This document shows positions 1 to 55,163 of a DNA stretch of 55,163 nt, piece by piece (position 1 is the first letter of the stretch; each line of letters opens with the position of its first letter). Source of the DNA: a bacterium. Lineage in GTDB: Bacteria > UBP7 > UBA6624. The notes under the pieces were generated by a model. That model was not told the DNA's origin and ran no database searches. It worked only from the letters and a program-made list of their open reading frames with translations. The position numbers and the translations under genes are program-made. The stretch lies in assembly GCA_014384545.1 (NCBI GenBank), contig JACNFQ010000053.1, forward strand, positions 1 through 55,163. The letters are read 5' to 3'.

Positions 1-767
1 GGAGGGCGAAACAAGAGGGGAGAAAAGGTCATGATCTCCTCCGCCAGTTGGGTACAACGGGCATCCAGACACCCATCCGTTGGGAGGGGGGGGAACTTGT
101 AGGTACCCACAGTCTCCATGATACAACTCTTGAACTCTCTGATCCAGAAGGTCCTACAGTCCACAAAAAGTGGATGACCGCTTTCAACACACATAGTGGT
201 AAGGCTATTCTTCATAAAACGCCGTGGTCTCTCTTTAGCGATTTCTTTGAACGCATCACGCCTAGGGGTGAGGAGCTATGGGTTACGAACGGCCGAGTCA
301 ATGAGTTATGGCAAAGTGGGTTTGACGATGAAAAACGTCCCTTTATTATGGACAGGTGGCCGGAGAACTTCTTTGAGATTCATCCCGACGATGCTAAGGT
401 GCGGGGTATTGAGAGTGGTGATAGACTTCGGATCGTCAACGAAGATGTCCTTATCCAAACGGGTGGGTTTGTTGCTCAAGAAGATGGTGACCTCTCCTAC
501 ACCGCACTAGAGAAAAAGGGACACATCCGCATAGGTAGGGGAGAGACTGAGGGGGTTGCCATTGTCACCACGGCAACGAAGAAGGGAGTTATCTTTACCA
601 ACTTCCTCCACCCAAAACATGCAGCGAACGCCCTCGTCCACCGGGTCCCAGACCCCCTCACAAATCGGTATCGGTTTAAGTTAGGAAAGGGGATCATTAC
701 AAAGATAGGAGAGAGCCCCTACAAGGAGGATCTCTCCCAAATGACATTCGCCCCTAGAGACCTCTAA
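1..767 (+). CDS. C-terminal part of an AioA-like/IdrA-like molybdopterin oxidoreductase large subunit (5' end outside the window)
   Basis: Frame is open from position 3 (RAKQEGRKGHDLLRQLGTTG...). Molybdopterin dinucleotide-binding domain motifs TNGRVNELWQSGFDD and FEIHPDDAKVRGIESGD. The tail VPDPLTNRYRFKLGKG...KIGESPYK...MTFAPRD recalls the iodate reductase IdrA/AioA-like clade. Confidence 0.75.
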   Translation, partial: RAKQEGRKGHDLLRQLGTTGIQTPIRWEGGELVGTHSLHDTTLELSDPEGPTVHKKWMTAFNTHSGKAILHKTPWSLFSDFFERITPRGEELWVTNGRVNELWQSGFDDEKRPFIMDRWPENFFEIHPDDAKVRGIESGDRLRIVNEDVLIQTGGFVAQEDGDLSYTALEKKGHIRIGRGETEGVAIVTTATKKGVIFTNFLHPKHAANALVHRVPDPLTNRYRFKLGKGIITKIGESPYKEDLSQMTFAPRDL

Positions 768-770
768 CAG

Positions 771-1265
771 ATGGACGCTCCTGTTCTATCGATTGTGGGT
801 CGCTCGGGTAGTGGAAAGACGACATTGGTAGAAGGAGCTGTAAAGGAGCTCTCAAGGAAAGGTGTTCGGGTAGCCGTAGTAAAACATACCCATAAAGCGC
901 TAGACATCGACACCAAAGGGAAAGATAGTTGGCGGTTTAGAGAAGCCGGTGCATCACGAACTGTCCTTGCAGGGCTGAACTGGACGATGACCCAAGAATC
1001 TGCCTCATCGATTCACGATATCCTTGAGAGGGAGCGACTGGGTGTTGACTTGGTTCTTGTGGAGGGGTTTAGTCGAGATGGTCTGCGTCCCCGCATTGAA
1101 GTTCTTGCTCCTGGACGCGAGCCCTACCTTCCCCCCGAAGAAGTTGATGCCTATCTTGTCCGAGGGAATGGTCCAACTCTCCCTTTGCAACACCCTTGGC
1201 GCCCCGCTACGACAGCTGAACTCCTTTCCGTCATTACAGAAATGACGGGGCTTCAAGTCCACTAG
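771..1265 (+). CDS. mobB: Molybdopterin-guanine dinucleotide biosynthesis protein MobB
   Basis: Walker A GRSGSGKTT, VAVVKHTH, D..GKDSWRFREAGA and DLVLVEGF; lies between Mo-enzyme genes. Confidence 0.93.
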   Translation: MDAPVLSIVGRSGSGKTTLVEGAVKELSRKGVRVAVVKHTHKALDIDTKGKDSWRFREAGASRTVLAGLNWTMTQESASSIHDILERERLGVDLVLVEGFSRDGLRPRIEVLAPGREPYLPPEEVDAYLVRGNGPTLPLQHPWRPATTAELLSVITEMTGLQVH

Positions 1266-1278
1266 GATTCCCCTCCTC

Positions 1279-2478
1279 GTGTCAGATACTCCCTGTCCCA
1301 AATCGGAGGCGTTGCGCCTTATCAATACCGCCGAACGAGATGCACGGTGCGATGCTGCCCAATTGGGCATTGTGGGGGGGTTGGTCTCTCTCCTTATAGG
1401 AGGGGTCATCGCTCTTACACCTTGGGGGCAGAGTGCGGTGGGGCTAAAGGCGGCGTGGTGGTTTTTCGTGCCGGGCTTCCTCGTTCCACCCGTTCTAGGC
1501 GCTTCGGGGTTTTTCATACCCGTTGTCTCTACAAAGCGTATCAATCTGGCTCGTTTGCGGACAGCACTTCACATCACTTTCATTGCCATACCACTGGCAG
1601 CCTTCTCATCGGCTTTTGTTTGGACAGGTATTTGGCACGGCGCCCTCGTCATGCTCTTGGTGGGTAGCGTCATGGCGGTTAGCTCATTGGTTCCTGCCAT
1701 CATGTGGAGCTTTCCCCCTCAGGCCGCACTAGGCATTGCACTCCCTTCATGGTTGCTCTCTACCCTCCTTTGGATCAAGGCTGGGTGGGGCTATCCAGGT
1801 TGGGTGGGGTCTCCTTATACATGGGGTCGCCAACCCCTTTTTACACACCTCCTCCTTCCCGGTTTTGCGTTGTTGGCGATGATGGGTATCCAGATTGCAA
1901 TGGGGGCAAGGTTGCCCTCTAAGCGGCCCTTATTTCCTGAAAAAATTCGCCTTGCCTTTTGGGTAATGGGTTCATCGTTGCTCGTTGTGGGATTGGGGGT
2001 AAACTGGTCGCTTCTTCCTTGGGCGGGGGGTCTGTTATTGGCGACTTGGCTCTTTCACCTATACCCCCTCGTTCGTTTCTTCTTCCCTTTGACACGGGGT
2101 GAAGCGTCCAGTAAGAGGAATAGTGCCGAGGGTTTTCTTTTGGGGTGGTCTACTTTAGGCATCGGTTTGGTCTTGGGGCTGTTGATGGGGCTGAAGCCCG
2201 GTCTAATGCCCTCGCTACGCACCGTCCACCTTCACCTGAACCTGATGGCCGGCGTTCTACCCATCCTGTTGGGGGCTGCTGCCCATCTTCTCAATGGCGC
2301 CCTAGGTCTAGAGAGTCGCCAACGCACTCTAGGCATTGCCCTTCGTTTCGCGTGGATTGGGGGCGTTCTTTTTTCGTTTCGCTCCCTTTTTCCCCTTGCC
2401 TCCCCCCTAGGCGGTACGCTCCATTTAGCCGCTGTGGCTTGGACCATCACTCTCCTCCAAGCCAAACCCACGACCTAG
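1279..2478 (+). CDS. Polytopic membrane protein, possibly NnrS-like or heme-copper subunit I-like
   Basis: About 12 hydrophobic segments; His-containing helices FTHLLLPGF and RTVHLHLNLMAG. Confidence 0.55.
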   Translation: MSDTPCPKSEALRLINTAERDARCDAAQLGIVGGLVSLLIGGVIALTPWGQSAVGLKAAWWFFVPGFLVPPVLGASGFFIPVVSTKRINLARLRTALHITFIAIPLAAFSSAFVWTGIWHGALVMLLVGSVMAVSSLVPAIMWSFPPQAALGIALPSWLLSTLLWIKAGWGYPGWVGSPYTWGRQPLFTHLLLPGFALLAMMGIQIAMGARLPSKRPLFPEKIRLAFWVMGSSLLVVGLGVNWSLLPWAGGLLLATWLFHLYPLVRFFFPLTRGEASSKRNSAEGFLLGWSTLGIGLVLGLLMGLKPGLMPSLRTVHLHLNLMAGVLPILLGAAAHLLNGALGLESRQRTLGIALRFAWIGGVLFSFRSLFPLASPLGGTLHLAAVAWTITLLQAKPTT

Positions 2479-2603
2479 TCTTCACGAATGTCTCGTTTTG
2501 GTCTCTCAAGAGGCTGAAAGTGTCAATTTGGTGATGACCGACTCCTCTCAACTCTAGCCCCTTCCCAATTCGTCTATAGTGGCACTCAAGCGGAAAGGAG
2601 GGT

Positions 2604-5225
2604 GTGATGACTAAAGAAAAGAAGTCAGGTACTCGGGTAGGTCCAAAATGGGGACAGGTTACCCGTCGCACCTTCCTCCAAGGAGTCGCGGCGACCTCGG
2701 GTGCAGTGGCTGGCTCATCGCTCTTTGGCGACCTCATTACCTTGTCACCACTCCCCGGAGAATCGCCCAAGCCCCTGCATGAAGACTGGATACCCACGAC
2801 TTGCTGGATTGGAAAACAAGAGTGCGGAATGCTCGCTCGGAGAATCAATGGCCATGTCGTCAAGTTGGAGGGGCTCCCTGCGCACCCGCGCAATCGTGGA
2901 ACACTTTGCCCCAAGGGGATTGCCCAAATCCAGGCGCTTTACGACCCCAATCGCGTCAAGGCACCTCTTCTCCGTACAAACGAAAAAGGCGTAAAGGGTA
3001 CGTGGCGGGAGATTTCTTGGGATGATGCTTTGGACTTGGTAGCCGAACGCATTGGGGAGGCGCGGGACCGCGATCCGTCCCTCTTCGTATGGCAGAAGGG
3101 GCGGAGCAAGGCTAAGCCTCTCTACGACAAGGCTTTTGTGGGTGCTACCGGAGCCCTGAAACTCCACCACGGTGCATTCTGCTCCGATGCAGGATACCGT
3201 GCGATGGAGTACACAATTGGGATGCATGGGGTGATGCATCCAGATTTCAAACATACGCAGTATCTCCTCTCTTGGGGATGGAACATCACGGGTGGTGGAG
3301 GAAATAAGTACTGTTGGCTTACCTGGGCACAGCAACTGGTGGAGGCGCGGCAGAGGGGGCTACGCGTTATTGATATTGATCCCCGTCTTCGAAGCGCTGC
3401 CCACTTTGCCGATGAATGGCTTCCTGTCCGTCCAGGAACGGACATGCCCCTCGCTCTCGCCCTCTGCAAGGTGCTCATTGATCAAGACACGATTGACCGT
3501 CCTTACCTCACCACCTACACGAACAGCTCCCATCTGCTCCAAGAAGACGGTTCCTTCCTCCGGGACGATGAGGGCTCCCCGTTGGTTTGGGACGAAGAAA
3601 CGGAGACGCCCCGACCCTTCGGCTCGGAGGGGATTTCTCCAGCACTGGAGGGGGTTTACTCTTGGGATGGTGCTCAGGTCCGCACCGTCTTCAGCTCCTT
3701 CAAGGACCATATCTCCACAGCCACACCTGAATGGGCTGCGGAGATTACAGGCATCCCAGCCAACCAGATTCGGAAAATCGGGAGGGAACTTGGCGACAAT
3801 GCGATGATTGGATCCACCATTGAGATTGAAGGTCACACCCTTCCCTATCGACCTGTAGCGATCATGGCTTACCACATGTCCCAACAAGAGTTGGGGTTCC
3901 AGGCGTTGCGGGCTATGACTTTTATTCCTATGCTATTAGGGGCGATTGGTGCTGTAGGTGGACAGTTTACCGACCTCACTTGGAAAGAACACAAAAACTG
4001 GAAGAAGTTAGACAACATTGAGATTACCGACACCCCCAACATCACCCTAAAGGGGTCCAAGTACTACCCCATCAACAGCAACAACTCCTCCCTTGTCGCC
4101 CATGTGATGAAGGATCCCCTACGGTACGGCGTCTCGGGGATTCCTGAGGTCGCCCTCCTTCACCATGTCAACCCTTTGGGCTCGTTCCCCGACCAAAAGG
4201 CGAACCGGGAAGCATACGCAAAGCTAAAGTTTGTAGCTGTCATTGATCCTTGGCTCTCCTTGACGGCCGACCTCTATGCGGATGTCGTTCTCCCCGCCTC
4301 CACTCTAGAAAAGTATGAGGGTCCCATGAAGGGGACCGACCAGTATGAGGATGCCGTGGCACTCCGTATTCCCCCTATGGAGCCGATCTTTGATACTAGG
4401 AGTGAAATCGAGATTTACCTTGATCTCTGCGAGCGATTGGGCGTCCTCAATGGTGAGAAAGGATACCTTGCCCTAGTCAACAAGAACCTCAAGTTGAAGC
4501 CCCCTTATACCCTCCCGCTTGACAAGAAACCGACTCCACGCGAAATATACGACATTTGGGCAAAGGGACAAGGGATCAAGGAGGGGGTCGCCTTCTTTGA
4601 GGACAACGGTGTCCTGCTAAAGGGTGCTGTGCCCGCCTCCAAGCGGTATCCCATGGCGATGGATACACCCTTTGGAGGCGTCGTCCCCCACCGTCTTTAC
4701 GGGGAATCGCTACTGGGATACGCCCGAAAGATGGAGGAGAGGGGCGCCCCCGAAATCTACTGGCGAGACTATACGCCTTTCCCAGTTTGGAGGACCCCCA
4801 CTCTGGAAGGTTCCCCAGCGAAATATGACCTTTATCTAACCAGTTTTCACAAGATAGAGTTCAAGCAATCACGCACCCCGATTCCCTTCGTACGAGAACT
4901 CGCTCCTACGCAGGTACTTGAGATCAATCCAAGTGCAGCAAGAGCCCGTGGACTTGAGGATGGAGACAGAGTCCAGGTAGAAAGCCACAATGCCGTCACA
5001 GGAGAGACCCGTAAGATTGAGACAACGGTGCGTTTCAGGGAGTCTATCCGACCCGATGTGGTGGCGATGCCCCACCATTACGGAGAACATACCAAACACC
5101 CATGGGTAGATGGCACAGGTCCCACCCCCAATACCCTTTTCTTCACAGGGGAAGGGTATGTAAGTAATACAGCCGACCAAACCTACTTGGTCAAGGTGAG
5201 GGTCTCCAAGGCCCCAAGGAGGTAG
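2604..5225 (+). CDS. Tat-exported Mo/W-bisPGD oxidoreductase catalytic subunit (PsrA/ArrA/ArxA-related; substrate unknown)
   Basis: Tat motif TRRTFL; FS0 region PTTCWIGKQECG...RGTLCPKG; ISWDDALD; IDPR; WLPVRPGTD; ADVVLPASTLEK; C-terminal EINPSAARARGLEDGD; RBS GGAGG. Confidence 0.9.
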   Translation: MMTKEKKSGTRVGPKWGQVTRRTFLQGVAATSGAVAGSSLFGDLITLSPLPGESPKPLHEDWIPTTCWIGKQECGMLARRINGHVVKLEGLPAHPRNRGTLCPKGIAQIQALYDPNRVKAPLLRTNEKGVKGTWREISWDDALDLVAERIGEARDRDPSLFVWQKGRSKAKPLYDKAFVGATGALKLHHGAFCSDAGYRAMEYTIGMHGVMHPDFKHTQYLLSWGWNITGGGGNKYCWLTWAQQLVEARQRGLRVIDIDPRLRSAAHFADEWLPVRPGTDMPLALALCKVLIDQDTIDRPYLTTYTNSSHLLQEDGSFLRDDEGSPLVWDEETETPRPFGSEGISPALEGVYSWDGAQVRTVFSSFKDHISTATPEWAAEITGIPANQIRKIGRELGDNAMIGSTIEIEGHTLPYRPVAIMAYHMSQQELGFQALRAMTFIPMLLGAIGAVGGQFTDLTWKEHKNWKKLDNIEITDTPNITLKGSKYYPINSNNSSLVAHVMKDPLRYGVSGIPEVALLHHVNPLGSFPDQKANREAYAKLKFVAVIDPWLSLTADLYADVVLPASTLEKYEGPMKGTDQYEDAVALRIPPMEPIFDTRSEIEIYLDLCERLGVLNGEKGYLALVNKNLKLKPPYTLPLDKKPTPREIYDIWAKGQGIKEGVAFFEDNGVLLKGAVPASKRYPMAMDTPFGGVVPHRLYGESLLGYARKMEERGAPEIYWRDYTPFPVWRTPTLEGSPAKYDLYLTSFHKIEFKQSRTPIPFVRELAPTQVLEINPSAARARGLEDGDRVQVESHNAVTGETRKIETTVRFRESIRPDVVAMPHHYGEHTKHPWVDGTGPTPNTLFFTGEGYVSNTADQTYLVKVRVSKAPRR

Positions 5226-5228
5226 GAG

Positions 5229-5972
5229 ATGGCACGATACGGAATGGTCATTGATCTCTCAAGATGTCACGGTTGCCGTGCATGTATGGTGGCGTGTAAG
5301 GTGGAGAACAACACACCCAAGGGGAGTTTTTGGAACTATGTCTTCCGGTTCGAGGAGGGGGTCTTCCCCGAGACTCGAGTCTCTTTCCTCCCTCGCCCTT
5401 GTATGCACTGCGACAACGCCCCTTGCGTGAAAGTCTGCCCTGTGGGATCCCGCCACAAGACGCTTGAGGGGCTTACCCTCACTGATTGGGATCGATGTAT
5501 TGGGTGTCGGTACTGCGAGGTCGCCTGCCCCTATGGCGTGAACTGCTTTAACTGGAAAGATCCAAAAAAGAACAGGTATTTGGACTGGAGTGACCCCTCT
5601 TTGGAGGGGGTAGAGTTGTCCCACGGCATGCCCTATGCCAACCCCGACCTAGACCTTCCACAAGGAAGTCAGGGAAGGCACACTGCTGGGGGCGGTCGGA
5701 TGAAGGGCGTGGTGGAGAAATGTACCTTTTGCGTCCATAGGTTAGAGAAGGGGCTTCTACCTGCTTGCGCCGCAAACTGCCCTGTTGGGGCGTTGGTCTT
5801 CGGCGATCTGGACGATCCCGAGAGCCCTCCCTCCCAGCTTCTGAGGGAGAAGCCTCATTTTAGGCTTCTTGAAGGGGAAGGAACCGAGCCGAGGGTCTAC
5901 TATGTCGGAGGCGCCCCTCCCACCACAGCCTCTCGGCAAATCGAAGCGGTCAAAGCGAGGGTTGAACGATGA
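5229..5972 (+). CDS. Four-cluster Fe-S subunit (PsrB/NrfC/DmsB family)
   Basis: Cys groups CHGCRACMVAC, CMHCDNAPCVKVCP, CIGCRYCEVACP and KCTFC...CAANCP. Confidence 0.95.
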   Translation: MARYGMVIDLSRCHGCRACMVACKVENNTPKGSFWNYVFRFEEGVFPETRVSFLPRPCMHCDNAPCVKVCPVGSRHKTLEGLTLTDWDRCIGCRYCEVACPYGVNCFNWKDPKKNRYLDWSDPSLEGVELSHGMPYANPDLDLPQGSQGRHTAGGGRMKGVVEKCTFCVHRLEKGLLPACAANCPVGALVFGDLDDPESPPSQLLREKPHFRLLEGEGTEPRVYYVGGAPPTTASRQIEAVKARVER

Positions 5973-7258
5973 ACGAAAAGAAAAGACTCCCTTTCGGGAT
6001 GGGTCGGCTGGGCACAAAATGGTGGGTCCTAGTCGGGGTTTCCCTCACTCTAGTCACTCGGGGCATCATCGCCTACTCCCAACAAGCCTCAGAGGGGGAA
6101 GTCGTAACGGGGATGCGCGATATCGGACCGATGGGGGGCGCCGCCTGGGGACTATACATCGTCTTTGTGGTCTATTTCGTCGGAATCAGCTTTACGGGCA
6201 TCTGTCTTGCCAGCCTTATCCGTCTCCTAAACCTAAAGGTCCTTCGCCCCATCGTTCGACCTGCTGAAGTGATGACGGTCATTGCCCTTATCCTCGGTGC
6301 ACTCGCTATCCTCGCCGATGTGGGACAGCCCGGACGCGCTTTTCTTATGCTCTTGAAGTACGCCCGACCCCAATCCCCTTTCTTTGGCACATTCGCCATG
6401 GTCATTTCAGGATATCTCTTCGGTAGCCTCGTCTACCTCTACCTCCACGGACGACCCGACGCAGCTGTTCTTGCCAAGCGACCAGGTCTTCTTCAGCGGT
6501 TCCATAGGTGGTGGGCTGCCGGATACGGGGACACCCCTCCCGAGAGGGCACGACGGGTGCGAAGTTCTTTCTGGCTATCCGTAGCCCTCCTCCCACTACT
6601 GATCACAGCGACATCGACGCTGGGGTTCGTCTTTGGCCTCCAAGGGGGGCGTCCCGGATGGTTCGGCTCGCTCCAGGCTCCCGGTTTCGTGGTCATGGCA
6701 GGACTCTCAGGCGTAGGGGTCCTCATCCTTATCGCTGCTGGACTTAGACAGGCACTGGGGGAGAAGGAGCGGTTGAACCTAGAACTATTCCGGTGGCTTG
6801 CTGACTTCCTCCTTGTCCTCCTAGCAGGGTACCTCTATTTCCTCGTGGTGGAGTGGCTAACCAACTCCTATGCAGCCGGCCCCAGCGAGTCCCTCGTCTC
6901 CCAAGCGATTCTTGCAGGGGAGAATGCGTGGATCTTCTGGGGGTCGGTCGCTTTTCTCACCCTTCCTGCGTTCCTCCTTCTACTCCAGCGGTTGCGTGGA
7001 AGGGTCAGTCTTCCCCTCATCGTGGCTTGCGGGGTGATGGTCAACCTAGCAGCGATTGCAAAGCGGTTCCTCATCGTCGTTCCCTCGCAAACACATGGCA
7101 TGCTCCTTCCCTACTCCACGGGCTCCTACACGCCCTCCCTAGTGGAGTGGGAAATCGTGATCGGATTGGTGGGATTAGGAGGGCTTCTCTTCGCCCTCTT
7201 CGTAAAGGGATTCCCTATCCTTGAGTTAGACAGGGATTATCTGGGAGGCACAAAATGA
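5969..7258 (+). CDS. NrfD/PsrC-family membrane anchor
   Basis: AWGLYIVFVVYFVGI, ADVGQPGR, QSPF and YTPSLVEW; about 10 TM segments; ATGA overlap with the Fe-S subunit. Confidence 0.92.
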   Translation: MNEKKRLPFGMGRLGTKWWVLVGVSLTLVTRGIIAYSQQASEGEVVTGMRDIGPMGGAAWGLYIVFVVYFVGISFTGICLASLIRLLNLKVLRPIVRPAEVMTVIALILGALAILADVGQPGRAFLMLLKYARPQSPFFGTFAMVISGYLFGSLVYLYLHGRPDAAVLAKRPGLLQRFHRWWAAGYGDTPPERARRVRSSFWLSVALLPLLITATSTLGFVFGLQGGRPGWFGSLQAPGFVVMAGLSGVGVLILIAAGLRQALGEKERLNLELFRWLADFLLVLLAGYLYFLVVEWLTNSYAAGPSESLVSQAILAGENAWIFWGSVAFLTLPAFLLLLQRLRGRVSLPLIVACGVMVNLAAIAKRFLIVVPSQTHGMLLPYSTGSYTPSLVEWEIVIGLVGLGGLLFALFVKGFPILELDRDYLGGTK

Positions 7259-7482
7259 ACAGAACCGCGATCGCAATCTGGATGGTGGTGGCTGGATTCT
7301 CACTCCAGTTCTTCGCCTATTTCCGTTGGGCAGCTCCTCTGGGAGCTCCGACAAGTCCGGCCTTCAGCGACCCACGCATCCCCTATGCCCCGGCTGCCTT
7401 TATTTTCGGCGTGATGCTCGTCTTCCTCTCCGCCGTTGTCTACGAACTTCAGGGTGGTGGGGAGGGAGAATCTGATGGCTGA
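7255..7482 (+). CDS. Small two-TM protein inside the Mo-enzyme operon
   Basis: 75 aa with two hydrophobic helices; RBS GGAGG; overlaps both neighbours. Confidence 0.7.
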   Translation: MNRTAIAIWMVVAGFSLQFFAYFRWAAPLGAPTSPAFSDPRIPYAPAAFIFGVMLVFLSAVVYELQGGGEGESDG

Positions 7483-8233
7483 GTTGGCTGCTGCAGAGGC
7501 TCGAGCAAAGGAGGCTCTCTATCGCCTGGGGGCTGCGGTCTTCCTTTACCCGACCCCTGAACAACTGACACGCCTCAAGGAGGGAGCAATCCGCCTTGAT
7601 TCTGGAGAGGGGCCTCTCTCCCCCTCGTTGGCAGATCTGGTGGGAATCATCAAGAGGATTCGCCCCTCACTGAGCCTCCCTCTTGAAGAAGCCTACTGTC
7701 GCCTCTTCCGTGTGAATCCCCCTGCCCCGCCCTATGAATCACATTACATTGATAAGGCAGGGCTGGGGGCGGGGGGGATTGCGGCTACCTTAGAGGAAGA
7801 GTACGCCACTGTGGGACTTACGCCCAAACCGTCCCTGAATGAGCCCCCCGACCACCTCTCCATGGAGATGGAGTTCCTTGCCCATCTCTCTGGGAAAGAG
7901 GCAGCAGCTTGGGAGGAGTGGAATCCGGAGGTTGCCCTTGATTGGAGAGAAGAGCGGCGGGGATTCCTAAACCGCCATCTCGCCCAGTGGCTCTCCTTGT
8001 TCCAGGAAAAGGTACTCCCAAACAGTCCGCCCACCATCTATAGTTCCGCTCTTCGGATGGCAGAGGAATTGCTCGCCGTAGAGATTGAGAGATCCCCTGT
8101 AAAGAAGAGCACTAGGGAGACTTGTCTCAATCCCGTCTTTTCTGAGCCACGAGACACGAGAGATGAGGGAAGTGCATCTATACTCCCTCATCTCTGTAAG
8201 GGCGATCGAATAAAGCCCTCGGAGCAAACTTGA
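7475..8233 (+). CDS. TorD/DmsD-family redox enzyme maturation chaperone
   Basis: YCRLF, PPYESHY, EPPDHLSMEMEFL and FLNRHLAQW motifs; ATG at 7475 follows GGGAG. Confidence 0.9.
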   Translation: MAELAAAEARAKEALYRLGAAVFLYPTPEQLTRLKEGAIRLDSGEGPLSPSLADLVGIIKRIRPSLSLPLEEAYCRLFRVNPPAPPYESHYIDKAGLGAGGIAATLEEEYATVGLTPKPSLNEPPDHLSMEMEFLAHLSGKEAAAWEEWNPEVALDWREERRGFLNRHLAQWLSLFQEKVLPNSPPTIYSSALRMAEELLAVEIERSPVKKSTRETCLNPVFSEPRDTRDEGSASILPHLCKGDRIKPSEQT

Positions 8234-8249
8234 CCTAGGAGGTTATGTT

Positions 8250-9230
8250 GTGAGAAAGATATTGCTGATGGTGATTCTTGCCCTTGGAGGTCTAGCACTC
8301 CAGGCAGGAGAGATTGACTTTTCGGGTATCTCGTTCTTGAGGTATCGTAACTTTATTGAAGGAGGTAGCCAAGACGGTATCGATGCGTTTGATGTGAACC
8401 GCGTCTATTTCAACGTAAAAAGCAAGATTGGCGATCGGTCACGATTTCGGTTTACAACGGATATCAACCGAGTAACGGGCGAAAACCGTTATCTCAGAAC
8501 ACGCGTCAAATACGCTTGGTTTGGCTACAAACCGATCGGTTCTGAGGGAGAGTTCAAGTTTGGGCTTATCCCTACCCCCTTTATAGGGATGGAAGACGGA
8601 AACTGGAAACACCGCTTTGCCTACCAAAGTGTCTCCGACCAAGAGGGGTGGCTAGATAGTGCCGACTTTGGAGCGTCTTGGAGTGGAAAGGGTGGGAACT
8701 TTTCCTATACCGCATTCGTTGCCAACGGCGAAGGGTATGGTGGTTCCCCCGCCGGCACGGGTGAAGTTGCGGGTGCCCTCTTGACTTATAAGTCTGAGGG
8801 GGGGTTATCACTCTCTTTGTATGGCCAAGACGGGCGAGAAAACAGTGGGGGCGGAGATGTGCAACGAGGAAGGCTTATCGGAAACCTGACCTATTTGGGA
8901 GACAACTGGATGATCGCTGGTTCTTATGGCTCTGGAGAAGGCTTTGGAGGAGTAGCTAACACCGATATTGATGGATGGTGGCTTTATGGAAGTGTGGACT
9001 ATGCCACCGACTGGGACTTGTTCTGGAGGGTTCGACAAACATCAATAGATGACCCGACGGCAGGAACAGGAGAAGTGGAAGAGACCGCTTGGATTTTGGG
9101 TGTTGCCCACCAAATGGATAGGAATCTTCGTCTCTCCCTTGATCTCCAATCGACCTCTTTTGACAACGCAATCGGGGTTGACCCTGCTGATCAAGTCGTT
9201 CTCTTCGCCCATGTGGAGGTCAAGTTCTAG
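8250..9230 (+). CDS. Outer-membrane beta-barrel porin
   Basis: Signal peptide; FDVNRVYFNV, RFRFTTD, VKYAW and SADFG; alternating beta strands; terminal Phe (HVEVKF). Confidence 0.8.
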   Translation: MRKILLMVILALGGLALQAGEIDFSGISFLRYRNFIEGGSQDGIDAFDVNRVYFNVKSKIGDRSRFRFTTDINRVTGENRYLRTRVKYAWFGYKPIGSEGEFKFGLIPTPFIGMEDGNWKHRFAYQSVSDQEGWLDSADFGASWSGKGGNFSYTAFVANGEGYGGSPAGTGEVAGALLTYKSEGGLSLSLYGQDGRENSGGGDVQRGRLIGNLTYLGDNWMIAGSYGSGEGFGGVANTDIDGWWLYGSVDYATDWDLFWRVRQTSIDDPTAGTGEVEETAWILGVAHQMDRNLRLSLDLQSTSFDNAIGVDPADQVVLFAHVEVKF

Positions 9231-9299
9231 CGGATTGAGCTAGGGTTTCATCATCCCCAAGGAGTAACGAGGGATACTCTAGGGTGTTATCATTCCCCT

Positions 9300-9998
9300 A
9301 TGATAAAACCTCGCGTTGCCACCCTTGGCTTCTCTATTCGACAGATACGGAGGTTGCGCACATTGCTGGTGGGGGCAGAGATTCTGACTGCCAGTCCGGG
9401 GCTGTGGGAACCCACGCCCCAGATTCTTCAACTCAAGCCAGACCTTGTCCTTATCTCCTGCGAAGGGGAATCTGAGGTTCGTGTTTGTGAGGCTTGTAAG
9501 GATATCAAACAGTCTGGTATCCCTGTTCTTATTGTCCAATCCGATACACTTCTAGAAAAGAGGCTAAAAACCCTCAGTCTCTCATCCGCCTCCATGGACA
9601 TAACCCACACCGAAGAGATGTTGAAGGCGTGGGTTGCCCTGCGCAGACGAATGCCCGCTAAACTGGGCAATGTCACAATCGACCCTGATGGAAGACGGTT
9701 ATGTGGACCCGAAGGGGATATAAGCTTGACGCCCACCGAGTTCCAAGTCTTAGACATGATTGTCGCCGCGGAAGGGCATTTGGTAGATAGACAACAGATT
9801 CTTGAAGGTGTATGGGGCATCCAAAGTGAGGGCTCTACGGGGCATGTGAAACATGTGGTGTGGATGTTACGAAACCGCCTCCTTTCAGCAGGGGGGACTG
9901 GGAAAGAGCTTCAGACAGTTCGTGGACATGGTTACCGTGTTGCCGAAGCGTTTCTTCCCCAAACAACGAGCCTTCAGCCCTCTGCCTCTTCGTCATAG
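9300..9998 (+). CDS. OmpR/PhoB winged-helix regulator with a degenerate receiver domain
   Basis: C-terminal LTPTEFQVL...RQQILEGVWG...HVVWMLRNRL...LQTVRGHGY. Receiver reads PDLVLIS rather than PDLVLLD. Confidence 0.85.
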   Translation: MIKPRVATLGFSIRQIRRLRTLLVGAEILTASPGLWEPTPQILQLKPDLVLISCEGESEVRVCEACKDIKQSGIPVLIVQSDTLLEKRLKTLSLSSASMDITHTEEMLKAWVALRRRMPAKLGNVTIDPDGRRLCGPEGDISLTPTEFQVLDMIVAAEGHLVDRQQILEGVWGIQSEGSTGHVKHVVWMLRNRLLSAGGTGKELQTVRGHGYRVAEAFLPQTTSLQPSASSS

Positions 9999-10075
9999 GT
10001 CTCAAAGAGGTCTAGAAATAGCTTTTCTGATCATAAGGACAGAGGAATCCGATAGATTACACCTATGAAGGAAGA

Positions 10076-11167
10076 ATGATTGAATTGAAAAACCACACTT
10101 TGCCCGAGGGGGCTTTTGAAGGTGTCCGTTACGAACTTAGATCCGTATTGGATCAAGCAGGAAACCGGGTCCCTCACCTCCATAACGCTTGGATCGTTCT
10201 GGACAATCCTGACCAGTACAACAGTTACACCACAGAAATGGTCAAAGAGGTCATCCTTTCATTCCGCCGGGCTTCGTCCGACAGGAGCGTTGTCGCCGTC
10301 GTCTTTACAGGGGTGGGGCACCAGGCCTTCTGTACGGGTGGAAACACCAAAGAGTATGCCGAGTATTACGCCGGAAACCCCCAAGAATACCGCCAATATA
10401 TGCGCCTTTTCAACGATATGGTTTCGGCGATTCTTGGGTGCGACAAGCCCGTCATATGTCGGGTAAATGGAATGCGTATTGGGGGTGGGCAAGAGATTGG
10501 GATGGCTTGTGATTTTTCGGTCGCCCACGATCTAGCTCGGTTTGGTCAGGCAGGTCCGAAACATGGCTCGGCTGCCATCGGGGGTGCTACCGACTTCTTG
10601 CCCCTCTTGATTGGTGTAGAGCGCGCCTTAGAAAGTGGCACCCTTTGTGAAGTTTGGTCTGCCCACAAAGCCCATCGGCTGGGGATGCTAACCGAGATCG
10701 TTCCCGCCTTGAAAGTTAATGGCGACTTTGTTCCTAACCCTCTCGTTGAGACGGCTCAATACTTGGACGCCTTCGGTCGAATCATCCATGGCGAATCGAA
10801 GACGGGCGATGCTCTTCGCGAAGGAAAGGGTGTGCTTAAACAGGGGGAAGTTTCGCTTGAATTATTGGACGAAGCCGTCGACCGCCTATCTACAAAGTTT
10901 CTTATGACCTTCCCCGACTGCCTCACAAAATCGCTTGAAGAGTTGCGTAAGCCAAAGCTTGAATCGTGGAATAGAAACAAAGAGAGTTCTCGCGCTTGGT
11001 TGGCCTTGAACATGATGACAGAAGCGCGTGCGGGTTTTATCGCTTTCAATGAGGGCACACGGGAAACAGGAAGAGAAGTGGACTTTATTCTCCTACGCCA
11101 ACGGCTAGCAGAAGGCGCACCCTGGACCGAAGAGTTGCGGCAGGAGATTTCCCCCCAAGAGGGCTAA
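10076..11167 (+). CDS. oah: 6-oxocyclohex-1-ene-1-carbonyl-CoA hydrolase (Oah/BamA)
   Basis: LDNPDQYNSYTTEMVK, FCTGGNTKEYAEYY, GMRIGGGQEIGMACD and QAGPKHGSA; WNRNKESSRAWLALNM. Confidence 0.95.
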   Translation: MIELKNHTLPEGAFEGVRYELRSVLDQAGNRVPHLHNAWIVLDNPDQYNSYTTEMVKEVILSFRRASSDRSVVAVVFTGVGHQAFCTGGNTKEYAEYYAGNPQEYRQYMRLFNDMVSAILGCDKPVICRVNGMRIGGGQEIGMACDFSVAHDLARFGQAGPKHGSAAIGGATDFLPLLIGVERALESGTLCEVWSAHKAHRLGMLTEIVPALKVNGDFVPNPLVETAQYLDAFGRIIHGESKTGDALREGKGVLKQGEVSLELLDEAVDRLSTKFLMTFPDCLTKSLEELRKPKLESWNRNKESSRAWLALNMMTEARAGFIAFNEGTRETGREVDFILLRQRLAEGAPWTEELRQEISPQEG

Positions 11168-11874
11168 TGGCTTTATTAGGCGAGGCACCAGTCGCCCTTG
11201 TGGTGGGGGGGAAGGGGGGGATTGGTTCGGCGATCGTAAAAGAGCTTTCTAGCAAGGGATGGGATGTGCTAACGATGGACATCCACCCCGAAGGGGATGA
11301 TTTGGAGATTAGGGTAGATTTGTCAGACGAAGCTGCCGTGGTGGATAGTTTTAACAGGTTTAGAATGAGGCGCGAGCGTCTGGATGGCTTGGTCTTTGCT
11401 GCTGGTATCTGGAGAGACCGTATTTCGTGGAAGCTAACTGCAGAGGATTGGGACACCGTTCAATCTGTCAACCTAAGAGGAGCCTTTCTGGCAACGAAAG
11501 AAGCGACCCCTCTCCTCAGAAAGAGTCCCCGGGGTCGCCTTCTCTTTGTGGGCTCTATCAATGGAGCAAGAGGTAAAGTGGGCCAAGCCGCTTACTGTGC
11601 CTCTAAGGCGGGATTAGAGGGATTGATGAAGACACTCGCTAGAGAACTGGGCAGGGATGGAATCACATCTAACCTTTTAGCTCCCGGCTTGATTGCGACC
11701 CCTCCTACCCTCTCTCTCCCTAGCGAAGTCTGGGAGAATGCAGAGAAAGAGCGTCTCCTTCCCCAAGCAGGCACCCCCGAAGATGTGGCAGCGATGGCGG
11801 GATTCCTCCTTTCCAAGGAAGGGGGGTTCATCACAGGTCAAGTCATTAATGTGGACGGGGGACAAGGGTTATGA
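11167..11874 (+). CDS. Short-chain dehydrogenase (FabG-like), probably in the benzoyl-CoA lower pathway
   Basis: GGKGGIG, YCASK and ITGQVINVDGG; coupled to oah. Confidence 0.88.
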   Translation: MALLGEAPVALVVGGKGGIGSAIVKELSSKGWDVLTMDIHPEGDDLEIRVDLSDEAAVVDSFNRFRMRRERLDGLVFAAGIWRDRISWKLTAEDWDTVQSVNLRGAFLATKEATPLLRKSPRGRLLFVGSINGARGKVGQAAYCASKAGLEGLMKTLARELGRDGITSNLLAPGLIATPPTLSLPSEVWENAEKERLLPQAGTPEDVAAMAGFLLSKEGGFITGQVINVDGGQGL

Positions 11875-12896
11875 CGATGCGAGCTGCTCTTTATCGGGGA
11901 GTGCCCCGAATGGAAGTAGAGGATTTGCCCGTGCCTTCCCCGAGTGCGGGAGAAGTTCTGGTCAAGGTTGCGGGTTGCGGAATCTGTCATACTGATCTTC
12001 ATTACCTTGATCATGGTGTCCCCACCTTCAAAAAACCTCCTTTGGTGTTGGGTCATGAGATTTCGGGGACGGTTGAATCCTGGGGAGAGGAGGTCTCGGA
12101 TTGGGAAGAAGGGGACAGGGTCCTATTACCAGCGGTCACATCTTGTGGGACTTGTTCCTATTGTGCATCGGGAAGAAGCAACATTTGTGCCCGTATGAAG
12201 ATGTTTGGGAATGATGTAGATGGTGGGTATGCCGAGTATGTCGTTGCCCCTGCCCGTGAAATCTATCCTCTACCCGACTCAATACCCTTGATAGAAGGCT
12301 CTGTAATTGCCGATGCCGTCAGTACACCGTGGCATGCAGTGAACAATCGAGCCAAGATCCAAAAAGGAGAAGAGGTCGTCGTTTATGGCGTAGGTGGTGT
12401 GGGTATCAATGTCGTCCAATGTGCTGTTGCCGCAGGGGCGCGTGTCACTGCCGTTGATATTGACGCCAGCAAGCTAGAGAAGGCGAAGGAACTGGGGGCG
12501 ACAGAGACAATCTGTGCCCCACAGGGCGAAAGTGCTCATAAAGAAGTCAAGAGGATTACGGGGGGGGGAGCCCATTGTGCGATTGAGGCGATTGGACGAG
12601 CAGATACGATTCAGTCCGCTTTTTCCTCTGTTAGGAGGGGAGGAAGATTGGTTGTTTTGGGATATACCCACGAGAAAGTCCCCCTCCCTATGGGCAAGCT
12701 CATGTATCACGAAATGTCTGTGGTGGGCACTTTGGGATGTGGTGGAGGCGACTACCCAGAGATTATTCGGGCGGTCGCCGAAGGAGAACTCGCTTTGGGA
12801 CCGATAGTCTCTGGGCAAATACCTTTGGAAAAAATCAATGAGGGCTTTGACCTGCTCCGAGCGGGAGAGGGGCTTCGATGGGTGGTAATACCATGA
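11871..12896 (+). CDS. had: Zn-dependent dehydrogenase, probable 6-hydroxycyclohex-1-ene-1-carbonyl-CoA dehydrogenase
   Basis: GICHTDLHY, LGHEISG, CGTCSYC...C, ADAVSTP and GVGGVG; lies between oah and a hydratase. Confidence 0.8.
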   Translation: MTMRAALYRGVPRMEVEDLPVPSPSAGEVLVKVAGCGICHTDLHYLDHGVPTFKKPPLVLGHEISGTVESWGEEVSDWEEGDRVLLPAVTSCGTCSYCASGRSNICARMKMFGNDVDGGYAEYVVAPAREIYPLPDSIPLIEGSVIADAVSTPWHAVNNRAKIQKGEEVVVYGVGGVGINVVQCAVAAGARVTAVDIDASKLEKAKELGATETICAPQGESAHKEVKRITGGGAHCAIEAIGRADTIQSAFSSVRRGGRLVVLGYTHEKVPLPMGKLMYHEMSVVGTLGCGGGDYPEIIRAVAEGELALGPIVSGQIPLEKINEGFDLLRAGEGLRWVVIP

Positions 12897-13666
12897 CTGT
12901 AACGACAACTTGGAATCCTGAGGGGGTAGCGTGGCTTTCGCTAGATAGCCCCCCGGGGAATATTCTGGACTTAGAGATGATGGGGGATCTCTCTAATGCG
13001 ATGACCGAACTAGAAGAAGGTAAGCACCGACCTTATGCGGTCATTCTTCGGGGGGCTGGAGGGAACTTCTGCTACGGGGCAAGTGTAGAGGAGCATCTTC
13101 CTGACAAAGTGGAAGAGATGCTATTCCACTTTACTGAACTCTTGCGCCAAATGGTCGCTTTCCCTGCTGTCACCATCGCTGCTGTCTCTGGAAAAGCGTT
13201 GGGAGGTGGTTATGAACTCGCTTTGGGATGCGATAGGCTCATCCTTGACACGAATGCGGTTGTAGGACTTCCGGAGATTCGCTTGTGCGTTTTTCCTCCT
13301 GCTGGACTTGCCCTCCTTCCCCTAAGAGCGGGAGACGGAACCGTTGCGGATGCCGTTCTTGCGGGGCGTCTCATTGGTGCTGAAGAAGCTGTCCAAAAAC
13401 GGTTAGCTGATGTCTTGACAACTGATGTAGAAAAGGAGATTCTCCAATGGCTGGAGGGGGGGGTCTTGCATCATTCCCGTGCGAGTCTTCGTGTCGCGAT
13501 AGACAGAATGAGACGGCGGCGGCGTGATGTGCTGGAATCAGAACTCCCTAAACTCCACCGCATGTATCTCCACGAACTGACACAATTCCACGATGGAGAA
13601 GAGGGGATAAGGGCTTTCTGCGAGAAGAGAAAACCCGAGTGGGATCACATCGACTTCGTTAAGTAG
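12893..13666 (+). CDS. dch: Crotonase-family protein, probable cyclohexa-1,5-diene-1-carbonyl-CoA hydratase
   Basis: PPGNILD, FCYGASVEEHLP, LGGGYEL, PEIRLCVFPP and YLHEL...DGEEGIRAFCEKR; operon context. Confidence 0.85.
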   Translation: MTVTTTWNPEGVAWLSLDSPPGNILDLEMMGDLSNAMTELEEGKHRPYAVILRGAGGNFCYGASVEEHLPDKVEEMLFHFTELLRQMVAFPAVTIAAVSGKALGGGYELALGCDRLILDTNAVVGLPEIRLCVFPPAGLALLPLRAGDGTVADAVLAGRLIGAEEAVQKRLADVLTTDVEKEILQWLEGGVLHHSRASLRVAIDRMRRRRRDVLESELPKLHRMYLHELTQFHDGEEGIRAFCEKRKPEWDHIDFVK

Positions 13667-13668
13667 CG

Positions 13669-15699
13669 CTAGAAACCGAAAGCAGAACCGATACGGTACG
13701 CTAAGAATGCTGCACCTATGGCTAGACTTAAGGGCAGTGCCTGAGAGAGAAGGGTAAGCCCCCAAGACTTCGTTTCTTTATGGATAACGACTGTCGTATA
13801 TCCACATGGTAGATAGAGCATATAGAAAAGAAGATAACAGAATGCAGAAAGATCGCTCCAGTGTGCCTTCAAGAAGGCACCAAGCCCCCCCGCTTCCAGA
13901 GAAAACCCAGCTGCCAAATCCGTAGCCTGCCCATATGTCATCGCCAATGAAGCAGCCATCAGTTCCTTGGCGGGAATCGTATAGATGAGCGAACTTAACA
14001 TCGCCCCATCTAACCCAAAAGGGACGCCATATGGGTCTAAAGCGCCTACAAGCCTGCCTGTATATGTTTCGGTGAAAGGCACACCAGCGGGTAGGTTTGA
14101 CATGAACCAAAAGACCAAGCAAAAGGGCGCTGCAACAGCAGCAGCACGCCAAAGTACCCCCCACACTTTAGTCTTGAGTGCCCGGCCAATCACGCGCCCC
14201 CAATCGGGCTTTCTATAGGGGGGAAGTTCGATCAAGAAAGGTACTTTTCCTTCCCCTTTTAGCACGCCATTCAAGAACCAAGTAGCAAGAAAGACCATCA
14301 GCCACGAGATAGCTACGAGAGCCGCCATCATCATCCAAGCATGGCGACCAAAGAAGAGAGCCGAGAGGAATACCATACCACCCAATCGCCCATTGCACGG
14401 GTTTATGGCGTTGGTAAGTATCGCTACTGTGCGATCCCTTCCCCGCATTATTCTGGCGGAATAGATACCCGGAATATTGCACCCATACGCCATCATGCAT
14501 GTGAGACATTGCTTCCCTTGACCTCCTACAGATTTCATCACCTTATCCATCGTGAAAGCGATACGAGGGATCAAACCGGAATCTTCTAGGACGGCAAAGA
14601 GGACAAAGAAAATAGCCATCGTCGGTAACATGACGGCTATAACCGCCCCCACCCCATAAATAAGACCCTCTACGATCGGTCCCCTTACCCAAAAGGAGGT
14701 GTCGGAAAGGAGTGTTCTTGCACCCTCTGCTAGAGAATCAAAGAGGGACATCAGGAATCCACTAATGGGTGCTGCACCTGTGACTGTAACCCAAAAAATA
14801 AAAGCGAACACTGCCAAGACGATTGGGAATGCCAATAATGGATGTAGGACGAGGCGGTCGATCTTCTCCGTCTTTAGGTCTCTGCCCGTTCCTCCTGCCA
14901 TACGTTCCCAATAGCGCGCCCGTTCAATCTTGGCCAAAACGAGGCGGTTTTGCACATCGCCCAAACTAAGGGCAAGTTGCTTCCCCTTGACAATCGCTCT
15001 TTTCCCTCCTTGCTCCTCAATCCAAGATTGAGTTCCCTTATCCCCCTCCAATAGTCGCAATGCCAGCCAACGGGTAGACCTCCTCCCCACACCTTCCTCA
15101 TCTAAGACGCGTTCTAGCTCCAGAACAGCGACTTCTACCTCGGCTTCGTAGGGGGCAATCTGCGGGTTGGCAGGTGTGGCTATACGAGATGCTATCGCGC
15201 TCTTTAGCTCATCTAGACCCTCTCCTTTGGGGGCAACGACCCCCACCACGGGGAGCGCCAGCTCACGAGCCAAAACCTCTAGATTGGGGGGTATCCCTTG
15301 ACGACGAGCTTCGTCCATCATCGTGACAGCCAATAGGACGTTAGGGGTAATCTCTCTGACTTCTAACAGAAGACGCAACCCTCGCCGAAGGCGTGTCGCT
15401 TCGGCGACAACGATAACCACACTGGGTCTCTCATCCAATAGGTACGACCAAGCGATCTCTTCCTCAACCGAGCCACCTGTTAGTGCATAAGTTCCTGGAA
15501 GATCCACAACCGACATCTCTCCTTTGGGCAGCTGCACCCTGCCTTCGGCGCGGTCCACTGTCTTTCCGGGCCAGTTTCCCACATGGTGAGAGAGCCCTGT
15601 TAGAGCATTGAAAAGGGTCGTTTTGCCCGTATTCGGTTGCCCCACCAAAGCTAAGGGGCGCACTTTTTGAGACCCTTGAACGGTTGTAAGTCCCTTCAC
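13669..15699 (-). CDS. feoB: Ferrous iron transporter FeoB
   Basis: GQPNTGKT, VGNWPGKTV and DLPGTY; LEDSGLIPRIAF, GCNIP and IELPPYR. Confidence 0.95.
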   Translation of the reverse strand: MKGLTTVQGSQKVRPLALVGQPNTGKTTLFNALTGLSHHVGNWPGKTVDRAEGRVQLPKGEMSVVDLPGTYALTGGSVEEEIAWSYLLDERPSVVIVVAEATRLRRGLRLLLEVREITPNVLLAVTMMDEARRQGIPPNLEVLARELALPVVGVVAPKGEGLDELKSAIASRIATPANPQIAPYEAEVEVAVLELERVLDEEGVGRRSTRWLALRLLEGDKGTQSWIEEQGGKRAIVKGKQLALSLGDVQNRLVLAKIERARYWERMAGGTGRDLKTEKIDRLVLHPLLAFPIVLAVFAFIFWVTVTGAAPISGFLMSLFDSLAEGARTLLSDTSFWVRGPIVEGLIYGVGAVIAVMLPTMAIFFVLFAVLEDSGLIPRIAFTMDKVMKSVGGQGKQCLTCMMAYGCNIPGIYSARIMRGRDRTVAILTNAINPCNGRLGGMVFLSALFFGRHAWMMMAALVAISWLMVFLATWFLNGVLKGEGKVPFLIELPPYRKPDWGRVIGRALKTKVWGVLWRAAAVAAPFCLVFWFMSNLPAGVPFTETYTGRLVGALDPYGVPFGLDGAMLSSLIYTIPAKELMAASLAMTYGQATDLAAGFSLEAGGLGAFLKAHWSDLSAFCYLLFYMLYLPCGYTTVVIHKETKSWGLTLLSQALPLSLAIGAAFLAYRIGSAFGF

Positions 15700-16619
15700 T
15701 TCGGTGCCAATGCAATCGCTTTCGCTTCTGATGCTCTTAAGGAGAGGCGCGTACCCCCCACTTCAAAGACCAAAGGATCCCCCATCGGTGCTTTGCGAAG
15801 AAACCGAATAGGCTCGCCCTGAATCGCACCCATGTCCGAAAGGCGCCTTACAAGCTCTGGATCCCCACTGACCCTTCCCAACACACCCTCTTCTCCAGGA
15901 GAGAGATGTAATAGTGTTCTTAGTTGGGCTGTCTCTACCCCCACCTTTGAGGCAGCTTCCACAGATAAGGTGTTTAAACCAGGAGCGCCCTCCACTCTAA
16001 GACCATATCCAGAACCATAAGGGTCAAGTGTTTCCACCTGAAACTTCGCGCCGGGAACCAAGCCGATCTCCTTCAAATGCCTAAGAAGACCACCGTCAAA
16101 GCCAGCCACTCGCCTTACGACACCTTTGTCACCTAGTGACAGAGAGCTTAGGGGAACCAAACTCTCGACCTCTATTTCTAACTCGGGTGTCGGAATAGGG
16201 CTTCCATGGGGGTCGTGTGTGGGATGGCCTAAATGGGCATCAATAGCGGCTTCCAATTCCTCACTGATGTGATGCTCTAGCCTCTCTGCTTCAGGGTGGG
16301 CTTCTTCCCATGAATAACCCAAAGCCTCGGTTAGGAAGAGCTCTAACAGACGATGATGGCGCAACATCTCTTTGGCTATGCGTAACCCGGGCTCTGTAAG
16401 TTGGGGCTTCCCCCGCTTCACTCTGACCAAAAGGCCCATCTCACTTAACTTGCCTACGCCTTGTGAAACCGCCGATGGGGTGATTCCTAGACGAACCCCC
16501 AATGCTGTCGTTCCCCCCTCATCGCCTGACATCTCCATTCTTAGGAGAGCTTTGAGTAAGTCCTCCATCGCTTCAGAGAGCCCCTCTCTTGATGCAGTCT
16601 TCTTGTTCTTAGGGGTCAT
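15696..16619 (-). CDS. DtxR/MntR-family metal-dependent repressor fused to two FeoA-like domains
   Basis: RHHRLLELFL, EAERLEHHIS and DPHGSPIP, followed by LKEIGLVPGA and RRLSDMG...APMGDPL...LSLR. Confidence 0.9.
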   Translation of the reverse strand: MTPKNKKTASREGLSEAMEDLLKALLRMEMSGDEGGTTALGVRLGITPSAVSQGVGKLSEMGLLVRVKRGKPQLTEPGLRIAKEMLRHHRLLELFLTEALGYSWEEAHPEAERLEHHISEELEAAIDAHLGHPTHDPHGSPIPTPELEIEVESLVPLSSLSLGDKGVVRRVAGFDGGLLRHLKEIGLVPGAKFQVETLDPYGSGYGLRVEGAPGLNTLSVEAASKVGVETAQLRTLLHLSPGEEGVLGRVSGDPELVRRLSDMGAIQGEPIRFLRKAPMGDPLVFEVGGTRLSLRASEAKAIALAPK

Positions 16620-16627
16620 ATCCCCCT

Positions 16628-16643
16628 ATTTTAGCACACTAAA
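16628..16643 (-). promoter_or_regulatory. Probable DtxR-family operator overlapping the -10 element
   Basis: Palindrome TTTAG-CACA-CTAAA (16630-16643) overlaps minus-strand TAAAAT (16628-16633) directly upstream of the repressor gene. Confidence 0.65.
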
Positions 16644-17846
16644 CTATAGAGTTGCAGTTGCTACAAACCGAAGCGTGAGTTGGACCTCTTCGTCCACGCC
16701 AGCCAAGATGGGGATGTTGGGAATCCGAAGGGCATAGTCTCTCCAAAGAACCGTCGTTTCGGCTATCCCATTGATGACTTGGGGGCTTCCCCAGATTGCT
16801 CTTACAAAGAAAATCTCGGGTCTTGAGATGCTCCCTATCCAGAGATCACCGGTGATCGTAAATGTGATTTCCTCACCCACCACGAACTGCACTGGCAATC
16901 CACCGATGTGGGTAGGTGTGAAACGAATCGTTGGGTATTGGTCTGTGTGAAGAATGCGCTCTTGAATCGCCTTGTTTCTCTTGTCCGCATCGGTAAGAAA
17001 AGCTCTTGCATCGATCTCTATTGCTGAAATGGTCGTTTTCTTAGGATGGGCAAAATCGACGGTGATCGTCCCCATGACTTCATCATTTGTCCCTACAACT
17101 ACCTTTCGTTGTCCTCGAAGGATTTCTTCTAGGGAAAAGACCGCTTCTGTGCCCCCAGCCAAAGTAAACTCAACTTGTCCACATCCCTCCCCCTGTGTCG
17201 AAAGATCCATCACGGCACCATAGGTATCTTCAACCTCTAGACCTTGAGCAAGTGCTAACTCTCTTTCTATGATTTCTGTCATCTCTTCTTCGTTCCTATA
17301 ACCAACAAACCTCTTTCCGTTGATAAAGAAATGGGGTGTTCCCGTTGCAGAGAGACATCTTCCCAATGACTCGTCCACCGCAGAATGCCCCTTTACTTTC
17401 TCCCCCTCCAAAGCCCGAGAGAAGGCGTTCACATCAAGGAGCAACTCGCCCGCCAAAGCGAGATAAGCCTCTCTGCCCCTAATCCCCTTGTCCTCAAAGA
17501 GGCGGTCATGGTAGGTCCAAAATGCACCTTGCTCACCTGCAGCCATTGCAGCCCAAAATGCTTCTCTAGAATCGGACTTCCCTCTGGGATTGCTCTTGAA
17601 AACCCATCTCACTTGATCCGGGTAGTTCTCAAGGATCGCTTGAATCACGGGGTGGGCACGGGCACACCACCCACAATTGAAATCACTAAACTCAACGATC
17701 GTCACCAAGGCGTTATTGCCCCCCAACACAGGGGATGCCCCTGTCGGAACCGCATACCGCTCAGCCCAATTCCACTCTGGAACCTCTCCTCCATACATGG
17801 GCGTACAAACCCCACAGAATAGAGCGACAAGTATCCCTTTTTTCAT
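16644..17846 (-). CDS. Exported DsbA-like thioredoxin domain fused to a YceI domain
   Basis: Signal peptide; IVEFSDFNCGWC and GTPHFFING; then IEIDARAFLTDADKRN...ILHTDQYPTIRF...ITGDL (YceI pattern). Confidence 0.8.
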   Translation of the reverse strand: MKKGILVALFCGVCTPMYGGEVPEWNWAERYAVPTGASPVLGGNNALVTIVEFSDFNCGWCARAHPVIQAILENYPDQVRWVFKSNPRGKSDSREAFWAAMAAGEQGAFWTYHDRLFEDKGIRGREAYLALAGELLLDVNAFSRALEGEKVKGHSAVDESLGRCLSATGTPHFFINGKRFVGYRNEEEMTEIIERELALAQGLEVEDTYGAVMDLSTQGEGCGQVEFTLAGGTEAVFSLEEILRGQRKVVVGTNDEVMGTITVDFAHPKKTTISAIEIDARAFLTDADKRNKAIQERILHTDQYPTIRFTPTHIGGLPVQFVVGEEITFTITGDLWIGSISRPEIFFVRAIWGSPQVINGIAETTVLWRDYALRIPNIPILAGVDEEVQLTLRFVATATL

Positions 17847-17944
17847 AGGGTCAGTCTATGACAATTTGCATCCTTCTTTGGGTGGGTAGACCTTAGTATG
17901 AAGAGATTGAAGCGACAATCCTCCCTTTCCTCTACTGAATACTG

Positions 17945-19171
17945 TTACGACACCCCATCTCCCCAACGTTTCGCTACATAGGTCTTAACGCGCTCCATGA
18001 AATCATCAACGAGTCCCTCCCCTTCCAAGAACCCCTCTTGTTCTCCATCCACATAGAGGGGAACTTTGGGGCTTTCCCCAGCCCCCGGCAGGCTCATGCC
18101 GATATCCGCAGCTTTGCTCTCTCCTGGACCATTTACGACACAGCCCATTACCGCCACGGCGAGTGTCTCGGAACCAGGATACGCTTGGGTCCATACTTCC
18201 CTTAACTTATCTAACCTTTCTTGAATCTCTGCTGCACTTCTACGAAAGAGGTCGGATGACGTTCTTCCACATCCTGGACACGCTGTTACAGACGGTCGGA
18301 AGGACCGAAGCGTTAGTCCCTGCAGAATCTCTTGGCAGAGACGAACCTCTGCTGTGCGGTCTCCATGAGGTTCGGGCGTTAGTGACGCTCTCACGGTATC
18401 CCCTATTCCCTCATCCAAGAGAATAGCCAGAGCCGAAGCAGTCGTTACGATGCCGCGAATGCCCATTCCAGCCTCTGTAAGTCCCAAGTGGAGGGGAAAT
18501 CCCGTTGCTTTTCCCAACCTCCGATAGACATCGACCATTTGGGGCAACCTAGAGACTTTACAGGACAGAATGATGCTCTCTTCTGGCAATCCCCAACCGA
18601 TCGCCACTTCGGCGCTTTGAGTGGCACTTTCTACCAACGCCTCTGTTTGGACATCTTCGGCAGAAAGAGGAACGGTTCGGTTGCCATTCTTGTCCATTCG
18701 TTCTGCAAATAGTTCCCTATCAAGCGACCCAGCATTAACACCAATCCGCACGGGCTTTCCAGCCTCTATTGCGATTTCAATAAAAGTGCGGAAGTTGGCA
18801 TCATGTCTTACACCAAGCCCCATATTTCCAGGATTAATGCGAAGCTTAGATAACGCTTGAACCAATGCGGGGTGCTTCCTTAGAAGAAGATGCCCATTGA
18901 AGTGAAAGTCCCCCACCAATGGGACGGGACAACCTGATGCTTCCATCCGCTTGACAATCTCTGGAACAGCTCTTGCTGCAGCACTATCATTAACAGTAAG
19001 CCTTACCAACTCGCTACCAGCCCGGGCTAAGCTAATCGCTTGTGCCGCTGTCTTCTCCACATCTGCCGTGGGTGTATCCGTCATGGACTGAATCACCACG
19101 GGGTGTTCTCCACCTATGGGCACACCACCCACAAGACAGACCGTGCTCTTCCTTCGCCTTGAAAGTCTCAT
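17945..19171 (-). CDS. ispG: HMBPP synthase IspG
   Basis: IQSMT, VGDFHF, RINPGN, RIGVNAGSL, LHLGLTEAG, ACPGCGRT and MGCVVNGPGE. Confidence 0.97.
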   Translation of the reverse strand: MRLSRRRKSTVCLVGGVPIGGEHPVVIQSMTDTPTADVEKTAAQAISLARAGSELVRLTVNDSAAARAVPEIVKRMEASGCPVPLVGDFHFNGHLLLRKHPALVQALSKLRINPGNMGLGVRHDANFRTFIEIAIEAGKPVRIGVNAGSLDRELFAERMDKNGNRTVPLSAEDVQTEALVESATQSAEVAIGWGLPEESIILSCKVSRLPQMVDVYRRLGKATGFPLHLGLTEAGMGIRGIVTTASALAILLDEGIGDTVRASLTPEPHGDRTAEVRLCQEILQGLTLRSFRPSVTACPGCGRTSSDLFRRSAAEIQERLDKLREVWTQAYPGSETLAVAVMGCVVNGPGESKAADIGMSLPGAGESPKVPLYVDGEQEGFLEGEGLVDDFMERVKTYVAKRWGDGVS

Positions 19172-20244
19172 GAGGCAAATCTATCAGGACTGAAGGGGCA
19201 TTCCTTTCTTCGTATGCCGTCCCACCATGCCCCAAACATTGAAGCGACTTCGGGAGCTAACAGAATGCCGTTTCGAAAGAGTCCCGTAGCCCAAAAAAGC
19301 CCCTCTTCTTCTTCTCTTGCCCCAATGATTGGGCAATCATCAGGACTACCTGGCCTAAACCCACACCACGCCTCGCCAATCTTCGCTTGACATATCCCTG
19401 GCACCCACTGGGCAATACGGGCAATGCGTCGATGCAGAATCGAGCGATCAATCGTCTCGTCCCAACCTTTGTCCTCTACCATTGAGCCAATCCACAACGC
19501 CCCTTTGCCCTGTGGCACCATATAGGCCGACTCGCCATGGAGGGTGTGGGTGGGGGGGTTTTCTCCCAAGAGATGGAGTTCAATCAACTGACCCCGCATC
19601 GGTTTCACGGGTGGTACCCATCCTTGAGGACTTTTTAAGGACCAAGCACCTGTCGTCATCACCACCCGATTGGCTTGGAGGTGATCCCCCTTGCTGGTCG
19701 TTGCTGAAAAAGAGCCCTCCTTCCCTTGGAGAAGAACGACCTCTGACCCCTCCCTTATTACACATCCCTTAGCGATGAGTGCATCTCGCAATTGATAGAG
19801 AAGGTGGCGGGGATGGATGCGTCCTTCTTCACGGATGAATAATGCCTGGGGCACACGGAGCCAACCAAAGCTCTCACCTAAAGTTTGCTCTTTTATCCAT
19901 TCCCCCTTTAGCCCCACCTGAAGTAGGCTCTCTGCTCTCTCTGCTGTGTGCGCCTCCACAGGGTAAAGAACGCCTTCCATATGGAGCTCTGGGTCGCCCT
20001 TTGCACATTCTTGGAGCACACCAATCCAAGCAGGATACCTGCGAATCCCTGACCAACAAAGAGCGTTCAAAGAGGCGTCGGACCACGACATTCCTGCGGG
20101 GGAGAGTATGCCCGCACTCGCTTGACTAGCCCCTGCCCCACATGTATCCTTTTCTAGGAGGGTCACAGAAACCCCCTTAGAAAGGGCCTCTAATGCGACG
20201 GCCATACCCATGACACCACCACCCACCACCAAGAGATCGCTCAT
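19168..20244 (-). CDS. thiO: Glycine oxidase ThiO-like FAD oxidoreductase
   Basis: GGGVMG, GASQASAGIL, PMRGQ, WCGFRPGSPD and TGLFRNGILLAP. Confidence 0.8.
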   Translation of the reverse strand: MSDLLVVGGGVMGMAVALEALSKGVSVTLLEKDTCGAGASQASAGILSPAGMSWSDASLNALCWSGIRRYPAWIGVLQECAKGDPELHMEGVLYPVEAHTAERAESLLQVGLKGEWIKEQTLGESFGWLRVPQALFIREEGRIHPRHLLYQLRDALIAKGCVIREGSEVVLLQGKEGSFSATTSKGDHLQANRVVMTTGAWSLKSPQGWVPPVKPMRGQLIELHLLGENPPTHTLHGESAYMVPQGKGALWIGSMVEDKGWDETIDRSILHRRIARIAQWVPGICQAKIGEAWCGFRPGSPDDCPIIGAREEEEGLFWATGLFRNGILLAPEVASMFGAWWDGIRRKECPFSPDRFAS

Positions 20245-20287
20245 AGGGAGAATCCTAGAACTAGGATGACTCCCTTTGGAGGAGAAA

Positions 20288-21898
20288 ATGGAAAAAAGTA
20301 TTAGAGCTTATTTTGAGGATCTTGAATCGTTGGTTCGTCCCTTGCGTAAAGCGATTTCTTTGGGCTGGTGGGGCAAAGAGACAACAGGGGAAACCGTCTT
20401 TCAAGAGATTGTCCAGACTTTAGGTGAGCATTTGGAAAGTATCAATGCCGACCCCGAACGCTTTGGTCAAGTGAAGTCTTGGCACGAGAGAAGAGAGGAG
20501 ATTGGTGACCCCCTCTTGCGACGCATCGTAGAAGAATCTTACTTGGGTGCGGTTGGAAATCAAAAGACACCAGGAGAAATCAGCGAATCCCTAAAACTTT
20601 CAATCAAGATCTCCTCCACATTTGTAAGCCATCGCAGTGAAGTGGGTGGAAAGAAGATGAGCGACAACGACCTCTTGGAGATTCTGAAAGAGAGCAACGA
20701 CAATGACGAACGGCAAGAGGCATGGGAAGCATCCAAAACGATTGGTGTTGTCGTTAGGGATGATGTGATCGCCTTGGCGCACCTAAGGAATGGTTGGGCA
20801 CAACGGCTGGGGTTTAGAGATTACTACGCGATGCGCCTAGAAACCCAAGAAGTAGAAGAGTCTTTCCTATACCAGCTATTGGATGATCTAGCGGCACAAA
20901 CCAAAGTCCCTTTTCTTGCCCATAAAGCTACTGATGACGCCAAGCGCTCCCAACGGTTTGGCACGCCCATCAACGACCTCATGCCATGGCACTACGAAAA
21001 CCCCTTTTTCCAGGATGTACCTGTAGACCCTTCTTTGACCGACCCTTGGTTTAGAGAAAAGGATCTTGAAGCGCTTGCCCTAGAGACTTTCGACTCTGTC
21101 GGTTTGGATATTCGCCCCTCCCTTGAAAAGAGCGACCTTTACGAACGGGAAGGGAAAAACCAGCATGGCTTCTGTTTGTCTGTGGATGACTCCGTCCAAG
21201 ACACACGCGTCCTTTGCAACTTGCGCCCCAACACCCAATGGGCCGACACCATCCTTCATGAATATGGTCATGCCATATACAACCTATTATCTGTTGAGGA
21301 CCTTCCGTGGTTCTTACAGGGCCCCGCTCACACAAATAGCACCGAAGCGATTGCGATGATCTTTGGGAGGCAAGTGTTGAGGCCTGACTGGCTAACAGCG
21401 TTCTTAGGTGTATCTCATGAAGAGCTGGCTAGCAGTAAGAATGCACTTGCTGACGGACAGAATTACAAGATGTTGGCGTTTAGTAGGTGGATGCAAGTGA
21501 TGTGCCGATTTGAACGTGCACTCTATGCCGACCCCGATCAAGACCTGAATAAGGTCTGGTGGGATTTGAAGGAGAGATACCAAGGGCTAAACCGTCCTGA
21601 AGGGAGAGATGCTCCTGATTGGGCATCGAAAATTCATATTCCCAATTCGCCTGTCTATTACCACAACTACATGATTGGCGAGATGACCGCCAGCCAGTTG
21701 GAACATACGATCCACAAGGAATCGGGGAAGGGTCTCTTGAAGAACGAAGAGGCGGGCATTTTCTTAAGGAAGATGTTCTCATTAGGGAGCACTTTGCGAT
21801 GGGATACCCTCGTGGAAAGAATGACCGGAGCCCCCCTTTCCGCAAACGCTTGGGCAACAGACTTTGCCCACCCCCCTAAATCAAGCATGGAGAGCTAA
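20288..21898 (+). CDS. M3/M2-type zinc metallopeptidase
   Basis: LHEYGH, TEAIAM, FERALY, DWASKIH and PVYYHNY. Confidence 0.88.
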   Translation: MEKSIRAYFEDLESLVRPLRKAISLGWWGKETTGETVFQEIVQTLGEHLESINADPERFGQVKSWHERREEIGDPLLRRIVEESYLGAVGNQKTPGEISESLKLSIKISSTFVSHRSEVGGKKMSDNDLLEILKESNDNDERQEAWEASKTIGVVVRDDVIALAHLRNGWAQRLGFRDYYAMRLETQEVEESFLYQLLDDLAAQTKVPFLAHKATDDAKRSQRFGTPINDLMPWHYENPFFQDVPVDPSLTDPWFREKDLEALALETFDSVGLDIRPSLEKSDLYEREGKNQHGFCLSVDDSVQDTRVLCNLRPNTQWADTILHEYGHAIYNLLSVEDLPWFLQGPAHTNSTEAIAMIFGRQVLRPDWLTAFLGVSHEELASSKNALADGQNYKMLAFSRWMQVMCRFERALYADPDQDLNKVWWDLKERYQGLNRPEGRDAPDWASKIHIPNSPVYYHNYMIGEMTASQLEHTIHKESGKGLLKNEEAGIFLRKMFSLGSTLRWDTLVERMTGAPLSANAWATDFAHPPKSSMES

Positions 21899-21968
21899 GA
21901 CCCCCAGCCCTTAGAGATAATCGGTGCCGGTGTTGTCCTTTGGACTGGTTAAGTGATGCTACCGAGGG

Positions 21969-22943
21969 CTAAAGGTCTTTGGCGGGAATAGGGGGGGCAT
22001 CTTCAATAAGAAGTTCCGTCTTATCTTCCCAAGGTGACCAATCCCCTTTCAAAACGAAGAAAGAGACCACAGCCAAGGGGATCCACAATGCCAAACCGAA
22101 GGGTGTTGCCATACCCGACTCTGGATTAGCTAAGTAGAGACCAGTGGGCGCAAGATGAGAACCCAATGACGCACCCACCAATCCCGTTGCCCAAATGCTA
22201 CCCCACCTTAGAAAGACCCAACTCCCAATAATAGCTAGAAAGATGGTCTGAATGCCCGAACCCAAAGCAACTTCTTCTACACTATGTCCCATAAACTGGG
22301 CTTCAGGGGCAACCATCACCATAAAAGATGCTGCCACACCAGCCAGCACGCCCACAGCAATCGCCGCTTTGCGCCGACCCACTCGCACAGCCATTCTGGG
22401 CAAGAAATAGGCATACCATCCATAGGTAGACCCTATCGCCAAGAACATCCCAATGAATGGACCGACAGCCATCGTGATCCACTGTGCCCCCGCGGTTGTA
22501 CCCACTTGTTTCTCAATGAAGCCAGGAGGCAGATCTGAAAGACTGACACCTTGGGCGGCCATTGCCGCCTTCAATGCAATGGTCATTTCAGCTTTCCACG
22601 CGGTCATCTCCAAATCAATCTCGGCCCAGCCAAAGAGGGCTGTAAAGGCAAAAGCGAGCCAAGCGATACCGATTCCCCCCAAGAACAGACCCCAAAAGAC
22701 CTTACCGGGCATCCACTTGAACCCAGCACCACCAAAGCCCTCTTTTCCTACAAGCCTTGCTATTACAGCCGCTATTGCGGGGAGAAAACTCAATCCCACC
22801 ACCAAGAAACCTGCCATGGGATTTGCAGAATCACCAGAAGCGACACCTTGGGATTTCATTTGGAAGACCAACCACAGGGGGAGAATGAAGGCGACCGCCA
22901 AATAGACAACCAAACCAAGAGGGAGACTGTTTTTCTTATTCAT
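21969..22943 (-). CDS. CPBP/Abi-like membrane protein lacking catalytic residues
   Basis: Multi-TM. GSTYGWYAYFLPRM sits where CPBP proteins have GEExGWRGYLLP; WVFLRWGSIW also matches the family. Start may be 22952. Confidence 0.6.
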   Translation of the reverse strand: MNKKNSLPLGLVVYLAVAFILPLWLVFQMKSQGVASGDSANPMAGFLVVGLSFLPAIAAVIARLVGKEGFGGAGFKWMPGKVFWGLFLGGIGIAWLAFAFTALFGWAEIDLEMTAWKAEMTIALKAAMAAQGVSLSDLPPGFIEKQVGTTAGAQWITMAVGPFIGMFLAIGSTYGWYAYFLPRMAVRVGRRKAAIAVGVLAGVAASFMVMVAPEAQFMGHSVEEVALGSGIQTIFLAIIGSWVFLRWGSIWATGLVGASLGSHLAPTGLYLANPESGMATPFGLALWIPLAVVSFFVLKGDWSPWEDKTELLIEDAPPIPAKDL

Positions 22944-22990
22944 ACTTCCCATTTTACGCTCCTTTTTCCAATCGGCATGAGTTTCGTCAG

Positions 22991-23983
22991 TTACATAGAG
23001 CGCAATCTCTCAATACGCTTCTCCATAGGGGGGTGGGTCTCAAAGAGACCAAGAAAACCCTCTTGATATTCCCGTAGAGGATTCCATATCCAAAGATGGG
23101 CATTCCCCATCTTCGCAACCTCTAGGGGCTCGGTGTCGGTGGAAATCTTCTCCAAGGCACTCCATAGACCTTCGGGGTTTCGAGTAATCGCTACTGCTGT
23201 CGCATCCGCCAAGAACTCCCTCTTGCGTGATACGGCGAACCGCACCAGTTGCGCCGCTAAGGGGGCAATGATCGCAACGAGAAGCATCAAGACGAGAATC
23301 GCGGCACCCCCCTCGCCCCTTCTGCGTCGGCTTCCACCATACCGCATTGAACGCCACATCACCTCCGAAAGTGAGAGTATCGTCCCTACCAGTGCAGAAA
23401 CCAAGACCATCAACGCACTATCTCCATTCTCGATATGGGCAAGCTCATGTGCCAAAACACCCTCTAATTCATATCGGTCCAGCTGTTCTAGGAGTCCAGT
23501 CGTAACGACTATCGCCGCTTTCTCACCCTTTGAAACAGCAAATGCATTCGGTGCCCCATCATCCACCACACGAATCTCTATATCCTCCCCTCGCCCTACA
23601 GCCAACATCAGTGCCGAAACCAACGGTCTAACGCGCCTGTTCTCTTCGGGACGGGGATGTCGTGCTCGTGCTGCGGCTAGCACAGCTGGCATGCCCCATA
23701 ACGAAGAGCCCCCCCAACTCAAAAGCCCCCATCCCACACCCACCAAAAGACCGACTACCAAGTCCTCTAGAAAGAAGAACCCGAATGCGGCACCTATGCC
23801 CCCCAAAAGGACAAGAAGAAAGAGGACCAAGCCCACCGTCTTACGACGGTTTGACTTCTGTTCATCAGAAAAAAGCCGGCGCATCCGGGGGACAGAAGGA
23901 CCAGGAATCTCCTCCTTAATTCGTGCTCCAAGTGGCAGAGCATTTGGGGGGTCCCAATCTGGAGTGGGGTCTTTGTATACCAA
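22991..23983 (-). CDS. htpX: HtpX-family M48 zinc protease
   Basis: PNAFA, VTTGLL, GVLAHELAH, SRKREFLADA and FETHPP. Confidence 0.92.
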   Translation of the reverse strand: MVYKDPTPDWDPPNALPLGARIKEEIPGPSVPRMRRLFSDEQKSNRRKTVGLVLFLLVLLGGIGAAFGFFFLEDLVVGLLVGVGWGLLSWGGSSLWGMPAVLAAARARHPRPEENRRVRPLVSALMLAVGRGEDIEIRVVDDGAPNAFAVSKGEKAAIVVTTGLLEQLDRYELEGVLAHELAHIENGDSALMVLVSALVGTILSLSEVMWRSMRYGGSRRRRGEGGAAILVLMLLVAIIAPLAAQLVRFAVSRKREFLADATAVAITRNPEGLWSALEKISTDTEPLEVAKMGNAHLWIWNPLREYQEGFLGLFETHPPMEKRIERLRSM

Positions 23984-23995
23984 GAATACCCTTCG

Positions 23996-24538
23996 TTAGA
24001 AAGAGACCGAAGGGGCGTCGTGGGCGGCACAATCATCGGGAATATCAAAGAGATCCGCTGCACCAAACCCCGATGCAGCGAATGACCAAGGGAACATCAA
24101 GCGGAGGGCGTTGTACTTGGTCACGACGTCGTTGTGGTGTTGCCTCGCATAGGCGATTCGGTTTTCGGTATTGGACAACTCTTCAGTAAGTTGTCGGAAG
24201 TTCGCATCTGCTTTCAACTCTGGATACGCCTCGGACAGGGCAAAGATACGTCCCAATGCAGCGCCTAACATGCCCTCGGCTAAGCCTTGCTCTTGAGGGT
24301 TTCCCGCAGCAACGGCTTGGTTGCGTGCCTGAATCACTGCCTCTAAGGTCTCCCTTTCATGGTTCTTATACCCCTTGACCGTTTCCACCAAGTTGGGAAT
24401 CAGGTCGTAGCGACGCTTCAGTTGGACTTCAACCTGAGACCAAGCATTCGCTATAGACGCCGAGAGTTTTACGAAACCGTTTCTAGCTGAAATGAACCAA
24501 ATCCCACCAGCCACCAAGACACCCAAAACATAGAACAT
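23996..24538 (-). CDS. lemA: LemA-family protein
   Basis: NAWSQVEVQLKRRYDLIPNLVETVKGY, EAYPELKA and TENRIAYAR. Confidence 0.96.
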   Translation of the reverse strand: MFYVLGVLVAGGIWFISARNGFVKLSASIANAWSQVEVQLKRRYDLIPNLVETVKGYKNHERETLEAVIQARNQAVAAGNPQEQGLAEGMLGAALGRIFALSEAYPELKADANFRQLTEELSNTENRIAYARQHHNDVVTKYNALRLMFPWSFAASGFGAADLFDIPDDCAAHDAPSVSF

Positions 24539-24579
24539 ATAGATTCCTCCTATCCCTTATTTTACGCAAGAGAGAGAGA

Positions 24580-25800
24580 CTAGGTGATTCGATAGACCCA
24601 TTCCTCGATGTGATCACACGGTTGACAATGGTATTCAGCGACGCGAATAGGTCGACCCAAAGGGCCCGTTAGGTCGTGTAGTGTTCGCAATCCCATGACC
24701 CTTGTGCAATGGCAAGGGGGTCGCTTCTGGCTTGCACGCTCTTCTACTTCCGGGGCAGGACATGATGGTGCTGATGTGAAATAGCCATCGTAGGGAATCA
24801 GAAGGCGGTTAAATGAGTGGACAAAGCGTTGAGCCCACAATGAAGCATCGTAGCGATCTTCAACCCGAATAGAACGGGGGATGTCTCGTGGCAGGTCGCC
24901 ACCACCACCCAGCCACTCCTTTCGTGCATCTGCCATCGCCACCAAGACTTTGGGATGCTCCCATGCGTATTTTCTGAGAGCGCTTCGGGCAATGAAATTG
25001 TATTGGTGTCCTACCTGCCCATACTGTGCAAGATACGAGAATAGCGGTCGTGCCAACAAAGAGGCTCCCCACGCCTCACGCGTGGACTTGATCTCTAACC
25101 CCAACGGATTTCCTTCGTGGCGGACATCACTAGCCAACCACCCGATTTCGTGGCGTCCCACACCAGCCTCAACCAAGACATCAGGTGCCCCCTTGTATCC
25201 TGTTATCTCCTTCGAAATATCCCCTGCACGCCACCAACGACGGGGGCTAGGCTGCCAAGCCCTCTCTATCTCTACCCCCGTAAACCGAGCCAAATGCAAT
25301 GCTCCCAAGATAGAGATTGAACGGGGACGCTCTGAAAACTCAGTATCAATGAAATCCTCAAGAATCTGTTCGGTAGATAGAACCCCCTTGTAATCATCAA
25401 TCGGTGTTTGATACTCCACATAGGCGACCTTGGCTAAAACATCATCTGTAACGACCGCAAATCCAAAGTGTTGGGCAACGGCAAAAACAGTCGCTTCCCC
25501 TAAATCAAGGGCCTTTGTACGCAAGAGCCGAAAGAGCGATGTCGCTTCGGGATCGACTTTCCTGAAGTTAATGATCTCCAAGCCCGCCCCCACCAGCGCG
25601 TCTTTCTGCTTCCTGCTCCTAATCTCATTCCCAACGCTCTTCGTTGTAACCGTACGCAATCCCGCTTTCTGAAGAGCTGTCAAAACAGAAAGATGCCCCC
25701 CCTTTTCTAGCTTGATCAACACATCGGCATCAAAGACTAAGGTGCTATTTCCCCGCTTGTGAACCCGATCAAAAACCGAAGCAACACCCTGTTCAATCAT
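24580..25800 (-). CDS. PIN-domain protein with a putative PD-(D/E)xK nuclease domain and a C-terminal Zn ribbon
   Basis: LVFDADVL...SVGNEI...LDLGEA...VVTDD (PIN); APDVLVE...LEIKS; CHC...CQPC. Confidence 0.7.
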   Translation of the reverse strand: MIEQGVASVFDRVHKRGNSTLVFDADVLIKLEKGGHLSVLTALQKAGLRTVTTKSVGNEIRSRKQKDALVGAGLEIINFRKVDPEATSLFRLLRTKALDLGEATVFAVAQHFGFAVVTDDVLAKVAYVEYQTPIDDYKGVLSTEQILEDFIDTEFSERPRSISILGALHLARFTGVEIERAWQPSPRRWWRAGDISKEITGYKGAPDVLVEAGVGRHEIGWLASDVRHEGNPLGLEIKSTREAWGASLLARPLFSYLAQYGQVGHQYNFIARSALRKYAWEHPKVLVAMADARKEWLGGGGDLPRDIPRSIRVEDRYDASLWAQRFVHSFNRLLIPYDGYFTSAPSCPAPEVEERASQKRPPCHCTRVMGLRTLHDLTGPLGRPIRVAEYHCQPCDHIEEWVYRIT

Positions 25801-25803
25801 CGG

Positions 25804-26601
25804 CTAGAGACTCGTTACATCCCGCCGAATACGGTTTATTGATACCGCCTTGCTGGTCTCACTATCTACTGTAATCAACGCTCCTTGAAATGTGGCAGAA
25901 CCCACTCTGGGTGTGGAAAACCGAGTGCCAATACCTTTCCGAAAACGCTCGACACTGATCTCGGGGACAACCCCAATGACAGAATCAAGCGCCCCGGTCA
26001 TTCCTATATCCGAAATACCGGCTAGCCCCTTCGGAAAAATGCGTTCATCTGCTGTCGCAACATGGGTATGTGTCCCCCAACACGCTGTGGCATTTCCATC
26101 AAGGAACCACTGCATCGCCTGTTTTTCGCTCGTTGCCTCTGCGTGGAACTCCACCAAGAGAATCTCCCCCTCTCTCTTTTCCTCCAGGATTCCCTCTATG
26201 CACGCAAAAGGATTGTCCGTTCCTTCTCTCATAAATACCCTACCCTGAAGAACGACCAATCGGATAGGGCGCCCCTTGACAACTTCCGTCCAAACTCCTT
26301 GTCCGGGGGCTCCCATTGGATAGTTTGCTGGACGAACCAAAGGTTCTGTTGCATTGCTCATCACACGGCGAATAGATCCTTGGTCTAGCCAATGATCCCC
26401 TAGTGTCACGATATCTGCACCCGAATCTTTCAAATCAAAGTAGTTGGGCTCACTCAACCCAAATCCACCACTCGCGTTCTCGCCATTGACAATCACCAAA
26501 TCTGCTTTATGCTCTTCGCGTACCCGAAAAAGCTCCCGCTGGATCATTCGGCGACCCAACCTCCCCATCACATCTCCCACAACTAAGATGCGGATGGTCA
26601 C
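25804..26601 (-). CDS. ymdB: YmdB-like metallophosphoesterase
   Basis: GDVMG, NGENASGG, TLGDH, RPANYP, FHAEATSEK, GTHTHV and DIGMTG. Confidence 0.93.
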   Translation of the reverse strand: MTIRILVVGDVMGRLGRRMIQRELFRVREEHKADLVIVNGENASGGFGLSEPNYFDLKDSGADIVTLGDHWLDQGSIRRVMSNATEPLVRPANYPMGAPGQGVWTEVVKGRPIRLVVLQGRVFMREGTDNPFACIEGILEEKREGEILLVEFHAEATSEKQAMQWFLDGNATACWGTHTHVATADERIFPKGLAGISDIGMTGALDSVIGVVPEISVERFRKGIGTRFSTPRVGSATFQGALITVDSETSKAVSINRIRRDVTSL

Positions 26602-28118
26602 AAGGTAACCCGACCCCGCCGCTCCCGAATCACTGTAATCGTCAAAGAACCAGGTATCTCTAGTTCCTCTCGAATCCGCCGACCAATCCTCTCTGCCAAT
26701 ACGGTGGGATCACGATCCCCCGACCTGTCGGGGTCAAGAACGACCCTCACTTCTCGCCCAGCACTGACAGCATAAACGGATGCCACACCCTCTTCTTCCA
26801 TCCCCAGAGCCTCTATCGCTTCCAACCTCTCCATATGTTCTTCCGTATTCTCGCGCCTTGCTCCTGGACGGGCCGACGAAAGAGCATCTACTAACCCCAC
26901 CAAGGCTGCTTCAGCATTCTCGGGAGCAACCTCACCGTGGTGGCATGCCACCCCATTCGCCACAGGGGCAGACTCTCCCCTTTCCAGAAGGAATCTTGCT
27001 CCTGCTTCCGCATGGGGAATCCCAGCACCAGCATCAGGTAGTGCTTTCCCGATATCGTGAAGAAACGCCATCCTAGAGAGAAGGGCACTATCTAACCCGA
27101 TCGTACGGGCTAAGAGATTAGCGATGCGGGCACACTCGACACTGTGGAGCAAGAGGTTTTGCCCCATACTGGACCGAAAACCCATATGCCCCATCATCCT
27201 CTCCACTTCGCGATGGAGCCCCTCCACCCCAGCTTCTTGAGCAGCTCTAGCTCCCCTTTCTCGAGCTTCCTCCTCTATCCCTTCCTCGGCCCGCTCAATC
27301 TCGGCTTCGATAGCGGGAGGATGAATACGACCATCAGCAATCAACTGCTCCAACGCTCTTTTTGCGATCGCTCTTCGTAAACCGTCGTGGGAAGCGATGA
27401 CGATCTGGAGTGATTCATCAATGATGAGGTCCACGCCCGCTCGCTCTTGAAACGACTTTACATTCCTACCGCCCTTCCCAATGATGCGCCCCTTCCACGA
27501 CTCTTCAGGTATCTTGATAAGGTCTGTAAAGTCCTCAGCCAACAGAGCAGGGATTTCCACACGTTGAATCGCTTCAAGTAAGAGGTCTCGGGCTCTTGCC
27601 TCTGCCGTTCTCTCTGCCATAGCTTCCCCTTCTTTAGCCAACCGCCTTAGAGCCTCGCGGCTCGCTCTGCGGGCATGGTCAACTACGAAGTCGCGTGCCT
27701 CATCTGCTGATAGCCCTGCCAACGCTTCAACCCGACCAGCCAACTCCTCTTCTTCCTTCAAGTGCCTCTTCTCTTGGTTCTCTAGCCTCTTTTTCCACGC
27801 CTCCATCTCTGCCCTCTCTTTCTCGGCAGTTGCCCTCGCTATGCGTCGTTCCTTCTCTCGTCGGGTTTCCTCATTTCTGTTCTGTTCTAGAAGTTGTTTG
27901 GCAACACCCCTTTCTTCAGCGGCAGCTAAGCGAGCCTGTTCAGCACCCTCTCTCTCTGCTCTGGCTTCTTTCTTGATGGCGGTGATTTGAGACTTCGCTT
28001 CAAGGATTTCTGCAGCACGCTCATCTACCCGCTCTTTCTTGCTTTTTGCTAGGATAAGTGCACCCACCACACCAGCCCCAAGTGCACCCACAAGAATGCC
28101 TGTCCAAAATAATGTCAC
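26598..28118 (-). CDS. rny: Ribonuclease Y
   Basis: N-terminal TM, coiled coil, KH domain KGRIIGKGGRN, HD domain LHDIGKA, LSSARPGARRE; GTG start follows GGAGA. Confidence 0.93.
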   Translation of the reverse strand: MTLFWTGILVGALGAGVVGALILAKSKKERVDERAAEILEAKSQITAIKKEARAEREGAEQARLAAAEERGVAKQLLEQNRNEETRREKERRIARATAEKERAEMEAWKKRLENQEKRHLKEEEELAGRVEALAGLSADEARDFVVDHARRASREALRRLAKEGEAMAERTAEARARDLLLEAIQRVEIPALLAEDFTDLIKIPEESWKGRIIGKGGRNVKSFQERAGVDLIIDESLQIVIASHDGLRRAIAKRALEQLIADGRIHPPAIEAEIERAEEGIEEEARERGARAAQEAGVEGLHREVERMMGHMGFRSSMGQNLLLHSVECARIANLLARTIGLDSALLSRMAFLHDIGKALPDAGAGIPHAEAGARFLLERGESAPVANGVACHHGEVAPENAEAALVGLVDALSSARPGARRENTEEHMERLEAIEALGMEEEGVASVYAVSAGREVRVVLDPDRSGDRDPTVLAERIGRRIREELEIPGSLTITVIRERRGRVTL

Positions 28119-28183
28119 ATTCGTTCTCCCTGTCAGTCGCCAAGGCGACCGTTTAGTGGGGTACCCCAAAGGGGATACTAACT

Positions 28184-29212
28184 CTAGTTTTCTATAAGCC
28201 CCAAATCGATCTTTACCATCGTTTCTATCTTCTCTCTGATATCGTCGTTTTCGTCAAGAAATCTCACGACATTCACCATCCCTTGCCCCAATGCAGTATC
28301 CCCAAAATGGAACCAACTACCCGATTTGTCCACAGCGCCACAATCCACCCCTAGCTGGACCAACTCTGCTCCTTTCCAGATACCAATACCAAACCGAATG
28401 GGAAACTCAGCCTTTTTGAAGGGAGGTGCTACTTTGTTCTTGACGATGCGGCATCGGACAATGCTACCTACATTTTCCTCCTTCTCTAGGATTGATTTGA
28501 TACGTCGAATATCGATCCGAACCGAAGAGTAAAACTTAAGGGCTCTCCCTCCTGGCGTCGTTTCGGGGTTTCCAAACATTACACCGATCTTCATTCGTAT
28601 CTGGTTGATGAAGATGACTGCGGCGCCCGTTCTTGAAATGCTCCCCGAGAGCCTACGGAGAGATTGGGACATCAGACGTGCCTGTAAACCTACTTTAGGG
28701 TCTCCAATATCCCCTTGAAGTTCTGCCTTGGGAACCATCGCAGCAACACTATCAATAACGACCAAGCCGACTGCACCCGAACGAATCATCTCATCGGTAA
28801 TATCCAAAGCTTGTTCCATATGTTCCGGCTGGGTCAATAAGAGATTGTCCCAATCCACCCCTACTCTTTCGGCATAACTCTGCATCAATGCATTCTCTGC
28901 ATCCACATAGAGGACTGTCTTCCCTTTCTTTTGAGCCTCGGCAACGATGTGGAGAGCCAAAGTCGTCTTTCCGCTCGCCTCAGGACCAAATACCTCGGTA
29001 ATACGACCGCAAGGAATTCCCCCCACGCCCAAGCGGGTGTCCAATAGCAGTGAACCTGTGGAAATTGACTCACCTTTTTGGGTAGCACCTGTCGTCCCCA
29101 TCCGCATGACAGCACCTTCGCCATATTTGCGCTCGATAGAACGAAGAACGGTATCCAAGACATTCTTCTCTTTCCCCTTTGTGCTCTTTTTAGTCGTTTT
29201 TTTCTTCGCCAT
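28184..29212 (-). CDS. recA: Recombinase RecA
   Basis: GPEASGKTT, VIDSVAAMVPKAE, IFINQIRMKIGVMFGNPETTPGGRALKFY. Confidence 0.98.
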   Translation of the reverse strand: MAKKKTTKKSTKGKEKNVLDTVLRSIERKYGEGAVMRMGTTGATQKGESISTGSLLLDTRLGVGGIPCGRITEVFGPEASGKTTLALHIVAEAQKKGKTVLYVDAENALMQSYAERVGVDWDNLLLTQPEHMEQALDITDEMIRSGAVGLVVIDSVAAMVPKAELQGDIGDPKVGLQARLMSQSLRRLSGSISRTGAAVIFINQIRMKIGVMFGNPETTPGGRALKFYSSVRIDIRRIKSILEKEENVGSIVRCRIVKNKVAPPFKKAEFPIRFGIGIWKGAELVQLGVDCGAVDKSGSWFHFGDTALGQGMVNVVRFLDENDDIREKIETMVKIDLGLIEN

Positions 29213-29282
29213 TCTTACTTTGACTCCTTTCGTTTTCCTCTCTCCGTTAGAGGGTGGACATCGTGGCTCGGAGAGCCACAAC

Positions 29283-29412
29283 CCCTCATCCCCTTTCTCC
29301 ACGCCTTGCCACCTGCGTCGGGGGGTAGGAACCCCCGACCTAACGGAACCCTCATCCCCTATCTCCACGCCTTGCCACCTGCGTCGGGGGGTAGGAACCC
29401 CCGACCTAACGG
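29283..29412. repeat. Tandem 64-bp direct repeat, each copy with a GC-rich hairpin (REP-like)
   Basis: 29283-29346 and 29349-29412 differ at one position. Each contains GTCGGGGG-GTAGGAA-CCCCCGAC. Confidence 0.92.
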
Positions 29413-29912
29413 GTCGGGAGGACCACGGTAGAGAGGCTTTCTATTGACTTCTCCACAGATGCTCGGCGAACCGATTCTCTATCTCCGTCAAGAATCCATT
29501 TTACAGCGTTCGTCTTACCCGCCACGTAGAGTGCCATCCAAACAGTCCCCGCGGGCAATCCATCCTGGGGACCAGGGCCAGCTACTCCGGTCAAGGCGAG
29601 GGCAATCTCTGTCCCTAATGCTGTTGACACACCCTTAGCCATCCCTGTTGCCACCGCTTCACTTACCACTCCTTGCTCTTTGATCACTTTTGGATGGACG
29701 CCCAACAGAGAAGATTTGACCCCCACCTGATAGGAAACGATACCTCCGCGGAACCACGCCGAAGCGCCTGGAGTTGAACTGAGGCGTGCAGAGAGTTCGC
29801 CCCCCGTCAAAGACTCGGCGACCGAAAGGGACCATCCCCGCACAACGAGAGCTTCTGCCAAGAGGAACAACCCTCCTTCGCCATCGCACTTACCCTGTCT
29901 TGGGTAGATCAT
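29406..29912 (-). CDS. cinA: CinA C-terminal domain / PncC NMN deamidase
   Basis: SVAESLTGG, PGASAWFRGGIVSY, VVSEAVA and TGVAGP. The true start is probably slightly downstream of the ORF start. Confidence 0.9.
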   Translation of the reverse strand: MIYPRQGKCDGEGGLFLLAEALVVRGWSLSVAESLTGGELSARLSSTPGASAWFRGGIVSYQVGVKSSLLGVHPKVIKEQGVVSEAVATGMAKGVSTALGTEIALALTGVAGPGPQDGLPAGTVWMALYVAGKTNAVKWILDGDRESVRRASVEKSIESLSTVVLPTR

Positions 29913-30705
29913 TCACATCCATCACAGGAAGGTCACCACCCGTTTTTGAAATGATCCGCTCTTTCTTGCCTCTAGAGGGCGATGTACTCTCGCTAGTAGA
30001 TGGTCGACTCTCTTCTCGGCGACCATCCATAAGGCGAATCTCTCCTTCTGGCCATGCCACTTGAACGACTGCAGCCTCGGATTTTCCCGTATTACCACCC
30101 GCTGGGGTGTTCATTGTGCCCATCACAAAGAGCTTGGTGCCCTCGTTGATGAACTTCTCTGCAAACTCAGCATCTTTGCCCCAACAAACAACGGTATGTG
30201 CGTGAATCTCCTCCCACTTGTCTCCCGAGCGGGTCGTCGTAATGCGGTTTGTCATTACGGTGAAATTTGCTTCTTTCCCACCTTGGACAGAACTCCCCAT
30301 TTGGGGTTTCGTTTGGGCTTCTCCTACCAAAATCAACTTGTTTACCATTTCGGCAAATCCTCCCTCTTGCCGATCGTCCATGACGAGGACTTTCCCCTTT
30401 GGCCAACCCGCCTTGATTTCGGTAATGTACTTTTGGTTCCCTTCCGCATCCTCGTATTGGCGATACTCAATGCTCCCTTCTACATAAAGCTTTCTGCCCT
30501 TTTTTACGTTCTCTTCCACAAACTCAGCATCCTTCCCCCAACAGATAATGCGGTGCCATTGGGTAACATCCCTCTCTTCGCCTGAGCGGGTCTTATACCG
30601 TTCGTTGGTCGCCAAACGGATCGTTGCTTTCTTGGTCCCGCTCGGGAATTCCCGAATTTCAGGTTCTGCTCCTACATTGCCGACCAGTATCAACTTGTTG
30701 ATCAT
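29890..30705 (-). CDS. ssb: Single-stranded DNA-binding protein with two tandem OB folds
   Basis: MINKLILVGNVG...TQWHRIICWGKDAEF...KGRKLYVEG, repeated as MVNKLILVG...HTVVCWGKDAEF...GTKLFVMG; RBS AGGAGG. Confidence 0.92.
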   Translation of the reverse strand: MINKLILVGNVGAEPEIREFPSGTKKATIRLATNERYKTRSGEERDVTQWHRIICWGKDAEFVEENVKKGRKLYVEGSIEYRQYEDAEGNQKYITEIKAGWPKGKVLVMDDRQEGGFAEMVNKLILVGEAQTKPQMGSSVQGGKEANFTVMTNRITTTRSGDKWEEIHAHTVVCWGKDAEFAEKFINEGTKLFVMGTMNTPAGGNTGKSEAAVVQVAWPEGEIRLMDGRREESRPSTSESTSPSRGKKERIISKTGGDLPVMDVNDLPKTG

Positions 30706-30783
30706 CTCTTTCCTCCTAATCCCATCTTTATTCTTGGATCTCCTAACTATTCTACTAGAGCAAGTTCCTCGTGCCCCTTTTTC

Positions 30784-30798
30784 GTTCCCGTTATGTTC
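30784..30798. promoter_or_regulatory. Candidate direct-repeat LexA box (GTTC-N7-GTTC) upstream of ssb
   Basis: GTTC-ccgttat-GTTC in the dcd-ssb intergenic region; minus-strand TAGAAT at 30749-30754. Confidence 0.4.
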
Positions 30799-30802
30799 AC
30801 CC

Positions 30803-31369
30803 CTACATTCGGGGAAGAGTAATGCCAACTTGCGACTGGTACTTGCCCGCCCGATCCGCATAAGAGGTTTCGCATGGGTCGTCACTCTCAAAAAAGAGAA
30901 CTTGGGCAATCCCCTCGTGGGCGTAGATCTTGGCGGGTAGCGGTGTCGTGTTGCTAATCTCTAGTGTCACATGCCCCTCCCATTCGGGCTCAAAGGGTGT
31001 TACGTTCACGATGATTCCGCACCTTGCATAGGTTGACTTTCCTAAACAGACCGTAATCACATTTCTGGGTATCTTGAAATACTCCACAGTCCGTGCCAAT
31101 GCGAAGGAGTTGGGAGGAATCAGCACTTCGTCCGCGACGACATCCACAAAACACGAACGATCCATCCCCTTGGGGTCAACCACGGAGCTGTGGAGATTCG
31201 TAAATACTCTAAACTCGTTGGTGACACGGATGTCATACCCATAAGAAGATGTTCCATACGAAATGACACGATCACCCAAACTATTCTCTTTGACTTGATC
31301 GGAGCAAAAAGGCGTAATCATTCCTTTCGCCGCCATTTGACGAATCCATGAATCCGGTCTTACAGACAT
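30803..31369 (-). CDS. dcd: dCTP deaminase
   Basis: [20 protein letters not shown] and [23 protein letters not shown]; TGATG overlap with nrdJ. Confidence 0.97.
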
Positions 31370-34300
31370 CAGGAACAACCCATAGAGTTGCCACAGTTCA
31401 AACAACGGTAACAGGTGCCGTTCCGCACTGTGATGTGGCCACATTGGTCACAGAGGGGGGCGTCGCCCATCATCTGTCCCAAGTGGATATCTAGAGCGTC
31501 ATCGCTCCCTTTCTCCTTGCTAAAGAGTGGCTCCTGCTTGGGCAAGGTGGCATCTCTCGTTCGTTCTACTGGAGGATCGGCAGGGGGGATTTGGACAAAA
31601 TCTGTTCGACCCAAATACTCCATTCCTAATAACTTAAAGATGAAATCAACGACACTTGTCGCTTTCTTGATGTTCGGGTGGTCCACCATCCCATAGGGCT
31701 CAAACCGAGTAAAGGTAAAAGCGTCCACAAACTCCTTCAACGGCACCCCATACTGAAGCCCCAAACTGACTGCAATGGCAAAGCAGTTGAGCAAACTGCG
31801 GAATCCTGCCCCCTCTTTGTGCATATCCAAAAAGATCTCTCCCAATCGGGGCTTGCCCTCCTCGCCTACTTCATATTCGCCTGTGCGGACGAAAATCTTA
31901 TGCCCCCCAATACGCGCTTCAGATGTAAACCCCTGCCTCCGCCTCGGAAGGCGCTGGCGTCTTGAGCGTTGAACTGTGTCCGTTTTGGGTGCCTCATCGT
32001 GTGCCTCTTCAGTGGTCTTCTCCTGATCAATCTCTTTTCCTGATTGGAGAGGTTGAGCTCCTTTTGAACCATCACGGTAAACAGCGACTGCCTTCAGACC
32101 CAGTTTCCACCCTTGAATATAGATATCTTCAATATCCTGAACCGAGGCCGAGGCTGGAAGATTGACGGTTTTAGAGATAGCTCCCGAAAGGAAGGGCTGG
32201 GTCGCAGCCATCATCCGCACATGCCCCATCGCAGGGATATACCGTTCACCATGCCCACACTTGTTGGCACAATCGAAGACAGCAAGGTGCTCTTCCTTGA
32301 GTCCTGGAGCACCTTCAACCGTCATCCGCCCAAAAATGATCTCATTCGCCTTCTCAACCTGTTCCTCATCAAACCCTAGCGCTTCCATCATACTAAAGCC
32401 CTCTTCGTTCGCTGGTCCTTCCCATCCTCGTGCTTCTAAGAAATCCTCCCCTACATGCGACACCGTAAGGACCTCCTTGATAGAGAATGCTCCCAAAAAC
32501 TTACTCTCAAGACGAGCCAAGTCCTTAGGCGAAAATCCCTTCTTCTTGAGCGAGTCTGTATTGATGGGTGAGGGGTTGTCCCAAGACATAAACCCCTGGA
32601 CATACTGGAGAATCTCCTTTACATCTGATTCGGCATATCCCAAGAAAGTGAGTCCACGGCGGACCGTTCGGTTGATAATCTTAAAATAACCCCCACCCGC
32701 TAGTTTCTTGATCTTGCACAAAGCGTAATCGGGCTCAATGCCCGTTGTGTCACAATCCATCAACAGTCCGATCGTCCCTGTAGGTGCCAAAACCGTAGCT
32801 TGAGCGTTTCGAAAACCACTCTCGGCCCCCTCTTTGACGACGCCATCCCATAGACGCGTTGCTTCGTTCCAAAGAGCGGCTCCTGTGTGCTCTATCTCTA
32901 GCGAGTACGCAGCTTGTCGGTGGAGATTCATGACCTCACCCATCGATGTGGCATTCTCTGGATAGGCTGCAAACGACCCTTTCGATTCTGCAAGTTCTGC
33001 GGATACACTATACGCACATCCTGTCAAAATACCAGTCAGAGCGGCTGCTATTCCCCTCCCCTCTTCACTGTCGTAGGGGATACCCCGCGCCATCAGCAAA
33101 CCCCCAAGATTAGCGTACCCCAACCCCAATGGGCGGAAATCATGTGAGTTTTTCGCTATCTCCTCTGTGGGATAGGAAGAGAGGTCAACGAGAATCTCTT
33201 GGGCTGTAAATAAGAGGCGAATCGCATGGTTATATCCTCCAATATCAAAAGAGCCATCTTCCTTTTGGTATTTCAAGAGATTGATGCTAGAGAGATTACA
33301 TGCCGTGTTGTCCAAGAACATAAACTCGCTACAGGGATTAGATGCGTTGATACGGTCTGTCGCTTTACAGGTGTGCCACTCGTTGATCGTTGAGTCGTAC
33401 TGAACCCCAGGATCAGCACATTGCCATGTCGCCTCTGCCAACGCACCCATCACCTTGCGACAAGATAACTCTTCCATACCCTCTCCCGTTGTCCGGAAGG
33501 TCGTCCAATAAGTCTTGTCCTCTTCGTAGCCCTTTAGGAAATCATCTGTAAGCCTAACGGCATTGTTGGCGTTTTGCCCGCCGACCGTCTCGTAGGCTTC
33601 TCCCCCTATCCCTCCCTCGTATCCACTCGCCATCAAGACTTTCGCCTTTTTCTCTTCCACAACCTTCCAGTTGATGAACTCAAGGATTTCAGGGTGGTCT
33701 ACATCTAAACAGACCATCTTTGCAGCACGCCGTGTGGTCCCTCCCGACTTTGTAGCCCCAGCACCTGAATCTAGGACCTTTAGGAAAGACATCAATCCAC
33801 TGGAGCTTCCACCCCCTGACAACTTCTCTGTCTTTCCGCGCAAAGGACTAAAGTTTGTCCCTGTACCCGAGCCATACTTAAAGAGCCGAGCCTCGTTCTG
33901 AGCAAGAGAAAAAATGCTCATCAAATCATCGTCCACTTTTTGGATGAAACAAGCACTACACTGAGGACGTTCGTAGTTGTCTTCTAGGCGATGTGGTCGT
34001 TCTCTCTCTTCATCCCAAGCCCAATTTCCACCTGCACCTTTGATACCATACTTGGCAGAGAGTCCACAGTTGAACCAAACGGGGCTGTTGAAAGCAGCAT
34101 GCTGATTGGCCAAGAGCCAAGAAAGCTCTTCCTCGAATGTCTCAGCGTCTTCCTCGCTGGCAAAATACCCACCCGCCTTCGTGCCCCACATGCGCATTGT
34201 GTGGATAATGCGCTGAATGGTCTGACGAAGAGAAGTCTCGCCTACTCCCTCCCCCCCCACGCCCCGTTTCCTGAAATATTTGCTGGCGAGGATGTCAATA

Positions 34301-34521
34301 GAGAGTTGACTCCAATTTGTGGGTACCTCTATCCCATCCATCTCAAAAACGACAGATTCGTCTTGATTCGTGATCTTACTGATGGCATTCTTCCACTTTA
34401 TACTCTCATCCCAACTCTGATCGGTTTGGGTATGGTGGCGATCAAAGAAAAGCCCCTTACCCGATCCCTTCAAACACTCTCTTTCTCTTCCTTCCTTCGC
34501 TCTTTTTTCTGTGTCAGACAT
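31369..34521 (-). CDS. nrdJ: Class II B12-dependent ribonucleotide reductase
   Basis: [28 protein letters not shown] and GAISKTVN; C-terminal TSCPD-like domain and CDQC...CLNC. Confidence 0.96.
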
Positions 34522-34729
34522 CTTTCCCTAAATACTCCTTATCTGTTGCTTTCCTTGCCACCTTCCGAGGGCTGGAAAGGGGTGGGTAAAGGTCAGTATA
34601 CACAACGGCAAGGGAATAGGCTTGGTGATGGAACATCTTTCGGCACCAACCCTTGAACGGGCGGTAACCACCGTGATTTCAACGAATTCGCATGAGCCGC
34701 AAGGTAGAGGTTACTAGACGAAAAACAAG

Positions 34730-35131
34730 CTACTTGCCAAAGAAAAGGGCTAACTCACGATTCGCCGACTGAAGCGAGTCTGAACCATGAACAGCGTTCT
34801 CTTGTAGAGAGGTGCCAAAGCGCTTTCGGAGTGTCCCTTCCTCTGCATCTTCTGGATTGGTAGCCCCCGCCAATTGTCGAAATGCTGCCACGCAATCAGG
34901 AGCCTCTAATCGCGCCAGAACGACGGGGCTACGCGTAATAAACTCTACCAACTCTCCAAAGAAAGGTCTCTCTGAATGTTCTGCGTAATGCTCTGCTGCG
35001 ATTTCGTGGTCTAACTCCCTCATTTCTAACGCTGAAATGCGGAACCCTGCCGACTCTATAGCTGCCAATATTGAACCCGCCAAACTGGCTTCAACCGCAT
35101 CGGGTTTTACAATGAGTAATGTCTTTTCCAT
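34730..35131 (-). CDS. ndk: Nucleoside diphosphate kinase
   Basis: TLLIVKPDAV, HYAEH, GATNP and NAVHGSDS. Confidence 0.97.
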   Translation of the reverse strand: MEKTLLIVKPDAVEASLAGSILAAIESAGFRISALEMRELDHEIAAEHYAEHSERPFFGELVEFITRSPVVLARLEAPDCVAAFRQLAGATNPEDAEEGTLRKRFGTSLQENAVHGSDSLQSANRELALFFGK

Positions 35132-35136
35132 GGGGG

Positions 35137-35772
35137 TTATTCTCCCTCATCATCCTCACCTATTGGTGTTGAATGTCTCCTAGAACGCCACTCTCGGAAA
35201 AACCCCACAGAGAGGATTAGGAGAACCACGCCCACCATCCAGGCAATCCCTGCAGGGGTCTTCCAAAATCCCTTCGCTTCTTCTCCAAAACGAGCTGCCA
35301 AATGAGCCACAAGGAAGAACCGAGCTCCCCGCCCCAATAAGGAGAAGATGAAGAGGGTTCTCTTTTTTAGCCCCATCATCCCCGATATGACACAGAAAAA
35401 CTTGTAGGGAACAGGTGTAAAGCCCGCCAAGAGTATCGCTTCGTCACCATGTCGAAGGAGCTTCCGTTTGACCGTTTGAAAGACCTTTTTCTCGCCAAAC
35501 CTCGCCACAATCGGCTTCTCAAGGAACCGGCCTAACCACCACCCCACAAGTGCCCCCGTCGCACTTCCAACCGTTGCAACACCAGCCAAGAAAGCGTACT
35601 CCTGAGGCGACTTTCCTGCTAGGAATAGGAGGCCTAGGTCAGGAGGTAAAGGAAAGAAGATCGCCTCACAAAACGCCCAGATAAGGAGCCCCATAGCTCC
35701 CCATTCTTCAAAATGGGATGAGAGAGACTCCACAAGCCCTTCAGCCACCATGCTTACGAACAACAGACTCAT
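35137..35772 (-). CDS. YqaA/DedA (VTT) family membrane protein
   Basis: EAIFFPLPPD, GFTPVPYK and GRGARF. Confidence 0.88.
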   Translation of the reverse strand: MSLLFVSMVAEGLVESLSSHFEEWGAMGLLIWAFCEAIFFPLPPDLGLLFLAGKSPQEYAFLAGVATVGSATGALVGWWLGRFLEKPIVARFGEKKVFQTVKRKLLRHGDEAILLAGFTPVPYKFFCVISGMMGLKKRTLFIFSLLGRGARFFLVAHLAARFGEEAKGFWKTPAGIAWMVGVVLLILSVGFFREWRSRRHSTPIGEDDEGE

Positions 35773-36332
35773 AAAAAGACCTTCGGCATCGCCCCACGCA
35801 AGAGGACAACCCCTCCTTCTGTCCATGCGACAACAGATGTGGGTTTCCCATTTCCTCTTGCTCCCAACCAAGCTCCGTCAACGCTTTCTCTTATCTCCTT
35901 GGGGGCATCCTTATATTGAACAGGAGGCTCTTCTCCCTTCTTGTTGGCGCTTGTCAAGAGATAAGGAGTTCCTGCGGCGATTGCCAAGGGAATCAGGGAA
36001 TCACTCCCCCCCAATCTCAGTCCCAAACCGAACGCCCCCGCCCACAAGGGGTTTCGTTCTCTCTTCCGAAACCTGCCCGGAACAACCAATGTCATCCTCT
36101 CGTTCCATAACCCCTCTATCCCTCCATTTGGTTCTGTACGACACACCCAACACTCTCTCAATGAGGCATAATCGCTAAACACCCATGTAAAGGGTGTCTT
36201 TCTTGCCCCCTTTACCCTGACCAACTCTTCAACGTTTTCGGGGCGAGTAGCCAGCCCCAAAACCGTCCCTGTCTCCACAAGAATAATCCCCCCTTTTTGA
36301 AGGGCTTCTGCACCCGCTATGTTCCTGTCCAT
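35769..36332 (-). CDS. tsaC: Divergent TsaC/Sua5 (YrdC) family protein
   Basis: ETGTVLGLA, GLGLR, LLTSAN, PTSVV and LLRGA; downstream of prmC. Confidence 0.75.
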   Translation of the reverse strand: MDRNIAGAEALQKGGIILVETGTVLGLATRPENVEELVRVKGARKTPFTWVFSDYASLRECWVCRTEPNGGIEGLWNERMTLVVPGRFRKRERNPLWAGAFGLGLRLGGSDSLIPLAIAAGTPYLLTSANKKGEEPPVQYKDAPKEIRESVDGAWLGARGNGKPTSVVAWTEGGVVLLRGAMPKVFL

Positions 36333-37180
36333 TGAGCTTCAACGACGAGATAAGGATAATGATCCGGGGATCCCCAAGGTTTCCTGAGACGAGCTCTACT
36401 CCAACCTTTTCCAAAAAGCGTGAGAGCTTCTTCACCCAAGAAAAACCCTACTTCCATCAAGAGCCATCCACCCTCCCTAAGATGGAGGGGAGCATCGGAA
36501 ACGATGCACTGGGCGACACTCAAGGGCTCATCAGGGGCAAAGAGTGCCAAGGGGGGGTCAAAGAGAGCGACCTCGGGTGGGAGACTTTCTTTCTCCTCCT
36601 CTCCAATATAGGGCGGGTTCGCCGTAATCACATCAAAGATCCCACTTACCTCGTTGTACAGGTCGCTTTGTAGGACCTTGACTCCATATTCAGGAATCAA
36701 ACGGGCAACTTCCTCCTTAGCATGTTGAACCGCCAAGTTGTCACAATCAACCATCACCACCCTAGCCTCGGTTTCATAGGCTAAACTGATGCCCACACAC
36801 CCTCCTGCACAACATAAGTCCAAGACCACCCCCTTGTCTGGGACCTTCGGTATCGCTCTTTGAACGAGTTCTTCGGTTTCGGGGCGAGGACTAAAAACGC
36901 CCGGTACGACACGAAACCTAAAATGACGAAACGCCCGCCACCCCAAGATGCGGTCAATCGGCTCTCGCCTTTCTCGTCGCAACAGGTACCCCTCCCAGAT
37001 GGGAGCTACTTCGTGAGGAATCTCTTGTTTGTTCTCTGCCAAGAGATCTTCTCGGGTCCATCCCATCGCTTCGGAAAGGAGAATCTCGCTATCTAACCAA
37101 GGGGAATCCACACCCGCGGCCAATAGCCGTGCTCTACCTTGCCTAATCGCGTCAGAAACGAGGACCTTCTTACGCTCCAC
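36317..37180 (-). CDS. prmC: Release factor glutamine methyltransferase
   Basis: REPIDRILG, PRPETEELV and ANPPYI; follows prfA. Confidence 0.94.
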   Translation of the reverse strand: MERKKVLVSDAIRQGRARLLAAGVDSPWLDSEILLSEAMGWTREDLLAENKQEIPHEVAPIWEGYLLRRERREPIDRILGWRAFRHFRFRVVPGVFSPRPETEELVQRAIPKVPDKGVVLDLCCAGGCVGISLAYETEARVVMVDCDNLAVQHAKEEVARLIPEYGVKVLQSDLYNEVSGIFDVITANPPYIGEEEKESLPPEVALFDPPLALFAPDEPLSVAQCIVSDAPLHLREGGWLLMEVGFFLGEEALTLFGKGWSRARLRKPWGSPDHYPYLVVEAQWTGT

Positions 37181-38273
37181 TTTGTACCTCGTCCATCAGT
37201 CGCTTCCTGAGAAGACGAGCGATATCCTCAAAAAAAACCCTTCCTTCGCCCGCAAGGACGCGGTCAAGTTGGTGGATAGAGTGCCCCACACGATGATCCG
37301 TTACCCTGTTTTGAGGGAAGTTGAAGGTCCGAATCTTCTCAGAGCGATCCCCACTCCCTACCGCAGAGCGCCGTCTCTCATCCCCCTCCTTCTTCCTCTG
37401 CTCTACCTGAAACTGGTACAGTTTAGTACGCAACATCAAGAGACACCTCTCACGGTTCTGATGTTGGCTCCGTTCCTCTTGACAGTCCACGACGACTCCC
37501 GAAGGGCGATGGGTCATTCGTACCGCTGAATCGGTCTTGTTGACATGTTGCCCCCCAGCGCCACTAGCCCGATAGGTATCCACCTTGATATCTCTTGGGT
37601 CTAGATCTATTTCTACTTCGTCATCTGCCTCCGGGAGGACAGCAATCGTCGCTGCAGATGTATGAATGCGCCCTTGGCTTTCTGTATCGGGAACGCGTTG
37701 GACTCTATGGATGCCACTCTCAGCAGCCAACCAGCCAAATGCCCCCTCTCCCCTAACCATGAAGGAAATCTCTTTGTAGCCCCCCATCTCACTTGACGAG
37801 GAGGAAAGAACCTTGATGTTGAAATCGTTCTCCAACATTCTCTTGTACATCCCAAAGAGGTCCCCCACCCACAGCGCTGCCTCGTCGCCCCCCGTACCTG
37901 CTCTAATCTCCACCAATGCATTCCTTCCTGCGTCGGGATCACGAGGCACTAGGGCGTCCTCCAAGTGGCTGGTGGTCTTTGAAAGTGTCTCAGCCGCTTC
38001 CTCAATCCCCTCTTGAGCAATCTCCTTGAGTTCAGCATCGTTACCAAGAAGTGCCTCGTTCAAGTCGGTCCATTCTGCCAAGTCCTCAAGGTATTTTTGG
38101 TGAAGTTCTAGTATGGTTTGAACTCGTTGTCTTCTGCGCCCCAACCCTTTTAGCTTGCGGGGTTCCTTGAGTATCAGTGGGTCAATAAGAGCGGCATCAA
38201 TCTCTTCCAATGCCTTCTGTATTGGAAGCATCGCCTCTTGAAAAGCATCCTCTGGGGGCATAGCCCCCGTCAC
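37170..38273 (-). CDS. prfA: Peptide chain release factor 1
   Basis: EIRAGTGGDEA, HRVQRVPDTE (PxT motif), GAGGQHVN and RSEKIRTFNFPQ. Confidence 0.97.
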   Translation of the reverse strand: MTGAMPPEDAFQEAMLPIQKALEEIDAALIDPLILKEPRKLKGLGRRRQRVQTILELHQKYLEDLAEWTDLNEALLGNDAELKEIAQEGIEEAAETLSKTTSHLEDALVPRDPDAGRNALVEIRAGTGGDEAALWVGDLFGMYKRMLENDFNIKVLSSSSSEMGGYKEISFMVRGEGAFGWLAAESGIHRVQRVPDTESQGRIHTSAATIAVLPEADDEVEIDLDPRDIKVDTYRASGAGGQHVNKTDSAVRMTHRPSGVVVDCQEERSQHQNRERCLLMLRTKLYQFQVEQRKKEGDERRRSAVGSGDRSEKIRTFNFPQNRVTDHRVGHSIHQLDRVLAGEGRVFFEDIARLLRKRLMDEVQSGA

Positions 38274-38274
38274 A

Positions 38275-38550
38275 CTAAGAACGAGCCTCGTCTCTCTTCA
38301 TTGCGGCTTTTCGGGCTTTCTTACCCCTGTCGCCCATATCGGAAAGAGAGTCACTGCCGTACCGCTCTTTGAAGCGATCGATACGACCCGCCGTATCAAC
38401 GAATTTCTGTTTCTTGGTAAAGAAAGGGTGACAGGTTGAACAGATTTCAACCCGAATTGACTTTACAGTAGCGCCAACGAGAAAATCGGCACCACAGTCA
38501 CATATGACCTTGCAGTCGTCATGCCAAGCAGGATGGATATCACTTTTCAT
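38275..38550 (-). CDS. rpmE: 50S ribosomal protein L31 (zinc-binding form)
   Basis: [21 protein letters not shown] and DTAGRIDRF. Confidence 0.96.
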
Positions 38551-38610
38551 TACTTTACTCCCTAAACCCAAACAGAACCACAAAGGGGATTATACCTTGA
38601 GCCCAACCCC

Positions 38611-39762
38611 CTAATGGGCAGAGGGTCCTACCCATCTAGCCACAAAGAGATTCGTCTCTCCCTCTACCAAACCGTTCCGATTGCTCCCGAAAACGATCCA
38701 TTCCCCATCGGGCGAGAACATAGGAAACCCATCAAATCCTGGGTATTGGGTCACCTTCTGAGTCTTCCCTTGACCAAGAGGGAGCATGAAGAGATCAAAG
38801 CCTCTCCCTTGGGGATCGTCTTCGTTAGAGACATAGAGGACGAACTGGTCGTTGGGTGAAAGGACGGGACCAAAGTTAGCCGCACCGTTATCTGTTAGAG
38901 GGGTGCGCAACGTGCCATCGGGACGCATCGCCCATATCTCTAGTGCAGAGGGCCTCACAAGCTCTTTGTCGAACAGATCCTGAAAGACTGTCTTCTCTTC
39001 TTCCGTCTTTGCGATAGATCGTCGCCAGACAATCACCTCGCCAGAATAACCCGGAAAACTGCCGCCGTCATACCCTGGAGAATGGGTCAGGCGGACGATG
39101 CGCCTGTCGCCATCGATCGTCATCCCGTAAAGCTCCAAATCTCCGTCACGAGCACTCGTAAAGACCATTCTGTTGTTTCGATTCCAATCCACACCCTCAA
39201 CCTCGGCGTCATACCCTGGCACATCTGTTAGTTTCTCAATAATCTCACCTGTATCAGCAGCTGCTAGATAGATTTCATATGTGCCATGTATGGGCCACAC
39301 ATATCCTTGAGAATAGTCAAGGGGTGGAGGATCTTCGGCCATCTCTTCATGGGTAGAAGCGTAAATGAAGCGTTTCCCATCAGATAACCAAAAGGGGCAT
39401 GTCGTTACACCAAGCCCCGTTGAGACGAGCACGCTTTGCCCCGTAGCCAAATCATAGGTAAAGATCTGGTCAGCACCCCCCCCATCTCTTGTACTCTGGA
39501 AAAGAAGCTTGGACCCATCGGGTGACCAATACGCCTCTGCATTCTGTCCCCCAAAAGTGAGCTGTTCCAGATCAGCAAGAAAGAGTTCTTCTCCTTCAAA
39601 AAGGGGTGCGGGGGGATAGAGTTGGGGTTGTTGGAACCCCCCCACCGCCAAGACCCACTCCTCACCAGAAATCTCCCGCCCCAAAGGCGTGGGTGTGGGT
39701 CCCCCATGTCCTCCAGCTAGGAGAAAAATGAGGAGGGTGAAAGGAGGTAGGAGAGCGGGCAT
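38611..39762 (-). CDS. Secreted TolB-like (PD40) beta-propeller protein
   Basis: Signal peptide; repeats QLTFGGQNAEAYWSPDG, LTDVPGYDAE, LTHSPGYDGG and FDGFPMFSPDG. Confidence 0.88.
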   Translation of the reverse strand: MPALLPPFTLLIFLLAGGHGGPTPTPLGREISGEEWVLAVGGFQQPQLYPPAPLFEGEELFLADLEQLTFGGQNAEAYWSPDGSKLLFQSTRDGGGADQIFTYDLATGQSVLVSTGLGVTTCPFWLSDGKRFIYASTHEEMAEDPPPLDYSQGYVWPIHGTYEIYLAAADTGEIIEKLTDVPGYDAEVEGVDWNRNNRMVFTSARDGDLELYGMTIDGDRRIVRLTHSPGYDGGSFPGYSGEVIVWRRSIAKTEEEKTVFQDLFDKELVRPSALEIWAMRPDGTLRTPLTDNGAANFGPVLSPNDQFVLYVSNEDDPQGRGFDLFMLPLGQGKTQKVTQYPGFDGFPMFSPDGEWIVFGSNRNGLVEGETNLFVARWVGPSAH

Positions 39763-39788
39763 GAGGACAGCTTATTCTATCTGAATCG

Positions 39789-40532
39789 TTAGAGAAGGAA
39801 CTTGACAGCGGCAATGACGAGAACGAAACCCAGCACGTTCCGAATCATCCCTCCCGACCATCTTCCTGCTCCTGTTTTGGATCCTAGCCACCCCCCCGCC
39901 CATGCTGAAAGGGCGAAGAGAATCCAACTCTCCATGGGGAATTCAGGCCAAATGCCTGCACGGGCGATTCCCACCAACCCTGCCGCTGAATTGAGAAGGA
40001 TAAATGCCGCTGTTGTTGCGGCTGTTTCTTTGGCAGTTGCCCACCCCATCGTCAAGAGAAGGGGAGAAAGGAAGATGCCCCCACCCACACCAACCATCCC
40101 CGAAAGGGCTCCCATAATCAATCCCCAAGCCAAAGCACTGGGAAGTTTGGGTGCGACAAGGCGTTTTCTCCTTGCCTGCCCCCTGCCAAGAATGAGTCGA
40201 TACGCCGACCAAATCAGAACACCAGCTAGAACACGGCGTGTGACTTGGTCCTCTAGGGGGAATCCCGCCATCACCGCTGCGGCAGGGACTGAAGTGATGA
40301 CGAAAGGCCAAAGGAGGTTTCCCTTCAGGAATCCTCTTTTCTTGAACTGCGATGTCCCAGCCCCTGCTACTAAGATGTTTAGAGAAAGGGCGACGGCTCG
40401 CATTGAAGCGATGGGCCACCCCGCTAGAGCCATCACCGCCAGATAGCCACTAGCACCCCCATGTCCTACCGAACCATAAAGGAATGCCACCAAAGCGATA
40501 AGGGGGAACAACCAAGAGGAATCTTCCGTCAT
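39789..40532 (-). CDS. TauE/SafE (TSUP) family transporter
   Basis: YGSVGHGGASGYLA and SGMVGVGGGIFLSP. Confidence 0.92.
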   Translation of the reverse strand: MTEDSSWLFPLIALVAFLYGSVGHGGASGYLAVMALAGWPIASMRAVALSLNILVAGAGTSQFKKRGFLKGNLLWPFVITSVPAAAVMAGFPLEDQVTRRVLAGVLIWSAYRLILGRGQARRKRLVAPKLPSALAWGLIMGALSGMVGVGGGIFLSPLLLTMGWATAKETAATTAAFILLNSAAGLVGIARAGIWPEFPMESWILFALSAWAGGWLGSKTGAGRWSGGMIRNVLGFVLVIAAVKFLL

Positions 40533-40548
40533 CTGTCTTGAGGGCGTA

Positions 40549-40619
40549 CTGGGCGGGGAGGAATCGAACCTCCATTCTCGGATCCAAAGACCGATGTCTT
40601 GCCGTTAGACGACCGCCCA
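40549..40619 (-). tRNA. tRNA-Gln (TTG), CCA not encoded
   Basis: Acceptor stem TGGGCGG/CCGCCCA; D arm GTCTAACGGCAAGAC; anticodon loop CTTTGGA; T arm GGAGG-TTCGATT-CCTCC. Confidence 0.95.
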
Positions 40620-40680
40620 TCCAAGGGGGTATTATCCCACATTAACCGTGTTTCACGAGTGCGTGACCAGCAACAGCGCC

Positions 40681-41889
40681 CTAATCTCTCAAGTGAACGA
40701 GGGCGATCAAGGAATCCCCCTCTACCCGAATTGATTCTAAGAAACTAGGTAGGTTTTCGTTCGGTTCTACCCCTGCAGGAAAGAACTGTATCGCGGCACG
40801 GATCTTCTCCTTTTCAACGAGAAGGAAGATATCTGCAGTGCCCGTCTGCGCAAGTAGGTCTTGGGAGCGGGGGTCAAAGAAACCCGAACCATCCACCAAG
40901 CAAGCCTCTGTAGCGGAGCGTAAATACCCGAAATACCAAAAGGCAACGGTACACCCTTCTTGGGGAAGAAACTTAGCGACCTCCTGAACCACCCGTTGGT
41001 GGTCTTCCCATCGGACCTGAGAACGATTCATGGGATAGAGACTCAGCAACCCAAAAACCCCAAGAACGAGAGGAGCTTTTGATCTTGTTCTTGAGAAAGC
41101 GAGACATAGTGTGGCTAGGACCAAGCCTCCTGCCAACCCCCATACCGTTCCTGGAGGAAACCCCGCCCCCCACCACACCACAGTCATTCCCAATAGAACG
41201 CCCAAGAGTTGGCGCTCGTTCCTCTTCCACCACGGTAGGAAGAATAAGACGGCAGCCACCCCCACCCAAGGGAGAGGTGAGGGGTGCCCCTCTCCTCCTA
41301 ATGATAACCTCTGAATAAGCAACCCCTTTGCCCCCAAGGTCGCCGGAAGAGGAGAGCCCCACAAGAATTCGTTCAAGAGCAATACCAGAGCCAACACCCC
41401 CAATCCACCAAGAACCCATTCTCTCTTGCCCGAAAAATACGTAAATAGCCCCGCCACGCCCCATGATAGGAGGGCGTCCATCCTTGTGACGAGTGCCAAC
41501 CCCGCCCACACACCCCCCTTCTCCTTTCCAATCCAAATGGCAAGGAGAGTTAGGAAGAGGAATAGAGCTGTTCCTGGTCCAATGAGGAGGAGGTAGGGCA
41601 CGAATGGAACGAGTGCGAATAAGAGGGGCGCCCTCCACCCCCCCCACCTCCACAGCACCCAGAGGATTCCTCCCAAAGAGATGACGTTGAGTGTAAAGAC
41701 GGCTAGAACAGGTTCTAGACCTAAGGAAACGAGTGCCGTGGCTAGGTGTAGATGGAGGGGCTCGGAGACGCCCATGGAGGGGATTGCTTCTCTTTCGGGG
41801 AACCCCTCTCCTTGAGTAGCTGCCCAAGCACTCCAAGCCACCAAATGGGCATCATCACTAAGGACCGGAAGCGTCAAGAAGAATGCCAT
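40681..41889 (-). CDS. Polytopic membrane protein, possibly a GT-C glycosyltransferase
   Basis: Early SDDA acidic motif, many TM helices, LVTRMDALL, WGSPLPATLGAK and a soluble C-terminus (GYL...LVDGSG). Confidence 0.55.
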   Translation of the reverse strand: MAFFLTLPVLSDDAHLVAWSAWAATQGEGFPEREAIPSMGVSEPLHLHLATALVSLGLEPVLAVFTLNVISLGGILWVLWRWGGWRAPLLFALVPFVPYLLLIGPGTALFLFLTLLAIWIGKEKGGVWAGLALVTRMDALLSWGVAGLFTYFSGKREWVLGGLGVLALVLLLNEFLWGSPLPATLGAKGLLIQRLSLGGEGHPSPLPWVGVAAVLFFLPWWKRNERQLLGVLLGMTVVWWGAGFPPGTVWGLAGGLVLATLCLAFSRTRSKAPLVLGVFGLLSLYPMNRSQVRWEDHQRVVQEVAKFLPQEGCTVAFWYFGYLRSATEACLVDGSGFFDPRSQDLLAQTGTADIFLLVEKEKIRAAIQFFPAGVEPNENLPSFLESIRVEGDSLIALVHLRD

Positions 41890-41922
41890 AGGTTTATTAT
41901 CCCCCCATGGTAGATTAGTTCT

Positions 41923-42735
41923 ATGCCCAAAGTCCTCGTTACGGGAGCATCTTCTGGTCTGGGAAGAGCGATTGCTGTTGCTCTTGCCCAAAAGGGGTGG
42001 GAGGTCTTTGCAGGGGTGCGTGGCAAGGAAGATGGACCACCATTCAGTGGCAAAGGTGTGATCCGCCCCCTCGTTCTGGATATTACAGACCCAAAAGCAC
42101 TCTCTGCCCTCCCTTCTCAGATTGGAGAGCGGCTTGACGCTCTAGTAAACAACGCGGGTATCGTTCGTCCTGGCCCCCTTGAGATTCTGCCCCTTTCTGC
42201 CCTTCGGGAACAGTTAGAAGTGAATGTGGTGGGACAGGTTGCAGTCACTCAGGCTGTATTACCTGCCCTTAGAGAGAGAAAAGGGCGCATCGCTTTCATC
42301 AGTTCCACAAGTGGGCTCGTGACTTTTCCCTTTCTGGGTGCTTATGCCGCTAGCAAGCACGCTCTTGAAGCCGTAGGAGATGCCTTTCGGAGAGAGCTTC
42401 AGCCGTGGAGTATTGATGTTTCGTTGATAGAGCCAGGCCCCATTCGCACACCGATTTGGAAAAAAACGAGAGATTTTGTAGAAGAGAACAAGGGAGTTAT
42501 CTCGCCCCAGTCCCTATCCCTTTACGAAAAGGGGATTGAGATCTTTGAATCGGGAACGACACAAGCCGAAGAGCGTGCTGAGGATGCTTCTGTGGTGGTT
42601 GCTGCCGTTCTCCATGCCCTTCTTTCAGAGCGCCCACGAACACGATATATCGTGGGTCCAAGGAGTCGATGGAGGACCGTCTTGGCTCGCTTCCTTCCTG
42701 ATCGCTGGCTAGATAGGCGTCTAGGCGGGTCCTAG
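41923..42735 (+). CDS. Short-chain dehydrogenase/reductase
   Basis: TGASSGLG, LVNNAG, YAASK and IEPGPIRT. Confidence 0.93.
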   Translation: MPKVLVTGASSGLGRAIAVALAQKGWEVFAGVRGKEDGPPFSGKGVIRPLVLDITDPKALSALPSQIGERLDALVNNAGIVRPGPLEILPLSALREQLEVNVVGQVAVTQAVLPALRERKGRIAFISSTSGLVTFPFLGAYAASKHALEAVGDAFRRELQPWSIDVSLIEPGPIRTPIWKKTRDFVEENKGVISPQSLSLYEKGIEIFESGTTQAEERAEDASVVVAAVLHALLSERPRTRYIVGPRSRWRTVLARFLPDRWLDRRLGGS

Positions 42736-42736
42736 A

Positions 42737-44812
42737 ATGGCTCTCTTCTCCTTTCTTCTTCTTATGATTACCCCAAATCCCCCGCCATCAACTCCTCTGT
42801 CTCCAACGATAGAGAGCCACTTTGGGCGTGTGGTCAACGATCCCTATCGCTGGTTAGAGGACGGCGACTCTGACGCCGTAAAGGAATGGTCGCTGGCCCA
42901 AACAGCAAGGGCGACGACCTATCTCTCTGCTCTTCCCGCTTGGAATCCCCTTCGCAAACGCATCTCCACCCTCCTAGAGCAAGGGAGTCTTGGTCTTCCT
43001 GTTTTCAGGGGAAAGAGGGTTTTTTGGACCGAGAGAGAGGGGCTAGAAGACCATGCTAAGGTCTATTGGAAAGAAGGGGTGGAAACAGAAGTGCTTTTAG
43101 ACCCCAACGGTTGGAGTGATGACGGCACCCGAAGTTTGGACTGGTGGGTGGTTAACCGAGAGGGAACCCTCGTTGTCTATGGCGTCTCTGAGGCAGGTTC
43201 GGAGATGTCCACCACTTATGTGCTGGAAGTAGAAACAGGGAAACAACTTGAGGAAGAGATACCCTATACGCGGTGGGCAAACCCCTCTTGGCTCAAGGAC
43301 AATCGTGGTTTCTATTACAGCAGATACCCTCAACCGGGAACGGTTCCACCAGAAGAAGTTTCTTATCATAGGCGTGTCTACCTCCACATCTTGGGGACGG
43401 ACTGGGAGGACGACCCCCTTGTTTTTGGGGCGGATAGAGAGAAAGAAGAGTGGCCAAGTGCTTCCGTAGATTACTCGGGAAAGTGGCTCTTGGTGGAGGC
43501 AAGTAAAGGATGGGATGAATCGACTCTCTTCCTTGCCAACCTGACGGATGATCTTCCCCATTTCTCTTTGGTCGCCGGGGGAGACGGGCTCTATTCTGCC
43601 TTTATTGAAGAAGGTTTTATCTGGATTCTGGAACGCTCAGCGAGGTTTCCTCTTTCTCAGTTGTGGCGGGCACCCTTAGAGGACAACCCTGCCGACAGGT
43701 CCAACTGGCAGGTAGCCGTTCCCCAAAGCGATTCTCCACTCCAATCGGCGTCTTTTGTAGGAGGAAAAATCGTCCTCGCCTACGAGAAAAAGGCAACTTC
43801 CAAGATCGTCCTCCTAGACCCCCTTACACTCCAACAAGACGGTTTTCCTTTACCGGGGATTGGTTCAGTTGGCGGGCTTTCGGCACGGAGAGAGGGGGGG
43901 TTGTTTGCTTATTCCTTTGCTTCTTTTGATACCCCTCCCGTCATTTTTCAACAAGAAGCGGGCTCTTTAGAGCGTTCCGTTTGGGGGCGAATTGACTACC
44001 CTATTGACCCGAGTGGGCTACAGGTTCAACAAGTGGAATACCCCTCACAAGACGGCACCCTAGTTACGATGTTCCTCGTCCACAAGGAGGGTGTGGTTCT
44101 TGATGGCTCTAACCCGACTCTATTGACAGGTTATGGGGGGTTCAACATCTCCCAAAAACCTTATTTTTCTCCCACTCTTTTCCCGTTCCTAGAAGCAGGG
44201 GGTGTTTTTGCCCTCCCCAATCTAAGAGGTGGGGGTGAGTATGGAGAGGGTTGGCACCAAGGAGGAATGTTGAAGAATAAACAGAATAGCTTTGATGACT
44301 TTATTTCTGCCGCCGAATGGCTCATCTCCCATCACTACACTTCGCCCCAACGATTGGCGATTAGTGGGGGGAGCAACGGGGGGTTACTCGTTGGGGCTGC
44401 TATGACACAAAGACCCGACCTTTTTAAGGCGGTCGTCTGTGCTGTCCCCCTATTGGATATGGTGCGATACGACCAGTTCTTGATTGCTCGATTGTGGATT
44501 CCTGAATATGGAGACCCCTCTGTTGAGGATGATTTTCACTCGCTCTATAGCTATAGTCCCTACCACCACATCCCCACCCAAGGCTCCTTCCCTAGTCTTC
44601 TGCTGATGACGGCCAATCACGACTCTCGTGTTGATCCCCTTCACGCACGGAAGTTCGCTGCTTTGGCTCAAAGGAATCACCCCAACTCCCTCATCTTGTT
44701 ACGGGTTGAAGATGACGCAGGGCATGGTGTAGGGAAGCCCATTTCCTTTGTAATAGATGAAGTGACCGATCGCTGGGCTTTCCTCTTTGACCAATGGGGA
44801 CTCTCCCTCTAA
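42737..44812 (+). CDS. Prolyl oligopeptidase (S9A)
   Basis: DPYRWLED, GYGGF, NLRGGGEYG, GGSNGG (catalytic Ser), DSRV and AGHG. Confidence 0.95.
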   Translation: MALFSFLLLMITPNPPPSTPLSPTIESHFGRVVNDPYRWLEDGDSDAVKEWSLAQTARATTYLSALPAWNPLRKRISTLLEQGSLGLPVFRGKRVFWTEREGLEDHAKVYWKEGVETEVLLDPNGWSDDGTRSLDWWVVNREGTLVVYGVSEAGSEMSTTYVLEVETGKQLEEEIPYTRWANPSWLKDNRGFYYSRYPQPGTVPPEEVSYHRRVYLHILGTDWEDDPLVFGADREKEEWPSASVDYSGKWLLVEASKGWDESTLFLANLTDDLPHFSLVAGGDGLYSAFIEEGFIWILERSARFPLSQLWRAPLEDNPADRSNWQVAVPQSDSPLQSASFVGGKIVLAYEKKATSKIVLLDPLTLQQDGFPLPGIGSVGGLSARREGGLFAYSFASFDTPPVIFQQEAGSLERSVWGRIDYPIDPSGLQVQQVEYPSQDGTLVTMFLVHKEGVVLDGSNPTLLTGYGGFNISQKPYFSPTLFPFLEAGGVFALPNLRGGGEYGEGWHQGGMLKNKQNSFDDFISAAEWLISHHYTSPQRLAISGGSNGGLLVGAAMTQRPDLFKAVVCAVPLLDMVRYDQFLIARLWIPEYGDPSVEDDFHSLYSYSPYHHIPTQGSFPSLLLMTANHDSRVDPLHARKFAALAQRNHPNSLILLRVEDDAGHGVGKPISFVIDEVTDRWAFLFDQWGLSL

Positions 44813-44889
44813 CACCTTTTTCGGACCGTCTCGGTTCCGTCTCGTTCGCCCCTCCAAAGTCTGAATGGGGTCTTGAAGAGAGAATATAC

Positions 44890-44920
44890 GAATGCACTCT
44901 CCGTAATTCAGAGTAGATTC
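44890..44920 (+). promoter_or_regulatory. Imperfect palindrome over the putative nosZ -10 element (candidate operator)
   Basis: GAATgcACTCT-N9-AGAGTagATTC; TAGATT at 44914-44919. Confidence 0.5.
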
Positions 44921-44960
44921 CAGAATCATTCCAATAGGAGGTTTTCAAGTAAACACCACT

Positions 44961-46949
44961 ATGACAAAAAATAAGAATCTGCTTTCTTGGGGGTTGGTTG
45001 CCGCGGTACTTCTCTTCGTTGCCGTTAGCGCCTTCGCCCCTCGAACGAGCACACGACTAGGGCGAGGAGCTACTGCGATTGCTGCCGACCGGGATTTAAC
45101 CCCCGACGACATCGAAGCCGCACTAAAGACCTATATGCCCTCCGGTCGCCACGACGACTACATTATGTTCTCTTCAGGAGGACACGCAGGACAAGTCTTC
45201 GTCATTGGCTTGCCATCCATGCGCATACTCAAGACAATCGGAGTCTTTACTCCGGAGCCTTGGCAAGGTTGGGGAACAGGTGCCCAAGATACAATGGATA
45301 TCCTTGCTGATGGCGCAGTAGACGGTATAGAGATCACATGGGGGGACACCCACCACCCCGCCCTTTCTGAAACAGGGGGCGAGTATGACGGACAATGGCT
45401 CTTTATCAATGACAAGGCAAATGCTCGGGTTGCCCTTATTGACCTGAAGGACTTTGAGACAAAACAGATCGTAAAAAACCCCATCGCCATCAACGATCAC
45501 GGCGGCACCAAGGTGACGCCCGATACTGAATGGGTGATTGAGGGTGGACAATATGCCACACCTCTGGGTTATGAGTATGCACCCATAAGTGATTATGCTG
45601 ATTCCTATCGTGGAATGGTCACTTTCTGGAAGTTTGACCGATTGGCTGGGCGCATTGACAAGAGTGCCTCTTTTGCGATGGAGCTTCCTCCCTACTGGCA
45701 AGACCTTTGTGATGCTGGGAAGAAAGTGAGTGAAGGATGGGTCGTTTGTGGCTCGTTCAACTCCGAGATGGCAACCGGGGGAATTGAAGACGGAAACCCA
45801 CCCTTTGAAGCGGGTGCGTCCCAACGAGACATGGACTATCTCCATATCATCAATCTGGATGCTGCGATTCGGGTCGCTCGTGCCGGACAAACATCTGACA
45901 TAAATGGATTCCCGGTCATCTCTCTTGAGAGATCCATCGCAGAGAACCTCCTCTACTTAGCTCCCGAACCAAAAAGCCCCCATGGTGCAGACATCACGCC
46001 TGGTGGTGAATACATTGTCGTCAGTGGGAAACTCGATCCCCATGTCACGATTTACTCTTGGGCCAAGATTCAATCCTCCATTCGAGCTGGTAACCATCGT
46101 ACGGACAGTTACGGTGTCCCCATTCTTCCTTTTGACTCGGTTGTAGAAGCTCAAGTAGAGGTCGGATTGGGTCCTCTTCATACTGAGTTTGACAACCAAG
46201 GGTACGCTTACACCAGCCTCTTCCTAGAGCCAGCTGTTGCCCGCTGGACCTTGGGTGGTCCTTACGAACGCCTCCACCCAGAAAAGGGGTGGCAACTCGT
46301 CCAACAGATTCCGGTTCATTACAATGTGGGACACCTCGTTACAGCTGAAGGTGATACCGTAAGCCCCGATGGCAAATACTTGGTCTCTTTGAACAAGTGG
46401 GCATTAGACCGCTTCGCGAATGTCGGTCCCCTACTCCCTCAGAACTTCCAGTTGATTGACATTGAGAACAATGGTGATGCCATGAAGTTGCTCTATGACA
46501 TGCCTATGGGTATTGGAGAACCCCACTACGCTCAGATTATCAAAGCTGACAAACTAAACCCCTGGGAGGTCTACCCCGAGGTGGGATGGAACCCCACCAC
46601 AGGGACGATTGATGAGCACGCCGTGATGTTAGGCGAAGAGCGTGTGGAAAGACATGGAAACACCGTTGAGATCTTTATGACGGCTATCCGCAGCCACTTC
46701 ACCCCAGAGCGCATTGATATTCGAAAGGGTGATCATGTGATTTGGCACATTACAAATGTGGAGCGAGCCTACGATGCAACGCACGGATTCGCGCTACCTG
46801 GATACAACATCAATGTCTCTATTGAACCAGGCGAAGCGTTGTCTTTTGAGTTTGATGCTACCAACGATGGAGTCTTTACCTATTACTGCACAGAGTTCTG
46901 CTCTGCTCTCCACTTGGAGATGATGGGCTACCTTCAGGTACGACCGTAA
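44961..46949 (+). CDS. nosZ: Clade II (Sec-type) nitrous oxide reductase
   Basis: No Tat motif. FSSGGH; CuZ motifs GDTHHP, PKSPHG, LGPLHT and GEPHY; CuA motif CTEFCSALHLEM. Confidence 0.97.
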   Translation: MTKNKNLLSWGLVAAVLLFVAVSAFAPRTSTRLGRGATAIAADRDLTPDDIEAALKTYMPSGRHDDYIMFSSGGHAGQVFVIGLPSMRILKTIGVFTPEPWQGWGTGAQDTMDILADGAVDGIEITWGDTHHPALSETGGEYDGQWLFINDKANARVALIDLKDFETKQIVKNPIAINDHGGTKVTPDTEWVIEGGQYATPLGYEYAPISDYADSYRGMVTFWKFDRLAGRIDKSASFAMELPPYWQDLCDAGKKVSEGWVVCGSFNSEMATGGIEDGNPPFEAGASQRDMDYLHIINLDAAIRVARAGQTSDINGFPVISLERSIAENLLYLAPEPKSPHGADITPGGEYIVVSGKLDPHVTIYSWAKIQSSIRAGNHRTDSYGVPILPFDSVVEAQVEVGLGPLHTEFDNQGYAYTSLFLEPAVARWTLGGPYERLHPEKGWQLVQQIPVHYNVGHLVTAEGDTVSPDGKYLVSLNKWALDRFANVGPLLPQNFQLIDIENNGDAMKLLYDMPMGIGEPHYAQIIKADKLNPWEVYPEVGWNPTTGTIDEHAVMLGEERVERHGNTVEIFMTAIRSHFTPERIDIRKGDHVIWHITNVERAYDATHGFALPGYNINVSIEPGEALSFEFDATNDGVFTYYCTEFCSALHLEMMGYLQVRP

Positions 46950-46963
46950 CAACGATAACTACC

Positions 46964-46994
46964 GGGGGCCGGCTCGTCCGGCCCCCTATTTTTT
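46964..46994 (+). terminator. Intrinsic terminator or stabilising hairpin after nosZ
   Basis: GGGGGCCGG-CTCGT-CCGGCCCCC followed by TATTTTTT. Confidence 0.85.
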
Positions 46995-47013
46995 AAAGGA
47001 AAATAACGGATAT

Positions 47014-47676
47014 ATGACTCCATTACTTAACAGAATCTTAGGCCCCCGCATTCCCGAAGAGGATTTCAAGAAGAGACCTTTTCGGTATCTCCTGCCCAAC
47101 CTTCTCTTTACGCTCGCTGCAGTTTCTCTCATCATCTCGGTCTTCTTCCCCTTTTGGCGAATGGATTTGAAGGCTCCTCAGTATCCTCGAGGGTTGGAGT
47201 TGATTGCCTATGTCGATCACATCGGGGGTGATGTAGAAGAGTTAGACCTGATCAATCACTACATTGGGATGCGACCCTTACAAGAAGCAGCGAAGTTTGA
47301 GATGTCGATTGCCTACTATGTGATGAGTGTCTTCGCGTTATTTCTCCTTGCTGGAACCGTTATCCACACCCGATGGACCGCGTGGCTTTCCCTTCCAGCG
47401 TTTCTATTCCCCGCTGCCTTCATATTGGATATGCGTTGGTATATGAGAGAGTTTGGGATGAACCTAGACCCTAAGGCACCTCTTTCCAGCTCGGTCGACC
47501 CCTTCGTCCCAACGATTCTTGGTGAAGGAGAAGTCGCCCAATTTACCACTTTGGGATATGTCGATATCGGTTTCTGGCTTGCGTTGGGTTCTTCTGTCCT
47601 GATTATCTTCGCTCTTTGGTCTCATTGGGCTGTCTGGAGTCCCTTGGTTAGAAAGGAGGAGGGAAAGAGCAACTAG
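47014..47676 (+). CDS. nosB: NosB membrane protein
   Basis: WRMDLKAPQYPRGL, INHYIGM and FGMNLDPKAP; follows clade II nosZ. Confidence 0.88.
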   Translation: MTPLLNRILGPRIPEEDFKKRPFRYLLPNLLFTLAAVSLIISVFFPFWRMDLKAPQYPRGLELIAYVDHIGGDVEELDLINHYIGMRPLQEAAKFEMSIAYYVMSVFALFLLAGTVIHTRWTAWLSLPAFLFPAAFILDMRWYMREFGMNLDPKAPLSSSVDPFVPTILGEGEVAQFTTLGYVDIGFWLALGSSVLIIFALWSHWAVWSPLVRKEEGKSN

Positions 47677-49040
47677 TGCTCCCCCTTTGGCACCTTCTCC
47701 TCGCTTTGGCACCTGCCAATCTGACCGTTGTTTCAGGAGATGAGGGAGGGTTATCTCGGGCTCTTGCCCAAGCAGAAGCGGGCGCTGTAATTACGGTTGA
47801 GGGGGGGGTGTGGAGAGGTTCGTTCATGATAAACACCCCCCTTACGCTCATTGGGAAGAATGGGGCAACACTTGACGGAGGGGGCGAAGGAACTGTCCTC
47901 TCTATCCTTGCCCCAGATGTCACGGTTCGGGGTTTAACGATTACGGGAAGTGGTCGTCGCTTGGATGCAGAGAACTCCGGCGTTTCTGTTGAAGCGCCTC
48001 GAGCTACGATCGAGGATAACATATTGAACGAGGTTCTATTCGGTCTCTACTTGAAGAGCTCCCCCCAATCTGTCGTGAGGAATAACAGAATTACAGGGTT
48101 TCCTATCGCTGTACCAAGACGTGGGGACCCCATTCGCATTTGGGAAAGTGATGGCACTCAGGTTGTGGGCAATGTTGTAGAGAGTGGAAGGGATGTCGTC
48201 CTTTGGTTCTCTTCAGACTTGGTCGTTATGAATAACTCCATTTCCAATGGAAGGTATGGTCTTCACTTCATGTATTGCGACGGAGCGAAAGTGATAGAGA
48301 ATGCGTTCATCAACAACTCTGTAGGAGCCTTCCTTATGTTTAGCAGAGATCTAAGGATGGAGAATAACCTATTCTTGGGCAACTATGGACCGAGTGGATA
48401 TGGGGTGGGATTAAAGGATGTGGATGATGCCCTGGTCGCCGACAATCTCTTCTTGGGCAACCGCGTTGGCGTTCATATGGACAACAGCCCCAGACAAGTT
48501 GATTCGATAGGTCATGTACACCATAACGTCTTTTCTAGGAATACCCTTGGAATCTCTCTGATGCCCTCTGTTAGGAATAATGCGTTTTGGGCAAACGCTT
48601 TCTTGGAAAACGACGAACAGGTGCTCATTGCGGGCAGGGGTGGGTATGCCGCCAGTAACAGCTGGTCACATAATGGTGTTGGGAATTACTGGAGTGATTA
48701 CCGTGGCTTTGATGGGGATGGGGATGGTTTGGGTGACTACCCCTATCGTTCAGATAGACTTTTTGAGAGTATTATGGCGAGATACCCGACCCTGCGTCTC
48801 TTCGTAAACACCCCCGCAGCACGCGCCCTTGATTATGCTGCCCGGGCCTTCCCCTTGGTTGCCCCTCGACCCATTCTTGAGGATAACTACCCCTTGATTG
48901 AGATGCCACCAATTCCCCCCGCACCCAAACCCCCCATGCCCAACGGCGGACCTCTTACTGCCGCCGCGGGGGGTATCTTGCTGTTGGCAGTCACTTTGGG
49001 ATTCTTGGGTAAAGAGAGTTTTCTTGGAGGTTCCCCATGA
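47676..49040 (+). CDS. nosD: NosD CuZ maturation protein
   Basis: Beta-helix repeats; RRGDPIRIW, RYGLHFMY and GNYWSDYRGFDGDGDGLGD. Confidence 0.95.
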   Translation: MLPLWHLLLALAPANLTVVSGDEGGLSRALAQAEAGAVITVEGGVWRGSFMINTPLTLIGKNGATLDGGGEGTVLSILAPDVTVRGLTITGSGRRLDAENSGVSVEAPRATIEDNILNEVLFGLYLKSSPQSVVRNNRITGFPIAVPRRGDPIRIWESDGTQVVGNVVESGRDVVLWFSSDLVVMNNSISNGRYGLHFMYCDGAKVIENAFINNSVGAFLMFSRDLRMENNLFLGNYGPSGYGVGLKDVDDALVADNLFLGNRVGVHMDNSPRQVDSIGHVHHNVFSRNTLGISLMPSVRNNAFWANAFLENDEQVLIAGRGGYAASNSWSHNGVGNYWSDYRGFDGDGDGLGDYPYRSDRLFESIMARYPTLRLFVNTPAARALDYAARAFPLVAPRPILEDNYPLIEMPPIPPAPKPPMPNGGPLTAAAGGILLLAVTLGFLGKESFLGGSP

Positions 49041-49762
49041 TTGAAGTCAGCCACCTTGGTAAGTCGTTTGGGAATACGCGTGCACTAAATGACCTCTCCT
49101 TTTCCCTTGCTGAGGGTGAATCTGTAGCTCTTTGGGGGCACAATGGTGCAGGAAAATCAACCCTCCTCCATGCACTGCTTGGGCTCTTTCCCTATGAGGG
49201 CAAGATTACCTTGAACGGTGTGGATGTAAAGCGTGACGGAACAGAAGCGAGGCGTCATGTGGGGTTTGTTCCCCAAGTATTGGGTTTCCACCCAGGTGCG
49301 ACAGCCGTTGAAGCTTACTCTTTTTTCTCCTCATTGCGCGGGTTGAAAGTTAACCAATCCTCTTTCCATTCGATGGGTCTAGAAGGAGAAGAGAGAAAAC
49401 GCCTTCGAGATCTTTCAGGGGGCATGCGGCGACGCTTAGCTCTAGGTATCGCCCTTCTGGACAACCCGCCTCTCCTCTTGTTGGACGAACCCACCTCCGA
49501 CTTAGATGCGAAAGGGAGAGAGTCTTTCTTAGAACGACTTGAGGTGGCAAAAGAGACGGGGCATACTCTCCTTTTCTCTTCTCACCGACCCGACGAAATC
49601 GTTCGCTTAGCAGACCGTGTCCTCTTTCTAGATGGGGGCGAATTGGTTCAGGACGGGCTCACCAGCCATCTCTTCCATGATGGCTCCCCGGGAACTTCTG
49701 TTAGAAAAACAAACGGAGACTCTTTCATCCCCGTTTCCAAGTTGGGAGGTATCCATGCCTAG
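49037..49762 (+). CDS. nosF: NosF ABC ATPase
   Basis: GHNGAGKST, LSGGM and LLLDEPT; lies between nosD and nosY. Confidence 0.9.
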   Translation: MIEVSHLGKSFGNTRALNDLSFSLAEGESVALWGHNGAGKSTLLHALLGLFPYEGKITLNGVDVKRDGTEARRHVGFVPQVLGFHPGATAVEAYSFFSSLRGLKVNQSSFHSMGLEGEERKRLRDLSGGMRRRLALGIALLDNPPLLLLDEPTSDLDAKGRESFLERLEVAKETGHTLLFSSHRPDEIVRLADRVLFLDGGELVQDGLTSHLFHDGSPGTSVRKTNGDSFIPVSKLGGIHA

Positions 49763-50588
49763 ATTTGCTCTTCTTCTTGCTTTTGGTAAGCGTGAACTGA
49801 AAGAAGCGTTTCGTAATCTATGGTTCGTTCTCTTTAGTTCGGCCTTCTCAGTCTTAGCTGTCGCTCTCTCTTGGCTCTCTCTTTCCGGAGCGGGACGAGA
49901 GGGCCTAGCCTCTTTAGACCGCACAGGAGCAAGCCTAACCCATCTTGTCTTGCTCATCGTTCCACTCCTAGGACTTGTCTTAGGAGCTGGCTCTTTGGCT
50001 GGTGAAAGAGATAGAGGCACCCTTCCCATGCTCCTTGCTCAACCTGTATCTCGAGCTGAAGTTCTTGGAGGCAAACTCCTTGGATTGGGGGGGGCACTCT
50101 TAGGAACGATTGGTTTAGGGTTTGGTTTGGCTGGTCTCTTGATTGCTTGGGGGGGTGGCACATTGGGTGCCGATAGTTTCCTACTCTTAGTTGCCCTCTC
50201 TTTTCTGTTGGCTTTTACGGCGCTGGGATTAGGTATGCTGATCTCTTCATGCGCTCGAACAGAGGGTGCTGCACTAGGTTTGGCATTGTTCCTGTGGCTA
50301 GGCTTCGTTTTTTTGGGGGACTTGGGATTGATGGGAACAGCTGTCGCTTTTCAGACCGAACCTGGCACCCTGTTCTTGTTAGCCCTTGGCAACCCTCTTG
50401 AGGTTTTTAGGATGGCTACTGTACTCTCTATCAAGGGTGGAGGCGAGTTATTAGGACCTTCAGGTTTATGGGCTCTTCGGGAGTGGGGAGAGGCCCTGGA
50501 AGGAGGATTGATTGCCACACTCTTCCTATGGGCACTACTGCCCGCCATCATCTCCACTTCCGTCTTCAAAAAGCGAGGTATTCAATGA
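49755..50588 (+). CDS. nosY: NosY ABC permease
   Basis: AGERDRGTLPMLLAQPVSR and NPLEVFR; multi-TM. Confidence 0.9.
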   Translation: MPRFALLLAFGKRELKEAFRNLWFVLFSSAFSVLAVALSWLSLSGAGREGLASLDRTGASLTHLVLLIVPLLGLVLGAGSLAGERDRGTLPMLLAQPVSRAEVLGGKLLGLGGALLGTIGLGFGLAGLLIAWGGGTLGADSFLLLVALSFLLAFTALGLGMLISSCARTEGAALGLALFLWLGFVFLGDLGLMGTAVAFQTEPGTLFLLALGNPLEVFRMATVLSIKGGGELLGPSGLWALREWGEALEGGLIATLFLWALLPAIISTSVFKKRGIQ

Positions 50589-51046
50589 GACTTTTTCTTC
50601 ACTCTTTGATCCTCTTAGCAAGCTGTAGGGGTATTGCTCAAGCAGAGGAGCCCCCATCTCTACGCCTTGGGGTGGACATCTGCGACTATTGCTCTATGAT
50701 GATTGATGATATCCGTTTTGCTTCAGCCTATGTCACGACAGAAGGGAAAGTGCGCCGTTTTGATGATATTGGGGGCCTCCTAATCACCCTAAAAGAGAGA
50801 GGTGAATCTATTCAATCGGTGTGGGTACACGACATCTCTTCTCTCTCATGGATAGATGGTGAGAAGGCGATATATGTCCATGGTGGAACAATGACTCCTA
50901 TGGGGTATGCTCTTTCTGCCTTCTCTCTTCATGAAGAGGCAGAGCGATTTGCACAAGAGAGTGGGGGCATCGTCATGTCGTGGGAGGAGATTCTCACATC
51001 AGAGATTACCCCCCAATCACCCCACCAAACTGGAGGGAAAGAATGA
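50585..51046 (+). CDS. nosL: NosL copper chaperone lipoprotein
   Basis: Lipobox LASC; CDYCSMMI, FDDIG and TPMG. Confidence 0.92.
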   Translation: MRLFLHSLILLASCRGIAQAEEPPSLRLGVDICDYCSMMIDDIRFASAYVTTEGKVRRFDDIGGLLITLKERGESIQSVWVHDISSLSWIDGEKAIYVHGGTMTPMGYALSAFSLHEEAERFAQESGGIVMSWEEILTSEITPQSPHQTGGKE

Positions 51047-51450
51047 ACAGAACGTCAGCGATGCTTGCCTTAGAGGGATTGATCCGATTGGCTGCATTGC
51101 CAAGAGAAGAGTACCACACCTTGGCCGAAATCTGTCCACCAAACTCACCAACTCCACCCTATTTTGCGAAAGTATTTCAACGGCTATCCCTTTCACCTAT
51201 CGTCTCGGCACGAAGGGGACCTGGGGGCGGGTACAAACTGACGATCTCTCCCCAAGAGATTACTTTAGAGGCCGTGATTCTTGCCTCTACCGAACAAAAG
51301 AGCCTCTCATCCTGCCTTCTCAGAGATGCCCCTTGCGGGTCTGAACCTGCCTGTCCGCTACACAAACTGTTGAAGGATGAACAGATTGCACTCTCTCATC
51401 AAATTACCTCATTGACCTTAGAAGACTTGCTTGAAAGCGAGGGTGCCTAG
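51043..51450 (+). CDS. Rrf2-family Fe-S transcriptional regulator
   Basis: YFAKVFQRL, SARRGPGGGYKL and C-x6-C-x5-C-PLH. Confidence 0.9.
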   Translation: MNRTSAMLALEGLIRLAALPREEYHTLAEICPPNSPTPPYFAKVFQRLSLSPIVSARRGPGGGYKLTISPQEITLEAVILASTEQKSLSSCLLRDAPCGSEPACPLHKLLKDEQIALSHQITSLTLEDLLESEGA

Positions 51451-52298
51451 GTTTCGTCTAGGTTTGGGTGCGGATTCGCCTTGTGATGCTTGTGACTCCA
51501 AGAGAAAAAAGTCCCTGCCCACGCCACTGTATATCCAACCATAGCGGCTATCTTCATGATAATACCACCCAGTTTTTGATCTTCAAGAGGCGAGAAATCG
51601 AGCCATCCCTCTAGCCGCGGTGCCACTTGATAAGTGGGATAGAAGACTTGGTCACTAAACGAGAGAATGCCAAACGCAGGAAGCTGTGCCACGGGAAATG
51701 CGAAGATATAGAGGAGTCTGGCACCAAAGGAGAGGCGTGGCCATCCGGGGACAGGATTGAGGAGGGGCCACCAAGAGAGAATTGCACCAAAGAGCATTGT
51801 CGCATGTTCTAGATTGTGGATGGGGGTGCTGTGAAGGGCTGCCTCGTAAAGGCGTGGCAGGTGCCAACCCAAAAAGAAGAGATGGAAAAGAGCCCAAGCC
51901 ACGAGAGGTTTTGTCAGGGTTTGGAGGATGGGTCGGATAAGGGGGCGGTCAAACAAGCTCTTGGCGAGTGCCGGAGGAATCCCGACCAAGAGGGCTACAG
52001 CAACAGGGAAGATGAAGAGGATATGTTGGACCATATGAACCCAAAACAGATACTCTTCGCCCACATGGTCAATGGGCGAAGAAACTGCGACATAGAAGAG
52101 GGCTACACCAAAGAAAAAGGAGAGTGCTCTCCACAGAGGGTATGGCGTTCCCTTTCCCCATTTTTCCCTCCAAGGACCAATGCCAAAAAAATATAGGGAT
52201 AGCACACCCAAGAGAAGGACCAAGAGGGGAACCTCATGAGTCCAAGTTGAGATATTTTCTGATTCGTGGAGCCCCGTATGGAGGAAGAGCATTCTCAT
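51447..52298 (-). CDS. ctaG: Caa3-type CtaG oxidase assembly factor
   Basis: SPID...YLFWVHMVQH, WHLP, HNLEH, WWP and EDQKLGGIIM. Confidence 0.92.
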   Translation of the reverse strand: MRMLFLHTGLHESENISTWTHEVPLLVLLLGVLSLYFFGIGPWREKWGKGTPYPLWRALSFFFGVALFYVAVSSPIDHVGEEYLFWVHMVQHILFIFPVAVALLVGIPPALAKSLFDRPLIRPILQTLTKPLVAWALFHLFFLGWHLPRLYEAALHSTPIHNLEHATMLFGAILSWWPLLNPVPGWPRLSFGARLLYIFAFPVAQLPAFGILSFSDQVFYPTYQVAPRLEGWLDFSPLEDQKLGGIIMKIAAMVGYTVAWAGTFFSWSHKHHKANPHPNLDET

Positions 52299-52340
52299 AT
52301 GAAGTATTATCCCAAAAACTATGTCGTGGAAGAAGCGTCG

Positions 52341-53078
52341 CTAGAGAGAAGCTAGATAGTGCAAGAGAGCTTCGACTTCTTCATCAGATGCTGTCATCGT
52401 AAGTCCCATCGGCATCATGCCCTTAATGAACCCTTTTGGTGCACGCTTCATTGGGTCTAGAACAGATTCTCGAATATAGGCGGTATCCACAATAATCGTT
52501 GTGCCATCATCCATCTCTTGCTCCCGTCCTAATAGACCCTTCCAAGAAGGTCCGACCAACCGTGAGCCGTCCACACTATGGCATGCCGAACAACCCAATT
52601 GAGTCGCTACCGTTTCGCCTAAAGCAATCATCTCATCCTTCGTAAGGGCGTTTCCACCTTCACAGGGGTTTGCCACCTCCATCTCAACGACCTCTCCCCC
52701 TTCACAGGGGTTTGTTGGCGTGGGATCGGGTGTGTGACAGGGGTTTGCCACCTCAATCTCAACGACCTCTGGGGTTTGGTGGGCAACCTCGCTACGGGGA
52801 CTGGGCTGGGCAGCATTTGGGTTCAACATCACAATGATAGCCCAGGCACTGCCAGCAATCAGAAAGACCCCCATCCCGAAGATCCAACCCAACAAGGCGG
52901 GGTCTTTCTTGAGGTGCATGTAGACCTGGATGACCAACCAAAACTTGAGGGCTGCTAGCGAGAGCAAAAGGACGTTGTAAACGGTTTGCGGTGACCACGA
53001 AGGGAGCATCACCTCCACTACAGTCACCAATGTCAAGATCACAGCGATTTTTAGGTAGTTATTGTTCTTGTTGCTCAT
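52341..53078 (-). CDS. Cytochrome c oxidase subunit IV fused to a monoheme cytochrome c
   Basis: Three TM helices with LTLVTVVEV and KFWLVIQVYMHLK; linker with NPC repeats; GCSACHSVDG...VGPSWKG...YIRESVLDP...MMP. Confidence 0.85.
   Translation of the reverse strand: MSNKNNNYLKIAVILTLVTVVEVMLPSWSPQTVYNVLLLSLAALKFWLVIQVYMHLKKDPALLGWIFGMGVFLIAGSAWAIIVMLNPNAAQPSPRSEVAHQTPEVVEIEVANPCHTPDPTPTNPCEGGEVVEMEVANPCEGGNALTKDEMIALGETVATQLGCSACHSVDGSRLVGPSWKGLLGREQEMDDGTTIIVDTAYIRESVLDPMKRAPKGFIKGMMPMGLTMTASDEEVEALLHYLASL
52657..52770. repeat. Intragenic direct repeats encoding EVVE(I/M)EVANPC and NPCEGG
   Basis: 34-bp copies at 52662-52695 and 52737-52770 (one mismatch); 16-bp copies at 52657-52672 and 52699-52714. 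Confidence 0.85.
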
Positions 53079-53090
53079 TTTCTTACTCCT

Positions 53091-53828
53091 CTAGGACCCA
53101 GGCATTTCCATCAAGTAGACAACGGAGAAAATCACAATCCAAACGACATCAACGAAGTGCCAATAAAGGCCTGCTACTTCAACATGGACTGCTTTTTTCT
53201 TTGTGACACCTCCCCAAAACGAGTGGACCAACAAAAGAATCATCCAAAGAACACCCACCGCCACGTGCACGCCATGAAAGCCTGTTAGTAGATAAAAAGA
53301 AGCCCCAAAAAGGTTCGTTTGCATCGTTAGCCCTTCTTCAATAAAAGTAGAGAATTCGAAGACTTGATAGCCCAAGAAAACCAACCCACAGAGAATCGTG
53401 GCCACATTCCATAGACGGAACTTTCCCAAATCCCCCCGTTGAATTGCTGCCAACTGGAGCACCATCGTTAGGGAGCTAGTCAAGAGAATAAAGGTGCTGA
53501 TTGTGGTCGTCTGGAAGTCAAAGACATCAAGGGGCCATGGACCTGTCAAACTCCTTCCTTTATAGACCAAATACCCTGCAATTAAGCTCCCGAACAACAT
53601 GCAGTCGCTAGCGATGTATGCCCACCAAAGGAGCTTGATGTGGGGAACACCAGTCCCCTCGGGCGGCTTAGGGGGACCTTCGGTCTGGTCATCGGGCACG
53701 GCAGGTACCGTTTGGGGTTTCTTTCGAACCAATCCCAAAATACCATAAAAGGTAAAGACTGCAACACCAAACGCAGCGACCACAAGAGCGAGTCCCATTA
53801 GGGGAGAAAGTGTACTGGCAAGAATCAT
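53091..53828 (-). CDS. ctaE: Cytochrome c oxidase subunit III
   Basis: IASDCMLF, TFILLTSSLTM, FYLLTGFHGVHV and GLYWHFVDVVW. Confidence 0.94.
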   Translation of the reverse strand: MILASTLSPLMGLALVVAAFGVAVFTFYGILGLVRKKPQTVPAVPDDQTEGPPKPPEGTGVPHIKLLWWAYIASDCMLFGSLIAGYLVYKGRSLTGPWPLDVFDFQTTTISTFILLTSSLTMVLQLAAIQRGDLGKFRLWNVATILCGLVFLGYQVFEFSTFIEEGLTMQTNLFGASFYLLTGFHGVHVAVGVLWMILLLVHSFWGGVTKKKAVHVEVAGLYWHFVDVVWIVIFSVVYLMEMPGS

Positions 53829-54907
53829 TGTCCTGCCTCCATGGGGTGAATATGTTCTCCACCCTCTCCTTCTAAAGCCCATGCAAAGAAAGCGAGTAGC
53901 ATAATGCCCACCCCTGTGAACCCTAGTGCGGGGCTATACAGGAGCCCAAGCCCTCCAAAGAGAATCCCCAAACTTGCGATGGCGGGCATCCAAGACCCCC
54001 CAGGCATGTGGATCCCGCCCTTGTCGGGAGGAAGAGTAGCGATTTCTCGCTTTTCCATCTTGGCAGCCCAAAGTTCATCCCTCTCTTTTACGACGGGTGT
54101 TTGGGCAAAGTTGTATACAGGGGGAGGAGACGTTGTGGTCCACTCCAATGTCCGGGCGTCCCATGGATCGGCAGGTGCTCTCTCTCCGTGGCGTGCTGCT
54201 CGGAGAAGCTCCATAATAAAGAGTAGGACAGAAAGCCCCATCGCAAATGCCCCAAACGTGGCAGCCAAATTGGAAGCACCCCATCCCATCTCGGATGAAT
54301 AGGTGTAGATGCGCCTGGGCATTCCATAAAAACCGGCAATGACCATCGGTATGAATGTCGCATTGAACCCCCAGAAAAAGAGCCAGAAAATCTTCTTTCC
54401 TCGCTTGTCATCCAATAGGCGTCCGGTCATCTTCGGGAACCAATAAGCAATCCCAGCAAAGAGACCGAAGAGCCCCCCACCCACAAGCGTATAGTGGAAA
54501 TGTGAAACGACAAAATAGGTATCATGTTGCTGGTAATCAGATGCCGCAGCACTGTTCATGATTCCTGTCAGCCCCCCCCATAAGAACATTCCAATGAAGG
54601 CAACAGCATACAACATGGGCGTGGTAAATCGAATCTTCCCACCCCACAAAGTAAAGACCCAGTTGAAGATCTTTGCCCCTGTGGGTATCGCAATCAAACT
54701 CGTTGTGAGGGCAAAAGCTGTATTGGCGACAGGCCCCATCCCTACGGTAAACATATGGTGGGCCCAAACCGCAAACCCCAAGAAAGCAATCGTTGCACCC
54801 GAAAAAACGACGACCGGATATCCGAAAAGGGGTTTGCGGGAAAAGGTAGGAAGTATCTCAGAAATGATCCCCATCGGCGGAAGAACGATGATATAAACCT
54901 CTGGGTG
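53825..54907 (-). CDS. ctaD: Cytochrome c oxidase subunit I, recognisable only from HPEVY to the C-terminus
   Basis: HPEVY, VWAHHMF, IAIPTGAKIFNW, HDTYFVVSHFHY and GMPRR. Sequence upstream of 54907 is not subunit I-like. Confidence 0.9.
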   Translation of the reverse strand, partial: HPEVYIIVLPPMGIISEILPTFSRKPLFGYPVVVFSGATIAFLGFAVWAHHMFTVGMGPVANTAFALTTSLIAIPTGAKIFNWVFTLWGGKIRFTTPMLYAVAFIGMFLWGGLTGIMNSAAASDYQQHDTYFVVSHFHYTLVGGGLFGLFAGIAYWFPKMTGRLLDDKRGKKIFWLFFWGFNATFIPMVIAGFYGMPRRIYTYSSEMGWGASNLAATFGAFAMGLSVLLFIMELLRAARHGERAPADPWDARTLEWTTTSPPPVYNFAQTPVVKERDELWAAKMEKREIATLPPDKGGIHMPGGSWMPAIASLGILFGGLGLLYSPALGFTGVGIMLLAFFAWALEGEGGEHIHPMEAGQ

Positions 54908-55163
54908 TAGTTTTCCTGACTTGTTGGCAATTTCGTGGACGTGCAGTATGGGTTCAAGGTTGTTATGTTGTTGATCTGTCATATTCGTTCTAGCAGATTC
55001 CGCTCCTCCCAGCGTACAGGCCATTGTTTTCGTAAGGTCGCACATTGGGGGATTCGTTAGTGTTGTGTGCGGCTCCGCCATCAGCCCGTCGACTCCTGCA
55101 TCCTCACGGCCTAGTTTTGCGTGTTTATCATTCGCTTTTGTGAGACCACCCCGAACCGAGTCT
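54908..55163 (-). other. Unassigned sequence abutting the HPEVY codons of ctaD (insertion, intron or assembly join)
   Basis: In-frame translation is hydrophilic and lacks the expected ...QHLFWFFG and helices I-V. Confidence 0.7.

Follow-up and report, generated by a model that had tools for sequence, protein, structure and literature searches.

The closest described relatives of the protein analysed here are the VapC-like toxins of the COG2405/DUF3368 group (PF11848), which have the PIN fold and the acidic active-site pattern in common with it. The nearest search neighbours, among the representatives and in the Atlas, are likewise DUF3368-type PIN proteins of about 165 aa. The accessible part of a classification of PIN proteins (PMC5499597) presents COG2405 toxins as single-domain proteins, usually paired with UPF0175 or HTH, and lists UPF0175, HTH and DUF955 as partners; our protein, in contrast, carries two further domains and lacks a partner gene. 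In type II VapBC modules and the COG2405-UPF0175 pair an adjacent antitoxin is expected, whereas none is found at this locus or in the cassettes of its relatives. A stand-alone PIN gene is also the hallmark of the PADLOC class PDC-S70, which is described as PIN-encoding in the available text of PMC12988326. In the portion of a preprint that was accessible (bioRxiv 10.1101/2024.09.26.614923), a PDC-S70 representative cut the plating of T4, T5, and T7 100-1000-fold. However, the PDC-S70 profiles span 125-162 positions, cover the PIN domain alone, and give no full-length match to our protein.

Two further systems resemble it in domain composition. The rRNA endonuclease Nob1 combines a PIN domain with a C4 zinc ribbon, and its structure (2lcq) aligns with the PIN portion of our protein at Z 9.3, but our protein has a 160-aa winged helix between these domains and is encoded by a sporadic gene, not a conserved ribosome-biogenesis gene. 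Eukaryotic Xrn1 carries a PIN-superfamily nuclease and a D3-type winged helix in one chain, as our protein is predicted to do. According to the accessible part of PMC10590902, the domains of Xrn1 are ordered PAZ-KOW-winged helix-SH3, and the winged helix extends toward the catalytic centre, possibly regulating it. The catalytic domain of Xrn1 is the large FEN-group XRN_N, with seven acidic residues, a tower, and a 5'-phosphate pocket, and is accompanied by PAZ, KOW, and SH3-like domains, whereas the nuclease here is a VapC-type PIN domain of about 150 aa and XRN_N has no Pfam match in the protein. Because a small VapC-type PIN takes the place of XRN_N, we do not expect the protein to act as an exonuclease. 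CapRel SJ46 offers an analogy only: in the available part of its description (bioRxiv 10.1101/2022.05.30.493996), a single protein holds an N-terminal toxin and a C-terminal proposed restraint and phage sensor. CapRel pairs a toxSYNTH toxin with a pseudo-zinc finger and shows no homology to our protein, for which autoinhibition is itself a proposal. The protein resembles both the one-gene PIN defence candidates and the fused toxin-antitoxin systems and is a member of neither.

The gene lies in a window of 55,163 nucleotides, the whole stretch of DNA that was analysed. The features needed below are as follows.

24580..25800, minus strand: whole gene with an ATG start, encoding P0001 of 406 aa (PIN, predicted Xrn1-D3-like winged helix, and C4 zinc ribbon).
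25276..25749, minus strand: PIN domain, VapC-like, approximately residues 18-175; predicted active site D24, E59, E102, and D119/D120.
24781..25251, minus strand: middle domain, approximately residues 184-340, a basic winged helix, the predicted homologue of the Xrn1 D3 region.
24592..24762, minus strand: C4 zinc ribbon (C363, C365, C392, C395) with the conserved C347; CxC...CxxC, a clade-specific add-on.
25804..26601, minus strand: ymdB (PF13277, E 2.3e-86), the upstream neighbour; context, outside the system.
23996..24538, minus strand: lemA (PF04011, E 8.6e-52), the downstream neighbour; context.

All motifs quoted in the sequence-only reading are present in the 406-aa translation: F23-D24-A-D26, N58-E59, D99-L-G-E102, and T118-D119-D120 in the N-terminal part, P206-D207-V-L-V, L235-E236-I-K238-S, and Y256-L-A-Q-Y in the middle, and C363-x-C365...C392-x-x-C395 at the end. 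No known family covers the protein over its full length in scans of Pfam, NCBIfam, PHROGs, and PADLOC, as that reading had anticipated; NCBIfam and PHROGs returned only noise. A fusion with an Xrn1 domain was not found in the accessible part of PMC5499597, and the words 'winged' and 'integron' have no match in the portion of its Matelska supplement that was available. The literature searched, whose coverage leaves out most subscription papers, yielded no report of a fusion of PIN with Xrn1 D3 and none of an Xrn1 winged helix in bacteria.

The PIN domain is well supported by structure and conservation. The full-length model of P0001, built on 7 sequences, reached a pLDDT of 68.9 with low confidence in the linker between the PIN domain and the winged helix. 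Aligned with VIA-align, the PIN part of this model matches VapC toxins at Z 10-11.5 with an rmsd of 2.4-3.5 for most, and the top Foldseek rows for the PIN-bearing model are all PIN proteins (E about 0.01). Residues D24, D26, E102, and D120 are conserved in all 10 members, while E59 is present in 7/10 (a gap in 3) and D119 in 7/10 (N in 3). The PIN domain with intact acidic residues claimed earlier is therefore borne out by the VapC fold match and these four residues. The closest PIN classes are COG2405/DUF3368, where PF11848 is a precomputed tag and the Atlas leads for P0001 are DUF3368 with scores below 0.9, and PDC-S70. Residues 21-131 match three PDC-S70 profiles at E 2.9e-5 to 7.3e-4, a weak and partial match (profile positions 3-109 of 161) seen in 1 of the 8 full-length members scanned; the short PIN proteins P0006 and P0013 match PDC-S70 at E 1e-12 to 1e-18. 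The sole Pfam match to the domain, PIN_6 of the Nob1 type, scores below its cut-off (E 0.0037, 18.1 bits against 27). The domain is predicted to cut RNA.

The middle region had been read as a PD-(D/E)xK nuclease, and conservation does not sustain this. Position 207 is D in 2/10 members, and position 236 is E in 2/10, with K in 7 and Q in 1. The two closest homologues have each lost one of the pair, and K238 is the only invariant residue of the supposed motif. The whole middle domain has no invariant acidic residue, the best being E198 (9/10). The restriction-like nuclease was rejected on the conservation of D207 and E236. In the models PDVLV lies on a short helix; the middle domain is mostly helical with short strands, and its best match is a winged helix of the Xrn1 D3/MerR-like type, a fold other than that of restriction endonucleases. 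PD-(D/E)xK chains are absent from the fold lists for this domain, although absence alone does not exclude that fold. The sequence-only reading had named a middle domain of another fold as grounds for its refutation, and the predicted models point that way. Judged from the alignment, PDVLV...LEIKS is a chance likeness to a restriction-enzyme motif.

Folded alone with 10 sequences, the middle domain gave a model of pLDDT 79.8 and pTM 0.81. It aligns with residues 864-1008 of Drosophila Xrn1 (2y35_A) at Z 11.7, with an rmsd of 3.1 over 115 aligned residues and 15% identity. This is the sole chain with Z ≥8 among 48,161, the next being at Z 5.0, and the rows below it are mostly helix-turn-helix domains of the MerR family (Z ≤5.0). 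In the full-length model the Xrn1 match has Z 8.9. Foldseek also ranks 2y35 first (probability 0.84), yet with an E of 0.18. We infer from the domain order, the Pfam name, and the MerR-type neighbours that residues 864-1008 are the winged helix (D3) of Xrn1, whose exact boundary we take to lie around these positions. Since a Z below about 13 may reflect an arrangement common in helical domains, a separate sequence test was run with Pfam XRN1_D2_D3 (PF18334).

Two Arcobacter members of the family, P0020 and P0021, scored 24.0 and 22.0 bits as whole proteins, against a curated cut-off of 21.8. PF18334 is the best Pfam match of their C-terminal halves (E 2.9e-5 and 1.2e-4), and a six-frame search also placed it over the cut-off in both Arcobacter genomes. 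As controls, 0/400 diverse genomes, 0/400 other Campylobacterota, and none of the host genome (G000) and 14 control genomes had a match over the cut-off. A sub-cut-off match in one genome (G002) was discarded as noise, as it spans 3 stop codons. The matching members are 2 of 10, with a margin of 0.2-2.2 bits, and PF18334 was not matched by P0001 or the 7 other members; the two matching proteins are 88% identical and come close to one observation. The matched region maps onto residues 219-295 of P0001. The middle domains of the two clades of the family, that of P0001 and a distant one, are homologous (hhalign 94.9%, E 4.5e-8), with 17.9 bits in the comparison against a maximum of 3.3 in 900 shuffles. 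The link from P0001 to PF18334, as drawn by these profile comparisons, is transitive through P0020 and P0021. Searched in reverse, the bacterial family profile and the L011 middle domain recovered no Xrn1 among PDB sequences, and an Atlas search with residues 150-344 of P0019 gave no usable match. On the strength of models resting on 7-10 sequences and of this profile match, the middle domain is predicted to be homologous to Xrn1 D3.

Conservation in the middle domain is basic and aromatic. W189, G220, G234, L235, K238, S239, Y267, K277, Y278, and F326 are invariant in the 10 members, R/K251 and K/R325 are also conserved in character, and the pI is 9.3-10.7 in 10/10. Complex predictions between the PIN and middle domains gave 0.02, 0.53, and 0.01 in separate runs against a mark of 0.32, which weighs neither for nor against an interaction. 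The C-terminal zinc ribbon noticed at first sight holds up: CxC...CxxC is found in P0001-P0004 and the model shows a three-stranded sheet with pLDDT 85-93. Pfam, PHROGs, and PDB sequences gave no match to it. The motif is lacking in 7/7 intact distant members, restricting the ribbon to the clade of P0001.

A word-indexed search found only two homologues, P0002 and P0003, which are full length and 53% and 49% identical to P0001. A profile search of 1.84 billion representatives returned 11 matches, comprising P0001, P0003, four proteins of 329-341 aa, three with the PIN domain alone, and two long ones that proved spurious. P0005, P0007, and P0008 match over the PIN domain and the middle region in this search, and P0009 does so on alignment. 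P0011 and P0012, which are long, unrelated, and repeat-rich, were discarded, and the PIN-only proteins P0006, P0010, and P0013 were excluded from the family alignment. Searching with a profile built from the four 329-341-aa proteins brought in P0019 and, out of 38 candidate stretches, three genome loci, all in Campylobacterota: L010 and L011 in Arcobacter and L012 in Sulfurimonas. An hhalign comparison of the two clades covers 296 columns at 99.2%, and they split cleanly in the tree. Those distant relatives for which context is available are only about 22% identical to P0001 and lack the zinc ribbon.

The family is tiny and patchily scattered. Tallies gave 2/184 genomes in the family of L010, 1/301 in that of L012, and 1/401 in the class, all of them loci already found, and the gene did not turn up in the 7 remaining genomes from the host phylum (71-93% complete). 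Viral contigs held no member (0/52 and 0/4), plasmid and phage searches gave no family match, and a BFVD fold search returned nothing at E ≤0.001. Genomic context covers L010-L012 only, with none for P0002-P0004, P0005, P0007, P0008, P0009, and P0019; that of the P0001 clade was not recovered from metagenomes (0/106 and 0/549 candidate stretches) or genomes (0/89).

All three relatives' genome loci are flanked by sites of the attC family, with one ORF per cassette and no antitoxin inside the cassettes. In L010, attC-like sites at positions 9881-9949 and 10958-11026 enclose the gene, and the array lies downstream of an integron-type integrase that is divided between two ORFs. In L012 the enclosing sites span 3222-3290 and 4479-4548, and the array counts at least 14 attC-like sites, 9 of which were used for the attC profile. 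The neighbours of the L012 gene in the array include ParE, an addiction-module gene, AlbA_2, and matches to PDC-S32/S50. The L010 and L012 flanks fold better than shuffled sequences (z -3.7 to -6.0), whereas those of L011 fold no better (z -1.1 and +1.2) yet align with the attC family and appear eroded. The L011 gene is found in a defence island, among HsdR, JukAB, a Cas9 fragment, resolvases, a kinase, and a PDC-S49-like NTPase. The three loci are not independent, as all are from Campylobacterota and two are 88% identical.

Several details of these loci were recorded in passing. An IS-like element of 190 bp breaks the Sulfurimonas copy at L012:4138-4327; it has terminal inverted repeats of 23 bp, contains an N, and would be a MITE or a collapsed insertion sequence. 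Six nucleotides past a Shine-Dalgarno-like stretch, L010:9962-9964 and L011:9986-9988 read ATC where L012:3304-3306 reads ATG, and the Arcobacter cassettes have no in-frame ATG between the attC site and the PIN motif. A weak ATC start could be a limit on the dose of a toxic nuclease or a sign of decay. The Arcobacter island (L011:638-18765) also encodes YfbU, the N-terminal fragment of Cas9, and a Ser/Thr kinase, and more attC-like sites occur in L011 near 15035-15100.

At the host locus the gene starts 3 bp past ymdB, a gap that our measurement confirms, and is followed after 41 bp by lemA and then htpX. Upstream of ymdB are rny and recA on the same strand, and recA, cinA, and ssb belong to the same gene run. 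Neither an antitoxin nor a methylase gene adjoins it, as claimed earlier, the neighbours being ymdB and lemA. The locus is not an assembly artefact, since a single contig of run X1 covers 21000-29325 and no joint skips the gene; four sequencing runs compared (3 studies) list 0 differences inside it. The host, whose genome measures 1.39 Mb (79% complete, 52% GC), is present in marine metagenomes from 4 studies. Codon usage of the gene is ordinary for the host (CAI at the 63rd and GC3 at the 41st percentile of 466 ORFs), and a recent foreign origin was set aside as unsupported on this ground. The 20 other window proteins and near neighbours that were scanned are metabolic, housekeeping, or unassigned, and the host locus is no defence island. 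A promoter/terminator scan around the gene gave chance-level results. The attC-like fold is absent at its flanks (z +1.8 and -0.4), the attC profile trained on Campylobacterota has a best match of E 3.1 in the host genome, and no integron integrase was found there with the one query sequence tried.

The slot after ymdB is variable. A different gene follows in the 6 relatives with sequence there, and the contig of a seventh ends at this point: four sister-genus genomes have an opposite-strand ORF, one has another ORF, and a class-level relative has a third. From its sequence we read the opposite-strand ORF as an acetyl-CoA synthetase. Three of five sister-genus genomes have lemA, in each case on a contig other than that of ymdB. 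The functional coupling to recA and RNase Y proposed at first is not supported, given the varying slot, the 0/7 other phylum genomes with the gene, and the integron cassettes of its relatives, and the link to recA-rny is probably positional. The lack of attC sites and defence neighbours, the native codons, and the invariance fit a long-settled insert, that is, a domesticated gene.

Two small features border the slot. Seven differences from DNA runs X1, X7, and X8 are clustered at window positions 25834-25907 (74 bp, the 3' end of ymdB); two of them also occur in run X10, which is probably DNA, and five change an amino acid. The cluster may be a recombination patch edging the variable slot. The 7-mer AGTCTCT (minus strand) occurs at 25806-25812, at the end of ymdB, and at 24574-24580, at the stop codon of the gene, and is possibly an insertion relic or a product of chance.

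We interpret the protein as a self-restrained single-gene anti-phage RNase acting by abortive infection, a reading whose chances we judge to be evenly balanced. The more specific proposal, a miniature-Xrn1-like new family of bacterial anti-phage RNases in which a PIN-fold nuclease is gated by a true Xrn1 D3 homologue, is offered tentatively. For a PIN RNase to move about without a partner gene, either something must restrain it in cis or it must do no harm before it is triggered. Self-gating is suggested because the winged helix is the only non-PIN part common to all members and because the Xrn1 winged helix has been proposed to regulate the catalytic centre. The winged helix would bind nucleic acid through its invariant lysine and aromatic residues and would gate or aim the PIN active site, as proposed for Xrn1. 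The enzyme would stay quiet with no separate antitoxin until phage nucleic acid or protein engages it, and the triggered PIN domain would cut host or phage RNA and stop the infection. The zinc ribbon may be an optional sensor or tuning module, and the host gene would borrow the recA-rny-ymdB transcript.

The PIN fold and residues, the Xrn1 match by both structure and profile, the patchy distribution, and the cassette context support the defence reading, and the defence role suggested in the sequence-only reading is plausible given the PDC-S70-like PIN domain and the cassette and defence-island context of the relatives. Most integron cassettes are not defence genes. Among unknown integron cassettes that were tested, at least a third were anti-phage, according to the accessible part of bioRxiv 10.1101/2024.07.02.601719. 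This reading is weakened by a context drawn only from kindred Campylobacterota relatives that are about 22% identical and lack the ribbon, by a host locus that has neither attC sites nor defence neighbours but native codons and an unvarying sequence, by the narrow PF18334 matches in 2 of 10 members, and by the PDC-S70 match in a single member.

The self-restrained anti-phage RNase would add a candidate one-gene defence family. Mobile bacterial genes that join a predicted Xrn1-type domain to another kind of PIN-superfamily nuclease also bear on the origin of the accessory domains of Xrn1. If the miniature-Xrn1 reading is true, the D3 domain would occur both in conflict systems of prokaryotes and in the mRNA decay of eukaryotes, and proteins of 330-400 aa would provide a model for testing the regulatory role of the Xrn1 winged helix.

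The protein could instead be a fused toxin-antitoxin, addiction, or stress module with no anti-phage role, which we consider unlikely but the best of the alternatives. The winged helix would then replace the UPF0175 or HTH antitoxin, binding DNA at its own promoter or blocking the PIN toxin in cis, and the module would stabilise the array in integrons. This would agree with the accessible part of PMC5499597, in which COG2405 PIN genes usually have a UPF0175 or HTH gene beside them and fusions of HTH with PIN are also reported, with the MerR-family DNA-binding domains that are the next structural matches, with the toxin-antitoxin cassettes in the L012 array, and with UPF0175 not being found in the host genome (79% complete). 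However, a single polypeptide allows no differential decay unless it is processed, the 3-bp gap in the host leaves no room for a promoter/operator of its own, and the best match is a domain of an RNA enzyme, Xrn1, with more than twice the Z of the MerR matches.

Also unlikely, and a little more so, is a domesticated RNase for RNA turnover or ribosome-associated work alongside RNase Y and YmdB, in which the Xrn1-type winged helix would anchor the PIN domain to ribosomes or structured RNA in a Nob1-like processing or quality-control role. Its same-strand position 3 bp from ymdB and behind rny, native codon usage, invariance across 3 studies, homology to a domain of an mRNA-decay enzyme, and the weak, sub-cut-off PIN_6 match would suit such a role. 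A gene that is not found in 7/7 other phylum genomes, sits in a slot that varies, and has mobile cassettes as relatives, one copy of which is broken by the IS-like element, argues against it.

We regard as improbable a structure-specific DNA nuclease working in step with recA in repair or anti-plasmid defence, whose winged helix would bind DNA while its PIN domain would cleave flaps or single-stranded DNA. The MerR-like DNA-binding fold matches, the basic character of the domain, and a gene run that includes recA, cinA, and ssb are in its favour, but the PIN domain is of the VapC type, whose characterised members usually cut RNA in the available part of PMC5499597, a FEN-type arch is not evident in the model, and no link to recA exists at the 3 other loci. 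The dual RNase and PD-(D/E)xK DNase of the sequence-only reading has the letters PD...EIK in its favour and is barely credible in view of the unconserved D207 and E236, the missing invariant acidic residue, and the mostly helical, Xrn1/MerR-matching model.

Elsewhere in the window, ssb (29890-30909) encodes two tandem SSB domains, whereas the SSB of the sister genus has one such domain and is 145-156 aa long. An ORF of 1050 aa at 31369-34521 resembles ribonucleotide reductase and reads as class II from its sequence; its positional counterpart in the sister genus, a 1070-aa gene, is only 24-26% identical to it and is preceded by an extra ORF of 361-375 aa. An in-place swap of reductase class is the likely explanation, judged from these sequences. 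A nitrous-oxide reductase cluster with a nos propeller, NosD, and an ABC membrane protein occupies 44961-50588 in this small-genome marine bacterium, and a molybdopterin oxidoreductase/NrfD operon lies at 2604-8233. Finally, an M2/M3/M32-like metallopeptidase gene (20276-21898) is on the strand opposite to its neighbours and is inverted relative to its neighbours in the sister genus.
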